A stretch of 63,146 bases of DNA, the filler included, from Malassezia furfur (lineage: Eukaryota): assembly GCA_052055015.1 (NCBI GenBank). It is 12 parts of 12 records of this genome, joined end to end, with 100 filler letters (N's around TTAATTAATTAA, not from the genome) between each part and the next. Parts side by side here need not be neighbours in the genome. Positions count along the whole stretch, not along the records: positions 26,577 to 31,773 come from JBQJIT010000623.1; 11 more parts are not named here. One strand, given 5' to 3'. Below the pieces are notes generated by a model that was not told the origin of the DNA, ran no database searches, and saw only the letters and a program-made list of their open reading frames with translations. The position numbers and the translations under genes are program-made. Position 1 is the stretch's first letter; the number at the start of each line of letters is the position of its first letter. Below are positions 1 through 63,146 of this stretch, piece after piece.

Positions 1-863
1 AGCACCGCGCTGCTCGCGGCGCTCACGGGCATCCCCGTGTTGGCGCTGGCGTAGGGCGTGTCGGACATGCTCTGGTTCATCGTGGCGCGCCCAGGCGCGC
101 CGGGGTGCAGGTTCATCGTGGGCGACCCGAGCCCAAAGTCGTCCTGGTGCAAGCGGTGGCCCTTTTGGATGTCCGTGTAAAACTCGAGCACGTCGAGCAC
201 CGCCTGCGGGTTCTTGGCGTAGTCCTCCTTGGTGATCGCCGACTTGGTCAACAGCCGCGTCCACTGCTCGGGGAGGCCCGTGAAGGAGCCACTGACCGGG
301 TCGAAGCCGACGTGCACCTGGTGCACAAAGTCGGTCGGCGACGAGGCGCCGAGCGGCGTGCGATTGTAGATGTCGTCCATCCAGCCGTACAGCTCCTCAT
401 CGCTCTTGAGCTGCAAAAAGTAGGTCTTGTCCTTGGTCTCAATCTCGATGCAGTACGGCTTGAGGTCGGTACGGCTCACGTTGGTCACGTCGCGCAGCAA
501 CACAATCGACGACGCCTGGTAGGTCGTCTCGTTCTTGTAAAAGAGCAGCGTGGTGTCGCGCAGCACGAGCCATCGCTTGCTCCAGATCCAGCTGCGCAGG
601 CCGTCCTCCTTGACGCTGACGTAGCCCTTGCGCACGATGCTGGTCGCATTCGTGCCCGTGGGCGACATCGACGGGCTCGGGTGCAGCATACCCGATGCGC
701 CGCCGAGGCGCGGGCTGTACGCGGTCGTGGGCGAACCGGGCAGCTCGCTGCCGTACAGCTCTGCCCCGCCGGGCGCCGCACGCGGAAACGAAGGCGGCGC
801 GGGGGCGGGACGCGAGGGCGCGAGTCCGTACGGATCAGAGGGGTCGCGCGACGGGTATGGCAT
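1..863 (-). CDS. CLA4: PAK-family kinase Cla4, 5' part (PH + CRIB domains; kinase domain lies off the window)
   Basis: Not in the ORF track because it runs off the edge. Manual translation from ATG at 863 gives MPYPSRDP...[27 protein letters not shown] (PH) and ...[56 protein letters not shown] (CRIB). Confidence 0.93.
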
Positions 864-878
864 GGCACGCAAGCTTCA

Positions 879-906
879 ACACACACACACACACACACGC
901 GCACAC
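879..906. repeat. (CA)n microsatellite in the CLA4/ARC15 divergent intergenic region
   Basis: acacacacacacacacacacgcgcacac. Confidence 0.85.
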
Positions 907-1025
907 AACTCGCACACGCCGTGTCCTGTCGTCGTCTGGTCGCGCGTGCTTCGCCGGCGGCGGCGGCCACCGGGCACGTGGCGGCTCGCGGGACCCTTTC
1001 ACGTGACCGACCGTGCGCTACCACC

Positions 1026-1540
1026 ATGAGCAGCGACTTTCGCGCGCTGGACGTGGACCAGTGGGACGAGGAGCCGCTGACTGCCGCGGATCTCGCGATT
1101 GAGGACCCGCGGTCCGCCGCCGAGCTCCTCCAGATTGCGCAGCAGAAGCAAAGCGGCGTGCGCACGCGCCTCGCGAGGTAGGTTCCGGCCCGTGCTCACC
1201 CGACAGCAACGACACCGCCGGCGCCCTCGCCGCGATCCTGGACGACGCGCCGAGCGGGCACCATGCCGAGGAGGCGAAGCGCATCACATTTGCGCTCCTG
1301 CTCGAGACGCTGAACGCCACGCGCTCGACCGACATCCCCGCGGCGCTGCGCACGCTCGACACGGCGCAGCGCGAGACGCTGATGAAGTACCTGTACAAGG
1401 GCCTCGCGCTTGGCGGCACGCGCGCGGGTGCGGCCGAGGGCATCAACTGTGCCGTGCTGCTGCTGTGGCACGAAAAGCTCACGCAAGTCGCCGGCACGGG
1501 GTGCGTCATGCGCGTGATGACCGACCGTCGTGTTCTGTAG
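1026..1540 (+). CDS. ARC15: Arp2/3 complex subunit 5 (ARPC5/Arc15), 2 exons
   Basis: MSSDFRALDVDQWDEE...; 29-nt intron 1178-1206 (gtaggt...ctcac..cag); exon 2 reads ...LMKYLYKGL...VLLLWHEKLTQVAGTGCVMRVMTDRRVL*. Confidence 0.92.
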
Positions 1541-1545
1541 CATAT

Positions 1546-4500
1546 CTATACATCGTGCGTCGCGGGCCCGCCCCACTTGAGGTCGCGCAAACGTAAATCG
1601 ACGATCTCCTCGAGGGCCGCCTGGACGTCGGCGCCCGGCGCCAGGTGGTAGGATGCGTCCGAGCTCGGGCGCGCGCTCTCCGAGGCGATGCACGTGCGCG
1701 GCGCAAAGCCGAGGTCGAGCTGGTTCAGGTAGGCGACGAGGTGCTCGTCGGTGCCGATCTGCAGCACAAACGTGAACATGCCCTTTTGCGTGTCGTCCGC
1801 CTCGGTCTCTTCGTCGGCGTGGCGCGTCGGCAGCGCGCCCATCCCGTCGAGCGACAAGAGGTACTGCACCGCGGTGGTGCGGCTGACGTTCTTGGGCATG
1901 ATGGTGAAGCACGCGTGGCCGTGCAGGATGCGCAGCGAGAAGCGCTCGCCGAGCGAGTCGTAGATCAAGCTCTGCACTTCGGCGGCCTGCCGCCGCGCCC
2001 ACTGCCGCTCGGCGGCGGTCGAGTCGCGGAGGCGCTCACCAAAGTGCCACGTCACCGACGCGCGGTGCTCCTCGACCCAGGAGCCCGGCGTGCGCTCGGT
2101 GAAGTAGTCCAGGATTTCGAGCACGGGCGTGCGCCACTCCAAATTGAAGCCGTCCACGAGCGAGTGCCAGGCGCGCTGGTTGCAGTGCTGCACGTAGCAC
2201 CCGTTCTCCGCGATGATGCCCACCTGCGGCACGTCGGCGGCGAGGCGCTGCAGTGTGTGGGTGCCCTGCCCGCTCAGCACGTACACGTAGTTGCGTGTGT
2301 CGGTCGCGAGGCGCTGCAGCAGGTCGACGAGGTGCGGCGTGGGGTGGAAGCCGTGGCGGTGGAGGTGCGCCGCATCCTCCTCCACCAGCGTCCCCTCGAG
2401 GTCGACGAGGAGCAGGCGCGAGCGCGACGCGCGCCACTCGGACGCGAGCTGCGCGATCTCGAGGCGCGGGATAAACACCTTGTCGACGCTCGGCTGGCGC
2501 TGGTGCGCGCGCTCCAGCTGGCTCAGCACCGAGGTAATCCAGTGCTGCGCGGTCTGCGTCACGACGGTGCGGTGCAGGTCGTACCAGCGCTGCTCCATCT
2601 CCTTCTGAGGCATGGTGAGCGCCTGGTGGATCGCGCTCGAGACCTGGCGCGTGTTCCACGGGTTGATGCCGATGCACGCGCGCAGCGCCGCATAGGTCCC
2701 GGTGAACTCGGAGAGGATCAGCGGCCGCTTGCGCGCTTCCTGCGCAATGACGTACTCGTGCGACGTGAGGTTCATGCCCTCGCGCAAACTCGTCGCGAGG
2801 AACACGTCGGCCATCGTGAGCAGCGCGAGGTACTGCGAGAAGGTGAGCTCTTGCACGTGCAGGAAGACGACCGGCTGGTAGGTGAGCGAGCTGTGCTTGC
2901 GGTTGATGCGCGCGACGATGTCGGTCGCCTCGCCCACCTCGCGGTTCTCCTGGACGGTGGCGAGCGCCACCTGGATCAGCACCACGCGCCCGACCCACTC
3001 GGGGTGCTCGTCGAGGAACACCTCAAACGCCAGCAGCTTCTCGCGCACACCTTTGATCCAGTCGAGCTTGTCGCGGCCCACAATCACATGCTTCCCCGCG
3101 AAGCGCTCGTGCAGCCGCTCGACCCACTCGTGCACGTCGGGGTGCTCGCGCTTGCGGTTCAAACTGTGCACGTCGATCCCGATCGGGAACGGCGCCACGG
3201 TGACAAACGCGCGGCGCAGCTGGATGCCGCGCGGCGTCGCCTCGAGCTGGAGGATGCGGCTGATCGTCTGCCGGAAGTGCCGGCAAAAGTTGTGCGTCTG
3301 GAAGCCGATCAGGTCCGCACCGAGCATGCCGCGCAGCAGCTCCTCGCGCGTGCTCAGGCACCGGAAGATCTCGCTGGAGGGGAACGCGATGTGCACAAAC
3401 AGCCCGATCGACGCACGCGGCAGCCGCTCGCGCACCATGTGCGGGACGAGCAGCAGGTGGTAGTCCTGCACCCACACCACGTCGCCCTCCTCGTACACCT
3501 CGACGATGCGCTCGGCAAACCGCCGGTTCACCTCGACGTACGCACGGAAGGCGCGGTCCTCGGAGGCCAGGCCCCGGGCGTTCGGCAGCGTGTAGTGGAA
3601 CGTGGGCCAGAGGATCTGCTTGCAGTAGTGGTGGTAGCTGTTGACGTAGTCTTCGTCCTTCAGCCACACGGGCACACACTCGCGCTCGGCACGCGCGCGC
3701 GCGTCAATTTCGTGGCGCAGCGGCGTCGGCACCCAGTCCATCTCGATGCCGAGCGTGCCGATGTACAGCTTGCCGCTGGGGAACAGGTCGTCACCCACAC
3801 TGTTCACCGCATTGATCAGGCCGTAGTTCGCGCCAGGGTTCGGCACAAAGGTGTACGGCCGCTTCCCTTCCACGTCCTCGACCGGCGGCACGTGCGACGA
3901 GCTCGAGGACCGCTTCGGGTGGCCCCGCAGCGACGCACGCCGCAGCTGCGAACCACGCCGCTGCATCGTGCCCGAGGCGGTCGTCTCGCCGACGCTGTCC
4001 AGCCGGTAGCGCCGCGCACGCCGCGCCCGCACCGTATCCTTGTCGTCGTGCGCTCCGCTCAAAGGCGCGCCTTCGGGCTCCTCGGTGACGTGCGGCGCAT
4101 CGCCTTCGTGCGCATCGTGCGTAGACGTCGCTTCCACGGCGCCCCCCGCCATCTGCGCCGGCGCACTGCTCGTCTGCGCGGGGCTCTCGGCACGTCCGCC
4201 GCGCTGTGCAAGGTGCTCGGGCGCCGCACGCAGCGCAACATCCTCGCCGTCCTGCGCGCCCGACCACCCGGACGCCAGCTCGGGGCGGTCGATCAGCAGC
4301 GGCGTCGGATGCCCCCGCCCGACCTGCCCGGGCGGCGCAGGGGTCACCGACCCGGCACCGAACGGGTTCTGCTCTTGGAACGCGGGCGTCGCCGAGGTCG
4401 ACGGGTGCTGCTTGGTGGCCAGGTCCGAGATGATGCTCGCGGGCGTCGTCGCCTTCGCATCGCGCAGCAGGTGCGGCGTCGGCATGCGGCCAGCGTCGGC

Positions 4501-5145
4501 ATGCGGCGAGCCCGCAGCGGGCATCGGCTGCAGCGGCTTAAAGAAGGGCGGCAGCGCACTCCCACTGTTCCGCCGGCTCGACACGCCGCGCGTCGCCGGC
4601 TCGCTGCTCGAGCCCCCGCTGCTGTTCTGCGTGGCAGGCGGCTGGTGCGCACTGGCGCGCCGGCCGTGGTCCGACTTGGTCGGCTGCGAGAGCGCCGCGC
4701 CCCCCGTGGTCGCCTCGTTGAAGTCGGGCAGCGCGGGCGACGGCGGGCCGCTAGCGATCGCCGAGCCCGAGTGCGGCTGCAGGTAGGCGGTGCCGCCGCC
4801 GCCCGCGGCCTCGGCCATCAGCTCGGCCATATTCACGCGCTCGCGCTGCACGAACGACGAGTGCCGCGAGCCGGGCGAGCCACCGAGATGGTGGCCGACG
4901 CGGCTGCGTGGATGGCCTCCACGGTTCTCCTGCTGCTGCGTCACCGCGAGCTGCAGGCGCGAGGAAAGCATGTCGGCGAGCTGCTGTGTGTTCGCCGGAC
5001 GCGGGTCCGGCGACGTCGGCGCCGATAGCTGCACCACCACATCGTCCCCACCCCGTGGATCCTCTGCACGAAACTCTACAGTATGCGGGAGGACAAACGC
5101 GGCGATCAGCACGCGATGCCCGCGTCTCGATGCCTCGGGCGCCAT
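1546..5145 (-). CDS. Trehalose-6-phosphate synthase/phosphatase complex subunit (GT20 + HAD-like), probably regulatory Tps3/Tsl1 type
   Basis: GT20 motifs LWPTFHY, VWVQDYHLLLVP, FVHIAFPSSEIFRCL, REGMNL, LSEFTG. The phosphatase motif is degenerate (DLEGTL instead of DxDGTL). First ATG at 5145. Confidence 0.88.
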   Translation of the reverse strand: MAPEASRRGHRVLIAAFVLPHTVEFRAEDPRGGDDVVVQLSAPTSPDPRPANTQQLADMLSSRLQLAVTQQQENRGGHPRSRVGHHLGGSPGSRHSSFVQRERVNMAELMAEAAGGGGTAYLQPHSGSAIASGPPSPALPDFNEATTGGAALSQPTKSDHGRRASAHQPPATQNSSGGSSSEPATRGVSSRRNSGSALPPFFKPLQPMPAAGSPHADAGRMPTPHLLRDAKATTPASIISDLATKQHPSTSATPAFQEQNPFGAGSVTPAPPGQVGRGHPTPLLIDRPELASGWSGAQDGEDVALRAAPEHLAQRGGRAESPAQTSSAPAQMAGGAVEATSTHDAHEGDAPHVTEEPEGAPLSGAHDDKDTVRARRARRYRLDSVGETTASGTMQRRGSQLRRASLRGHPKRSSSSSHVPPVEDVEGKRPYTFVPNPGANYGLINAVNSVGDDLFPSGKLYIGTLGIEMDWVPTPLRHEIDARARAERECVPVWLKDEDYVNSYHHYCKQILWPTFHYTLPNARGLASEDRAFRAYVEVNRRFAERIVEVYEEGDVVWVQDYHLLLVPHMVRERLPRASIGLFVHIAFPSSEIFRCLSTREELLRGMLGADLIGFQTHNFCRHFRQTISRILQLEATPRGIQLRRAFVTVAPFPIGIDVHSLNRKREHPDVHEWVERLHERFAGKHVIVGRDKLDWIKGVREKLLAFEVFLDEHPEWVGRVVLIQVALATVQENREVGEATDIVARINRKHSSLTYQPVVFLHVQELTFSQYLALLTMADVFLATSLREGMNLTSHEYVIAQEARKRPLILSEFTGTYAALRACIGINPWNTRQVSSAIHQALTMPQKEMEQRWYDLHRTVVTQTAQHWITSVLSQLERAHQRQPSVDKVFIPRLEIAQLASEWRASRSRLLLVDLEGTLVEEDAAHLHRHGFHPTPHLVDLLQRLATDTRNYVYVLSGQGTHTLQRLAADVPQVGIIAENGCYVQHCNQRAWHSLVDGFNLEWRTPVLEILDYFTERTPGSWVEEHRASVTWHFGERLRDSTAAERQWARRQAAEVQSLIYDSLGERFSLRILHGHACFTIMPKNVSRTTAVQYLLSLDGMGALPTRHADEETEADDTQKGMFTFVLQIGTDEHLVAYLNQLDLGFAPRTCIASESARPSSDASYHLAPGADVQAALEEIVDLRLRDLKWGGPATHDV

Positions 5146-5219
5146 CCTCGCAAGCCGGTGCAGGGCACCCACGCGGCCACCCGCGGCGCCGACCGTGCGC
5201 GCACGTCATGTGGTCGGCG

Positions 5220-5319
5220 NNNNNNNNNNNNNNNNNNNNNNNNNNNNNNNNNNNNNNNNNNNNTTAATTAATTAANNNNNNNNNNNNNNNNNNNNNNNNN
5301 NNNNNNNNNNNNNNNNNNN
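5220..5319. other. Artificial contig linker (N-run, TTAATTAATTAA, N-run); also at 10537-10636, 15852-15951, 21166-21265, 26477-26576, 31774-31873, 37056-37155, 42308-42407, 47537-47636, 52754-52853, 57958-58057
   Basis: Identical 100-nt spacer with stops in all six frames. Flanking contig lengths fall monotonically (5217, 5215, 5214, 5211, 5197, 5182, 5152, 5129, 5117, 5104 nt). Confidence 0.99.
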
Positions 5320-6268
5320 CGACGAGCGCCTCGGGCGCAAGCGCCGCGCACCGCGCGAGCACCGCGCGCGTGTGGGCCGCGACGAACGGCGTGTCGCTTC
5401 CGTGCGGCTGCAGTGCCGCCGCGAGCGTATGCGCGATCGACGCGCGCGCCGCGAGCGCGGGCAACGCATCGTCGATGAGCTGCAGCAGGCACACGCGCGC
5501 GCCCGTGCGCACGGTGTGCGCCTGGGCGGCGAGCCACGCCAGGTAGGCGTACGTGTCGACGAGGTGCTGTGCGCGCAGGGCGTGCACGAGCGCCGCGCTG
5601 TACGACCACTTGGCGGCCCACGCGGCGGCGTCTGCAGCAGGAAACGCGGCGAGCTGTGCGGCGAGCCACGCAAGCGCCGTCTCGGTGCATGCGTGCGTCG
5701 CCTGGTCGTGCGAGCGCCGCGCCGCGTGGACGTCGCTGGCGCCGCACGCCTGGACGAACCACACGGCGCGCGGCACGGGCACCGGGCGTGTGCCGTCGCC
5801 GTGCCATAGCATCTCAAAGAGCATTTCGCCGCGGTAGCCGTGCGGGATGTGGCGCGCGAGGTGCGCGAGCGGCGCGCCTGGATCGGCGAGCGCACGGACG
5901 TAGAGCGTGCGCTTGGCCTCGTTGAGCGTGACGCGCCCGGGCACGGCAAACGTGTGGTCCTCGAGCGTGTGTGGGTGCGTGGCGCGGCGCTGACGCTGTA
6001 CGCCGTCGAGCAGCGCGTTGAGGAGGCCGAGCGTCGCGGGCCGTGCGAGGCGATCGTGGATCTGCTCGTGGACCGACGCGCCCTCGTTCGCGACGCACGG
6101 GGGCGCGACCCAGCCGTGGCGCACGGCCGCGGTGGTGAGCTCGGTGGGCTGTGGCACGCACAGCCCCGGCCACCCCAGCTCGGCGGCGTCGTGCAGCGGC
6201 GGGCGCCACGCGGGCGCCGCGAGCGCATACGCCTCGAGCCCCCCCCGCTCCGGCGGCATGGTGGGCAT
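5320..6268 (-). CDS. MED12: Mediator subunit Med12 (Srb8), N-terminal part, 3'-truncated
   Basis: Med12 domain signature FAVPGRVTLNEAKRTLYVRALADPGAPLAHLARHIPHGYRGEMLFEML...VPVPRAVWFVQACG. Confidence 0.85.
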
Positions 6269-6362
6269 CGCACGTGACTGGCTTCTTTCCTTTCTTCCAG
6301 CGCGGAGCGCCGCTAGCAGGACGGTGCGATTGATCCAGCGACTCTTTTGCACGCGGGCTGTG

Positions 6363-9300
6363 ATGAGTGCGAAACCAGCAGCGGCTCCAGCCGCGGGCCC
6401 CATTAAACTGGAGAATGTGCGTAGCGGCGTGTGCTGACCCAGACCGCGAAGCGCGACTTTCTGCGCTCGCTCGAGCAAAAGTACCAGCAAGAGTGGCGCG
6501 AGGCGCGCGTCTTTGACGTCGACTCGCCGACGAACGATGCGGCGCTGCAGGATCTCTCTCCGGAGGAGATCCGCGCCAAGTACCCCAAGTTCTTTGCGAC
6601 GATCCCGTACGCGTACATGAACGGCTCGCTGCACCTGGGCCATGCCTTTACGCTGTCCAAGGTCGAGTTTGCCACGGGCTACGAGCGCATGCTCGGCAAG
6701 CGCGCCCTGTTCCCGTGGGCATTCCACTGCACGGGCATGCCGATCCGCGCCGCGGCCGACAAGCTGATCCGCGAGATTGAGCTGTTCGGCGAGGACTTTG
6801 CCAAGTACGACGCCCAGGTCGAGGCGGAGGCCAAGGCGGAGGCCGAGGCCGAGGTCAAGGCGTCGGGCGGCGGCGACTCGCAGCGCGTCGACAAGGCGAC
6901 CAAGGGCAAGCTGGCCGGGAAGAACACCGGGCTCAAGTACCAGTTCCAGATCATGGAGAACAGCGGTGTGCCGCGCGAGGAGATCAAGCGCTTCGCCGAC
7001 CCGCTGTACTGGCTGCACTACTTCCCCCCGATCGCGCAGCGCGACACGACCGAGTTTGGCCTGCGCATCGACTGGCGCCGCGCGTTCATCACCACGGACG
7101 TCAACCCGTACTACGACTCATTTGTGCGCTGGCAGGTGAACAAGCTGCGTGCCATGGACAAGATCAAGTTCGGTGAGCGCTACACCATCTTCTCGCCGAA
7201 GGACGGGCAGCCGTGCATGGACCACGACCGCTCCGAGGGCGAGGGTCTTGGCCCGCAGGAGTACACCGGCCTGAAGATGGAGGTGGTGCAGTGGGGCAAG
7301 AACGCTGCGCCGCTCCTCGACGCCAAGCTGCAGGGCAAGCGCGTCTTCTTGGTGGCGGCGACGCTGCGTCCCGAGACCATGTACGGCCAGACGAACTGCT
7401 ACGTCGGCCCGAAGCTCGAGTACGGCGCGTTCGCGGTGAACGACACCGACGTGTACGTCTGCACGGAGCGTGCGGCGCGCAACTTTGCCTACCAGGGCAT
7501 TGTCGACACGCGCGGCAAGGTCGAGTGCCTCGCCAAGGTGCACGGCGCCGAGCTCGTCGGGACGCGCATCAAGGCGCCGTACGCGGTGCACAACGAGGTG
7601 TACGTGCTGCCGATGGACTCGGTGCTTGCCACCAAGGGTACCGGTGTCGTGACGAGCGTGCCGAGCGACTCGCCGGACGACTACGCGAACCTGATGGAGC
7701 TACGCAAGAAGGCCGAGTTCTACCACGTGGACCCCCAGTGGCTCACGTTTGACCCCGTACCGGTGATCCAGGCGCCGGGGTACAGCGAGATGATCGCCGA
7801 GGACCTCGTGAAGCAGTTCAAGGTGCAGAGCCCCAAGGACCGCAACGCGCTCGCCGAGGCCAAGGACGTGGCGTACAAGCAGGGCTTCTACAACGGCACG
7901 ATGCTCGTGGGCAAGTACAAGGGCGAGAGCGTGCAGGAGGCCAAGGCCAAGGTGCAGCGCGACTTGATTGCCGACCAGCTGGCGTTTGCCTACGCGGAGC
8001 CCGAGGGCCGCATCGTGTCGCGCAGTGGCGACGACTGTGTGGTGGCGCTGTGCGACCAGTGGTACCTGGACTACGGTGAGCCGTCGTGGAAGGCGCAGGC
8101 GGAAAAGCTCCTGGCGCAGATGAACACCTACCAGACCGAGACGCGCAACTCGTTCGAGGGCGTGCTCGCCTGGCTGCACCAGTGGGCGTGCGCGCGCTCC
8201 TACGGCCTGGGCTCCAAGCTGCCGTGGGACCCGCAGTTCTTGGTGGAGAGTCTGAGCGACTCGACGATCTACATGGCCTACTACACCGTCGCCTACCAGC
8301 TGCAGGGCGGCGTGGCCGACGGCAGCCAGACGGGCCCGCTCGGCGTGACGCCCGACCAGCTCACCGACGACGTGTGGGACTACATCCTGACCGGCGCGCC
8401 GTGGCCCGCGGACGCTCCGCTCCCCCGCGAGAAGGCCGACAAGCTGCGCCGCGAGTTTGAGTACTTCTACCCGATGGACCTGCGCTCGTCGGGCAAGGAC
8501 CTGATCAACAACCACCTGACGTTCTGCATCTACAACCACGCCGCCATCTTCCCCGAGAAGCACTGGCCGCGGGCGATGCGCGCCAACGGCCACCTGATGC
8601 TCAACGGCGCCAAGATGTCGAAGAGCACCGGCAACACGCTCTCCCTGCGCCAGTCGGTCGAGAAGTTTGGCGCGGACGCCTCGCGTGTGTCGCTCGCCGA
8701 CGCGGGCGACGGCATCGAGGACGCCAACTTCGAGGAAAAGACGGCCAACGCCAACATCCTCCGCTTCCACACGCTGATCGACTGGTGCACCGAGATGATC
8801 GCCAAGGCGAACGCCAACGAGCTGCGCACGGGCGCGCGTGATGCGTTCTGGGACCGCACGTTCGCCAACGAGATTCAGGCGGCGATCGCCGCGACGAAGG
8901 ACGCGTACGAGCGCGCGGCGTACAAGGAGGTGACCAAGATGGGCTTCTACGAGCTGCAGTCGTCGCGCGACCTGTACCGCGAGGCGACCGCGGACATCGG
9001 CATGCACGCCGACCTTGTGCGCCTCTGGATCGAGACGCAGGCGCTGCTCATTGCGCCCATTGCGCCGCACTTTGCCGAGCACATCTGGAAGGGCGTGCTG
9101 GGCCACACCACCACGGTCCACGACGCGCGCTTCCCCGAGGCGCAGCCGGAGGACGCGGCGCTGACCGCCGCCGCCGCCTACGTCCGTGGCACGATCAAGA
9201 CGATCCGCGACGCGGAGATCGCCGTGACGCGCCGCAAGGTCAAGGGCCAGGCGCCCTCGGAGAAGTACAACGAGCGCAAGCCGAAGGAGGTGTGCATCTT

Positions 9301-9715
9301 TGTCGCGGACGCCTTCCCCGAGTGGCAGGACGTGTGTGTGAACGCGGTGCAGCAGCACTACGACCCGGCCACGGGCAAGGTGGACGACGCCAAGGTGCGT
9401 GAGGAGATCGCCAAGGCCGGCCTGCTCAAGGACAAGAAGGCCATGCCGTTCGTGATGGCATTCAAGAAGCGCATCGCCGAGTTTGGTCCGGAGATGGCGT
9501 TCAACCGCCAGCTGCCGTTCAACGAGAAGGAGACGCTGGCGGCGTCCAGCGGCTACCTGAAGAAGACGCTCAACTTCCGCGACGTACACATCGAGAGCGC
9601 CAAGGAGGCGCTTGCGCGTGCCGACGAGCTGCAGGGCAAGCACGGCTTTGACCGCACCGTCGTCGAGGGCGCCGAGCCCGGCGCGCCCTCGTTCGCCTTC
9701 TACAATGTGGAGTAG
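6363..9715 (+). CDS. CDC60: Cytoplasmic leucyl-tRNA synthetase, 2 exons
   Basis: YMNGSLHLGH (HIGH-like), ATLRPETMYGQTN, KMSKS. True start MSAKPAAAPAAGPIKLEN at 6363, 26-nt intron 6417-6442. Confidence 0.97.
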
Positions 9716-10003
9716 CTGCCGTAGGCACTCGATCGGCCCTGGCCAGCGATGCGCGCCCGTGCGGGGGGAGACGGTGGAGCTGCACCTCGCTGCACCACCT
9801 CCACATGCCAGCCCACTGCAGTGCTCCCTTGCAGCTTTTTGGGAGGGGCGGGCCTGACCATGCGAACAAGTGCGGACCCCAGCTGGGGCGTCACGACGGT
9901 GTCTTCCGCTTCTTGCTCAACCGCATACGTAGGATCGCCGCCGCGCGTGGATTGATCGCCGACCCTTTCTTCTCTCACCCCCCACCTCACTCCTTTCGCC
10001 ACG

Positions 10004-10536
10004 ATGGGTACCGCCGGGCGCCTCGCCGCGCTGCTGGGCTTCCTGCTCGTGGGCGCTTCGTTCGTTCTTCAGCTCTTGGTACGCAGCGGCGCCGTGGCTA
10101 ACCTGCAGAACTCTATCTCCCTGCCGTACATCCATGGCCTCTACTTTATGCGCCTCATCTCCGGCGACCAGGACCTGCGCGTACGTACCCCGCTTTGCAT
10201 CTCACCGCTAGTTTGGCGTCTGGGCCGGCTGTGTGATCTCCAGCACATCGCAGTGCTCGCCCGTGGGCCTCGGCTTCAAGCAACAGTCCCTGCAGGAGCT
10301 GTTTGGCAGCCGCCTCAACATCGGCTCGCCGTTCATCCACAACCTGCCCTATGCCCTTGTGCTCCAGCCGATCTCGGCGGGCTTTACGGGGATTGCGGCC
10401 GGTGCGGCGCTGCTCGCCGTGTGTACCAACACATTGCTGTACACCATCGCAACGTTCTGGGCGATGCTCCTGTCGATCGCCACGCTGGTGATCGAGCTCA
10501 TCCTCTTCATCAACGCTCGCAACAAGCTCAACAACC
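10004..10536 (+). CDS. SUR7/PalI (Rim9)-family tetraspan membrane protein, 3'-truncated
   Basis: N-terminal TM helix; introns 10079-10108 (30 nt) and 10181-10211 (31 nt). The spliced product has the FGVWAGC...QCSPVGLGF claudin-like motif and further TM helices. Confidence 0.75.
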
Positions 10537-10636
10537 NNNNNNNNNNNNNNNNNNNNNNNNNNNNNNNNNNNNNNNNNNNNTTAATTAATTAANNNNNNNN
10601 NNNNNNNNNNNNNNNNNNNNNNNNNNNNNNNNNNNN

Positions 10637-10774
10637 TCATGGAGATCGACGAGAACCTCAAGTATACATTCCTCCAGTTTGACCCCGCGCCACGCACGGG
10701 CGAGCCGCTCGTCTCGCGCCGCGTCCCAGACGTACGTATGCTGCGCTTGGCTGACCTTGCAGTACTTTTTGTAA
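10637..10774 (+). CDS. PPH21: Protein phosphatase 2A catalytic subunit, C-terminal fragment
   Basis: [31 protein letters not shown], then 31-nt intron 10732-10762, then YFL*. This is the diagnostic PP2A-C tail. Confidence 0.88.
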
Positions 10775-11037
10775 TTTATCTCGAGCGGGGACGGCGTAGA
10801 ATATATACTGGCGTGCCGCCGACGGGACTCGATAGCGCCATCTTGCTCTGCTATGTAATGTTATGTGCGCACCGACCACGCGAAACGAGCGGCGCGACCC
10901 CCGCGTTGCGGTCCGCATGCATCTGCGGAGCATTGAAAAAGCGCCCGATTTTCTTCAGGGTGGAGCGCCCAGGGCCCACCCTGCTTGGCGCCCTCGATCT
11001 CTGTCAGCACACTGCCCCCGCAGCTCCATTCCACACC

Positions 11038-11393
11038 ATGGCGACGCTGGGCGACTACATTGGGCTGGGCCTAATCCTGGCGCTCGTGTACGCGATCTAC
11101 ATGGGCCTACAGCACACCGATGACGCCAAGCGTGCCCTGAAAGAGAAGAAGCAGGAGCTCAAGGTGCGTCGTGCGCCCACGCAACTCACACAGGCCCACG
11201 GCATCGACATCTCGTCCGAGGGCATCTCGATCCGCTCGAATCACCGCAGCATGGATCGTTCCGCGTACATTGTACGTGTACAACACTCACCATACAGGAC
11301 GCGACGCAAAAGAAGTTCAACGAGGGCGGCGCCTTCCTGGCGGAGCACGCCCACTCGATGAAGTTTGGGCCCGGCGGCGACACGTCTAAATAG
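11038..11393 (+). CDS. Small (about 99 aa) uncharacterised single-TM protein, 3 exons
   Basis: [24 protein letters not shown]...KKQELK | intron 11164-11193 | [26 protein letters not shown] | intron 11272-11297 | [31 protein letters not shown]. Splice signals are canonical. Confidence 0.7.
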
Positions 11394-11430
11394 CTTCCAT
11401 TCCTATCGTACTACATCCACATGCTCATCC

Positions 11431-14269
11431 TTACGCCCCGCTCTCCGCCGGCCCGAAGCGCTTGGTAATGGTGCCATCGGCCTCCGAGTACACGTAACCA
11501 TTCGCCTTGAACACGCGGCTGAGCAGGAATGGACGCACATCGTACAGATCGAGCTCCTTGGCGCGCGTCTCGAGCTCGCTGAGGGGCACCGTGACGGTGG
11601 TGGGCATCTCGGCCTGGCGCCGCGTGCCGCCGTACCGCGAGAACCGCATCTTGTCCTTCACGATCCCGCCCAGCAGGAACGCCAGCAGTTCGTCGGCGTC
11701 GCGCGCCTGGTGGATGTACTTGCGGAAGCCACGCTCGAGCGTGCGCTTGATGCTCATCTTTTGCGCACTCACGAAGCTCTCGACCGTGGCACGGATCGCA
11801 ACGTCGATATCGACCGCACGCACATAGTCGCGCAGGTGCATCTTGGCACTCGCCTCGGCCATACGGATCATGCTCTCCAGGTGACGCACGGTGATGGGGT
11901 AGGACCCCGTGTTGAGCGACTCACGGCGCAGATCGACGTACAGACGCGACAACCGCTCCTCGTCGAGCGCGTCGAGGCGCGGCGTGATCCGATCCCGCGC
12001 GTACGTAATGTACTTGCGCAGCATGTCCTGCGGGATGATGTCGGCATCCCAGGTCGTCGCGACGCGCTGTTCATCCACCTCGTCGTCAAACAGCGGGTGC
12101 GCACGCGCGTGCGAGCTCACCACAAAGCGTGCCAGCATCTCGTCGTGCACCGGGTCGACCGTGTCCTTCACGACGCATAGCACGTCGAAACGGCTCAGAA
12201 TCGGCTCGGTCAACTCCACGTTCTGGCTAAAGGGCAGCGTAGGGTTGTAACGCCCACGGATCGGGTTCGCCGCAGCGACGATCGCGCAGCGTGCCTGCAG
12301 CGTCGCGATGATGCCTGCCTTGGAGATCGAGATGCTCTGCTGCTCCATCGCCTCGTGGATCGACGTGCGGTCCGCGTCGTTCATCTTGTCAAACTCGTCG
12401 ATGAGGCACACACCCTTGTCGGCCAGCACGAGCGCACCGCCCTCGAGTGTCCATTCGCGCGTGACCGGATCGCGGCGCACGCTCGCGGTCAGACCGACGG
12501 CCGAGGCGCCCTGGCCCGTGGCAAATACGGCGCGGCTCGCCGTCTTCTCGACGTACTTGAGGAACTGTGACTTGGCCGTACCAGGGTCACCGAGCAACAG
12601 GACGTTGATGTCGCCGCGAATGCGGTGCTTCCCGCCGACGTCCTTCGACACGCCGCCAAACAGGCTGAGCGCGATGGCCGTCTTGATGCTCTCATGCCCG
12701 TAGATACTCGGCGCAATGCTCTTGATGATCCGCTTGCCGATGCGGTCGTCGCGCGCCAGCGCACGGATCGCCTGCTCGTCATCCTCGGTGAGGCGGAACG
12801 CGGCATACGCATCGTCGCGCTTCGCGATGTGGTTCGCCTCGATCACCGTCGCAAACACGGGGAAGCCGTTCTTCGTGTTGAGCGCCGCATCAAAGTTGTT
12901 ACGGTAGATGCCCGTCACTTCAACCTCCTCACCGGGCTTCACAGCATCCACCAGGTCCCACAGCAAGATCACCTCGCGGTGCCGCGGCAGGCGGCCGGGC
13001 GGCACGCTCCCGGGTGACTCTTGCAGCGTCATCTTTTGGTAGTTGCGGTACACCGTCTGCTCCGAGTTCACACGGAAGGGGCCGCGGCGCGAGCAGTTGC
13101 TGCAGTAGCTGATCTTCAGCTCCTGGTTCGCGTCCTGCCAAAACGGCCCGAGCACCTCGCCACAGCTCAGACAGTCGAACTTGACGTACTTCAGCTGCGG
13201 GAACACGCCCGAGCGCCGCGTCACCACGCCGCTCACGCGCACCAGCGAGTTGAGGTTGCTCTGGCGCAAGTCGCGCAGCGTCACCGACGTCGGCAGATCG
13301 GTAATGCGCACGTGGATCTCGGAATGGATGCGGTCGTACGACGGGTAGTAGAGCAACACAACGTCGAACGCCACCTCGTCAAAGATGGGCAGGATGCTCG
13401 CCGGAGAGTTGGCAAGGAAGTAGGCCAGAATCGCCTTGGCCTCGACGAGCTGTAGGAAGGATACCTCGAGCGACTCGAGGTTAAGCTCACCGAGCGTCTT
13501 GATCCGCTGCCCGTACACACTCACACCTTGCTCATCGACGTAGGTCACCAAAAAGTTGCGGAACTCGCGCACAATTGTCCGCCGCACGTTTTCGGTTGCG
13601 ACCCACGCCGCAATGCTGTCCGCCTTGACGTCGCCCAGCTGCTCGATCGGCAGCTCGTCCTCGAGACGCTCCTCATCACGCTCCTCATCGTAGTGCCGTC
13701 GCCGCCGCCGGTGCAGCACGTCGTCTTCGCTCTCCTCGTCACTCTGAAGGAAGGTGGGCGCACGTCGCGAAATGCGCCCGACGCCCTCGGCGCGGTCGCG
13801 ACGCGCCATGCGCAGCTCGGCCAGCCGACGCGCATCCGTACTCATCCGCTCAACATAGGCGTCGTCCATTCCTTCTGAGGTGTACTGGTCCAGCTCAGGA
13901 TTCGCGGTGTAATCACTGGTGTCAGTGCACGCGACACGACGTACGCTTCAAGGGTGTCGCCAAACAGATCCTCGCCCTCGCCTTCCTCGATGCCGTCGTC
14001 CAGATCACGCACACCCTCTTCCTCGTCCAGCACGCTGCGCTCTTCCGCGTCATCGCCGTCGGTCAGGTCGGACAACGCGCCGGGTGGACTCGAGGTCGGC
14101 AGCGACGACGGCGGAATCGACGACGCACGCTCGTTCCCTGCATCACTCTCTCCGGATGCTGCCCATGGCGACGATGGGTCTAGCGGTCCACGCGACGTTG
14201 AACGCCGCCGTTTGCGCCCACTGGCGTCACGATCGGAAGACTGTGCGTTAGTCCGCGCTCACGTACCAT
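11431..14269 (-). CDS. MCM2: DNA replication licensing factor Mcm2, 3 exons
   Basis: GDPGTAKSQ, IDEFDKM, SRFD and a zinc finger. ATG-only first coding exon (14267-14269); introns 14241-14266 (26 nt) and 13916-13944 (29 nt). Confidence 0.96.
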
Positions 14270-14330
14270 GCCCGTGGAGGTCGACGAGGCGCCGCGCGAC
14301 GGAAGCTTATGTAAGTCCTTCGCGCGCGCG

Positions 14331-15671
14331 ATGAGCACAGCGTGTCTGGCTTGTGCGCTGCTGGACCACAGCGCGGCGGTCGCCGCGTCGTCGCACGCGA
14401 GCGCACGCCTGCCCCAGAATAAGCAACTTGTGATCCTAGAAGGTAGCTTGGCGCAATCAGCAGCGTGCGTCGTGCGCGAAATGGTGCGCAGGAACGAGGC
14501 GCGGTACGTTGCTTCCTGCTGACGCAGCGGCGAAGCCAGCCTGGTCGTGTGTCTGGCGCACACGCCCGCAGAACTCGGGGCATCTGCGCAGCTGAACTTT
14601 GCGCGCACACCCTCACTGACCCTACGGGAGCTGGAATACCGCCTACGGGAGCGGATTCAATGCACCTCGGGGCGCGTCATGCTTGTCCTGGACGCGCTCG
14701 ATGCCTTGCTAGACAAGACGGGGTGCAGCGTGCCTGAGGCCCACGCAATGATTGCGCGTCTTACCAAAGCGCTCCCGAATTACTCACGCCTGGTCGTCGT
14801 GTCGGCCGTGGACGCCAGCCCTGCGGCGCTGGCCGTCGTCGCGTCGCTCTCCTCACCGCTCTTTTGGAGCGGACAGAAACCAGAGCAGCGCATGCATGAC
14901 GGCCCGTGGACCCATGCCACTCTTTTTGCGCGGGTACACCCTGTTGCGCTCATTCGGCACCTGTATACCACCTATGGCCTTACGCCGCCCACCTCAAGTC
15001 CACCGCTGCGCCGCGCCGCGTACGCAGAAGCAGGGCAGACGCCGCCGCCGGTTGACGAGCACAAGCTCGACCCCCGCTTTTGGAGCGTGCTTCACAGCGT
15101 CGCAAGCCGCGGGCCGTTTGGCGTGGATGGCGCCAAGGGCGGCTGGTGGAATGCATCGCGCACAACGCATCTGCACGACCTCGACGCACTCGCTGCGCCA
15201 CACTCGCCCGAGCTGAGTGCCGAGCAGGTCCTAGGATTGCACAACGACACCAGCGAACTGTATACCAAAGGCATCGGCTTCCTTGAGCTGCATGCGACGA
15301 TGGCGCACGGCAAATACGCCGAAGAGCTGGCGGCTTGTGCGCACGACCCACAGCCCCAACGCGGCGCGCGTCTGCGCCTGCTGGCACTTGATATGGGCAC
15401 AAGCGTGCCATCAGCGACGTCGCAAGCCGTCGCGGCAGACCCCCACACGAGTCTTGTCCAGCAACTGCCCTTCAACCTGCAAGAAACGGGCGAGCAGCGC
15501 GAACGACGCGAGCAGGTTGCGCTGCCATACGCCTACCAGCTCCATGGTGCGCAGGAAATTGCGCCGGAGTCGGCGTGGCGCGGGTCCACTGGCCAGAGCG
15601 CCATTTTCTTCGAACCCGAAAGCGAGGACGACGAGGATGACGATGATCCTGACGATGACTTGGACGTGTAA
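14331..15671 (+). CDS. ELP5: Elongator complex subunit Elp5 (Iki1), 2 exons
   Basis: C-terminal LPFNLQETGEQRERREQVALPY...IFFEPESEDDEDDDDPDDDLDV signature; 24-nt intron 14504-14527 containing an in-frame TGA. Confidence 0.83.
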
Positions 15672-15769
15672 CTACATAGCCAGTTTCTCGAGCACCTTGT
15701 TTGCGAACAGCACACCGGCCACTGAGCATGTCGCCCAGATAAAGATCCGCCATTTGGACGCCGCATTTT

Positions 15770-15808
<39 letters not shown>

Positions 15809-15851
15809 CGGCATCGTCGGATGCCGGCGGTGTCGGATTGGCGGACGTGGC
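15672..15851 (-). CDS. 3' fragment of a protein ending in a hydrophobic tail anchor (possibly Ubc6-like)
   Basis: ...DDAASAPAPAPAPAPAQNAASKWRIFIWATCSVAGVLFANKVLEKLAM*, open to the contig edge. Identity is not determinable from this fragment. Confidence 0.5.
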
Positions 15852-15951
15852 NNNNNNNNNNNNNNNNNNNNNNNNNNNNNNNNNNNNNNNNNNNNTTAAT
15901 TAATTAANNNNNNNNNNNNNNNNNNNNNNNNNNNNNNNNNNNNNNNNNNNN

Positions 15952-17111
15952 TGCACCGCGCGCCGCCGTCGCCCGCGGCGCGCACGTCGCCGCTGCCGCC
16001 CGCGGAGCGCGAGGTGCGCATCGGCATGAGCGGCCTGCGCAACTTTGGCAACACGTGCTACATGAATGCGACGCTGCAGTGCCTGAGTGCGACGGTGGTG
16101 CTGTCGCGCTACATGCTGGACGGCACGTTTTCGAAGGCGATCAACGTGCACAACCCGCTCGGGACGCGCGGGGCGCTTGCCGAGGCGTACGCGCAGCTGC
16201 TGCGTGCGCTGTGGTCGCAGCAGTTTGCGACGCTGTCGCCGCGCACGTTCCGCGAGGCGATTGCGCGCTTTGCGCCCGCGTTCGGCACGCCCGACCAGCA
16301 GGACAGCCAGGAGTTCCTCACGTTCCTGCTGGACGGGCTGCACGAGGACCTGAACCTCGTGCAGCAGCGCCCGCCGGCGATCGAGCTCGGCGAGGCGCAG
16401 CAGGCGGAGCTGGAGCGGCTCCCGCCGCAGCTCGCGAGCGTCGCGGAGTGGAGCATGTACCGGCGGCGCAACGACAGCATCGTGGTGGACGCGTTCCAGG
16501 GGCAGCTGCGCAACCAGCTGCGGTGCCTGTCGTGCGGCCACACGTCGACGACGCACAACGCCTTCCTGTCGCTGTCGCTGCCGGTGGCGCACGGGCGCGG
16601 CGTGTCGTCGACGACGCTGCTGCAGTGCCTCGACCTGTTCGTCCGCGAGGAGATCCTCGAGAAGAGCAACGCGTGGAACTGCCCGCGGTGCAAGAAGCCG
16701 CGGCGCGCGACGAAGCGGCTGAGCCTGTCGCGCCTGCCGCCGATCCTCGTGGTGCACCTGAAGCGCTTCACGTACAAGGGCCCCGCGACGCACAAGATCG
16801 ACACGCCCGTGCACTTCCCCACGACGGGCCTCGACCTGTCGAACTACATGCCGCCGCCGCTCCCGCCGGGCACCGCCGTGCAGGGCATCCCGGCGAGCGA
16901 GAGCCAGCGCCCGCCGTACGTGTACGACCTGTACGCGGCGACGCACCACTTCGGCACGCTCGCCTCGGGGCACTACACGGCGTCGGTCAAGAACCAGTCG
17001 ACGTGGTTCTACTGCGACGACGCGCGCATCACGCCCGACGACCCCGCGCGCCTCCAGAGCCGCTCGCCGTACGTGCTCTTTTTCCGCCGCCGGCCCCGTA
17101 GCCCTAGCTGA
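15952..17111 (+). CDS. DOA4: Ubiquitin C-terminal hydrolase Doa4/Ubp5 (USP8-like), 5'-truncated
   Basis: Cys box GLRNFGNTCYMN, QQDSQEF, LDGLHEDLN, His box HFGTLASGHYTA. Confidence 0.87.
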
Positions 17112-17122
17112 CTAAGCGCACC

Positions 17123-18073
17123 ATGCTCTCCTGGCAAGGCGTGCGCGCCGCGTACCGTGCGCAGGTCGCGCGGCGCCCGACGCTCTTCTACGGCGTGCCG
17201 TTCGTCACGACGATCGTCGTCGGCTCGTTTGCGCTCGCGCAGCTCACGCAGATCCGCTACACACAGCACAGCGAGCGCCACCGCGCCGTGTCGCAGGAAG
17301 AACAGCTCCGCCTCAAGCACGACCGCAAGCGCCTCGACATCCGCGAAGAGTACTTCAAGCTCATGGCCAAGGACGACAAGCTCGGCGACTGGGAGCCCAA
17401 GCGCGTCGAGCGGCCCGCGGGCATGCCAGAGTGGGGCGGCATGCCCCAGGCTCCCCCGCCGGGCAAGGAGGCCGTCGACGCCGACCTCACGCCCAACTCG
17501 TCCTCGTCGTTCTTTGCGCGCCGCACCGCGCACGCAGAGGAGCGCCCACAGGGCGAGGAGGACACACACGCCCCGCCGCCCGCCGCGCGCAAACCCGCCG
17601 TGGTGCTGGGGCCAGACGGCAAGCCGTGCCGCGCGTGCAATGCGCGCGTCGCGTTCAGCGCCGCGATGCGCGCCCAGCCCCGCACTGCGCCCGCCAAGCC
17701 GCCGCAGGACGCGTGCCCGCCCGACATCGAGGAGCTCGGGCGCAGCACATGGACCTTCCTGCACAGCGCCGCGGCCTACTTCCCCGACGCGCCGAGCGCC
17801 GAGCAAAAGCACGCGATGCAGGCGCTGCTCGATGCGCTGCCGCTCGTGTACCCGTGCGCGACGTGCGCCGAAGAGCTGCGCGAAGAGTACGCGCGGCAGC
17901 CGCCGACCGCGCGCGTCGATGCGGTCGAGAGCGCCACGACGCTCCAGGCGTACGTGTGTACGCTGCACAACGAGGTCAATGCGCGCCTCGGCAAGCCGCT
18001 CTGGGACTGTGCGGACCGCGCACGGCTGCGTCACCGGTGGTACGAGCCGGAGGACGAGAGCGCGTGTGTGTAG
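17123..18073 (+). CDS. Cox16-Erv1 fusion protein (cytochrome c oxidase assembly factor + FAD-linked sulfhydryl oxidase)
   Basis: aa 1-105 is Cox16-like (PTLFYGVPFVTTIVVGSFALAQLTQIRY, DIREEYFKL, DWEPKRVERP). aa ~160-316 is Erv1-like (GKPCRAC, CPPDIEELGRSTWTFLH, YPCATCA, CTLHNEVNARLGKPLWDC). No stop or consensus intron lies between them. Confidence 0.88.
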   Translation: MLSWQGVRAAYRAQVARRPTLFYGVPFVTTIVVGSFALAQLTQIRYTQHSERHRAVSQEEQLRLKHDRKRLDIREEYFKLMAKDDKLGDWEPKRVERPAGMPEWGGMPQAPPPGKEAVDADLTPNSSSSFFARRTAHAEERPQGEEDTHAPPPAARKPAVVLGPDGKPCRACNARVAFSAAMRAQPRTAPAKPPQDACPPDIEELGRSTWTFLHSAAAYFPDAPSAEQKHAMQALLDALPLVYPCATCAEELREEYARQPPTARVDAVESATTLQAYVCTLHNEVNARLGKPLWDCADRARLRHRWYEPEDESACV

Positions 18074-18307
18074 GCACGCAGGGGATCGTAGGCGAACGCA
18101 TGGGCATAGAATGGGTCTATGGCAGATGGGGGAAAGGCGCGGCACGGCACGCGGCTGCCGCACACGCGGCGCACGCGCCACCGTGCCCGCACACTTGCGG
18201 CATGCCGCGCCGCCACCACCCGGGCGCGCGGCTCGGCAGCGGCCCGCCGAGCCGCCGGGCACACGCGGCGCTCGGACCGCCGCGCCACCGTATCGGGCGA
18301 TCGGGCC

Positions 18308-19237
18308 TCACGCGTCGGCGGGCGCCTCGCGGTCGTAGGTGCGCGGCGCACGCCCGGGCGACGCATCGCGCCGCGGCGCACGGTCGTAGCGCGGGCGGTC
18401 GTAGCCGCCGCGCTCGCGGCCGACGTAGCCACGGGCGCGGTCGTACGGGCGGTCGCGGCGCGGGGGGCCGTCGCGGCGTTTCGGCGGGCCGAGGTACTGC
18501 CCCGGCGTCGGCACACGCGCACGCGCACGGCGCGCGACCTGCACCGAGATCGCGCGGTCGTGCAGCACGTGCCCGTTGAGCGCCTCGACCGCCTTCGCCG
18601 CGTCGTCCACCTCGGCAAACGTCACGAACCCAAACCCACGTGGCTCCTGCGAGTGGGGGTCGCGCATGACCTGCGCCTGGACGAGCGTGCCGAACGGCGC
18701 AAAGAGCGCCTCGAGGTCCGCGTCCTGCGTCTCGCGCGCAAGCGACGACACGTGCAGGTTGTTGCCGGGGTTCGGATCGTCGTCGTCCTGCGGCGCGCGG
18801 CGCGGCGCGTCGTAGTCGCGCCGGTCGCCGCGGCGGTCGCGGAAGCGGTCGTCGCGCGGCCGGTCGTCGCGGTAGCGGTCGCGCGGCCGGTCGTTGTCGC
18901 GGAAACGGTCGCGCGGCCGGTCGTCATCGCGGTAGCGGTCGCGCGGCCGGTCGTCGTCGCGCTCGTAGCGGTCGTAGCGCGGGCGGTCGTCGCGCGGGCG
19001 GTCGTCGCGCTCGTAGCGGTCGTCCCGGGGCCGGTCGTCCCGGGGCCGGTCGTAGCGCTCGCTGCGATAGCCGCCGCGATAGCGGTCGCGATCGTCGCGC
19101 GGCGCGTCGTAGCGGTCGCGCGCATAGCGTGCGTCGTCACGGTGTCCACCGTCGTCGCGTGCACCCGCATCGCGCGCCTCGGGCGCATCCGCGCGCACGT
19201 CGCGCACCTCGTCCGCCTCGCGTGCTTCGTCCTGCAT
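18308..19237 (-). CDS. Tra2-like RRM RNA-binding protein with RD/RY-rich repeats
   Basis: NPGNNLHVSSL (RNP2), RGFGFVTF (RNP1), ARRARARVPTPGQYLGP. Confidence 0.85.
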   Translation of the reverse strand: MQDEAREADEVRDVRADAPEARDAGARDDGGHRDDARYARDRYDAPRDDRDRYRGGYRSERYDRPRDDRPRDDRYERDDRPRDDRPRYDRYERDDDRPRDRYRDDDRPRDRFRDNDRPRDRYRDDRPRDDRFRDRRGDRRDYDAPRRAPQDDDDPNPGNNLHVSSLARETQDADLEALFAPFGTLVQAQVMRDPHSQEPRGFGFVTFAEVDDAAKAVEALNGHVLHDRAISVQVARRARARVPTPGQYLGPPKRRDGPPRRDRPYDRARGYVGRERGGYDRPRYDRAPRRDASPGRAPRTYDREAPADA

Positions 19238-19285
19238 CGCGGTGGGGAAGAACACGTGCACGGGACGCCCGATCGCCCGATGCGA

Positions 19286-20740
19286 TTAGAAGCCCAGCGA
19301 CGCGCGCAGCTCGTGCTCGAGCTCCGCCGCGGCGTCCGGCGCGGCGTCCGCGGGCTGCGTGCGCGCGTCGGCGGCGCGCTTCGACGCGGCCTCTGCGTCG
19401 AATGCCGAGGTGTCTGCGTAGGGCGCATCGGCGCGGCACCGCGCGCACGCGCACGGGCCGAAGCAGTAGTCGCGCCAGAGCAGCAGGCGGCGGCGCTCGG
19501 TCGGCAGCGCCGGGTCGATGTAGCTGATCACCAGCTCGTCGCCGTCGCGGATCGGGTGGAGCGCCTCGGCGCTGATGCGCGTCGCGGCGCGCACGCCGCC
19601 GCGGCTCGGCACGTGCCGGATGCGCACGTTCGGGTCGCAGTCGTGGTTGAGGTAGGAGTGCACCAAGTCTGCGTGAGTCGCGCGCACGTACACATCCCGC
19701 CGTGGCTCTCCATGTTGATGTTGGCGCGGCCCAGCATGCTGTGGTCAGTGTGGCGCCGCAACGTACCGTAGGAACGCGTCGTAGGAAAACACGCGGTCAA
19801 GGTCCGCCGCAGGGAACGCCGCGGCGCGCACGGGGAACGAGCGTGCGCGCTTCGGCTCGCGCGGGTCGAGCGTGCGCACAAGCAGCTCGTGCGCGGCGCG
19901 CAGCGCCGGCACAAACATGCGCGCCTCGACGTCCCAGCCGGGGTTGCGCGCGCGCCGCTCGAGCTCCGACACGGTCGCGAACGCGTCGAGGTGGTGCAGC
20001 GTCTCGGCGAACGAGGCCGGCGCGTCCTTGGTCGCGACGCCGTGCACGGTCGCGCCGGTGGTGGGCGACACGCTCGGCGGGGGGTGTGCGGACGCGGTGA
20101 GGAGCAGGCGGCTCAGCGCGCGCGCGACGGTGTGCAGCGAGTGCCACTGGTACTGCTCGAGGTGCTGGAGCAGCGCGTCCGCCGCCGGGTTCGTGCCGGG
20201 GCACAGCAGGGGATGGTGCGCCGCCTGGGCGCGCGCGAGGCACACGCGGTTGCAGAAGCGCGCATGGCACTTGCCGCCGGCCGCGCACGCGACCGCGAGC
20301 GAGCTGTTGGAGGTCGGCAGGAAGCAGTGGGTGCACAGCTCGCCGCTGAGCATCTTGGCGAGCTGGCTCGGCGGCGGCGCGGCGACGTACGCGTCTTCGA
20401 CCCACACCGACTGGCCCTGGGCGAACGGCTTGGTCGCGACGAGGCCACGGCCCTTGACGGGGTCAAAGTACACGGCGCGCACGCCGTGGGGGAGCGGGAC
20501 GGTCTCGTCGACGCTCGACACGGGCACCCACGGCTGCTGCTGCTGCCGCGCGTGGGCGGGGTCCTTGCGCAGGCCGGCGGTGGTGAGCAAGTTCTTGAGC
20601 CGCTTTTCGCTCAGCGACCACCCGTGCTCGGCCCGCAGCGCCGCGAGCAGCTTGGCGATGCCAGGCGCAGGCTGTGTGCTTTCGAGGCGCGCGCGCGCGG
20701 CGCGCACCACTTCTTCGTCGCTCGGCACGACGTCTGGCAT
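19286..20740 (-). CDS. SET5: SET/MYND lysine methyltransferase Set5 (SMYD-like), 3 exons
   Basis: KGRGLVA, CTHC...CHARFCNRVC; introns 19739-19766 (28 nt) and 19669-19691 (23 nt) restore GGMYLVHSYLNHDCDPNV; ELVISYID, CACARC. Confidence 0.85.
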
Positions 20741-20957
20741 GGTCGTGTGCACAAAAAAGGGCGGATTCTTCGGACCTCCACATGCGAAGAAGTCGGACTG
20801 AGGGGGTACGAAAGGTACAGAAGCACGCTGCGCCCCCTCCCAGCGCGTGCGCCGCGGCCTCAGCACACGATACCTTGCACCCACGCACGGCGCGCGTACG
20901 CCGCACGGCGCGCCTGCTCACGGCCTCTGCTGTCATCCGCACCGGTCTCCCTATGTC

Positions 20958-21165
20958 CTACAGACCATTCGTGTACGTCGGGCGCATCGGCGCACGGAAC
21001 GCATACGAGGTGGGCGGCACGCTGCCGTGCGCACTCGCGCTGCCGGGCGCCGGCGAGCCGAGCGGCTTGCCGATCGGCGCGAGCGGGTCGCTGCCATGCG
21101 TAAGCAGCGCGCCGTCCGGCTCGAGCGCGCCGGGCTGCTCAAACGCGAGGCGCGTGCGGTCCCAG
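20958..21165 (-). CDS. 3' fragment of an unidentified protein
   Basis: Open frame from the contig edge, WDRTRLAFEQPGALEPDG...PTYTNGL*, with host-like codon usage. Confidence 0.4.
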
Positions 21166-21266
21166 NNNNNNNNNNNNNNNNNNNNNNNNNNNNNNNNNNN
21201 NNNNNNNNNTTAATTAATTAANNNNNNNNNNNNNNNNNNNNNNNNNNNNNNNNNNNNNNNNNNNNC

Positions 21267-22457
21267 CGCGACGACCGCCCGCGGCCCGCCGCAGCGTCGC
21301 CGGCGAGCGGCTTTGCGGCGCTGGACGCTCCGCCGCGCGACACCTACGGGGCACGCTGGGCGTCGCCACGCAGCGTATACCAGCCAGACACGTCGATCGC
21401 GTCGAATCCATCGCCGCTCGCGCAGCGCCCAGCACAGCCCGCATCGCCCTTCCATCCGGGGTCGCTCGAGACACCCACACGGCGCGCCCCGCCGCGCTCG
21501 TCGAGCATGGCCTCGGTCTCGCCGTTTGCGCCAAGCACAGGACGTCGGCACCGCCCCATCTACTTTGGCGGCGGCGCCTCGCCTCATCCCAGCAACTACT
21601 CGCCGATGCGCACCAGTCTCGGCGCGTCGCGGTCCATGAACGCTCTGCCGCCCAACGACGACCCGAAACGGCGCAAGACCGAGGCCTCACCCAGCGCAGC
21701 CTTCCCGGTGCAATATGCCGCACCTTCTGTGCCGCTCCCTGCGTCGCCCGCGCATGCGCCCACACGCAAGCGCGCCGCGCCGGAGGCCGTCGAGCGGGCG
21801 GACGATGCGCTGCGCACGATTCGCGCCGCCATGGGCGAGCCGCCGCTCGCTGCTGAGCCTGCTGCAGAAGTGCCGTCACCGCGCCCGACGCGCGCCGCGT
21901 CGACGATGCGCTCGGTGCTCGAGACGTCTGCGCCGCGGAACTATACGCCGCCGGTGCCTGAGGTGGTCAACCCGTACCAGACGCGCTCGCGCGCATCGCC
22001 GTCGCCTGCACCGTCGCCCACTCGCACACAGACGCCCAAGTCGACGCGCGCACGCGCCTTGGAAGCGGCCCGGCAACGCGCGTCGACGAACGCGTCGGCG
22101 AGCAAGGCCCAGGATACTGACGCGCCACCGAAAGTGTCGCTTCTTGATATGGTCGAGCGCACAGCGCCTGCATCAGTAGCTCCCTCGCCGCGGCGATCGC
22201 GGCGTCTGCAGGCTGCAGAGGATGAGGAGCCGCGTGCCGCCGCGGGCGAGCCCGAGCTGCTCGATGCGCCCAAGGCTGCATGGCAGCACAGGCCCAAGAA
22301 GCCGTCGCCGCTCGCCATCAATGCGGAGAAAGAGGCGGCGCGTAGCGACACGCCCGAGACGAATGCGGTCAAGACCGACGCTCGTCCTGAGCCCGCCGCG
22401 CCGACGCCGCGCAAGGACGAGCCAAAGGTGGCGCCAGCGGCTCCGGCGCCCACAAAC

Positions 22458-22488
<31 letters not shown>

Positions 22489-24194
22489 AGCCGACTCTGC
22501 CCGCCAAGCCATTCTCGTTCGGGATCAGCACGACACCTGCTGCGCCCGCGCCGTCGAAGCCTGCGGCGCCGCCCGCGGCCACGCCGGCTGTTGTGCCTTC
22601 TGCTACGCCGTCTGCTCCTGCGCCGCTCCCGGAAAAGTTCCGCGACGTTCCCGACTGGGCTATCCTTACACCGCCCACGAAGCGCACTCAGGACCGCTCG
22701 TCGGACGCGGCATCGCAGGCCGCGGCTGTCCCCTATGAGCGGCTTCCGACGTTTGCCTTCCAGGTCGCGCCGGCACGGGTCGTGGATGTCGGCTCTTTGA
22801 GGAAGGGTTCGAGCTCGGCATCGTCGATGCCCACGTTTGGCCAGCCGAGCGATGCGGCCAAACCGCCTGCATCCGCCGGCTTTTCATTTGGCAAGCCTGC
22901 AGTGACTGAGTCGGCGGCGCCTGCACCGAGCTCGTTTGGCAAGCCTGCGGAGGATAAGCCTGCGGCACCCGTGCCGAGCTTCTCCTTCGGCAAGCCTGCG
23001 GAGGACAAGCCAGCGTCTACGTCGGGCTTTTCGTTCGGTAAGCCTGCAGAGGATAAACCGGCATCTACGTCGGGCTTCTCGTTCGGTAAGCCCAAAGAGG
23101 ACAAGCCGACCTCTGCGCCGAGCTTCTCATTCGGCAAGCCGGCTGAGGAAAAGCCTGCGGCATCTGCACCGAGTTTCTCATTCGGCAAGCCCGCAGAGGA
23201 CAAGCCTGCCGAGGACAAGCCTGCAGATGAGAAGCCTGCGCCCTCTGCGCCGAGCTTCTCTTTCGGGAAGCCTGCAGAAGATAAGCCTGCTACATCGGTG
23301 CCCAGCTTTTCCTTTGGGAAGCCCGCCGAGGACAAGCCTGCGGCCCCTGCGCCGAGCTTCTCATTCGGAAAGCCTGCTGACAAGCCGGCTGCGTCTACGC
23401 CGAGCTTCTTTGGCAAGCCGGCCGAGGACAAGCCTGCGTCTACGCCGAGTTTCTCGTTCGGCAAGCCGGCCGAGGACAAGCCTGCGTCTACGCCTAGTTT
23501 CTCGTTCGGCAAGCCTGCTGAGGACAAACCCGCGGCGCCAGCACCCAGTTTCTCCTTTGGCAAGCCCACTGAAAAGCCTGCGTCGACTCCGAGCTTTTCG
23601 TTCGGCAAGCCGGCGACGGAAGGACAATCGTCGGGCTTCTCATTCGGAAAGCCGGCTTCCGACGCGGCACCTGCGTCGTCGGGCTTCTCGTTTGGCAAGC
23701 CGTCCGGCGGCGCGTCGTCGGGCTTCTCGTTCGGCGGCGCTGCGACCCCTTCACCGACCGCTGGATCCACCAGCACCGATGCGGCGCAGGACACCTCGTC
23801 GGCCCCCACGGAGTCTACGGACGCAGCTGCCGACAAGAGCGAAAACACTCTCACCGCCACGGGACAGGGCGAGGAAGGTGAGGACACTGAGCACGAGGTG
23901 CGCGCCAAGATCTGGAAGCTGGAGGGTGGCAAATGGCAAGACCTGGGCGTGACCGTTTTCCGGATCAAGAAGAACCAAGAGACGGGCAAGTGCCGCGTGT
24001 TGGCGCGCAATGCGGTGAACGGGAATGTGGTGCTCAACTTCTTGCTGTATACCGGGATGAAAGTCACCTGCGAGAAGAGCGTCGTGTCTTTCGTGGGCAT
24101 GATTGATGCCAAGCCGAGCAGTCTACGCTGCAAGGTCAAGACGAACGAGGCGGCCGAGTCCCTCAAGGATGCGTTGATCAGTCACTCTGCCTAG
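21267..24194 (+). CDS. FxFG-repeat nucleoporin with C-terminal Ran-binding domain (Nup2/Nup50 type), probably 5'-truncated
   Basis: About 17 FSFG(KP) repeats; RanBD TGQGEEGEDTEHEVRAKIWKL...WQDLG...RVLAR...VVLNF. The frame is open to the contig start. Confidence 0.85.
22880..23740 (+). repeat. Coding tandem repeat (PSFSFGKPAEDKPA, about 51-57 nt units)
   Basis: Repeated ttctc(a/g)ttcggcaagcc..gaggacaagcctgcg. Confidence 0.9.
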
Positions 24195-24620
24195 CAAGCA
24201 ACGATTGTGACGATGTGACGAGTGTGTGAATGTGTCAGAGTCAGCCGAAAAGACGCCCTCCTATTTGATTGTCTGGCCTGCACAGGTGGCCTGGTGATTG
24301 AAGCGAGCGGCAAGAGCAACGGGGTGCTATGGATTTAGGTGCGGCAGGCTGTACCTGCCGCGCCCATTGAAACGCCCCCTACATGGGAATAGCACGGAGC
24401 GAGCAATACAACACTTTGATCTGTACGTATACTCATCAGCATCTATGGACGGCAGACTAGGCGGGCAGCCCAGAGACCCACGCGCTGTCCGCGAAGGAGC
24501 CGTCCAAGAACGATACCCACAAGCCAAACTAGTCCCCGAAGGTCCTTGGGGCACTGTGTGACAAACAGGGATACATTGCGTCATCGGATTGGGATTGGGT
24601 ATAGCGAAAACAGCGACAGA

Positions 24621-25426
24621 CTATACATGCTCGGGGGCTTTGTTCTCCTCCTCTCCAGACAGATTCACCTCGTCCTCTTCTGCAGGAACCGACTGGTACG
24701 TCGCATGTGCCTCGTTCGCCGTACGCGACTTGGACAGCGGCAGCATCCAATAGGTGCCATGGCGCAGATGCAATGCGTATGCATACAGCACCAGCGCAAA
24801 GTACAACTTGATCAACCAACCGCCGATGAGCACAGCCAGGGCAAAGTCGCGCTCCTCCATCCACGTCGCATTCGCGGCCTGGGCTCGGCGCGCGGCCTCC
24901 TTCTGGCCCTCGGGCGTGTTGATGTCGTATTCCTTGTGACGGTACTTGGCCATTTCTTCGGGCGTGCGGTACTCAGACTCGAGATCCTCGATGAGCTTCA
25001 TCAGTCCTGCCTGGTGGCTCGAGTTTGAGATTGGCTTGCCGTCGTGCGTGGCATACACGAACCACCACAGCGCGAACAAAAAGGTCCAACCCGTCGAGAT
25101 CATTTGGTCCAAGATGAAAATGTGCGCGTAGCGGAGCACGGAGCCTGCCTGCTCCTGCACGGTCAGAAAGAAATACGTACGTCACTGATGGCTTTCAGGC
25201 CCCAGATGAAAATAGGAATGGTCGCGATGGAGTAGATGTAGAGCGAGAGCTGCGCAATGGTGCCGCCCTGAAAAATGGCAATGATCCCATAGATACCCGC
25301 AATCTTGTTGAAAAGAGAGAAAAGGGTGAAAATTTGACTGCCCACTTTGATGTCCATAAAACCAAGAAACGAGGTGATGTATGCCTGCAACGACGCCTTC
25401 GGGAGGCGTAGAAACAGTCGCGGCAT
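24621..25426 (-). CDS. KEI1: Inositolphosphorylceramide synthase regulatory subunit Kei1-like, 2 exons
   Basis: SFLGFMDIKVG...LFNKIAGIYGIIAIF...QLSLYIYS; 26-nt intron 25155-25180; KLYFALVLYAYA. Confidence 0.8.
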
Positions 25427-25601
25427 CTCGCCTGGAAACGCTGAAAGACTAATTCGCAACGGAGCGTGGCGACTCACCCCCGAAGATTCGAGGCACGTGG
25501 GTGCCACGTGGAGCGCGTTCGGGGCCTCGCGCCGCACGCGCGTTTGATGGCAGGCACGCCATGGCGCCACGGGTCGCAGAGACGCATTTCACATAGGCTA
25601 C

Positions 25602-26129
25602 CTAGATATCCCAATCCTCATCGTCACTGTCCATGTTCTTCTTGCGCGTGACCTGCGTGAGCGGGTGCAACCTACCGTAATTTTTCCCGTGTCGTGCGGC
25701 TGCGCCTGGTCGATCTGGTCCAGGAGCGAGATGAGCTGTGCTTCGCTCACACGCTGGCGCACTTGACCGCTGCGTGCCATCTGAATGAGGATGTCCGTCA
25801 CAGCTTTCGACTTTTGCGGCTTGACGAGTGCGATCCGCGACACTGCGTGAGCTTTCCTATGCACATACACCGCTCGCGTGCATCGCTGTCCAAAATCTGC
25901 GAAAGCATCTGACGCTTCATCTCCTCCTGCTGCGCCATCTGCTCTTCCCGCTCCGCGTCCGTGCCGGCCTGGCCGCCCATCCCGCCGGCGCCAGGCACAC
26001 CGCCAGGCACGCGGGGACTACTGCTCCCTGTCGATAAGTCCACAGCCCCACTGCGCACGTACCGCCACTGGCTGCGCGCAACTCCGCCATGCGCGCGCGG
26101 CGAATCGCTTCAAGTTCTGGATCGCTCAT
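25602..26129 (-). CDS. PDCD5: PDCD5/TFAR19-family protein, 4 exons
   Basis: MSDPELEAIRRARMAEL...MLSQILDSDARERLSRIALVKP...LIQMARSGQ; introns 26028-26062, 25843-25868 and 25653-25675 (23 nt); ends VTRKKNMDSDDEDWDI*. Confidence 0.9.
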
Positions 26130-26576
26130 TCCCAGCACGTGGAAAACGTGAGGATCCGCGCGACAAAATTCCACAGTGCATGTGGAGCTCCACGAGTAGT
26201 CCGCCAAGCCGTAGATGTTCCAACAAGTCGCATTCGGTAGACATCAATCAACATGGGTGGGCCAATCGTGTAACGAGATCGTGAGCACGGCCGGATGGCA
26301 TCTTCCGTGCACAGCTTGGATGTTGGACATGTTCGGCGCCGCCTACGGGCTGGCAAATGTTTAAAGGCACAGCTGCGACAATTGCCCCACATCCACCCCC
26401 CCGTCCCCAATCGTCCTCTGCTTCTTGCAAGGGCTCCGGCAGCCCAAGCTTCTTGTTTCTTTCGAGCGTTCCTGGTNNNNNNNNNNNNNNNNNNNNNNNN
26501 NNNNNNNNNNNNNNNNNNNNTTAATTAATTAANNNNNNNNNNNNNNNNNNNNNNNNNNNNNNNNNNNNNNNNNNNN

Positions 26577-26993
26577 CGCCGCGGTGCGCGTGCCTGCCTG
26601 TGCACCACCGCGCGCGCCACGCGCCGCGCTGCTCGCCGCGCCGCGGCGCGCGGCCGTCGAGCGCGAGTTGTCCACGACGCTGAAGCTCGACTCGTCCTCG
26701 GCGTGGAAGTAGGCGAACGTGTTCACCGGCGCACCCGTGGGGTACGCGGGCACCGACCCGCCGCGCGTGTTGCGCGTGCTGCGCCCGGACACGGTGCTCG
26801 CGGCGTTGCGGTCGTCGCTCGTGCTGCCGGCCGTGTTCCAGTCGGCGATGCGGCCGATGCGGTCGCTCTTGGAGAAGGGCGAAAAGGGGATCTGGCGGAA
26901 CTCTTCGGGGAGCGCCTGGGCGGCGCCGACACCCGTCGGCGGGCCCCACAGACCGTCGTCAGTGGGCACCTCAGGAAGCTGGAAATGCGCCAT
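26577..26993 (-). CDS. EIF3D: Translation initiation factor eIF3 subunit d, N-terminal part
   Basis: WGPP...IPFSPFSKSDRIGRIADW...DESSFSVVD. Confidence 0.9.
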
Positions 26994-27067
26994 GGCAGAA
27001 GCGTGAGCGAAAAAAGCGGCGCGCTCCCTTGACCGCCACGTGCGCGCACGTGGGTTCGCGGCGCGCC

Positions 27068-29502
27068 ATGTTCATGCTGAAGAGTTGTGCGTAGCGCGCG
27101 TGGCTGACCCAGTGTTTGGCAAAATATGGAGTGACAACAACAACCTCGAGCTCATCCAGCTGCCGGCCGGCTCGCTCTACCTCGTGCGCCCGGGCGACGT
27201 GAAGGGCGCGCGCGAGTGCATCTACAAGGACGCGCTCGCGACGATCCGGCGCACCTCGACCCCACACCACTACCAGTTGGTGATCACGCGCGCCATCCCC
27301 GCGGGGAGCGCACAGGTGCTCGATGGCGAGGAGCCGAACGAGGAGCTGTCGTTCCTGATCGACGAGGCACTCCAGTTCCACAGCAGCACGTTTGACGACC
27401 AGCCGACGTTTGTCTGGCGGGACTACAGCGCGGGCGCCGAGGACCGCATGCAGTTTGTCGTCGACGCGCAGAAGGTGAACGCGGTGACGCGCTCCATTTT
27501 TGAGGTGACGTACCTACAGTGTGCGTGGGAGCGCAAGACGGGGCGCAGTCACGAAGAGGCCACGGACGACGACCTCGAGCGGCTCAAGTACACGGGCGAC
27601 GATGCGGTGGGCGTCGGCGTCGTGGGCGCCGCGGCCGCGGCCGAGGCGTCTGCGGAGGCAACGAAAGACGCACCCACCACGCCGACCAAGGCGCACGCCC
27701 CTCCCGCCGAGGCGACACTGACGCCGCGTGCGTCGCGGCCCGCGGCGCCCACCGAGTCGCTGCAGTCGATCACGGGCACGTCGGAGCCGCGCATTGTGCT
27801 GACGGCGACCGCAGACCTGTACCTGTACGACCAGGCGAGCGGCCTGTTTATGCGGCAGGAGAAGAACGTGCAGGCGAAGGTCGCCGAGGCCGGGCGCTTC
27901 CTGTACTGGATGGTGGTCGACGGCGCGTCGGCGCCGTGGCTGTCGCAGGCGGTCGACAGCCGGATGAACATGAACTTCTCGCAGGAGAACTTGTCGGCGG
28001 TGTGGAACTACTTTGACGCGGACCGGCGCGTGTTCTCGTGGCTGCTGCGCTTCGGCAATGCGGCGGCCTACCAGGCGTTCCAGGAGCACTTTTCGCACCT
28101 GCTCTGGGAGACGCTCAACGAGGAGGCGTGGGGCAAGGCGTCGGCGGTCGACAAGCAGTACGTCGAGCAGGCGTACGAGCAGGACGTGAGCATGACCGCC
28201 GCGGATGCCGACGAGGAGGCCGGCGAGGCGGCGTCGCGGCGTGCGTTGCTCTCTCCGCGGCACACGGCGGCGCTGAGCAGCGACGAGGAGAGTGCGGACG
28301 AAGTCGAAGCCGAGCTCGACCCGATGGACGAGGACGACGAGGAGGACGTGCACGACGACGACGAGCCGCCGGCCGCCGTGCAGCCGGCCGACGACGGACA
28401 GGTCAACTCGCAGCTGGCTGTCGGCTACAAGTTTGACCGCTCGTTTGTGGTGCGCGGCGACAAGATTGGCGTGTTTAAGCACACGGACGACGACCGCCTC
28501 GAGTTTGCGACCTCGATCAACCACGTCCGCACGCCGCAGGGCAAGGCGTTTGCGCCTGGGCGCGTGATGCTGCACGAGCAGGACTCGGCGATGGTGCTGA
28601 TGGACCCGCAGAACCAGCACAGCCTGTACCGCATGGACCTCGAGTACGGCAAGGTGGTCGAGGAGTGGAAGGTCCACGAGGACGTGCCGGTGACCAACAT
28701 TCTGCCCAACACCAAGACGGCGCAGATGACCGCGGACAAGACGCTGATCGGCACGTCGCGCAACGGCATCTTCCGCATCGACCCGCGTCTCGACGGGCAG
28801 AAGCTGGTCGACTCGCAGTTCAAACTGTACACGTCGAAGAACGACTTTAGCGCGGCGGCCACCGACGAGCACGGGCGTCTGGCGGTGGCGAGCAACAAGG
28901 GCGACCTGCGCCTCTTTGACAAGATCGGCAAGAACGCCAAGACGGCGCTGCCCGCGCTCGGCGACCCGATCCTCGGCGTGGACGTCTCGGCGGACGGGCG
29001 GTGGGTGGTGGCCACGTGCCGCACCTACCTGCTGCTGATCGACACGCTGATCAACGACGGGCGCTACGCCGGCTCGCTCGGCTTCGACCGCGCGTTCCCT
29101 GCCGACGCGCGGCCGCTGCCGCGCCGCCTGCAGCTGCGCCCGCACCATGTGGCCTACATGGAGAGCGAGGTGCACTTCACCCCCGCGCACTTCAACGTGG
29201 GCACCGGCGGCGAGACGAGCATCGTCACCTCGACGGGCAACTACGTCGTGTCGTGGTCGTTTAGCGCGGTGAAGAAGGGCAACCCGTATGCGTACGTGCT
29301 GAAGCGCTACCAGGGCACGGTGGTGCGCGACGAGTACACCTACGGCTCGGACCAGTCGATCGTCGTGGCGTTCGAGAACGACGTGCAGCTTGCGCACCGT
29401 GCGCAGCTGCACAAGCCGACGCGCGCGTCGCTCGCGCCCGGCGCCGCACCGCGCACGAGCACGAGCACGTCGCGGGCGCCGCGCCGCATCACGCGTGGAT
29501 AG
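27068..29502 (+). CDS. VID27: Vacuolar import and degradation protein Vid27, 2 exons
   Basis: MFMLKSL | 26-nt intron 27087-27112 | FGKIW...; NSQLAVGYKFDRSFVVRGDKIGVF, LYRMDLEYGKVVEEW, AKTALPALGDPI. Confidence 0.92.
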
Positions 29503-29515
29503 TAGCTATGGATAA

Positions 29516-31773
29516 TCACAGAAAGTTGAGTGCGGCCGCGAGCTTGTCCGCCGGGTCCGCATCGAGGCGCGCCATCTCGATTTCGGAGAGGAGCTTTTTG
29601 ATGCCGATCGAGAGACGCCCCTCCTGCTCGAGGCCCGCGTGCGCGAGCAGCTGCAGGCAGCGCTGGCGCGCCGCGTCGTCGGCAAACAGTTGCGTCTCGC
29701 GCAGGACGTGGTCGACGCTGCGCAGCGACGTGATGTTCGGCACACGGATGTCGGCAAGGAAGGCATCGCCGAGGTCCATCTCGGTGAGCATCGTCTTGTT
29801 CGACGTGGTGCCGAGCACAAGCAGGCGGCGGTCCTTGGGCGGCTGCTTGCCGAGCAGCACCGCCAGCGCCTGCAGCACCGGGTTCGAGAAGCGCGGGCCG
29901 ATCGGGTTCCACTCGATGATCTTCTCGAGCGAGTCGAGCACGATGATGCTCAGCGGGCTCTTGTATGCGTCGTTGAACACCTTGTGCAGATACGCAATCT
30001 TGCCCGACTCGTTCATGCCCACCATGTTCTCTGGCGCGACCAGCTTGATGAAGGGGAAGTCGGACGCCATCGCGATCGTCGCCGCCAGCGCCGTCTTGCC
30101 CGAGCCCGCCGGGCCGTGCAGCAGGGCGGTGACGAGCGAGGTGCGTGCCGACGTGCGCACTTGCTCGACACGCAGCTGGCCGTCGCGCAGGATCACGTCG
30201 ATGTGTGGCGCGTAGTGCATGATGCCGTTGCGCACCACCTGCTGCAGCTCCTCCTCGGCGACACCAAACGCGGGCTTCACCTCGTCGAGCGCACACAAAA
30301 AGTCGTCGCGGTTCACGCGCATGTTTTCGACGTCGTCCGAAATGCCCGCCACCGTGCCGACCTTGACGTGCCGGTTGAACGCAAAGCTCGTCGCGCTCTT
30401 CACCAAACCGGCGATCTCCGCACCGGAGAAGTTTTTCGTGAGTGCCGCCAGCTCGTCGAGGCGCACGTCGTGGTCCATGATGTCGTTCGCACGCATCTTG
30501 GCCGTCTGGATGTTGAGGATCTGCAGCCGACCGTGCTCGTCGGGCAGGCTAATCTCCATGTGCACCTCGAGACGCCCGGGGCGCAGGAGCGCCTCGTCAA
30601 TCATATCGAGGCGGTTCGTCATGCCGATCAGCAAAATGTTGTTCAGCTGGTCGACACCGTCCATTTTCGAAAGCAGCTGGTTCACCACCGAGTCGCCGAC
30701 GCCCGTGCCGCCGCTCGTCGAGCCACGCTGCTTGCAGATCGCGTCCAGCTCGTCAAAGATGATGATGTGCAGGCCACTCTCATCGCCCTTGGCCTTCTGC
30801 TCGGCCTCGGCCTCGGCAAACAGCTTGCGCACGTTCTCCTCACTGGCACCCACGTACTTGCTCAGAATCTCCGGGCCATTGACCACCTTGGGCTCGCCGG
30901 CGTTAAGCATCTTGCCGATCTGCCGCGCCATGAGCGTTTTGCCTGTGCCGGGCGGGCCGTAGAGCAGCAGGCCCTTGACGTGCTGGATACCCAGCTTGTC
31001 GACCAAGTCCGGCGGGAAGATGCGCGAGGCAAACGCACGCCGGAAAATCGCGCTGAACTCGCTGTCCAGCCCACCGATGCCCATGTCCTCAAACTTGAAG
31101 TTGGGCTGCAGAATGGCATTCGTGCGCGGGCGCTTGCCGCTCGCCTTGAGCTGCATCGGGCTGTTGGGCGCCTTGATAAAGTTGATCTGCGTCTGCGGCG
31201 TGACAAGGCCCAGCTCGCTGCCAGGCACCTGGTCCATCGACGCCAGGCCTCGCACCGTCGCGCGCAGGTTGTGCCCGTGGAATTCAAACACGAGAATCTG
31301 CCCAGGGGACAGGACGTGCGCGCTGAACGCCGTGAGGAAGGTCGCCTGCATCTCGTCCGCGTCGAACACATCCATCACCGCCATGCTGCGGCTCAGAAAA
31401 TCAAGCTCGAGGTCGATGCCACCCAGATACAGCGCCGAGCCAAACTGCTGCGGATCAAACGCCTCCACCGTGACGTCCTGGCCCTCGGCGCTCAGCGCGG
31501 CCCACTGCCGCTGCAGCAGCGCGGTGCCGATCGTGCGCGGTGCGATGGTGCGCGTGTTGTCGGCGCTGCATTAGCCAAAGACGTACCGTGCCGTAAATGT
31601 ATAGCGTCCATTCACCACGACGTACTGCGTGTGCCCCCACTCCTCGGGGTTGAGGATGACGCAGTTGGTGGTGTTGAGCGACTGCGGCGCCTTGACGACG
31701 CGCATCATGTGCGGCTGCCGCGACTCGGCGGTGCGCGGCGCGACGCCCGCCGCCGGGCGCGGGGGAAGGGCCG
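29516..31773 (-). CDS. SEC18: Vesicle-fusing ATPase Sec18/NSF, 5' end probably truncated
   Basis: MGIGGLD, FRRAFASR, GPPGTGKT, IIFDELDAICKQRG and a D2 domain. The N-domain continues upstream across a 21-nt intron at 31566-31586. Confidence 0.96.
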
Positions 31774-31873
31774 NNNNNNNNNNNNNNNNNNNNNNNNNNN
31801 NNNNNNNNNNNNNNNNNTTAATTAATTAANNNNNNNNNNNNNNNNNNNNNNNNNNNNNNNNNNNNNNNNNNNN

Positions 31874-32599
31874 CGGCGCATGCAGTGCGCCGCCGCCGCG
31901 CTTCGACGCCACGGGCTGCGCGCCGCGGTCGCTGCGCGGCGCACTCAGCGCACGGACCTCGGACGAGACGCGCGCGCCGTCGCCGAGCGACGACATCAGG
32001 TCCTCAAGCCGCAGCTTTGCCGAGCCCGACGCCGCGTCGGGGCCCTCGGGGATCGCCTCGCTGCGCTCGGTGCGCGTGCGCTTGGCAGGCTGCGCCGCGC
32101 CATCGTCGGCCGTGCGCTTGGTGCGCTGTGCGACGAGCTCCGCGAGGTCATCGTCGAGGTCGTCGTCGTCCTCGTCCCCGCTCTCCTCGTACGCCTCCGA
32201 GTTGTCCGAGTCGTGCGAGGGGTGGGCACGCGCGGGGGGCGCCTCGTCGTCATCCGGCGCGTCGTCCAGCAGGTTGCTGAGCGCCACGAGGTCGTCGCCC
32301 TCGTCGTCTTCAAAGTCCTGCGGCGTGCCCTCACGGTCGTCCGCATCGCGCCTGCCCCCCATCGCAAACTCGTCGTCGCTCTCGCCAAACGCCTCGTCGC
32401 TGTCGATCTCTTCGTCTTCGCCCTGGATGCCCTCGGGCTCGTCGTCGGTGTCGTCAAACACGCGGGGCATACGCGGCCCCTCGTCGTCTTCGTCGCTCTC
32501 ATCGTCATACCGGCCTGCGCGGTGCTTGCGCACCGGCGGCTCGGCGTGTGCAGGCGCGCGCGCGCGCGCCCCACGCCGCGTCGTTCCCCGGCGAGCCAT
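31874..32599 (-). CDS. UTP14: U3 snoRNP protein Utp14, N-terminal part
   Basis: [17 protein letters not shown] motif, KLRLEDLM, acidic N-terminus. Confidence 0.75.
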
Positions 32600-32678
32600 G
32601 GCAGGAAGCGACGCCCACGCACAAAAAAAAAAGTGGCCACGTGGCGAAAAAAGCGACGCCGGCCGTCGCTTCGCCATC

Positions 32679-33221
32679 ATGCGGCCTCTGACGGACACCG
32701 AGTCAACAACGCTCTTTGAGAAGCTGGCGCACTACATCGGCAAGAACCTGGTGCACCTCATCGACCGCCCCGACGATCCGCACGTGTTCCGTCTGCACCG
32801 CGACCGCGTGTACTACGTGTCGGAGGCGAACATGCGCCTGGCCGTGTCGATTGCGCGGCCGAACCTCATGTCGCTCGGCACCTGCTTTGGCAAGTTTAGC
32901 AAGACGGGCAAGTTCCCGCTGCACATCACTGCGCTCGACTACCTTGTGCAGTACGCGCGGTACAAGGTGTGGATCAAGCCGAACGGCGAGATGCCCTTCC
33001 TGTACGGCAACCACGTGGTGAAGGCCCACGTCGGCCGCATCACGGACGATACCCCCGAGCACGCCGGCGTGGTGGTGCTCAGCATGTCGGGCGTCGGCCT
33101 CGGCTTTGGCGTCACGGCGCGCTCCACGGCCGACACGCGCAACATGGACCCGACCAACATCATCGTGTTCCACCAGGCGGACGTCGGCGAATACCTCCGG
33201 GATGAAGAAACATTGTTTTAG
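32679..33221 (+). CDS. NIP7: 60S ribosome biogenesis protein Nip7
   Basis: [21 protein letters not shown]...[26 protein letters not shown]...[16 protein letters not shown]. Confidence 0.96.
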
Positions 33222-33303
33222 TATACGCAGTGGCAGTAGGGCCCGAGAGCATTCTATTAACAAGGCGCAGAACATGCGCACAACCAGGGGTGGGTCGCGA
33301 GCC

Positions 33304-35930
33304 TTACTCCTCGTCGTCCTCCGGCGAGGGGTTTCGCACCACGAGGCGCGCAGGCGCATCCTCGACCGAGGCCGTCTCGGCCTCGTACATGCCGCCGACG
33401 CTGTGCATCGGCTGCTGCGACGAGGTGTGTGTGCTCGTCGTGGGCGGCGCCGCGGGCGCATCGTTGGCCGTCCCGGCAGGGAACCACGCGCTGCTGAGGG
33501 CCGGCGGATCCCACTCGCCGTGCTCGAGCTGCGTGTCGCTGTGGTCGTGCTCGGTGTCGGCAAACGGCACCTTGGAGCCGGCGTGCGTCTCGGGGGAGGG
33601 GTGGCCAAACTGGACAAGCTGTGCGGGCTCGTGCGCCGCGGGGAACTCGCCGCCGGGCGCAGCCGTCTTGGCGTCGGACACCACCGGCGCCGAGGGACCG
33701 GCGACGTACGGCGGCGAGACGTCGTCGGACGCGCGCGCCGCGGCCGGAGGCGTGTACGACGGCTGCGACACGGGCGCCGGAGGGGTGGACACCGCCTGCG
33801 ACCCCGGCGCCGCCGACGCACCGTATGCGGCCTGCGACACCGGCGGGGCCGCGGAGGTGTACGTGTGGGTGCCCGGGACCACGGCGCCGAGCGCAGGCGG
33901 GGCGCCGGGCGCCGCCTGGCGGTACGCCAGCGACGAGTCGGGCATCGAAACAAAGTGCGTCGCGTGGCTGTCCGCCTGGCTGCGCGCGAGGTCGTAGTCC
34001 GTGGAGGTGGAGGTGCGCTCCGAGGGCTGCGCGGCGCGCTCCGCCACCGCCGGATCCGAGGCGGGGGGCGTCGCGTCGCTCCCGAACGGGTTCTGGTACG
34101 CGGCGACGGGCACCGCCGACGAGCCGGCGTCGCTCGCGTACATGTGCGGCGGTGCGCCAGGCACCGACTCGTACAGCGGGCGGTTGTAGCTGTACGCCGA
34201 GTCCGTCGGCACGTTGGCGTACGCACCGCGGCTCGAGTCCATCGACGCGGCCGGCCCGCGCGAGTAGTACTCCATCGCATTCTCGCGCGCGCCGAGGTCG
34301 CTGCCGTACGGGTCGTCCGCAAGCGAGGGGTACGTACGCGGCAGCTCCGTGCTCGCATAGTGGTTCGGCGCATGGTAGCCCGGCGACTCGTAGTACGACT
34401 GGGGGGCCGCCGCGTCTGGCTCGTAGTAGGGCTGCGCGGCGGCCGTAGCGTCAGTCGAGTAGGGGTACGGCACAGCCTCCATGTGCGTCTGGGGGTAGTG
34501 TGCCGCCGCCTCGTTCATCTCGTCGTCGTCGTCGTCAAACGGCGTCCGCGTCGTGGCGGCCGCCGCCGAGGCAGCCGCGACCACATCGGCGTCCATGCGC
34601 TTGGCCTTGTGCCGGCGGTACAGGAACCAGCCCAGCGCCGCAATTAGGCCCACAGCCACGATACCGACGGCCGCAAACGTACCGCCCACCGCGCCATGGT
34701 CGTGCCAGTAGCTGTTGGCGTCCGCATCGTCGTTGCTCAGCTGGCCCTTGGGGTGCAGCGTCACGGTGCTGAGCACCACCGACGTGGTCGGTGTGCCGTT
34801 GGTGGTGAAGACGTACAGGCTCGTCGAGGTCGACAGCTCGTCGGACAACGAGCTGTTGCCGGCGCTGCCCGTAGGGGCAATCACGCCGCTCGAGGCGCCG
34901 CTCGCACCGCTCGTGGGGCCGGACGAGCTGCTGCCGCTGCCGCCACTGCTGCTGCCGCCGCCACTGCTGCCGCCGCCACTGCTGCTGGCACCGCCACTGC
35001 TGCTGGCACCGCCACTGCTGCTGGCACCGCCGCCGCCGTTGCTGCTGCCGCTGCTGCTGCTGCTAGCACCGCCGCCGCTGCTGCTGCTGCCGCTGCTGCT
35101 GCTGCTAGCACCGCCGCCGCTGCTGCTGCTGCCAGCACCGCCGCCGCTGCTACTGCCGCTCGAGCTCGCGCCGCCCGACGAGCCACCCGAGCTGCTGTTG
35201 CCGCCATTGTCACTCGAGCTCGACGGGCTGTCGCTCGAGGAGTTAGACGTCGGGCCAGCGTCGGAGCTGGTGCTTCGGCCGCCGCCGCCGCCGCCGCCGT
35301 TGCTGCTCCTGGACGACGCATCGTCGGAAGTGGGCGACGCATCGTTCGACGACGATGCATCGTCGTTGGACTGGGAGGAGTTGCCGCCGCCGCCGCCGCC
35401 GCCGCCACGCGACGACGACGCATCGTTGTCGCTTGACGTGGGGCCGGCGTCACTGGAGCGCGACGTCTCGGGATCACTGCCGGTCAGCACATGCTCAAGG
35501 GTGGCGGCGACATGCCGTGCGCACGCCGCCACAGCCAACATACCTGGTAGGCGAGTCAGCAGACGAGGAGGAGTCCATTCGACGAGAAGACGACGAGGTG
35601 GTTGGGTCAGAAGACGACGAGGACCGGCTGGATCGCTCGGAAGTCGACGTCGATGAAGACGTGGAGGAGTCAATGGTGGACGAGCTCTCACGAGAGGAGC
35701 TGGACGAAGAGGTTTCCGCAGACGTGCTCGTGCGAGACGACGTGGTGCGAGAAGTCGACGAGCGCGACGAGGTGCGGCTGGTGGAAGAATCAGAACGCTC
35801 GGATTCCGACGAGCTGGAGCGGGAGGAGGTGTTGGAGCTGCGCGACGATGTGGACCTGGTTCCGGAGGATGAACTGGTGCCAGAGTCTGCTCGGTCAGCG
35901 TCTTGTCACAAGGGGCACCCACGTACCCAT
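33304..35930 (-). CDS. Ser/Thr/Gly-rich single-pass membrane protein (Mid2/Wsc/signalling-mucin-like), 3 exons
   Basis: ATGG | intron 35887-35926 | Ser/Thr-rich exon | intron 35477-35543 | Gly/Ser-rich region, TM GAVGGTFAAVGIVAVGLIAALGWFLYRRHK, then a Pro/Tyr-rich cytoplasmic tail. Confidence 0.72.
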
Positions 35931-36081
35931 GAACCGCTGCGCGCAAAATGGGCCAGCGGTCGGCGCGACAAACAAAGGGCGACCGCGCCCTCGGCGCGCG
36001 CGTGGCAGGCCGCCCCGGAAATCCGGTGCATCACGTGGCAAGGGCGCCCAATCGATGGGGAATGTTCGATGCGCGATCGGG

Positions 36082-37055
36082 CTATCGGCGTTTGTACAGA
36101 CACGGTTTGAGCACCGACGCGCCCCGCGCGACGAGCTGCTGCTGCGCAGCGCGGGCCTGTGCGGCGCTGTGGACCGAAGCGCGCAGCGCAGGCGGATCTA
36201 CCTCTGCGGACGGCAGTGTGTCATCCTCCGCTTGCGGCGTGCGCACCTCGATCCGCTTTGTGAATTTGAACAGGACAAAGTGGGTATTGCGGGTATCGGC
36301 CCAGTCCAAGTGGAAGCCCAGCGCGCCGACGAGCGACACAAACGCGTCGGTAGACCCCGTAGACCCAAGCCGGCTCGCAACCTCCGCAATGATCAGCTCG
36401 CCATCGACACGCAGCACGCGCCATGCCTCGGCGAGCATCTCGACCCAGTTGGTGCCCATCAGGCTCAGGCAGAACACCACGACGTCGGCCATCGCCGGCA
36501 TCGGATCAGGCACGGGCGCCCACGCAAGGCCGAGCGGCATCGCGACGCCAGGGAGCGGCAGGGCATGCACCTGCGCCGCATCCACGCCACGCACCCACCC
36601 GTCCGGTGTGTCGAGCAGGTCGTACGACAAGACGTGTAAGCCGGACGGCGCAAGTTTTTGCGCTAGACCCGCCTCGCCAGCGCCGACGTCGACGACGAGT
36701 GCGCCAGGCAGGTGGGATGCCCGCGTCTCGTGCGTCTGCTTCTTGCGCCGCACGTCGAGCAGCAAATCGGCGATGCGGTCCACCGGGTTGGTCGGCCACT
36801 TGCGTACCTGCTGACGGAACCCGTCGTGGTACTCGTCAAACAGGTGCGGCTCGGCAAGCATGAATCGGCGCGCTTCCTGCGACGCATTCGTGTACAGCCG
36901 CTCGTTGATCGAGCGGAACCGCGCGCCCTTGAGGCTGTTGAGCATCGACGACTGCAGTGCCGTCAGCGGAGCCGAGCTGGGCTGGGGCTTGCTTGAGGTG
37001 TCTTGCGTGGCGCTAGGGAGCGGCGCCTCGGGCGCCGGCGCGCGGAAAGTAAACG
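36082..37055 (-). CDS. RRP8: 25S rRNA m1A methyltransferase Rrp8, 5'-truncated
   Basis: LKGARFRSINERLYT, YHDGFRQQVRKWPTNPVD, DVGAGEA, VFCLSLMGTN, LKPCLYKRR. Confidence 0.93.
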
Positions 37056-37155
37056 NNNNNNNNNNNNNNNNNNNNNNNNNNNNNNNNNNNNNNNNNNNNT
37101 TAATTAATTAANNNNNNNNNNNNNNNNNNNNNNNNNNNNNNNNNNNNNNNNNNNN

Positions 37156-39075
37156 GGCCTCGGTCTGTGCGGGCACAGCGCGCGCGAGCGTCCACGGCAC
37201 CCATGCGAGGCGCAGGCGCGCGGCCTCCGCGGCGATCTCTGGCGCGGCCGGCGCACCGCGCGCGAGGTACGCCAGCATGTCCGCGTCGCGTGCACCGTGC
37301 GGCGTCCAGGCCGCAGCAAACGCGGGCAACGGGTCGGGCGCCTCCGCCCCGAGCTGCAGCTGTGCGACGCTCAGCGCACGCAGCGCCACGTACAGCGCCT
37401 CGGACACCACCGTGCTGCTCGGCACGCGCGGCGCCGCTGGGGCCTTGCGCGCGGCATCACACGCCGCGTCGACCACGACGCCTGTCCAGCGCACTTCCAG
37501 CGCGGCGTGGAGCTCTGCGAGACGTGCGGACCACGTTGCGCCACTCGCCTGCAGACGCGGCGCGACCGACGTCTGGAGGCGCGCACATAGCCGAAGTAAG
37601 TACACGAGAGAGGGCGCATCGTCGCGCGCTGCGTCGCCCAGGCGCGCCACGAGCGCCTCGCATGTCCGCGCGAGCGGCTCGGTGGCGACGCGGCCGTATG
37701 CCTCGGCGTGCCGTGCGGCGTGCACGAGCCGCGTTTCGAGCAGCGCTGCGGCGTCGAGCGGCGCGGGCGTCGGTGGGAATACGGGCGGCGGCCCCTGCGC
37801 AGCGGCCTCGAGACCGGCACGCACGGCATCCGCAAACGCCTCTACCGTCGCGCGCAGCAGCTGCTCGACGAGCTGCATCGCGCGCGCATCGAGCAGCGCC
37901 TCGACGCGCGCCTCGAAGGCGTCGAGCGGCGCGTCGAGCGGCGCATGCGTGCGGTCAGCGTGCACGGCCGTGTGCAGTGCCGTACGGCACGCCGCAATCG
38001 CGTCAAGGTCGCCGGCCGTGTCCAGCACGGCCGACAGCGTCGCGAGCTCGGAGGCGGCCTGCTCGCTCCATGCAGCACACGCCGCGTCGACGTCCGCAGC
38101 CGTAGGGCACGCGGCATCGTTCGGCGGCGTCACACGCACGACTGCCTCGGGCAGGTGCGCATACGCATCGGTGGCGCGCGGCGCGAGCAGCGGTGCGCCC
38201 AGCGCATACAGGCGCGACGTTGCGGCCTGCTCGCCGAGCGCTTCGAGTGTCGTGTGCAGCGCACTGCCGCGGTCGCCGCGCGGCGCAAACACGGCGTAGG
38301 TATGTGCGAGCGTCGTGGCAACGCATACGGCAACCGCGTGCACCGTCTCGCGCGCGTCGTGTGCCGGCGCGCGGAGCAGCGTGCCGAGGTAGGCAGAGCG
38401 CTGCCGGTGAAAGCGCACCAGCGCCTCGGCAGGCGCCGTGGCGCGTAACACGACGAGCGCCACGGACGAAGCAAGGACACCACCCGCAGGTGCATCGGCG
38501 AGGCGCGCATCGGCACACGCCGCGACCTCGGCGGCGCTCTGCATGAGCGCTGCATGGGCGCTCTGCGTCTCGGGCAGGCCGGGCACCTCGGGTGCATGCT
38601 GTACGAGGTAGGCGTGCGCGGCGCGGCCGACGCATACGCCCCATGCGGCCTGTAGCAATGCGCCGTGCTGCAGTGCGGCATCGGCAAGCGCGGGCGCGTC
38701 GAGGAGCAGCAGAGCACACGCGCGCGTCGCCTGCGCCGGGCACGCCGGCCGCGTGCGTGCGGGCAGGGCAGCGGCGCGGTCTGCTGCCTGTGCGCTGTGC
38801 CGATCGACGTCGGCGTGCAGCGTAGTGAGCGTGCCGCGCAGCGTGGTGAGCGACGTGTTCATGTGGACGACGGTGTGCGCGACGTCGAGCAGCGCCTCGT
38901 AGCGCCCGCCGACGAGCGCTCGCGCGGCGCGCTGCTTGTCTTCCGCGAGGCGTCCGAGTGTCGTGGCAAAGGTATCGAGCTGTGCAACGCTGTCCTGTGC
39001 AAACAGCGTGTCGGCGTCCGTGCGGAGCGCGTCCGGCACCGACAGCCCCGGCGCGTCCGCCCGCGGCGCGGTCAT
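37156..39075 (-). CDS. COG1: Tethering complex subunit with Vps51/Vps67 N-domain (Cog1-like), 3'-truncated
   Basis: DADTLFAQDSVAQL...AEDKQRAARALVGGRYEALLDVAHTVVHM. Confidence 0.65.
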
Positions 39076-39112
39076 TGTGGAGGGGACACAACCTACGGCG
39101 CCGCCTACGGGA

Positions 39113-39911
39113 TTACATGATGCCGCAGCACGAGTCTGGGTGAGCGTGCGCTGGGACGTACTTTGCTTGCGCGCCGACTTGTAGAACATCTTGCTCTGCT
39201 GGCTGAGCGAGCCGCTCTTTTCCACGAGCTTGTCGAGGTCCTCGCCGCGCTGCAGGACCGAATCGATGGTGTTGTGCTGCGTGAGCTTCCTGGACCTACC
39301 AGCACGATCTTGGTGTCGTCGAGCTCCTGCTGCACGCGCAGGATCGTGTCGGCCTGGCGCGGGTCTTGGTAGCGTGCGAGGTACTCCTGCGCCTGCGGGA
39401 ACTCGCTCGACTTGACGATGCCCTCGCCCTTCGACGGGATGTTGCCGCTAAGCGCGAGGTTGTTCGCCTGCGTCTGCCAGCTGGTCTTGGAAACCTTGAT
39501 CATAAACTCCTCCAGCAGCTTGTTCAGCAGCGAGAAGGCGACGCGCACCGGGTACTCGCTGTCCGAGATCAGCACACCGCTCACGCCATCGATCGCCGGG
39601 CGCGCATGCACGTGCGCCGTGAACTGGTTCTCGGACACGGACTGGCGCTGCGTGGGCGAGGTGCGCTCGGCGACCGTCTGTGTAAGTAGGTGCCCGGGTG
39701 CGGCGCGACACGCACCTTGGCCATGAACGCCATCATGTCCTGCACCGTTCCGCGCTGGATCCACGAAAAGGAGTTGAGGTCCCATGCACTCAGCAGCAGC
39801 ACGGCCGGCTGGCCGGGCTGCGTCGCAAAGATGAGCACCGAAACTGGGTTAGGCGCGCGCGCGCTACGTACACAGCTTCCTGCGGTCAGTCGCGCCTCGC
39901 TCCACCTACAT
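39113..39911 (-). CDS. YKT6: Longin R-SNARE Ykt6, 6 exons
   Basis: Spliced protein MKLFSVLIF...DLNSFSWIQRG...YPVRVAFSLL...YQDPRQAD...[30 protein letters not shown]...KQNSCCGIM*. Introns 39880-39909, 39844-39871, 39678-39715, 39277-39299, 39136-39161. Confidence 0.93.
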
Positions 39912-39983
39912 GTTGGTTGCGTGCTGGCGGCTCGCGACAACCCGTGACCCGATCGGCGCACGATCGGGGGCTTCTTCCCCGCC

Positions 39984-41534
39984 ATGACTGCTGCAACGTC
40001 GCGTGCACGGATCGTGCAGTTTGTGCTGGCGGCGCTTGTCGCGCTGTTTGCGTTGAAGGTGTATGAGCTGCGCAACTCGATCATGATGATGCACACTTCG
40101 ACACGCACGCGCTTCCCGGGCTTCTATGTGCGCACGCAGCCGCACGAGCTCGGTACCGTGCGCTGCCGCAACGTGCGTGGTCCCTACGTTCCCGACGCAC
40201 GCGCGTACTCCGTGGACCCTGCGACGCACCAGGCAGCACAGACCACCGACTCGTGCGAGGACGTGCGCATGTCGACGCTGCTCGGCATCGCCGTGATCTC
40301 GTGCGACCCGGGCCGCGTCAAATGGAACGCGGTCATGGGTCCGCTCGACGAGCCGCACAAGCGCGGCGCGGTGTGGGTACTCGACTACAAGAACGAGTCC
40401 GCTGAGCCATACATGCTCGCACTTGAAGGCTTCCCCGATGCACACGACTTCCATCCGCTCGGCATGAGCCTGCTCGACCTGTCCGAGAAGCTTGCGCGCC
40501 TCTTCATCGTGAACCACCGCGCGATCGGCAGCACGGTCGAGGTGGTCGATTTGCAGAACGTGCACGGCGTGTGGCGTGCGCGCTATGTGCGCACCCTCTA
40601 CGATACGCTCGGCACGCACGCAGCGAACAGCATCCAGGCGCTCGACCGCAACGAGGTGTTGATTACTAACATGCACACCGCCCAGACACGCACGCCGGCG
40701 CTTACCTACGTTGCCCGCACGCTCGAGCGCCTGTACGGCCCGCGTGCCAAGCGCTTTGCGCACTACCTCGGCGATGCGCGGCACAAGGAACGCGTGCGCT
40801 CTGTCGAGAACGTCGTGGGCGGTGGATGGGTCGCGCACGTCTCGTTTGTCGACGCGGCGCCCGCAAGCACCGACGAGAACCTCGACGCGTGGTCGACGGG
40901 CATCGAGGCGCATGCGGTCGCGCGGCGCATCCCGTTCGCGAACGGCATCGCCATCACGCCCGGCCACCGCTACGTCGTCACGGCGTCCACGGCTCTGCCC
41001 GGCGTGCTTCTCTTCCCGGTGCAGCGCTGGACGGAGCACGGCGAGCCGGACTGGCATGACCCGGCGGTGCTGGGGCAGCGCATCGTTGTGCCGACGCCCT
41101 TCTTTGCAGACAACGTCGAGGTGGTCCCGCCGAAGCCTGCGCAGCGCATCCGCGCCGATGACCCGCTCGCAGGCGCCAAGGTGGTCGTTGCAGGCCACCC
41201 GTCGCTGCCGGACCTGACCGACATGATGCGCAACATCGGCTCCGAGGAGCACCGCGGCGCAAGCTGGGCGGTCGAGATCGAGTACACGGGCACGAACGCC
41301 GGGGACGACGCTCCGTTCCCCGCGGATGCGCGGCTTGGTGGTCTGCCGCGCGGCTGGCGCGTGCGGACGCTGATGCAGACCGACGGCCGGCCGTATGCGT
41401 ACCTGGGCCGCCGCGTCGAGATGCCCACGAGCTGCGGCGTGGCGTGGGACAACACGGGCGAGGGGCTCGGCACGCTGATCGTCACCGGCCTCTACTCGCC
41501 CGCGCCGCTCGTGTGCCAGGGCGTGTACCAGTAG
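39984..41534 (+). CDS. Paraoxonase/arylesterase-like calcium-dependent lactonase (six-bladed beta-propeller) with N-terminal signal anchor
   Basis: SCEDV, DFHPLGM, FIVNH, ANSI, FANGIA, ADNV, AGHP motifs. Confidence 0.8.
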   Translation: MTAATSRARIVQFVLAALVALFALKVYELRNSIMMMHTSTRTRFPGFYVRTQPHELGTVRCRNVRGPYVPDARAYSVDPATHQAAQTTDSCEDVRMSTLLGIAVISCDPGRVKWNAVMGPLDEPHKRGAVWVLDYKNESAEPYMLALEGFPDAHDFHPLGMSLLDLSEKLARLFIVNHRAIGSTVEVVDLQNVHGVWRARYVRTLYDTLGTHAANSIQALDRNEVLITNMHTAQTRTPALTYVARTLERLYGPRAKRFAHYLGDARHKERVRSVENVVGGGWVAHVSFVDAAPASTDENLDAWSTGIEAHAVARRIPFANGIAITPGHRYVVTASTALPGVLLFPVQRWTEHGEPDWHDPAVLGQRIVVPTPFFADNVEVVPPKPAQRIRADDPLAGAKVVVAGHPSLPDLTDMMRNIGSEEHRGASWAVEIEYTGTNAGDDAPFPADARLGGLPRGWRVRTLMQTDGRPYAYLGRRVEMPTSCGVAWDNTGEGLGTLIVTGLYSPAPLVCQGVYQ

Positions 41535-41654
41535 CGCGGGGTGTGTCCTGTTTGCTACGGCCGCGGCGCTCGCGCCCTTCCCAACCGCGCGTGGGCCCGT
41601 CCCCTGTTCCTTGCATGCATCCCCATATAGCTGAAGAAAAAGGCAGTTACATAA

Positions 41655-42307
41655 CTATACAGTCGGGTATGGCGAGTCTGGCTCGAGCATGGCCTTGGTC
41701 TCTTCCTCCTCGCGGCGGTATTGCTTGTCGGCGATCAGTGCCTCGTACCCGGGGTGGCGGTGGTCCGGGTGTCCCGGCACGATGCGGTTGGTCGGGCTCG
41801 TGGATGCGGCACGGTCGTACGACGCGCTGTGGGGCGATGCGTTGCGTGGCGAGACGCGGTACCGTTCCGGGCTCGCGGGCTCGTCGGGCGCCATCGGCGG
41901 CGAGGTGGCCTTCGCGGCCTCGGCCTCCACATACGCCTCGGCCAGCTCCTCGGCGGCCTCGGGCGCGCCAGGCTCGACGTTGTCGAGCTCGCCCTCGGCG
42001 TTGAGTTCGTCGACGAGTGTGCGGATCCACGGGTGCATGCGTAGCTCGACGGCGGTCGGGCGTGTCGTGGGGTCGATCGTGAGGCACTGCCGCAAAAAGT
42101 CGATGCCGAGCGCCGAGAGCTGCGACTCGTCCGGAAGCGGTGGGTGCTGCTGTGCCATGCCGATGTGGAACATGATGGCCCACTCGTTGTCGAGGTGCGC
42201 CCACGGCCGTGAGCCGGTGGCGCACTCGAGGATGACGCATCCCAGACTCCAAATGTCCATCGCGCCCTGGCGCCCTTCGTGGTTGCCCTTGATCACCTCG
42301 GGGCTCA
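41655..42307 (-). CDS. SSK2: MAP kinase kinase kinase Ssk2/Wis4 family, C-terminal fragment
   Basis: SPEVIKG...GAMDIWSLGCVILECATGSRPWAHLDNEWAIMFHIG. Confidence 0.88.
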
Positions 42308-42407
42308 NNNNNNNNNNNNNNNNNNNNNNNNNNNNNNNNNNNNNNNNNNNNTTAATTAATTAANNNNNNNNNNNNNNNNNNNNNNNNNNNNNNNNNNNNN
42401 NNNNNNN

Positions 42408-43911
42408 GGTCGACCACCTGGAACGTGGGCGCCGCCGGCTCCGTCGGCGGGCGCAGCGACTCGGGCGCACAGATGCGGCCCTCGGCGGCGCTCGCAGCGA
42501 CCACCGCGGGCGACGCAAGGTACGCCAGTGCGTTCGGGCTGCCCATGCGCCCCTTGTAGTTGCGGTTCGTCGCCGAGATGCCCACCTCGCCGTCCTCGAG
42601 CAGACCGACGCCCAGGCCGATGCACGGACCACACCCGGCCGGCAGCGGCTTGGCGCCGGCGGCGAGCAGCGCGCCCCAGTCGCCCGATGCCTCGGCCTCC
42701 TTCTGCGCGAGGCTGCTCGCGGCGCCCAGGTAGAACTCGACGCCGGGCGCCACCTTGCGCCCACGCAGCACCTGCGCCGCCGCCGCAATGTCGGACGCGC
42801 GCGAGTTGACGCACGACACCAGGTACGCCTTCTGGATCGCAATGTTCTCCTTCTCGAGCTCCGCGAGCGGCGTCGAGACCTTGACGCTGTTCGGGCCAGA
42901 GACGTGCGGCGACAGCGTCGAGAGGTCGAGGCGCAGGTGCTTCGCGTAGACGGCGTCCGCGTCGGACGCGAGGCGGTGCTTCTCGAGCTCCGCGAGGCGG
43001 CCCCAGTTCAGCCGGGGGTGCACGTCCGAGCGGCGCGGCGCACTGCCGACGTGGAAGTGCAGCTTGTCCATCTTGCGCAGCAGCTGCTCGTACCAGGTGA
43101 GCGTCGTCTCGTCCACGGGGAAGACGCCGGCGAGCGCGCCCCACTCGGTCGTCATGTTGGCGATCGCCAGGCGCTCGTCGACCGTGAGCGCGCCGACGCC
43201 CGAGCCGGTGAACTCGATCGCGCCGTTGAGCACCTCGTCGTGGTTAAAGTAGCCACACAGCGCCACAATCACGTCCTTGCCCGTGACGCCGGGGCGCAGC
43301 GCGCCGGTGAGCTCGACCTTGATCATCGGCGGGATCTGCCACCACGTCTTGCCGGTCGCCCAGATCGCCGCGGCGTCGGTGCGCACGATCGGCGTGCCGA
43401 CGGCGCCCACGCCGCCGTACATGTTGGAGTGCGAGTCGGAGGCGACGACGAGCGCCTCGGGGAATGCGTAGCCCTCCTCCACGAGCACCTGGTGTCCGAT
43501 GCCGCGGCCTGCGGGGTAAAAGTCGACGCCCTGCTCGCGCGCAAACTGCTCGATGCGCTTGTACTTCTCGAGGTTCTTGGCCGTCTTGTTCTGCACGTCG
43601 TGGTCCAGCGTGAACACCACCTGGTCCTTGTTGCGGATCTGCTTCGCGCCGATCGAGCGGAACTTGCTGATGACCGGGCCCGTATTGTCGTGCGTCATGA
43701 CGGTCGCGGGCTGGATCGAGACGTAGTCGCCCGACTGCACCTTCACCGCGGGGTCCCAGTCCACGGCGTACTTCTGCACGACCTTTTCGATGTAGGTCTG
43801 GGGCGTGGCCCGCTGCGCACTCGCCACAAAGCCGCGCGCGGCTCCATAGCACATGTACGCTGCGGGACGCACTGCACGCACACGCTGCATCCGTTGCACA
43901 CCCACGAGCAT
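42408..43911 (-). CDS. LYS4: Mitochondrial homoaconitase, 3'-truncated
   Basis: [58 protein letters not shown]. Confidence 0.93.
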
Positions 43912-43997
43912 GGTGCTTCGTACGCGGCGGCGGTTTCTTCGCACGCGCTCCGCCGCTCGCCGAGGGCCGATTGGTCAGCACCCGATCCAGATCGCCG

Positions 43998-44004
43998 TGA
44001 CTCA
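43998..44004. promoter_or_regulatory. Gcn4/CpcA (AP-1) binding site TGACTCA in the LYS4-ILV5 bidirectional promoter
   Basis: gTGACTCAt lies centrally between two amino-acid biosynthetic genes, with a reverse CCAAT (attgg) at about 43970. Confidence 0.7.
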
Positions 44005-44096
44005 TATCGCTCGGCCGACTACCCCGTGGCCGAAGAAGAAGCGCTGGGCCGGGGGGAGCCGCGCAGGAGCCGACCTTCTCGCTTCGATTGACAGTT

Positions 44097-45302
44097 ATGC
44101 GTCCCACTACCCTCTCCCGCACCGGCCTGCGGTCGGCCACGCGCGCCGCTGCGCGCCAGACCGCGCCTGCTGCGCGCCCCATGAGCGTGCTCGCGGCCCG
44201 CGCCGTGCGCCCCGCCGCAGCCCGCGCCGCGGCGATGCCGTCGATGGCGCGCGCCTACCAGACGCTCGACTTTGCCGGCACCCCGGAAAAGGTGTACGAG
44301 CGCTCCGACTGGCCGCTTGAGAAGCTCCACGAGTACTTCAAGAACGACACCTTTGCGCTGCTCGGCTACGGCTCGCAGGGCCACGGCCAGGGCCTCAACC
44401 TGCGCGACAACGGCCTGAACGTCATCGTCGGTGTCCGCAAGAACGGCGAGTCGTGGCGCCAGGCGATCGACGACGGCTGGGTGCCCGGCAAGAACCTGTT
44501 CAGCATCGAGGAGGCCGCCGAGAAGGGCACCATCCTCATGAACCTCCTGTCGGACGCCGCGCAGACGGCCACCTGGCCGGAGCTCAAGAAGTACGTCGTG
44601 AAGGGCAAGACGCTCTACTTCTCGCACGGCTTCTCGATCGTGTACAAGGACCAGACCTCGGTCATCCCGCCGACGGACGTCGACGTGATCCTGTGTGCGC
44701 CCAAGGGCTCGGGCCGCACCGTCCGCACCCTGTTCAAGGAGGGCCGCGGCATCAACTCGTCCGTCGCCGTCTTCCAGGACGTGTCCGGCCACGCGCTCGA
44801 GAAGGCGGTCGCCATGGGCATCGCCGTCGGCTCGGGCTACGTGTACGAGACGACCTTCGAGAAGGAGGTGTACTCGGACCTGTACGGCGAGCGCGGCTGC
44901 CTGATGGGCGGCATCCAGGGCATGTTCAAGGCGCAGTACGACGTGCTCCGCGCCAACGGCCACTCGCCGTCCGAGGCGTTCAACGAGACCTGCGAGGAGG
45001 CGCTCGAGTCGCTCTACCCGCTCATCGCCCAGAACGGCATGGACTACATGTACAAGGCGTGCTCGACCACCGCGCGCCGCGGCGCGCTTGACTGGGCGCC
45101 CGAGTTCGAGAAGGCGTGCCGCCCGGTGTTTGAGCGCCTGTACGAGAGCGTGCGCAACGGCAGCGAGACGCGCCGCGCGCTCGAGTTCGGCTCGCGCAAG
45201 ACCTACCGCGAGGACTACGACAAGGAGACGGACGCCATCGCCGACCAGGAGATGTGGCGCGTCGGCCACGTCGTCCGCGGCCTGCGCCCCAACCGCAAGT
45301 AA
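44097..45302 (+). CDS. ILV5: Mitochondrial ketol-acid reductoisomerase
   Basis: GYGSQGHGQGLNLRDNG, FSHGFS, APKGSGRTVR, SDLYGERGCLMG. Confidence 0.97.
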   Translation: MRPTTLSRTGLRSATRAAARQTAPAARPMSVLAARAVRPAAARAAAMPSMARAYQTLDFAGTPEKVYERSDWPLEKLHEYFKNDTFALLGYGSQGHGQGLNLRDNGLNVIVGVRKNGESWRQAIDDGWVPGKNLFSIEEAAEKGTILMNLLSDAAQTATWPELKKYVVKGKTLYFSHGFSIVYKDQTSVIPPTDVDVILCAPKGSGRTVRTLFKEGRGINSSVAVFQDVSGHALEKAVAMGIAVGSGYVYETTFEKEVYSDLYGERGCLMGGIQGMFKAQYDVLRANGHSPSEAFNETCEEALESLYPLIAQNGMDYMYKACSTTARRGALDWAPEFEKACRPVFERLYESVRNGSETRRALEFGSRKTYREDYDKETDAIADQEMWRVGHVVRGLRPNRK

Positions 45303-45344
45303 GCCATAGTAGGCCCCGCGGTCCTGATAGCCGCGTGACCGACC

Positions 45345-46391
45345 TTAGTGCGCATCCGACCAGTGCTCCGCCTGCACGTGCAGACGCTGCGGCGCCGCAC
45401 CGACGTACAGCGCGGAAAACGTGTACGCGAGCGTGTGGTGCGCGCGGCCCCACACGCGCCGCCGCTCGTAGCGCGTCGCGACCTCGAGCGCGCTCTGGCG
45501 CCCGCCGTACGCGCGGCTGATGCCCGTGTCGATCACATAGACCCCGCCGTCGCAGCGCACCTGGAACCCCTGCAGCGAGGGCGTATGGCCCATCACCATG
45601 TACTGCACGCCGAGCGCGTGCATCGCCTCGCGCGCCGTCGCACACGCCGCCGCCGCGCGGTCTACGGCGTACCCGCGGTACCAGAACGGGCCGTCGGCGC
45701 TCCACAGCGCCGCCTCGGCCTGCGTCGTATTCGTCGGCAGCCCGCCGCGCGCGTCGGGCTCCGCGAGCGCTTTCTGCAGGAGCGTGTGGCCCAGCGCGTT
45801 GATCTCGTCCACGCCGCGCTTCGCCCACGCGGGCGTGATGCCGCCGTGCACGAACGACGCCTGGACGGCCTTCGGCAGCGCACCTTCGAGGCCCGCCGGC
45901 AGCGGCAGCTCGACGGTCGCCGTGACGTTGTACGTGTCGAGCCACGCCGCGCCGACCCACCCGTCGATCGACATGGCGTGGCGCCGCGCCGCCGCGCCGC
46001 CGAACGAGCGCACGTCGCCGGGCGTGACGTAGCGCCAGTCGTGCAAAGCGTTCATCATCTCGTGGTTGCCGAGCAGGTTGACGACGCGCCCGCCGGCGGC
46101 CGCGCTCTGCTTCTGCAGCGACAGGTACAGCTCGTACAGCTGGATCGTGTCGTCGCCGCGGTCCACCGAGTCGCCCGTGCTTACGAGGACGGTGTCGCCG
46201 GCGACCCAGTCGGTCGAGTCGGGTGCGAGGATGTGCGCGTTGCGCAGCACCGCGAGTGCGTGTGCGTAGTCGCCGTGCAGGTCGGCGACGGCCACGAGCC
46301 GCCGCTCGTGCACCTCGGTGTGCGGCGCAAGCAGCACATACGCGCCGAGCAGTGCGACGAGCAGCAGCCCCACGCGGCGCCTCCACGACAT
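45345..46391 (-). CDS. Calcineurin-like metallophosphoesterase, Shewanella-like phosphatase (SLP/SHLP) type, with N-terminal signal anchor
   Basis: [45 protein letters not shown]. Confidence 0.82.
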
Positions 46392-46435
46392 GGCCCAAGC
46401 GGAGGAAGATCGCGTACACACCTCCATACACCACG

Positions 46436-46761
46436 ATGGCCGGCGCCGCGACGATTCTGCCGCTCGAGCTCGTGGACCGCTGCATCGGCAGCAACATCTG
46501 GGTCGTGATGAAGACGCAGCGCGAGTTCGTCGGCAAGCTGCTGGGCTTTGACGACTACGTCAGTACGTATTCCCGCTAACCAAGACATGGTCCTCGAGGA
46601 CGTCACGGAATAGTACGCATCCCAACTCACGCAGCGAAGCGACGCCGCAGGGGTACAAGAAGAACAAGCTGAGCAAGACGCTGCTCAACGGGAACAACAT
46701 CTGTGCGGTACGTGGCGTGCTTACGCAGTTGATTCCGGGCGGCGCGGGACCCGAGGCATAG
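46436..46761 (+). CDS. LSM5: U6 snRNA-associated Sm-like protein Lsm5, 4 exons
   Basis: [19 protein letters not shown]...[19 protein letters not shown]...[14 protein letters not shown]; introns 46563-46584 (22), 46613-46634 (22) and 46708-46728 (21). Confidence 0.95.
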
Positions 46762-47072
46762 ACGCGCATCGCGCAGGCTCCCGAGGCGGCAGACGCGTAA
46801 TGTATCCATAGGATGGAGCTTAAGACCGGCGCAGGGCGCCGGGCGGCGCACCCGCACCTAGTTCCAGGCAGAGTCGCGCTGCATATCGGCCTGGCGGGCG
46901 AGGCAGTGCGGGTGAGGGCATGCAGCGAAGGGCCAAAAGGTCAAGCGCCAAGCGGCGGCCCTTGCAAGGTTGGGCTTGGCACGTAGTCACGACGTTGTGG
47001 GGGCGCCAAGTCTTGCCCTGGAAAACGCTGCGCGATGGCCGTTTGCTCCTGTGCTCCTCGGTGTCTGCCTGG

Positions 47073-47280
47073 GTGGGTTTCCCTGGGACGGCTGCAATGG
47101 CTCCGGGGGGAGTTACTCTGGGACTGCTATGGCTCGTGTGGGTGTTGCTCTGGGACGGCTGCTATGGCTCGTGTGGGGGTTTCCCTGGGACGGCTGCTAT
47201 AGCACCTGTGGGAATTTCCGTGGGACGGCTGCTATAGCTCCAGTGGGAGTTTCCCTGGGACGGTTCCTATGGCTCGAGGG
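47073..47280. repeat. Degenerate tandem minisatellite, about 35-nt unit, about 6 copies
   Basis: Consensus approximately gtgggagtttccctgggacggctgctatggctcgt. Confidence 0.85.
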
Positions 47281-47810
47281 TCTGTCGTGGTGGTTTCCGG
47301 GGGAACGGCCCCGACGGTTCCGAGGGCCCCTCCCGCATAGCTGCCTAGCGGCCCGCTCGTAGTGTCTCTAGCGGCCACTCGACGACCTCCCTGACAGCCT
47401 CCTGCGCGGCGACTCCCTTGGACCTTGCGCCGCGCAGCCTCCTGGGGGGCGACCCCTTGGACCTTGTCCTTGGACCTTGCGCCACGCAGCCCGCGCCACG
47501 CAGCCCCACACGGCCTCGCCTACCACCCTGACCCCCNNNNNNNNNNNNNNNNNNNNNNNNNNNNNNNNNNNNNNNNNNNNTTAATTAATTAANNNNNNNN
47601 NNNNNNNNNNNNNNNNNNNNNNNNNNNNNNNNNNNNGTGCCGACGCTCCCCGCCGAGCGGCAGACGGCGCTCCTGCACGACGTCGCGAAGCAGGTGCCGA
47701 TCCCCGCGCCCGGCGCGCCGCGCGCCTCTGGCAGGCGGTCCCGCGACATGATGTTCGGAAGCCGGCGCGCACGCTTCGACGCTGACTAATCTCTCCCACC
47801 GCACGCCGGC

Positions 47811-49103
47811 ATGGCCAAAGACGAGGCGCAGGGCAGCGGCGCCGCGCCGCCCAAGGAGGGCGGCGGCATTGATCTGAATCCGCACATCCCGGCATTTATG
47901 GTCAAGGCGCCATGGTACATGGACACGGGCAAGACGGATGCGTCGCTCGTGTACCAGCGCAAGCCGGGCGCCGACAAGCACGAGGCGGGCCTCGACGACT
48001 GGTACCAGCGCGGCGCCACCGCGGGCCAGGCGACGCGCTACCGCAAAGGCGCATGCGAGAACTGCGGCGCGATGTCGCACAAGACGCGCGACTGCATGGA
48101 GCGCCCACGCAAGCGCGGCGCCAAGTGGGCGGGCAAGGACATCCGCCCCGACGAGGTCGTCCAGACGATCGACAAAGACTTTAGCTTTGACGCGAAGCGC
48201 GACCGGTGGAACGGGTACGACCCCGCGATGCACCGCGAGGTGGTGCGCAAGCACGAGGCGATCGAGGAGGAGCGCCGCCGGCTGCGCGAGGCCGAAATCG
48301 ACCAGCAGGCCTCCACCGGCCTGAGCGCCGCGAAAAAGATCGCCAAGCAGGACAAGAAGCACGCGCGCGCGTCCGACGACGACTTTGACAGCAGCAGCAG
48401 CGACGACGACGACGACGACAAGTACGCCGAGAAGGCCAGCATGGTTGGCCAGGCGCGCGACGGCGACCAACGCATGACGGTGCGCAACCTGCGCATACGC
48501 GAAGACCGCGCCAAGTACCTGTACGACCTGAGCCTCGACTCGGCAGAGTACGACCCCAAGACGCGCTCGATGCGTGCCGCGCCGCTCGGCAACGGCACCG
48601 CGCAGCCCGACGATGCGTTCGAGCGGAGCCAGCGCGACGAGGTCGACCTGCAGAAGCTGCAGCTGTTTGCGTGGCAGTCCGAGGCGCGCGGCAGTGCGGC
48701 GCACCTGCAGGCGAACCCCACGGTGAACGAGCTGCAGTTCAAGGAGTACCAGCAGAAGAAGGAGCAGCACCTCGAAGAGACGCGCACGAGCCTCTTGGAA
48801 CGCTACGGCGGCGCCGAGCACCTCAAGGCGCCGCCGCGCGAGCTGCTCGCGGGCCAGACGGAGCACTACGCCGAGTACAGCCCGTCTGGTGAGGTGATCC
48901 GCGGGCAGCCGCGCGCGACGCCGCGCTCACGCTACGGGGAGGACGTGTACGACACGAACCACACCGCGGTGTGGGGCTCCTTCTACGACCTCGCGACGGG
49001 TGCGTGGGGCTACCAGTGCTGCCACAACACCGTGTACCGCTCCTACTGCACGGGCCAGGCCGGCATCGAGGCCGCACGCACCTCGGCGCCCGCACAGACG
49101 TAG
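47811..49103 (+). CDS. SLU7: Pre-mRNA splicing factor Slu7
   Basis: NPHIPAFMVKAPWY, zinc knuckle CENCGAMSHKTRDC, DAKRDRWNGYD, RNLRIREDRAKYL, WGYQCCH. Confidence 0.96.
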   Translation: MAKDEAQGSGAAPPKEGGGIDLNPHIPAFMVKAPWYMDTGKTDASLVYQRKPGADKHEAGLDDWYQRGATAGQATRYRKGACENCGAMSHKTRDCMERPRKRGAKWAGKDIRPDEVVQTIDKDFSFDAKRDRWNGYDPAMHREVVRKHEAIEEERRRLREAEIDQQASTGLSAAKKIAKQDKKHARASDDDFDSSSSDDDDDDKYAEKASMVGQARDGDQRMTVRNLRIREDRAKYLYDLSLDSAEYDPKTRSMRAAPLGNGTAQPDDAFERSQRDEVDLQKLQLFAWQSEARGSAAHLQANPTVNELQFKEYQQKKEQHLEETRTSLLERYGGAEHLKAPPRELLAGQTEHYAEYSPSGEVIRGQPRATPRSRYGEDVYDTNHTAVWGSFYDLATGAWGYQCCHNTVYRSYCTGQAGIEAARTSAPAQT

Positions 49104-49120
49104 ACGATACCCTGTACATG

Positions 49121-49952
49121 TTAGTTTTGCAGCCGCTTGTGTGCATCGCTCGCGATGCGCTCGACCTGCGCGGTGTGCGCCTTGATGAGGTCCTCGAGGC
49201 GCTTCCCTTCCTTCTGCGAGGTGTTTTTGCTGATCACCTTGTTGTCCAGGTCGTGCTTGAGCTGTTTCTGTGCCGTGTGCCGCTCGCTGCGGAGCGCGAT
49301 CTTGGCGTGCTCGCACGCCTGGGAGCACTTGTGCAGCAGCTGCTGCCGCGTCTCACCCGTGGGCCTGCGTCAGCGGGCAACGTACTTGGGCACCGGGACC
49401 ACCAGCACGCCCTCGCCCTCCTCGGGCGCAAGGCGCGGCGTCAGGTCGAGCTTGGCGGCATAGATGCCACGCTCAATGTGCTTAATCGACTGCATCAGCA
49501 AGCACACGCACACTCTCGTCGTATGCCGTGATGACCAGGCAGTTGTCGCGCACGCCGACCGTCGCGTAGTCGTGCAGCGGCGTGGGCTTGGCGTCCTTGC
49601 CGTACTGCACACGGACCGGGTCCAGGAGCGCTGGGTCAGCATGCAACGTACACGCATCGACGCGGCCCAGCGAGCCGACCAAGCCCTGCACGGCCTCGGC
49701 GCACCGGGCCACCGTCTTGGTCATCTTGTCGTTCAGCGCGTCGAGGTCCAGCTGGCCTTCGACGTCCGCGGGGGGCTCCGCTGCGCCCTTGTCGCCGCCC
49801 TTTTTCTTCTTGGCGACCACCGCGGAGGTCGTGAGGGGGCGGGGCATGGGCGCGGCCAGTGCGGCGGTGCGTGCGGCCGCGAGGCTGGGCAGCGCGCGTC
49901 GCGGCGCCGTCCACGCCGAGCGTGCGAAGCGCGGTGCGAAGCGGGTGAGCAT
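49121..49952 (-). CDS. RRF1: Mitochondrial ribosome recycling factor, 4 exons
   Basis: Presequence, then GRVDASLLDPVRV...ATVGVRD...SIKHIERGIYAAKLDLTP...VPVPKPTGETRQQL; introns 49631-49651 (21), 49490-49511 (22) and 49365-49385 (21). Confidence 0.85.
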
Positions 49953-50113
49953 CGTGGTGACAGGGCCTCCACCTGCCGCGCCTCCCCCAAAAAGGGCCAA
50001 TTCGGCCAAGACGCGCGAGGCCGCTCGTCCGGCCCCCTGCGCACATCCGGATCACCAGAGCCAGCTCCGATCTACCTCCTACATGGACGAGCGATGGGTA
50101 TAGCAGACATAGG

Positions 50114-50783
50114 TCAATCGTACTCCTCGTCCTCCTCGAGCGCACGCTTCGTGCCCTGCGCGCTGTCCTTGGGCTGGGCTTCCTCCATGGTGGTATCGGC
50201 GCCTGCATCGTGCGTGGCGCCCGAGGACGTGGCGCGCGTGCCAGCGTCGGGCGGCGGCATGATCGAGTCGCCAAACTGCGTCTCGGGGGCGTTCGGCACG
50301 ATCGAGAAGTTGACGTTCATCAGGCAGTGCTCCGGCGGGGGCAGGCGGATCCCGTGGCGGTTCGACACGGGCGGCAGCGACACGCTGTTGAGCGACGATG
50401 CGAGCGAGAGGAGCATCTGTGTGAGCGGGGCGCCACGGAGCCCGACGTACCTCCTTGGGCGGCGGCTGCGAAAAGCTGTAGTTGACACGGCTCTGGATCG
50501 CGAGCTGGACGTCATCGATCGACACGTTGCTCCCCCCCTGCCGCGAGGCGGCGTGGTCCGCGTAGACGAGCGCGTCTTGGAGCACCTGGCTGGTGTACCC
50601 TGTGTGAGCCTTGCGGGACGTACGGTGCGCAAACTCCATGAGCTGCACGAGCACCGCCGGCTCGGTGTCCTCGATGCCCATACTCGCCAGGATCAGCGCG
50701 ATGAGCCGTGCGTCGCGCGGCACGGGCGTGGACGCAGGCGCGTTGTTCGGCGCCGGGCGCGTCTCCGTCTTGCTCGTGGACAT
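50114..50783 (-). CDS. TAF9: TFIID/SAGA subunit Taf9, 3 exons
   Basis: PRDARLIALILASMGI...QLMEFAHRYTSQVLQDALVYADHA...PPPKEMLLSLA...GIRLPPPEHCL; introns 50600-50623 and 50417-50450. Confidence 0.94.
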
Positions 50784-50845
50784 CGCTGGACGACGCGGTG
50801 GGCGCGGGCGGCGTTACGTCCACAACGGCTTAATTCCCCTACGGT

Positions 50846-52698
50846 CTAGTGCACGAGGTAGTTGTCGGTGCCGAGCTGCGCGTGCGCGGCAAACGCGACG
50901 GGCTCGGCGGTGTCGGTGGCGCGCACGTCGGTGATGTGCACGCCCGAGAGCACGCGCGATGCGGTGAACTCGACCGAGACCGGGAAGAAGACATCGACGT
51001 TGTCGGCGCCGTACGGCACGACCAGCTCCAAGCTCGCGCTGGGGTTCAGCGCCGAGATGCTCGCCAGGCGCCACACGACGCGGTTCGCCTGTGCGTCGTA
51101 CGCAAACGAGCCGTCCTCGGGGTCGGTCACCTCGGGCGCTACGCCTTCCGGCACGGGGATCACGATCGACACCGTGTCCAGCTCCAAGGCGGTGTGTTCC
51201 AGTTCGTACTCCACATTCACCTCGCAGCCGCCGTCGCCCGTCGGGCTGAGCCACACGGTGATGCCGAGCGGCTTCTGCGACTCGTCCTTGGTGATCGCGC
51301 GCCAGCGCAGCACGCCCACCTGCTGGTTCAGCGGGAAGGGCCGCTTGGGGTCGCGCAGCGCAATGCGCCGCTCGGCGCCCCACACCTGCTTGTCGACGTG
51401 GGGGTGCGTGCGGTACTGAATCTCGGCGCCGCCAAACTGGTCCATCGCCGCGACGCCGATCGAGAGGCGCGCGCGCGCAGGGTCGACGATCTTGAGCAGC
51501 AGGTCGCCCTTGATCTCCATCGAGTCGAGACCGCCGTCGCGGTTGCCCGTGAACGAGACGCGCTCTTTCGCGAGCAGCTCGACGCCCGACGCCGCGGGGG
51601 CAGCAGCCGCGGCGGCAGGGGCAGACGCGGGGGTCGTCGCAGGCACAGCGGGCGCCGGAGCGGCGGCAGGAGCGGGCGCAGGCACGACAGGCTCTGCGAC
51701 GGGCTCTGGCGCAACGGAGCGCTCGGCAACGGGCTCAGAGACAGGCGCCGCAGGCTCAGGCACATGCTCGGGCTCGGGCACAGGCGCTGCGGGCTCGGGC
51801 ACAGGCGCAGGCTCAGAGACAAGCGCCGCGGGCTCAGGCACAGGCGCAGGCTCAGGCACCGCGGGCACATCGTCGCCCAGCAGGTCCTCGACAGGCGCGC
51901 GCTGTGCAGGCGCCGTCGCCGGCTCGGACTCGTGCGCCGAGGTGCCTAGCAGGTCGTCGTAGCCGTGCGTCGGGGCCGGCGCTGCATCGCCCAACAGGTC
52001 CGCATGTGCGTCCGAGGTCGGCACCGCCGACGCCCATGCATCCTGCGAGGTGTCGGCGCCGAACAGCTGCTGGGCGTCGTCGGTGGACGGCGCCGGCTGC
52101 TGTGCCTGCGCCGCAAACGGATCGGCGGCCGAGGCGTAGGGGTCCTCGGCGGCAGTCTGGGCGTAGGGGTCTTCGGCGGCAGTCTGGGCGTAGGGGTCCT
52201 CGGCACCCGTCGAAGCGTAGGGGTCCTCGGCGCCAGTCTGGGCATAGGGGTCTTCGGCAGACTGGGCGTAGGGGTCCTCGGCAGACTGGGCGTAGGGGTC
52301 CTCGGCGCCAGTAGTACCATAGGGGTCCTCGGTAGCCTGGGCGTACGGGTCCTCGGCCGCCGTCGGCGCGTACGGATCAAAGGCGTCCGTCGGTGCATAC
52401 GGGTCGTGGGCGTCCGTCGAAGCGTACGGGTCATGGGCCTCGACGTCCTGGGCGTACGGGTCGTGAGCCTCGCCGCCCTGGGCGTACGGGTCGCGCGTCT
52501 CGAGGTCCTGGGCGTACGGGTCAAACGCATCGCCCGCAGTGTGTGCGTCGGCGTCGGGCGCATACGTCTCTGCCTCGGGGGCATCGTGCGCCTCTGGCTC
52601 GGCCACAGGCTCAGCGACGGGCTCCGCGACGGGCTCCGGCTCAGCGGCAGGCGCCGGCGCCTCCTCGTAGCCCCACGCGCCCTCGTCCAGCGCAGACG
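50846..52698 (-). CDS. RET2: Coatomer delta subunit, C-terminal part (repeat-rich linker + mu-homology domain), 5'-truncated
   Basis: ERVSFTGNRDGGLDSMEIKGDLLL, QYRTHPHVDK, PFPLNQQVGVLRWR, EVNVEYEL, FFPVSVEF. Confidence 0.85.
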
Positions 52699-52853
52699 GC
52701 GCTTCAGGTGCACCACGAGGATCGGCGGCAGGCGCGACAGGCTCAGCCGCTTCNNNNNNNNNNNNNNNNNNNNNNNNNNNNNNNNNNNNNNNNNNNNTTA
52801 ATTAATTAANNNNNNNNNNNNNNNNNNNNNNNNNNNNNNNNNNNNNNNNNNNN

Positions 52854-53090
52854 GGCGAGCAGTTCTGGAAGATGGAAGAGTGCTATATCAAGGGCAGCAC
52901 GGTAGGTCTGCATGCGCTCACACAGATCAAGTACTGCCGCGTCGCGGACGCACTCATCGATGCCGTGCGCGAGTCCGAAGAACACGCACGCAAGCAGCGC
53001 CAGGCCGCCGCGGGGCACAACCGCGACGGGCGCGGGCGCGGCGATGCACACCGGGGACGGGGGCGCGGCGCGCGCGCACAGCGTGCCTAA
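52854..53090 (+). CDS. LSM4: Sm-like protein Lsm4, C-terminal fragment
   Basis: GEQFWKMEECYIKGST | 24-nt intron 52902-52925 | IKYCRV..., then an RG-rich tail. Confidence 0.85.
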   Translation, partial: GEQFWKMEECYIKGSTVGLHALTQIKYCRVADALIDAVRESEEHARKQRQAAAGHNRDGRGRGDAHRGRGRGARAQRA

Positions 53091-53098
53091 ATAGGTGT

Positions 53099-53605
53099 CT
53101 ACAGCTCCTTGTGCATAGCCTTGCTCGCCGTGATGCGTGGGCCCTGGATGTCGAGCAGCTCGACGTCGAACACGAGCGACGCGTCCGGCGGGATGACGCT
53201 CCCGGCGCCCGCGGGACCGTATGCAAAGTGCGGCGGGAGCAGCAGACGGCGCTTCTCGCCAATGCACATCTCGCGCAGGCCTTCGTCCCAGCCGCGGATC
53301 ACCTGGCCGATGCCCAGCGTAAAGGACTGCATTAGCACCGCACATACACGCGCGCATACGTACAAACGGCTGGCCCCGGTCGAGCGACGAGTCAAACTTG
53401 GTGCCGTCCCACAGCTTGCCGGTGTAATGCCTTTGGGTGAGTCCGGCGGTACCTACATCACCAACTCGTCGCCACGCTGCGAGCGGAACTCGCACTTCTC
53501 CGGCTTAAACTTGGTCCCGATCTGCATCATCTTCGGCGGTTCCTTGGCCGCGACGCCGGCAAGTCCGGCGCACGCCAGCGCAGTCCACAGCAGGCCGAAT
53601 CGCAT
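53099..53605 (-). CDS. FPR2: ER FKBP-type peptidyl-prolyl isomerase (FKBP2/Fpr2), 3 exons
   Basis: Signal peptide; [40 protein letters not shown]; introns 53431-53456 and 53327-53363; ends HKEL. Confidence 0.92.
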
Positions 53606-53650
53606 CGTAAGCAGAGGAAGTGGGGGGAGGGTCGTGGGGCAAGTGGAGGT

Positions 53651-55463
53651 CTATGGTCGGAGCTCCGCACCGAGGCGCGCCTCGAGCTGGCCCAACTCCA
53701 GCGGAAGGCGCACTCCGGTGCTCGCGAGCGTCTGGTGCTGCGGGAAAAAGGCCAGTAGGTGGCTGGGTGCGCGGAGCACGAGCTGCGCAACCAGGCTCGG
53801 CCCACGGTAGATCAGCACGGTGCCCCCGCACGCCGGGTCCGCTCCGCCCTCGCTGGCAAGGTCCAACAGCGACACGAGCCACGTCCGCACATCGGCCAGC
53901 ATCTCGTATGGCTTCCACACGTACGTAGCGTCCGTATGCGCATCCACGACACGGTCCAGCACCGCACGGAGCCGCGAAAGGTACTGCGTCAGCACAATGA
54001 CGTACCAGGGTATATTGGTACAAGCGCCACAGCGGCGCCATTAGGTCCGCCCGCGGCGGCGCAGGACGCGCGTTGATGCGCGCGCGGCGCTGTGCATCCA
54101 TACGCTGCGTCCAGCTGCGCAGCATCCGCAGCCGAAGCACGGCGAGCAGCAGCGACGCGTGCGGGGAAGCCTCGGCCTCGGTCTCCACCGCGTCCTGCGG
54201 CACGAGCGCAATCTCCAGCTCCAGGCCAGATGAGAGCGGCAGTGTGATGCTCGACTCGCTCACGACGCGGGCCAGCACGGGCGAGAGGGTACCCGAGTGG
54301 GCCGCGAGGTCGTGGAAGAGCTGCGAGTCGACGGCGTCGCGCTGGGCGTCACACAGCTGCGCGTCCAGCGACGCGTCGGCATCGGGCACACGCGCGCTGC
54401 TCACCCACCGCTTGCTGCCGTCGGTCGTCTGGAATGTGACGCGCAGCTGACGCCACGCACGGTCCGGGAAAGCGAGGCGTGCGCTGTGGTCGTCGCCCGC
54501 CTCGGCCCAGTACGCCAGCGTGCGCTGGAGAAGCGAGATGGGCGCCTCGGCGGGGCCGTACCCGATCCACGCATCGCGCGCGCCCTCCTCATTGAGCGCG
54601 CCGCTGCCCTGGAGCACGGGGGTGCCGAACCCATCGAGGACGTTGGCGCGGCGGCCAGCCATGTCGAAGCGCTCCATGTCCACGAGCGGGCGCCCCGGCG
54701 TGAGTTTCCAGCCGCGCTTCTGGATCGCACTCAGTGCCGACCAGCGCGCACGTTCCGGCGCGGCGCTCTTGCGCAGCTCTGCGGCGCCGCTCGCGAGAAT
54801 GTCGGCGCAGCGGCGCAGCGACTGCTCCTTTTGCTCCAAGAGGAGCTTGCGCTCGTGCAGCGGTGCGGCGGCTGTGGTCGACTCCGGCTCCGTGTCCTCC
54901 TGCGGCTTGGCAAGCGCGCTGAGCGACACGGTCTGCGGCTCGAGAAAGTACTCGGGCTGGGCCGCCAGCACGGTGGACAGGTCGCTGCCCGGCGCGACCT
55001 GGGCGCGCGCGTTGTGGATGAGCATGCCGAGCAAGTTCTGTGCCTGCTCGGCGTTGAACAGGGCCATCTCGAGCTGGTGCAGCATACGGTCGCGCAGCGG
55101 GAAAAACTCCGACTCGGCAATCGTCCCTGCCTGGATCGGCACGGCGGTCGGCGAGGGCGACGCCTCGCGGCGCAACGCACGCAGCTGCTCGAGCGCGCTC
55201 AGTTCTGTCTTCTCCTCGGGCACCAGGTCCGCCGCGTGCACTGCCGAAAAGTCGCCGCGCTCGGCCCACATCTGCAGCCGGACCTGCCGCTGCGCCTCGA
55301 GCGGCGTCTGCTTTTCCGCGTGCACGGGCACGCCACTCGCAAGGATGTCGAGCAATTCTGCCTCACGCAGCAGCAGCGTATCCTGCGCATCCTGTGTGTC
55401 GTCGGCGAGCGGCGCATGGAGCACGCGCTCCAGCGCGAGGCGCACGCGCGACGACGCGGCCAT
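53651..55463 (-). CDS. MED17: Mediator subunit Med17 (Srb4)-like, 2 exons
   Basis: RVRLALE...LQMWAERGDFS...RDRMLHQLEMALFNAEQAQNLLGMLI...AADILASGAAEL...ERARWSAL; 22-nt intron 53984-54005. Confidence 0.72.
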
Positions 55464-55506
55464 GGTCGAGAACCGTGCGCCGTGCACGTGATGTGTGACT
55501 CTTCTA

Positions 55507-56742
55507 ATGACCATCCTCGGCGTGAACGCGCGTGCGAACGCGCTGTGCACGGCGCACAAGCCGGAGCACTTTGACTTAGAGCGCATCGTGCGCCCCAACA
55601 TTCTTTCGCTCCAGCCATACCACACGGTGCGCGACGACTTCCAGGTCAATGTGCTGCTCGACGCGAACGAAAACTCGTACGGCCCCATGCTCGGCGAGTC
55701 CAGCGAGCTCGCGGCGCGCATGGACCTGCACCGCTACCCCGCGCCAGCGCTCATGGGCACGCGCCGCGCGATCACGCAGCTGCGCGGCATGCCGGACGAC
55801 GCGTTCACCTTTTTGGGCGTGGGCTCCGACGAGGTGATCGACCTGCTGTTCCGCTGCTTTGCGCGCCCGGAGCACGATAAGGTGCTCATTTGCCCCCCGA
55901 CGTACCCCATGTACAAGGTGAGCGCCGCAGTGAACGACGTCGGCATCGTGAGTGTGCCGCTCGTGCTCGACGGCACGTCGTTCGCGGTCGATGTGCCCAA
56001 GGTGCTCGAGGCGCTCCGCACCGACCCGTCGATCAAGATGGTCTTTTTGTGCTCGCCCGGCAACCCGACGGGCTCGCTGCTCTCGCGCGAGTCGATCCAG
56101 GCGGTGCTCGACTGCCCCGACTACAACGGCCTCGTGATCGTCGACGAGGCGTACATCGACTTCCCGCTCGAGGAGCAGGCGATGGGCCTGCGGTACGTCG
56201 GCGAGTCGATCTCCGCCGTGGACCTCGTGCCGTCGTACGCGAACCTGGTCGTGTCGCAGACGCTGTCGAAGTCGTTCGGCCTCGCCGGCGTGCGCCTCGG
56301 TGTGGCGTTTGCGCAGCCGCCGACGATCCAGATCATGAACAACACCAAGGCGCCCTACTCGATCTCGGCGCCGTCGGCCTACTTTGCGGCGCAGGCGCTC
56401 TCTCCCGAGGGCATCGCCAAGATGCGCGCGTGCACGCGCACGCTCATCGAAAACCGGCGCCAGCTCATCGAGGCGCTCGGCGACGTGCCCAACCTCGGGC
56501 GCGTGCTCGGCAACAACGACGCCAACTTTGTGCTGGTGCAGGTGCTGCGCGACGGCGAGCCGAGCAGCGAGCGCGCTAGCGAAGTATACCACGCCATGGC
56601 GCAGAACCACGGACTCATGGTGCGCAACCGCAGCGCCGAGCTCGGGTGCGCAGGGTGTCTGCGCATCTCGGTCGGCACGCCCGAGGAAAATGCGCGCGCC
56701 GTGGCGCTCCTCACGCAGCTGCTCGGCGACGCGTCTGCGTAG
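55507..56742 (+). CDS. HIS5: Histidinol-phosphate aminotransferase
   Basis: LLDANENSYG, GVGSDEVIDL, CSPGNPTG, VDEAYIDF, QTLSKSFGLAGVRLG, CLRISVGT. Confidence 0.95.
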   Translation: MTILGVNARANALCTAHKPEHFDLERIVRPNILSLQPYHTVRDDFQVNVLLDANENSYGPMLGESSELAARMDLHRYPAPALMGTRRAITQLRGMPDDAFTFLGVGSDEVIDLLFRCFARPEHDKVLICPPTYPMYKVSAAVNDVGIVSVPLVLDGTSFAVDVPKVLEALRTDPSIKMVFLCSPGNPTGSLLSRESIQAVLDCPDYNGLVIVDEAYIDFPLEEQAMGLRYVGESISAVDLVPSYANLVVSQTLSKSFGLAGVRLGVAFAQPPTIQIMNNTKAPYSISAPSAYFAAQALSPEGIAKMRACTRTLIENRRQLIEALGDVPNLGRVLGNNDANFVLVQVLRDGEPSSERASEVYHAMAQNHGLMVRNRSAELGCAGCLRISVGTPEENARAVALLTQLLGDASA

Positions 56743-56812
56743 ACGCGGCGCGCGCGCCGCGCGTGCGCGCCCACGCGTACTGCCAACTTTTGTACACGGG
56801 ACTACGTAGCTA

Positions 56813-57957
56813 TCACGCCATGAGTGCCTGCTCGGCGCGGCGCATGTCGAGCTCGGTCTGGAGCGCCTCGTAGGTCTCCTGCGCCTCGGCGCGCCGCGCG
56901 TCCAGTTCGCGGTACTCGGCCTGCGCCGCGGCCTCGGTGCGCTGCAGATGCCCCACGGCCTCCTGGATGCGCTCGAGGCGGTCGCGCGCCGCGCCCTGCT
57001 CGCCGAGCGCGAGGCGCTCAAACGCCGCGAGGCTCAGCGCCGCCTCGGCGTGCGTCTGTGCAGCGGCGGTGATTTCGCCCGCAAGCTTCTTGGAGCGCGC
57101 CTGGTAGCCGCCCAGCAGCTTGCCAAGCGTCTTCTCCGCCTTGGCCGCCGCCGCGGCCTGCTCCTGCATGCGCGAGCGCAGCGCATCGAGGTGCGTCGCA
57201 TGCGTACGCACGACCTCGGCGAGGCCCATGTCCTCACGCAGCACGTACGTGTGGCGCTCGGCGCTCCACACGGACGCCGCACGCACCGCCGCCAGCGGCG
57301 CATCCAGTGCGTCGGCCTGGGCGCGCGTCAGCGACGCAAGCGCCTCGGGGCGCGCGCCAGGGAAGCCCAGCTCCTGGGCCAGCTCGGCGTGCACCAACTG
57401 CCGCGCGTCGTCGAGCGCCGCGTCGTCGATCGGCGCAAGGCGCGACACGGCGCCGCCCGGCTGCCGGCTGCCCGGCTGGGGGTAGAGCCGCGCGTCGTGC
57501 GCCATGAGCGCGACCATCTCGGCGTCGATCTCGCGCTGCACCGCGTCCGGCTCGAGGCTCGCAAGCTCCGCGGTGAGCGCCGCAGCATCGACCTCGAGTG
57601 GGCGCGGCAGGTCGCGCTGCACTGCCTGCGACCGCCGCGCAAACTCGCGCTGGCGCTCCTCTTCGGCCTCGCGCGCCAGCCGCGCATCGCGCTCCGCCGC
57701 GTCCTCCTCGACGGCGCGCTTCGCCGGCGCGTCGGGCTGTGCCTCGTCCGCATCGACGACCAGCTCAAAGTCGTTCTTGGGGCGCGGCAGCGCGTGCAGC
57801 GCCGCAATGAGGTTGTGCTTCGCGACACGTTGCGCCGCACGCTCGGTGCGCGGCGTACTCGGCTCGGCGTTCAGCCCAAGCGAGTCGCGGTACGGCGTCG
57901 CACCGGGCGTCGCACCGACGGCCGTGCGCGGCGTCGCGCTCCACATCTACGCGCACC
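56813..57957 (-). CDS. CEF1: Pre-mRNA splicing factor Cef1/Cdc5, C-terminal part
   Basis: TPYRDSLGLN, LPRPKNDFELV, EEDAAERD, RRSQAVQRDLPRP, EKTLGKLLGGYQAR. Confidence 0.9.
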
Positions 57958-58135
57958 NNNNNNNNNNNNNNNNNNNNNNNNNNNNNNNNNNNNNNNNNNN
58001 NTTAATTAATTAANNNNNNNNNNNNNNNNNNNNNNNNNNNNNNNNNNNNNNNNNNNNGCCGCGCCGCGCTCGTCCTCCGCCGCGGCGTCCATCGTGGTCG
58101 GTCGCTCGGTCGAGCGAGGTCCGTGCACGCCGTCC

Positions 58136-60082
58136 ATGGACGCCCTGCCGCCGGAGCTGCTGGCGCGCGTCCTGGCCGCGCTCGACCCGTGCTCGCTCGC
58201 GCGCGCGTGCTGCGTGTGCCGCGCGTGGCACGATGTGGGCATGCGCGACACCGTGTGGGCGTGCGCCGCGCGCGCCGCGCACTACACCGACGCACGCGAC
58301 GTCCGCGCCGCCGTGCAGCCATACCAGTTCGGCGCGCCGTTCGCGAGCGCCGCGGCGTACTTTGACGCGCTGCACAGCTTCCGCGACCTCTGCGTGAAGC
58401 GGCACATGCTCGACGTGCGCTGGGGCACGCGCGCCGCGCCGCACGCGGACCTCGCCGCGACGACGCTCGCATTGCGCCCGCACGTGCACTACTACCGCCC
58501 GTCGGGCGCGCGCGAGGACGTGTGGCGCATCCAGCTCGAGTACGTGGCGCACTGACGCAGCCCGCTGGAGAACTGCCTGCTCGAGTCGCACGTCGGCGGC
58601 GGCGTGCGCGCCGTCGACATCCACACGGGGCGCGTCCTGTGGCGCTCGGACCCCACCGACGCCCGGCCGTACCCGCACCTGGAGTTCGACAACGGCTGGC
58701 TCGTGTTCGACCGCGACGCGCCGGGGCACTTTGAGATCTGGCGGAGCGCGCGCCTCGTGCCGGACGCGCACGAGGCGCACCGCGGCGAGTTTGTGCGCTA
58801 CACCATCCTCGACGTGCCCGAGATGGTGCGTGCGTACCGCCTGCAGTTCCCGACCCTCGCCTTGTACGTGCATGCCTCACGCAGCGTGACCATCTTTGAT
58901 ACGTACGCGGAGCTCGACGTGCGCACCAAGTCGCTCGTGCGCCGCGTGCCGCTCGGCCACACCCTGCACGGCCACCGCAACATCCACTACATCGAGTTCG
59001 ACGACGACTACCTCTTCCTCGTAGGCTATGGCGCGAACCGCGCGTCGGCGGTGCGGCGCGACACGGGCGCGGTCGTCTGGACGCTCGCCGAGCACATCCA
59101 GCGCCACGGCGCGCCGCACTGCTTCCGCTCCGTGCCGCGCGCCACGGGCGAGCGCCATGCGCTGCTCCTCCGCGAGCAGGAGCGCGTGCCCGCCCCGCGC
59201 TGGCTCGCCCAGCTCGCGCACCGCGCCGCGGGCGACCCCGCGCAGCTGTGCTACGCGTGGCACGCGGTGCACTTCGACCGCGACTCGCACACGCTCGTCC
59301 TCCTCGGCGAGTCGGGGCTCCTGCTCGTGCCCGACTACCGCGCGGTGCTCGCGGGCGAGCCGCCGGCGCAGCCGCTGCGCATGCACCTCTTTGCGACGGA
59401 GCGCGACGTGCCGCCGAGCGACGACGACACACTGCCGTTCCGCCGCCGCCCGCGCACCGAGATGCACGGGCAGCTGAGCGTCGCCAACGGCCGCGTCGCC
59501 GCCGTGTACGAGACGCTCACCATGCTCGACCTGCACGCGCCGACGCACGGACGCGACACCGACGGGCGCCGCATCGAGGTGCCCTTTGCCGTGTACGAAT
59601 GGTCCGACCCGCCGAACGCCTTCGACTGGTTCACGGGGCCGATCGACCAGTTCCGCGGGTGCAGCTGCGTCCAGCTGGATGCCACCGGCCTGTACTGCGT
59701 CACGCGCCAGGCGCTCGACCGCGAGATCGGCGTGTCCCCCGACGACTTCCCGCCGGGCTACCAGGCGGAGTGCCTGCGCCACGACTCGAGCATGGTCACC
59801 GCCTTCCACTTTGACGACCGCGCGCAGCCGCCCGAGGTGCTCGAGCACGCCGCCGCCGCCTTCCCGACGCCGCCGCCGCTCGACCACATCGCGCTCCTCG
59901 CCGCCGACACGGACGCTGCCGCCGAGACCGAGGCCGACGGCGCGCACGCCGAGCTCGAGGAGGAGCTCGTGAGCCCGGCCCTGGAGCAGGCGATCCGCGC
60001 CCTCGCGCCAGCGCAGGCGCCCGCGTGGGCAGACGAGGAGCCAGCCTCGAGCGACGACGACTCACCCGCGCCAGCGCCATAG
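58136..60082 (+). CDS. F-box protein with predicted beta-rich C-terminal domain (paralog 1)
   Basis: MDALPPELLARVLAALDPCSLARACCVCRAWH (F-box); 21-nt intron 58540-58560 with an in-frame TGA; probable 21-nt intron 58864-58884. Confidence 0.8.
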
Positions 60083-60149
60083 CCGAGCTAGTCCGCCGCC
60101 TCGGGCGCCCAGCGTGGCGCGCCCGTGCGCCCCACCTCCATCTGTCCTC

Positions 60150-61661
60150 ATGCACGCCGTACCGCCCGAGGTGCTCGCGGCGGTACTCGCGTGGCTGGAC
60201 CCGTGGGACCTGGCGCGCGCGTGCCGCGTGTGCCGAGGTACGTGCCCCTCTTACCCAGCCTGGCACGCCGTGTGCGTCGACGAGAGCGTGTGGGCGCATG
60301 CCGCCCGCGCCACGTCCCTCGACGCGGCGCTGCAGAGCACCGTGCCGCTGTTTGCCGGCGCCACGACGCTGCGCGACGTCCAGCGGCGCTGGCACACACG
60401 CAGGCGCGCGTGGGGGCGCACGCACCCGCTCCCCCGCGCGCTGCGCCCCCGCCGCACCGTGTACCGCCCGCCGGACGCTGCGGCACAGACGCACGTCGAG
60501 CGCGTTGCGATCGAGTACGTCGGCCCCTCACACAGCCCGTCCCAAGGCATCGTCATCGAGAGCACCTCGGCCAACTTGCGCGCCCTCGACGCGGCGACCG
60601 GCGCAGTGCTGTGGGCGACGCCGCCCGTGCAAGACGACGTCCTTTCCCGCAAGCACCTCGGCGTTTCGCACGGCTGGCTGCTGCAGGACGAGTACATGCC
60701 GACGCGCGCCCACCTGTGGCGCGCTGCATGCGGCCACCGCGGCGCGGCGCGCGGGCAGTTTGCGTGGCACCGCTCGTGGGCCGAGCCGGGGCGCGCGCTG
60801 TACTTGGCGTACCCCATCCTCGCCTGGTACGAGCGCCGCTCACGCAGCAAAAAAGACGACCACTACGTCGAGACGGACGTGCACTCGGCGCGCGTCGTGC
60901 GCACCTACCCGCTCGACAATACGCTGCACGAGGCATACCGTGTACAGGCGCTCGCGCTCGACGACGACTATGTGTTTGTCGCAGGGCAGTGGCGCGACAA
61001 TGTAGCCATCTTGCACCGTGCCTCGGGGCGCGTCGCATGGACGCTCCCGGGGCACATTCGCGCCCACGGCGCGCCCGTGTGCTACCGCTGCGAGGCCACG
61101 ACGCCGGCCGAGCGCGGCGCGTTGGTGCGCCGCTCCCTTGTCCGCACCCCGGCCCCGGCCTGGGTCCAGACGCTGCCCGACTGGCGTCCGCCGCGCACGC
61201 CGACGTACACGTGGTACGAGTGGAAGGCGATCGCACTCGATTGCGCGTCGCATACGCTGCTGTTCCTCGGCGAGGACGCGCTGCTCGTGGTGCCGGCCTA
61301 CCCCGCGCGGCTCCGTGGCGAAGCGGCGCCGGCGCCGTACCTATACCTCTTGCCCGAGGCAGACGCGGCGCCCAACAAGGCGAAAAGCATCGCGGCATGC
61401 GACGGACGCGTCGCCGTGCTGTGGCGCACGCTCACGCTGCTCGACTTGCAGCCGCGCGCACGGGCGGCGCCCGACGCGGCGCCGTTCGTCGTGTACGAGT
61501 ACGGTGCGCCTGCGGATGACGCCTTTGCGGGGTGCGAGGGCGTCGCGATGGATGCTACGAGTATCTATGCGGTGGTGAACGACCGGCCTGCGTCGGCAGA
61601 CGCGCCGCACGCGGTCCGGCGCGTCGCCGGCTTCCACTTTGACGCCATAGCGGAGCGGTAG
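60150..61661 (+). CDS. F-box protein (paralog 2, tandem duplicate)
   Basis: MHAVPPEVLAAVLAWLDPWDLARACRVCRAWH after removing the 21-nt intron 60238-60258; second 21-nt intron 60515-60535. Shares DDDYxF, HIxxHGAPxC and (A/G)FHFD with paralog 1. Confidence 0.8.
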   Translation: MHAVPPEVLAAVLAWLDPWDLARACRVCRGTCPSYPAWHAVCVDESVWAHAARATSLDAALQSTVPLFAGATTLRDVQRRWHTRRRAWGRTHPLPRALRPRRTVYRPPDAAAQTHVERVAIEYVGPSHSPSQGIVIESTSANLRALDAATGAVLWATPPVQDDVLSRKHLGVSHGWLLQDEYMPTRAHLWRAACGHRGAARGQFAWHRSWAEPGRALYLAYPILAWYERRSRSKKDDHYVETDVHSARVVRTYPLDNTLHEAYRVQALALDDDYVFVAGQWRDNVAILHRASGRVAWTLPGHIRAHGAPVCYRCEATTPAERGALVRRSLVRTPAPAWVQTLPDWRPPRTPTYTWYEWKAIALDCASHTLLFLGEDALLVVPAYPARLRGEAAPAPYLYLLPEADAAPNKAKSIAACDGRVAVLWRTLTLLDLQPRARAAPDAAPFVVYEYGAPADDAFAGCEGVAMDATSIYAVVNDRPASADAPHAVRRVAGFHFDAIAER

Positions 61662-61699
61662 GCGTCGTCGGCGCACCTCCATTGCTGCCCTCCACCTCG

Positions 61700-63146
61700 A
61701 TGCTCGAGTTTACGCCGCTGGCGGGCCCCTTTCGCGCGGCGGACGCCAAGGGCAAGCAGCGCGAGGTCGAGAGCGTGGAGCAGCCCAAGGCGGTGGCGTA
61801 CCTCGTGGAGATCGATGGGTGCCGCATCCTGCTGGACTGCGGCGCGCCCGAGGACTTCGTGTTTGCCGACGCGCCCTCCGCGCCGGACGATGCGGCGCAC
61901 TCGCCCGAGCTGGCCGGCACGCTGCCCGAGATCCTCGCGCGGATCGGCGGGACGATCGATGTGGTGCTGCTGACGCACGCCGAGCTGGCGCACCTCGGTC
62001 TGTACGCGTATGCGCGCGCACACTACGGGCTCGTCGGCACGGTGTATGCGACGCTGCCCGTGCAGACGATGGGCCGCCTCGTGATGCACGAGGCGGTGCG
62101 TGCGTGGTCGTCTGAGATCGACGTGGGCACGTCCGGGCGCCTGCTGCCCACCGAGGCCGAGGTCGACGAAGCGTTTGACGCGATGCGCACGCTGCGCTTC
62201 CTGCAGCCGACGCCGCTCGACGGCAAGTCGGCCGGGCTGGTGCTCACGGCGTACAACGCGGGCCACTCGCTCGGCGGTACGGTGTGGAAGCTGCGCTCGC
62301 CGTCGGTCGGCACCGTGGTCATGGCGCTGGATTGGAACCATAGTCGCGAGCGGCACCTGGACCGCACGGCGCTGCTGCCCTCGGCGCACACGCCGTTCGG
62401 GGAGATGCGCAGCGTCGACGCCATTGGGCGCGCCGACGTGCTCATCACCGACATTGAGCGCGGGCTTGTGACCAACGCCGGGCGCAAGGACCGCGACGCG
62501 GCGCTGCTCGACCGTGTGCACCAGACGCTGCAGGGCGGCCACTCGGTGCTGATCCCCGTCGACAGCGCTGCGCGGCTGCTCGAGCTGCTGGTGCTGCTCG
62601 ACCAGCACTGGTCGTTTGCGTACCAGCACCAACGCTTCCCCCTGTGCCTCGTGAGCGCCACGGGCCAGGAGTTTGTCGAGCGCGCGCGCACCTTTATCGA
62701 GTGGATGTCGCGCGAGTGGGCCGCGCAGCTGCTCGCCGACGACGCGGGCAAGGGCCGCCGGCGCAACCGCCAGGGCCCCGCACTCAAGTCCCCGCTCGAC
62801 TTCCCCTTTTTGCGCTACTTTGCGACGGTCGACGCGCTGCGCAACGCCGTCACGCCGTCGCAGCCCAAGGTGGTGCTGGCGGCGCCCGCCTCGCTCACGC
62901 ACGGCCCGGCGCGCTCGCTGCTCGCCGACTTCCTCGCGGACCCCGACGCGCTTGTGCTGCTCACGGCGCGCGGCGAGCCCGGCAGTGTGCAGCGCACGCT
63001 GTGGGAGCGCTGGAATGCGCACCAGTCCGACCCCGAGGCGTGGCGCCGCGGCAAGGTCGGTGCGCCCGCGGCGATCGGCGGGCAGCTCACATACGAGCTG
63101 CGCCGGCGCATCCGGCTCACGGGCGAGGAGCTGCGCGCGCACCTCG
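61700..63146 (+). CDS. CFT2: Cleavage and polyadenylation specificity factor subunit 2 (CPSF100/Cft2), 3'-truncated
   Basis: Not in the ORF track because it runs off the edge. ILLDCG, IDVVLLTHAELAHLGLY (degenerate HxHxDH), AYNAGHSLGGTVWKL, LDWNHSRERHL, VLIPVDSAARLLELL. Confidence 0.92.
   Translation, partial: MLEFTPLAGPFRAADAKGKQREVESVEQPKAVAYLVEIDGCRILLDCGAPEDFVFADAPSAPDDAAHSPELAGTLPEILARIGGTIDVVLLTHAELAHLGLYAYARAHYGLVGTVYATLPVQTMGRLVMHEAVRAWSSEIDVGTSGRLLPTEAEVDEAFDAMRTLRFLQPTPLDGKSAGLVLTAYNAGHSLGGTVWKLRSPSVGTVVMALDWNHSRERHLDRTALLPSAHTPFGEMRSVDAIGRADVLITDIERGLVTNAGRKDRDAALLDRVHQTLQGGHSVLIPVDSAARLLELLVLLDQHWSFAYQHQRFPLCLVSATGQEFVERARTFIEWMSREWAAQLLADDAGKGRRRNRQGPALKSPLDFPFLRYFATVDALRNAVTPSQPKVVLAAPASLTHGPARSLLADFLADPDALVLLTARGEPGSVQRTLWERWNAHQSDPEAWRRGKVGAPAAIGGQLTYELRRRIRLTGEELRAHL

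Follow-up and report, generated by a model that had tools for sequence, protein, structure and literature searches.

The mitochondrial disulfide relay depends on Erv1 as its essential oxidase, and COX16 is an inner-membrane complex IV assembly factor that acts on COX2 metallation and assembly, its exact molecular job still being vague. Yeast Mia40 carries an N-terminal inner-membrane anchor, and Maxfield and colleagues reportedly engineered an inner-membrane-tethered Cox17 in 2004. The available part of PMC8452992 places Erv1 in the IMS, where it re-oxidises Mia40 and passes electrons to cytochrome c/COX, its own import normally being Mia40-dependent. Human COX16 has its C-terminus in the IMS, according to the accessible portion of PMC5809144. 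The two proteins are listed separately in PMC7050145, and a full-text search of the openly accessible literature returned no paper describing or discussing a Cox16-Erv1 fusion. Here we analyse such a fusion in a 63,146-nucleotide stretch of Malassezia furfur DNA (the window). It combines two known families in an arrangement undescribed in the papers found and is not a new kind of system.

A Cox16-Erv1 fusion gene in Malassezia

The preliminary description of this locus had reported an uninterrupted 316-aa ORF in which a complete Cox16 is joined to a complete Erv1. ORF scanning and translation confirm a single plus-strand frame from ATG to TAG without an internal stop, and Pfam profiles recover both halves within it. 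COX16 (PF14138) matches residues 21–100 over model positions 1–79 of 79 with 94.4 bits (cut-off 27), and Evr1_Alr (PF04777) matches residues 207–306 with 88 bits (cut-off 27.6, E 5.5e-25). The protein is identical at 315 of 316 residues to P0002, an independently assembled cluster of 10 member sequences, and is 91% identical to P0003 across its full length. The DNA is 67% GC and long chance ORFs are common, including ones that overlap the fusion ORF; the meaning of the latter thus rests on its family matches and its conservation. When the whole 63-kb window was searched, no COX16 or Erv1 match was found besides the fusion gene. The features of the locus, in window positions, are:

16026..17111, + strand: ubiquitin C-terminal hydrolase (UCH), upstream neighbour (Pfam UCH, E 3.5e-65)
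17123..18073, + strand: Cox16-Erv1 fusion CDS, single exon, 316 aa plus TAG (ORF, Pfam and P0002 match)
17123..17179, + strand: basic N-terminal segment, residues 1–19 (net charge +4, zero acidic residues)
17180..17248, + strand: single predicted transmembrane helix, residues 20–42 (Kyte-Doolittle, AF2, invariant G24/P26/F27)
17183..17422, + strand: COX16 domain (PF14138), residues 21–100 (Pfam E 5.3e-27)
17387..17437, + strand: end of the COX16 module, D-W-E-P-K-R-V-x-R-P-x-G-x-P-E-W-G, residues 89–105 (invariant W90, E91, P92, R94, R97, P98)
17438..17602, + strand: linker, residues 106–160, COX16 C-terminal tail plus Erv1 N-terminal tail (predicted disordered)
17603..17713, + strand: Erv1 shuttle arm, residues 161–197, with the CxxC C169 (17627-17629) and C172 (17636-17638)
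17714..18070, + strand: Erv1/ALR FAD-domain core, residues 198–316 (Pfam, PDB matches, AF2, invariant columns)
17855-17857 and 17864-17866, + strand: active-site C245/C248 (conserved in at least 90% of 29 fused proteins)
17957-17959 and 18008-18010, + strand: structural C279/C296, Cx16C (invariant in 29/29)
17714-17716 and 18065-18067, + strand: extra conserved pair C198/C315 (invariant in 29/29)

The Cox16 half has the layout of the family, with one predicted transmembrane helix near the N-terminus and, after it, a conserved charged helix (residues 73–86 in the AF2 model). Kyte-Doolittle values in 19-residue windows are highest for windows starting at residues 20–24, and residues 20–42 form the sole strong hydrophobic stretch. 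The AF2 model, built with a 29-sequence alignment (mean pLDDT 71.7), has confident helices at residues 4–66 and 73–86, with block pLDDT values of 84–92 for the helix over residues 19–66. Residues 1–19 presumably form a matrix-side or targeting segment. The Cox16 motifs of the preliminary description, EEYFKL (residues 75–80) and DWEPKRVERP (residues 89–98), are both present, and the D-W-E-P...P-E-W-G motif also occurs in stand-alone fungal COX16 proteins. In our conservation set of 29 fused proteins from three classes (10 Malassezia rows and 19 others), G24, P26, F27, D72, R74–Y77, W90–P92, R94, R97 and P98 are invariant throughout. By analogy with human COX16, the fusion would be an inner-membrane protein whose C-terminus faces the IMS.

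The Erv1 half contains the mitochondrial Erv1/ALR-type shuttle motif GPDGKPCRAC, and invariant positions in all 29 fused proteins comprise G163, D165, G166, K167, P168, C169, C172, F178 and A181 in the shuttle arm and C198, P199, D201, W210, H214, C279, H282, N283, C296, W306 and C315 in the core. C245/C248 aligns with the C-E-E-C motif of ALR. All three cysteine motifs named in the preliminary description are thus found: CRAC (C169/C172), CATC (C245/C248) and Cx16C (C279/C296). The additional pair C198/C315 would correspond to the inter-subunit disulfide of ALR. Sequence matches in the PDB include ALR (3mbg, E 5.1e-27) and yeast Erv1 (4e0i, E 3.4e-22); they settle the question of fold, and the Erv1 half should accordingly adopt a helical-bundle, FAD-binding architecture. 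The AF2 model of the core has pLDDT values of 88–98 over residues 201–300, with five helices over residues 200–289. Known Erv1/ALR enzymes are free, soluble and devoid of a membrane anchor, whereas here a 160-aa Cox16 module with a predicted transmembrane helix precedes the oxidase.

The UCH stop codon lies 11 bp ahead of the fusion ATG, and UCH is found upstream of the fusion in all five Malassezia-like metagenome loci (L001–L005). So short a gap (window 17109-17122 together with the stop codon) implies either that the fusion promoter lies inside the UCH gene or that both genes are co-transcribed. The 9-mer TGACTAAGC overlaps the UCH stop; it has a single match in the window, with at least one match in 14 of 100 shuffles. 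L001, L003 and L004 (only ∼60% protein identity) have it in the corresponding position, L005 does not, and it may act as a conserved element of the terminator, the promoter or the 5'-UTR. Downstream, 234 bp separate the fusion stop codon from that of a convergent ORF (18308-19237, minus strand, 309 aa), which is rich in R-D/R-D-D-R repeats; these flank a segment that, judged by eye, resembles an RNA-recognition motif (GFGFVTF).

The linker between the two halves

AF2 returned pLDDT values below 50 over residues 126–157 and no confident structure at residues 106–157 and 185–191. GC content by codon position in the linker (residues 101–160) is 0.75/0.62/0.88, compared with 0.70/0.42/0.93 and 0.71/0.51/0.90 in the two domains; downstream intergenic DNA gives 0.72/0.79/0.78, that is, no coding periodicity. 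Sites resembling splice donors (GT[AG]NG[TC]) are absent from 17423-17602; the only ones lie at 17141, at 17157 and beyond, starting from 17854, in line with the earlier claim that no donor separates the halves. Linker identity to the window protein is 43–87% in Malassezia, similar to the domains, and 8–25% outside. The PEWG motif is also found in free basidiomycete COX16 proteins, whose chains end 10–30 aa past it, and free Erv1 proteins begin 3–45 aa ahead of the GPDGKPC motif. The linker of ∼55 aa is thus roughly as long as both native tails combined, which suggests a simple head-to-tail join. A linker patch, SSFFARR..AEERP, is conserved in Malassezia and elsewhere partly recognisable as [IVL]-x-A-E. 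That AEERP is the old COX16 C-terminus, of the (E/D)DRWV type seen in Tremellomycetes-type proteins, is no more than a tentative lead: MAFFT did not align the two, and a resemblance is visible only for 'AEGRW' of Tilletia.

A sister-species metagenome locus (L004) contains a 22-nt intron in the COX16 part, directly after EEYF (4209-4230, GTACGT...CTAAC...CAG). Its removal yields EEYF followed by KLQSRADELDDWEP, and the frame is then open through the linker to the Erv1 C-terminus. The intron size fits the M. sympodialis mean of 30 bp given in Table 2 of PMC5389616, in the part of that paper available. As the window gene lacks this intron, it was lost or gained within Malassezia. An intron in the COX16 part also explains why automatic ORF calls include 'Erv1-only' frames of 226–273 aa that start with MYVA... 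or MPEWGG. In P0013 an intron similar to that of L004 appears to be read through in frame.

Gene-dense Malassezia genomes do yield transcript-fusion artefacts between neighbours, as described in the portion of PMC5389616 at hand, and two adjacent genes could in principle have been merged by a sequencing or assembly error, or by a missed intron or stop. Against this, the same open frame recurs in independent assemblies and species, and both halves lie in tandem in 8 of 80 metagenome loci, of which five are Malassezia-like and three are from further away, the remaining loci holding Erv1 only (13) or COX16 only (59). Together with the coding periodicity of the linker and its lack of donor sites, these observations leave an artefact essentially excluded, and the fusion is almost certainly one translated gene.

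The preliminary description had also raised internal initiation at MPEWGG, by which an internal transcription or translation start at M101 or M107 would add a free, soluble Erv1 to the full-length product. M101 is kept in 9 of 10 Malassezia rows, and automatic callers report Erv1-only ORFs that begin there, such as P0036. Yet none of the 19 fused rows from outside Malassezia has M101, and M107 occurs in just 3 of all 29 rows, so the proposal is not supported as a general mechanism. M101 lies inside the conserved Cox16 G-x-P-E-W-G motif and its conservation needs no second explanation, and introns and alternative start calls account for the short ORFs. We regard a second, internally initiated product as highly improbable.

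Somewhat less remote, though still unlikely, is a processed polyprotein, in which the Cox16 anchor would serve import and sorting only and an IMS-side cut in the linker would release a membrane Cox16 and a soluble Erv1. Composite fungal mitochondrial precursors such as Arg5,6, Rsm22-Cox11, Etp1 and Atp25 are split after import, according to the accessible text of PMC8734313, and a tethered mature form is therefore not assured here. The predicted disorder of the linker would suit such a cut, and the SSFFARR..AEERP patch could be a recognition site. The cleavage shown in the available part of PMC8734313 is, however, carried out by the matrix peptidase MPP, and an N-in/C-out anchor would put the linker in the IMS, beyond its reach. 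We identified no cleavage motif in the linker, and with 8–25% identity outside Malassezia any cleavage site would have to be loosely defined.

Distribution and origin of the fusion

A homologue search gave 166 matches among 3528 candidates. Both Pfam domains are present in 50 of the 120 homologues listed, and in 31 of 31 named Ustilaginomycotina records among the matches listed. These records come from Malassezia (4 records), the Ustilago/Sporisorium/Pseudozyma group, Thecaphora, Testicularia, Violaceomyces, Tilletia, Exobasidium, Meira, Tilletiopsis, Ceraceosorus, Tilletiaria, Jaminaea, Parajaminaea and Sympodiomycopsis. Eight of the fused genera, placed by a taxonomy check, span Malasseziomycetes, Ustilaginomycetes and Exobasidiomycetes; the others we take to belong to Ustilaginomycotina as well. 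Fused proteins include UMAG_05870 of U. maydis (338 aa) and XP_027483034 of M. restricta (313 aa, on 670 contigs). In the ESM Atlas, every member (100%) of an 80-member cluster has both domains, and the metagenome locus L006, a possible transcript, is a 1295-bp contig, without a poly(A) tail, that is identical to the fused ORF of Tilletia maclaganii. In a motif count over 121 proteins (P0001–P0121), W-E-P-x-R lies upstream of the Erv1 shuttle motif in 73, the PEWG tail alone is found in 6, 39 are Erv1-only and 3 are of other kinds.

Public databases (NCBI/UniProt) carry the architecture under automatic names ('thiol oxidase', 'related to ERV1', 'Sulfhydryl oxidase'), and the 'thiol oxidase' records supply the sole COX16 homologue found in named Ustilaginomycotina records, among the matches listed. 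The novelty assumed at the outset is thus weakened, all three sampled Ustilaginomycotina classes being represented by fused proteins in NCBI/UniProt; what stands is that no describing paper was found. Two entries have unexpected labels. P0084, a 199-aa JGI ORF with the Erv1 part only, bears the label 'cytochrome c oxidase assembly protein subunit 16', apparently inherited from fused relatives, an annotation drift caused by the fusion. P0083, labelled as from the fern Adiantum nelumboides, starts with MDDWEPKR and lies beside Meira miltonrushii (P0042) in the Erv1 tree with a branch length of 0.039; it is probably a fungal sequence (endophyte or contaminant) in a plant assembly.

A quick IQ-TREE analysis (LG+G4; 121 rows and 191 columns) of the Erv1 part places all 35 genuinely stand-alone rows together on one side of a branch (SH-aLRT 95), consistent with the fusion having originated once. 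These rows represent Agaricomycotina and Ascomycota, plus one row each from Mucoromycota and Chlamydomonas, and the fused form falls in a single clade. Seven Erv1-only ORFs nest among the fused rows. Four of them (P0079, P0078, P0082 and P0054) can be judged and start inside the linker or the COX16 tail, and on this basis we read all seven as probable ORF-caller fragments.

The preliminary description had asked about stand-alone copies; among the matches listed, our homologue searches yielded neither a free COX16 nor a free Erv1 for any named Ustilaginomycotina species. A search for short stand-alone Erv1 gave 14 matches, the named ones from Agaricomycotina. The only Malassezia-like candidate among them, P0305 (outside the tree), was rejected as the M. 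restricta fused protein started at VLGPDG. Two short COX16 matches near the query were likewise set aside, both being truncated variants of the M. restricta-type fused protein. An exhaustive HMMER search with the COX16 part returned 375 matches, 150 of them listed. We read seven listed matches of at least 200 aa (seven further ones of 203–223 aa stood outside this reading): P0003, P0044 and P0164 are fusions, P0151 reads as a stand-alone COX16, and P0140, P0241 and P0243 carry unrelated or garbled extensions. P0140 (405 aa) has an ascomycete-type COX16 N-terminus and then a long unrelated C-terminal region; it represents a further fusion of COX16 or else a gene model merged from two.

Among the matches listed, named free COX16 proteins come from Calocera, Naganishia, Naematelia, Cutaneotrichosporon and Flagelloscypha, and further ones from Orbiliomycetes, Mucoromycota, Zoopagomycota and chytrids. 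The closest stand-alone COX16 proteins in this set are P0124 and P0125 (56% identity), and the closest named ones are those of Calocera viscosa and Naganishia albida. The partner gene was found in the flanks of 0 of 59 COX16-only and 0 of 13 Erv1-only metagenome loci, where flanks of at least 1 kb were available downstream for 40 of the 59 and upstream for 8 of the 13. There is thus no sign that the two genes were neighbours in non-fused fungi, and on these flanks we set ancestral adjacency aside. The fusion would have arisen once, before the Ustilaginomycotina radiation, by joining the C-terminal tail of Cox16 to the N-terminal tail of Erv1; with Pucciniomycotina outside the sample, the event is dated only as later than the split from Agaricomycotina. 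Taken together, the Cox16-Erv1 fusion is real, ancient and under constraint.

Proposed role and comparison with known systems

We propose that one nuclear gene yields one precursor, in which a complete Cox16 is joined head-to-tail to a complete Erv1/ALR sulfhydryl oxidase. The basic N-terminus and the one transmembrane helix would anchor the protein in the inner membrane, followed by the conserved IMS segment of Cox16 and the disordered tail of ∼55 aa. This tail would place the FAD-binding four-helix core, together with the shuttle CxxC of Erv1, in the IMS. Neither ancestral activity would be lost: Cox16 would act in Cox2/complex IV assembly, and Erv1 would re-oxidise Mia40 and donate electrons to cytochrome c. 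The difference would lie in delivery: instead of being imported as a soluble client of Mia40, Erv1 would reach the inner membrane by means of the Cox16 anchor and be retained there by it. The C-terminus of human COX16 lies in the IMS and Erv1 works there (accessible parts of PMC5809144 and PMC8452992), and the topology that the preliminary description had called compatible is therefore coherent. As a whole, an uncleaved, inner-membrane-anchored Erv1 with both ancestral functions retained is the likely state of the protein.

A Rosetta-stone reading goes further: Cox16 would position Erv1 at the Cox2/CuA maturation module, where Erv1 would either set the redox state of the Sco1, Cox2 and Coa6 cysteines or drain electrons directly into cytochrome c and complex IV. 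We consider this extension doubtful. If true, physical cooperation would also be expected between the free forms of Cox16 and Erv1 in yeast and humans, and Ustilaginomycotina Erv1 would be imported by a presequence/stop-transfer route, independently of Mia40.

An anchored Erv1 would amount to a natural experiment, with a permanently membrane-tethered oxidase whose predicted import need not use Mia40. That the fusion is kept across a whole fungal subphylum hints at Cox2/CuA assembly as the step where the disulfide relay and Cox16 come together, and the fusion is a clean shared derived character for Ustilaginomycotina. This group includes the tractable U. maydis and the skin commensals and pathogens of the genus Malassezia, and an essential fungal-specific architecture in the U. 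maydis/Malassezia lineage could be of practical interest. Should the join be a tolerated accident of compatible topology, it would still provide a useful annotation fix.

The fusion resembles the fungal tandem precursors (Arg5,6; Rsm22-Cox11 and Etp1 of Schizosaccharomyces pombe; Atp25) covered in the available text of PMC8734313, in that one ORF encodes two complete proteins, some of these precursors likewise involving COX assembly factors. It differs from them in the expected position of the junction, which should lie in the IMS and not in the matrix; the known precursors, in the same portion of PMC8734313, are split after import, with MPP shown to be involved.

With yeast Erv1 and ALR/GFER, residues ∼161–316 share the shuttle CxxC, the active-site CxxC, the Cx16C and the helical core, and in the alignment C198 and C315 match the CPPD... 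and C-terminal cysteines of ALR. The known Erv1/ALR proteins are free (153–203 aa in stand-alone fungal examples), whereas the fusion adds a complete Cox16 in 160 N-terminal residues. With free COX16 the protein shares a full-length Pfam match, the single transmembrane helix and the REEY and WEPxR..RP..PEWG motifs; the free chain stops 10–30 aa after PEWG, while the fusion chain continues into Erv1. As in anchored Mia40 or the reported tethered Cox17, an IMS thiol or copper-handling protein would be held by an N-terminal inner-membrane anchor, but in the fusion this anchor is a second conserved functional protein rather than a simple signal-anchor.

Follow-up and report, generated by a model that had tools for sequence, protein, structure and literature searches.

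We report a 21-nt intron in SEC18 of Malassezia furfur, found in a window of 63,146 nt (the whole stretch of DNA analysed, 12 joined parts of assembly GCA_052055015.1, along which all positions are counted). Comparison with homologs makes it very probable that this is an ordinary U2-type GT-AG intron, ancestral in position, that has shrunk and would be removed by splicing. Additionally, our census supports 21 nt as the smallest intron size in the window and a predominance there of tiny introns with a fixed layout. The window offers a clean description of the lower intron-size edge in a fungus (21 nt, arranged as 6+6+5+4).

SEC18 and its 21-nt intron

Pfam matches in the minus-strand gene comprise AAA (two stretches), CDC48_2 and AAA_lid_3, and homologs at 65-100% identity carry the names SEC18 or vesicle-fusing ATPase, the 100% match being M. 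furfur P0001. Judged from the two AAA domains with CDC48_2, and from orthology to named SEC18 proteins, the gene is SEC18/NSF. Exon 2 occupies 29516-31565, stop codon 29516-29518 included, as placed by frames, Pfam and homologs. The readable part of exon 1, placed by sequence and frames, covers 31587-31773; its upstream extension runs through masked N stretches at 31774-31817 and 31830-31873. The N-terminus matches the public M. furfur model P0167, and the exon gives a weak match to Pfam CDC48_N (E = 0.16).

Between these exons the minus strand from 31586 to 31566 reads GTACGTCTTTGGCTAATGCAG, exactly 21 nt with CAG at its 3' end, and the donor, CTAAT, CAG and in-frame TAA described in an earlier sequence-only reading are all present. 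This is a GT-AG intron with an extended donor (GTACGT...CAG), lying in phase 2 within an Arg codon (CG|C), and placed by sequence, frames, collinear orthologs and intron position. It consists of the donor GTACGT (31586-31581), a spacer (31580-31575), CTAAT (31574-31570) and the tail GCAG (31569-31566). CTAAT thus sits 4 nt before the intron end, and the branch nucleotide within it is a motif-based prediction. The stop codon TAA (31573-31571) lies inside the same motif. On the minus strand the upstream frame (31571-31825) closes with this TAA, and the 684-codon SEC18 frame opens at 31570 with the frame unchanged; the two share one frame, and the TAA is therefore in frame.

The same reading held that the 21 nt must be removed, and the comparison with homologs bears this out: their removal restores an open frame collinear with all orthologs. 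Splicing would join ...GRYTFTAR to ADNTRTIAP..., giving by homology a full 800-residue ATPase.

Ancestral position and the choice of donor

Orthologous proteins lack the seven-residue insert that the unspliced sequence would encode. A continuous ...(Y/F)xFTAx(A/P)D(N/T)T... is found in P0003, P0004, P0008, P0026, P0015 and P0036, and likewise in P0166 (M. obtusa), P0167 (M. furfur) and nine further proteins. At the DNA level, the orthologous SEC18 sequence of five Malassezia-like contigs (L001-L004 and L048) is uninterrupted at the intron site. We also re-examined 16 other basidiomycete loci, these being metagenome loci with an insert or break at the junction in the tblastn alignment, and in each of the 16 the same Arg/Lys codon is interrupted, in phase 2, by a GT...AG intron 48-66 nt long. 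Thus, on comparative sequence evidence, the position of the SEC18 intron is ancestral in Basidiomycota, and the intron, once about 50 nt long, is now reduced to 21 nt.

Retention of the 21 nt, whether because the TAA closes a short ORF ahead of a downstream SEC18 start, because it is read through, or because it reflects a sequencing error, is very improbable. Public ORF-style calls do split SEC18 here (for example P0172, of 122 aa, which ends four residues past ...FTAR), and other public calls of 619-652 aa begin at internal Met codons. However, the conserved N-terminus of SEC18, MAGFFRG...NTTNCVILNPEEWG..., is encoded in the upstream frame, and a downstream start would cost the protein's N-terminal part about 180 residues. 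Read-through would add seven residues (RYVFG-stop-CS) that are absent from every homolog compared. In P0172, a second M. furfur allele, the stop is equally far from FTAR but the intervening residues differ (YVTH instead of YVFG), which argues against a sequencing error. A second alternative retains splicing but moves the donor. An in-frame GTACGT at 31620-31625 (minus strand) could be the donor of a 60-nt intron (31566-31625), which would leave the SEC18 N-domain 13 residues short and the 21-nt form minor or unused. The two donors lie 39 nt apart and carry an identical heptamer, GTACGTC, and both versions are in frame. The 60-nt splice is preferred by our codon-score gene finder and is the choice of two M. 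furfur models, P0001 and P0168 (KAI3620161.1 and KAI3628325.1), out of three in public records; it could also be kinetically easier if 21 nt is near the size limit. With the same heptamer at both sites, and with public models and the gene finder favouring 60 nt, sequence signals alone cannot separate the two introns.

The comparative evidence nevertheless makes use of the 60-nt intron improbable. The 13 codons between the candidate donors encode QYVVVNGRYTFTA, and 9 of the 13 are identical to the uninterrupted gene on L002, which indicates that they are translated. These residues are conserved across every ortholog examined, with the frame intact and conserved in M. furfur, where the upstream GTACGT is simply a run of Gln-Tyr-Val codons. 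The ancestral intron position matches the downstream donor, not the upstream one, in 16 of 16 re-examined loci. Additionally, the 21-nt splice is taken both by the M. obtusa model P0166 and by the M. furfur model P0167 (WFD47469.1), which reads ...YTFTARADNT.... Annotation is still led astray by tiny introns that have look-alike donors close by, and 13 conserved N-domain residues are missing from two of the three public SEC18 models of M. furfur.

Tiny introns across the window

Our curated set of 36 introns combines 30 from a crude codon-score gene finder, which allowed introns down to 10 nt, with six from a motif scan (31566-31586, 60238-60258, 25843-25868, 10079-10108, 1178-1206 and 39880-39909). 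A flank filter of 25 open codons and >6 bits per side misses the SEC18 21-mer, and a relaxed filter was used. Frames were taken from the gene-finder phases, as a longest-downstream-ORF rule, applied to DNA this rich in G+C, was wrong for seven genes. The gene finder predicted 81 introns. We discarded the 46 longer than 40 nt, which were mostly low-scoring and either merged adjacent genes or created antisense 'genes', together with five short, low-scoring ones (45299-45330, 35778-35810, 37573-37605, 51192-51227 and 52448-52487).

The curated introns span 21-38 nt, with a median of 26 nt among the 35 tabulated, and 28 of the 36 are no longer than 29 nt. The sequence-only reading had counted about 41 introns, mostly of 21-31 nt; the size range holds (33 of 36), and the curated number is 36. 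Our own scan of the window independently reproduced its tally at the short end: lengths of 21, 22 and 23 nt occur eight, four and three times, and no intron is shorter. Lengths modulo 3 are distributed 11/10/14 among the 35 tabulated introns.

The layout it had proposed, a 6-nt donor, about 6 nt, a branch motif and 4-5 nt to AG, likewise recurs. All eight 21-mers are GTACGT + 6 nt + CTNAY + NCAG, that is 6+6+5+4. Among the 35 tabulated introns, 23 have the donor GTACGT, and in 25 just 4 nt follow CTNAY; this motif itself occurs in every curated intron, partly by construction. Donor-to-branch spacers are 70% G+C and 16% T, and therefore contain no pyrimidine tract, as had also been stated. Dinucleotide shuffles indicate that these features exceed chance. 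The expectation was 0.14 for the 6+6+5+4 layout and 1.14 for length 21; each was observed 9 times, a count that for length 21 was reached in 0 of 200 shuffles. In contrast, lengths of 17-20 nt gave 5 matches against about 4 expected, which is chance level, and spacers of ≤5 or tails of ≤3 gave nothing above chance in the same control.

Homology or Pfam coordinates validate 19 of the 36 introns: three each in LSM5, the mitochondrial ribosome recycling factor (RRF) and YKT6, four in F-box genes, two in TAF9, and one each in FKBP, PDCD5, KEI1 and SEC18. For 15 of the 36, support comes from the motif and reading frames alone. LSM5 (plus strand) has introns at 46563-46584 (22 nt), 46613-46634 (22 nt, following a 28-nt exon at 46585-46612) and 46708-46728 (21 nt), each found by the gene finder and homology and the last also by the scan. 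The spliced model is collinear with ten LSM5 proteins, five annotated in Malassezia (including M. furfur P0121) and five from other fungi, and with the 22-, 22- and 21-nt introns removed it differs from the public P0121 by one residue. The RRF gene (minus strand) has two 21-nt introns (49365-49385 and 49631-49651) and one of 22 nt (49490-49511), all from the gene finder with homology/Pfam. The tandem F-box paralogs (plus strand) hold four 21-nt introns. The intron at 58540-58560 in gene 1 shares its aligned column and phase with 60515-60535 in gene 2, the latter from the gene finder and paralog comparison, as is 58864-58884 in gene 1; at 60238-60258 in gene 2, identified by the motif scan and paralog comparison, the other paralog is uninterrupted.

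Profile coordinates place several further minus-strand introns. In TAF9, that at 50600-50623 (24 nt) falls between Pfam profile positions 36 and 38 with a split codon, and that at 50417-50450 (34 nt) between positions 82 and 83. The KEI1 intron (25155-25180, 26 nt) separates positions 65 and 67. A 26-nt intron in the PDCD5-like gene (25843-25868) lies between positions 48 and 50, again with a split codon, and the gene finder adds one of 23 nt (25653-25675). FKBP has a 26-nt intron (53431-53456; scan and gene finder) and one of 37 nt (53327-53363) between profile positions 35 and 36. A 21-nt look-alike nested in the latter (53327-53347) would shift the frame and was rejected, because the Pfam coordinates fit the 37-nt intron.

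The YKT6 gene (minus strand) has introns of 23 nt (39277-39299) and 38 nt (39678-39715) from scan, gene finder and homology, and one of 26 nt (39136-39161) from gene finder and homology. At its 5' end, a 30-nt intron (39880-39909; motif scan and N-terminus match) splits the start codon (AT|G), and is followed by an 8-nt micro-exon (39872-39879) and a 28-nt intron (39844-39871; gene finder and homology). The resulting N-terminus, MKLFSVLIFAT, resembles the MKLYGLLIFAN with which orthologs begin. The public YKT6 model P0223 differs from this version at the N-terminus, and by its predicted sequence seems to miss both the split start codon and the micro-exon.

Both the scan and the gene finder recovered introns in the SET-domain gene (19669-19691, 23 nt, minus), leucyl-tRNA synthetase (6417-6442, 26 nt, plus), a small plus-strand gene at about 10639-11393 (11272-11297, 26 nt; 11164-11193, 30 nt) and the SUR7-like gene (10181-10211, 31 nt, plus). 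The gene finder placed others in the SET-domain gene (19739-19766, 28 nt, minus), MCM2 (14241-14266, 26 nt, and 13916-13944, 29 nt, minus) and VID27 (27087-27112, 26 nt, plus). Four remain candidates: 10732-10762 (31 nt, plus) in the small gene, a gene-finder call whose phases chain imperfectly; 10079-10108 (30 nt, plus) in the SUR7-like gene, from the motif scan; 1178-1206 (29 nt, plus), from motif and coding flanks only; and 53984-54005 (22 nt, minus) in MED17, from motif and frames only, with Pfam undecided on the C-terminal frame.

The 21-nt edge and comparison systems

In a 21-mer of this layout the presumed branch A would be at intron position 16, 5 nt from the 3' junction. Such introns may be spliced by intron definition on compact signals, with no pyrimidine tract, and the 21-nt minimum could be the least spacing that accommodates U6 paired at the 5' splice site and U2 paired at the branch, and after them the 3' AG. 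A steric floor with an adapted spliceosome would fit the 36 introns of this one 63-kb window. We tentatively suggest, at somewhat less than even probability, that splicing in M. furfur follows one fixed minimal geometry, with a lariat loop of 16 nt, a branch A that lies 5 nt before the 3' junction, and strong GTACGT and CTNAY motifs and no pyrimidine tract in a genome of about 67% G+C, and that the same machinery handles in succession a 30-nt start-codon-splitting intron, a micro-exon of 8 nt and an intron of 28 nt.

The edge could instead be a small-sample impression, or the sum of the signals under deletion pressure, with a few introns of ≤20 nt genome-wide and no adapted spliceosome; we regard this as rather unlikely. 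In its favour, only 36 introns were sampled, and the splicing proteins encoded in the window (Slu7, Cef1 and LSM5) look intact and ordinary. Nucleomorph introns of 18-20 bp show that spliceosomes can go lower (PMC5014332), and M. restricta was annotated with a minimum of 15-20 nt, a setting that does not itself give the real minimum (PMC6473144). Against it, the commonest length is also the shortest (exactly 21 nt in 8 of 36 introns), the eight share one layout, shorter spacers and tails stay at chance level, and a gene finder free to go down to 10 nt chose nothing below 21. The few GT..AG candidates below 21 nt with coding flanks are nested within validated 22-23-nt introns. Scanning the window with Rfam and for tRNAs gave no matches, and so no snRNA genes for comparison with the splice signals.

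Small introns in this genus are established, and a review calls them 'very short' (PMC7426719). The 5350 introns of M. sympodialis average 30 bp, with RNA-seq support for 99% of them (PMC5389616, Table 2), and in M. restricta the median is 30 bp, with annotation minima of 20 and 15 (PMC9241646; PMC6473144). Novelty is not supported either for very short introns in Malassezia or for the SEC18 intron: means and medians of 30 bp are already given in these sources, the public M. furfur model P0167 already splices the 21 nt, and P0121 already has three LSM5 introns of 21-22 nt. Tiny Malassezia introns, the 21-nt SEC18 splice included, are thus already in public records. The curated M. sympodialis and M. 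restricta sets, from the same genus, describe the same phenomenon as our window. The passages cited from them give means and medians without a lower edge or layout (a length distribution is in Fig. S8 of PMC5389616), whereas in our window the median is 26 nt (35 tabulated introns) and 8 of the 36 curated introns are exactly 21 nt long. The literature searched yielded no stated minimum or layout for Malassezia introns and no work on the Malassezia U2AF or spliceosome.

Comparable sizes are known elsewhere. Introns average 25 nt in Paramecium (10.1101/2021.08.05.455221), measure 18-20 bp in chlorarachniophyte nucleomorphs (PMC5014332) and have a median of 22 bp in myxozoans (PMC13644364); Malassezia goes unmentioned in the review passages on ultra-short introns cited here. 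Like ciliates, nucleomorphs, microsporidia, myxozoans and dicyemids, with spliceosomal introns of about 18-27 nt, M. furfur has introns whose size approaches their signal content. Unlike those lineages, which have A+T-rich DNA or reduced splice motifs, it combines about 67% G+C with strong donor and branch motifs. Should the 21-nt edge hold across the genome and prove steric, M. furfur, being culturable and transformable, would be a practical system for the smallest substrate of a canonical spliceosome, and could reveal enabling factors such as U2AF/Mud2, SF1, second-step factors or snRNA changes.

Introns of Yarrowia lipolytica are much longer overall, and also place the branch motif almost directly against the 3' AG, at a very short branch-to-3'-splice-site distance. 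Relative to that yeast, the unusual part in M. furfur is the 6-nt donor-to-branch spacer. Other Malassezia-like loci contain look-alike motif matches of 22-36 nt, as judged by the motif scan alone.

The SEC18 intron and its competing donor

The 21 nt at 31586 to 31566 (minus strand) read directly from the window as GTACGTCTTTGGCTAATGCAG, and the TAA within them (31573-31571) terminates the upstream frame; a 684-codon frame opens at 31570 in that same frame. In this downstream frame Pfam places two AAA domains, CDC48_2 and an AAA lid. The frame's top match in a protein search comes from Malassezia furfur, at 100% identity; next come proteins from other Malassezia and basidiomycetes that bear the name SEC18 or vesicle-fusing ATPase. 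Removal of the 21 nt gives ...NGRYTFTAR|ADNTRTIAPRTIG..., a phase 2 junction in an Arg codon (CG|C) at which six orthologs, the public M. obtusa and M. furfur models and nine further proteins have no extra residues. Five Malassezia-like metagenome contigs (L001-L004 and L048, protein identity about 83%) are uninterrupted there, reading ...FAFTA(I/R)PDNT....

A tblastn comparison of the SEC18 N-terminal region with the 80 fetched loci showed an insert or alignment break exactly at the junction residue in many basidiomycete loci outside Malassezia. Re-examination of the loci with such an insert or break found a GT...AG intron of 48-66 nt, at the matching Arg/Lys codon and phase, in 16 of 16. Thus, the intron position is ancestral; the M. 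furfur lineage retained the intron and reduced it to 21 nt, and the other sampled Malassezia lost it, a lineage-specific loss within the genus. As sampled, many basidiomycetes carry a 48-66-nt intron at this position, an M. furfur/M. obtusa-like group carries one as well, and the other Malassezia-like contigs have none. Public ORF-style calls agree with this history: a 95% identical, M. obtusa-like protein switches frame exactly before ADNT, and a second M. furfur SEC18 allele reads RYVTH-stop versus RYVFG-stop in the window, which, at the protein level, would suggest an altered intron spacer.

The sequence-only reading had placed a stop-containing 21-nt intron in SEC18, and this is borne out by the in-frame TAA, the collinearity of orthologs after removal and the shared position. 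On these sequence comparisons the intron is very probably real. The 21 nt need to be removed, and they are one member of a closely uniform group of minimal introns.

A second, identical GTACGTC, made by Gln-Tyr-Val codons, lies 39 nt upstream of the 21-nt donor and yields an in-frame 60-nt intron (31566-31625, minus strand), which may be spliced as a minor isoform alongside the 21-nt form. Public M. furfur models conflict on this point: P0001 and P0168 take the 60-nt intron, and so are without QYVVVNGRYTFTA (13 conserved residues), whereas P0167 (WFD47469.1, 800 aa) splices at 21 nt, as does the M. obtusa model. Our codon-score gene finder also chose 60 nt, so the two donors tie on score, and a minimum-size setting need not be the cause. 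However, the 13 residues that the longer intron removes are conserved across all orthologs, and it is the downstream donor that sits at the ancestral position. Homology thus favours the 21-nt intron over the 60-nt one.

Size and layout of introns across the window

Introns were examined along three independent lines: a motif scan (GT[AG]NG[TC] ... CTNA[CT] ... AG, flanking frames scored), a simple dynamic-programming gene finder permitting introns of 10 to 250 nt, and a dinucleotide-shuffle control. The curated set holds 36 introns of 21-38 nt, of which 35 were tabulated (median 26, mean 25.8 nt); the other came from a separate analysis of the YKT6 start. Eight introns are 21 nt long, four are 22 nt and three are 23 nt, and none of the 36 across the window is shorter than 21 nt. 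These counts reproduce those claimed earlier for the shortest classes, although the claimed total was about 41 introns. The few GT..AG candidates below 21 nt with coding flanks were nested within validated 22- and 23-nt introns.

The compact architecture and the lack of a polypyrimidine tract, both claimed from the sequence, stand. All eight 21-mers follow GTACGT + 6 nt + CTNAY + NCAG (6+6+5+4), only 4 nt follow CTNAY in 25 of the 35 tabulated introns, and 23 of the 35 use a GTACGT donor. Spacers in this set are rich in G+C and 16% T, leaving no pyrimidine tract; the window is about 67% G+C. Lengths modulo 3 fall 11/10/14 (n=35). Against dinucleotide shuffles, the 6+6+5+4 layout occurred nine times versus 0.14 expected, and length-21 matches nine times versus 1.14, a count that none of 200 shuffles reached. 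Pooled over lengths 17-20, five matches stood against about four expected, a chance level. The ninth layout match sits within the 37-nt FKBP intron (53327-53363, minus strand). This nested candidate (53327-53347, minus strand) has perfect form via an internal GTATGT but would shift the frame, and was rejected; the GTATGT is a built-in decoy donor, comparable to the donor upstream of the SEC18 intron.

Homology or profile coordinates support 19 of the 36 introns; support is weaker for two more, at the 5' end of YKT6, and 15 were called from motif and frames alone. Without its 22-, 22- and 21-nt introns, LSM5 aligns collinearly with five annotated Malassezia LSM5 models and five LSM5 proteins from other fungi (10 in all), and a single residue separates it from the M. 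furfur LSM5 in public records. The ribosome-recycling-factor gene, minus 21-, 22- and 21-nt introns, is collinear with 10 homologs, and its exon pieces match Pfam profile positions 17-54 and 86-163. Tandem F-box paralogs (58136-60079 and about 60092-61658, plus strand; 634 and 489 aa, 194 identical aligned residues) have one 21-nt intron in common, in the identical aligned column and phase, and one private 21-nt intron each, validated by the partner's uninterrupted reading there. Pfam coordinates are continuous across junctions in TAF9 (36/38 and 82/83), FKBP (35/36), a PDCD5-like gene (48/50) and KEI1 (65/67). In other Malassezia-like loci, a small sample scanned by motif alone, matches of like style measured 22-36 nt.

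In YKT6, three junctions are collinear with orthologs. The start codon is apparently split AT/G (39872-39912 region, minus strand) by a 30-nt intron (39880-39909), after which come an 8-nt micro-exon (39872-39879) and a 28-nt intron. The resulting MKLFSVLIFAT... resembles orthologs starting MKLYGLLIFAN; the public M. furfur model P0223 begins MPNPVSVLIFAT instead.

Proposed splicing geometry and published introns

Such introns may be recognized by intron definition, with both the donor and the branch motif being strong signals. A branch A predicted at intron position 16 would give a 16-nt lariat loop and lie only 5 nt from the 3' junction, too close for a pyrimidine tract or classical U2AF65-type binding to fit in between. 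Across the 36 introns, the sharp lower edge at spacer 6 and tail 4 is consistent with a geometric limit on accommodating the U6/5'-splice-site and U2/branch helices, then AG, in the catalytic centre. Slu7 (47790-49100, plus strand; full Pfam domain), Cef1 (56816-57946, minus strand; Myb_Cef domain) and LSM5 (46436-46761, plus strand; including a 28-nt exon) show no truncation, and thus these three genes give no sign of stripped-down machinery in the window.

Stentor introns are about 15 nt long. Nucleomorph introns measure 18-20 bp (PMC5014332), so eukaryotic introns can be smaller than 21 nt. Tiny introns are also in print for Malassezia: M. sympodialis has 5350 curated introns averaging 30 bp, 99% with RNA-seq support (PMC5389616), the M. 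restricta median is 30 bp (PMC9241646), its annotation set intron-length minima of 20 and 15 (PMC6473144), and a review notes 'very short introns' in Malassezia genes (PMC7426719). With P0167 already splicing SEC18 at 21 nt, both the phenomenon and this splice were known from public records. In excerpts of comparative papers on ultra-short introns (PMC13644364; PMC5014332) and of a fungal intron survey (PMC8476143), Malassezia receives no special mention. Our search, covering one literature library, found no paper stating a 21-nt lower edge or the 6+6+5+4 layout for Malassezia introns, and nothing on the Malassezia spliceosome. What is still of value here is the record of mis-annotated genes, together with a clear and testable account of the lower intron-size edge.

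Other observations in the window

Runs of 44 N occur in pairs 12 nt apart about every 5.3 kb (11 pairs window-wide); these masked stretches interrupt several genes, and one pair conceals part of SEC18 exon 1. The MED17 C-terminus (53508-54005, minus strand) can be read in two ways: a 22-nt consensus candidate intron (53984-54005) would switch the frame for the last 110 codons, but the unspliced frame is also open, for 166 codons, and Pfam does not discriminate between the two. A single open frame at 17108-18070 (plus strand) contains COX16 (residues 26-105) as well as Erv1/Alr (residues 212-311) domains, and represents either a fusion or two adjacent same-frame genes; at the start of this frame there is a GT..AG candidate of 44-48 nt (17069/17073-17116, plus strand).
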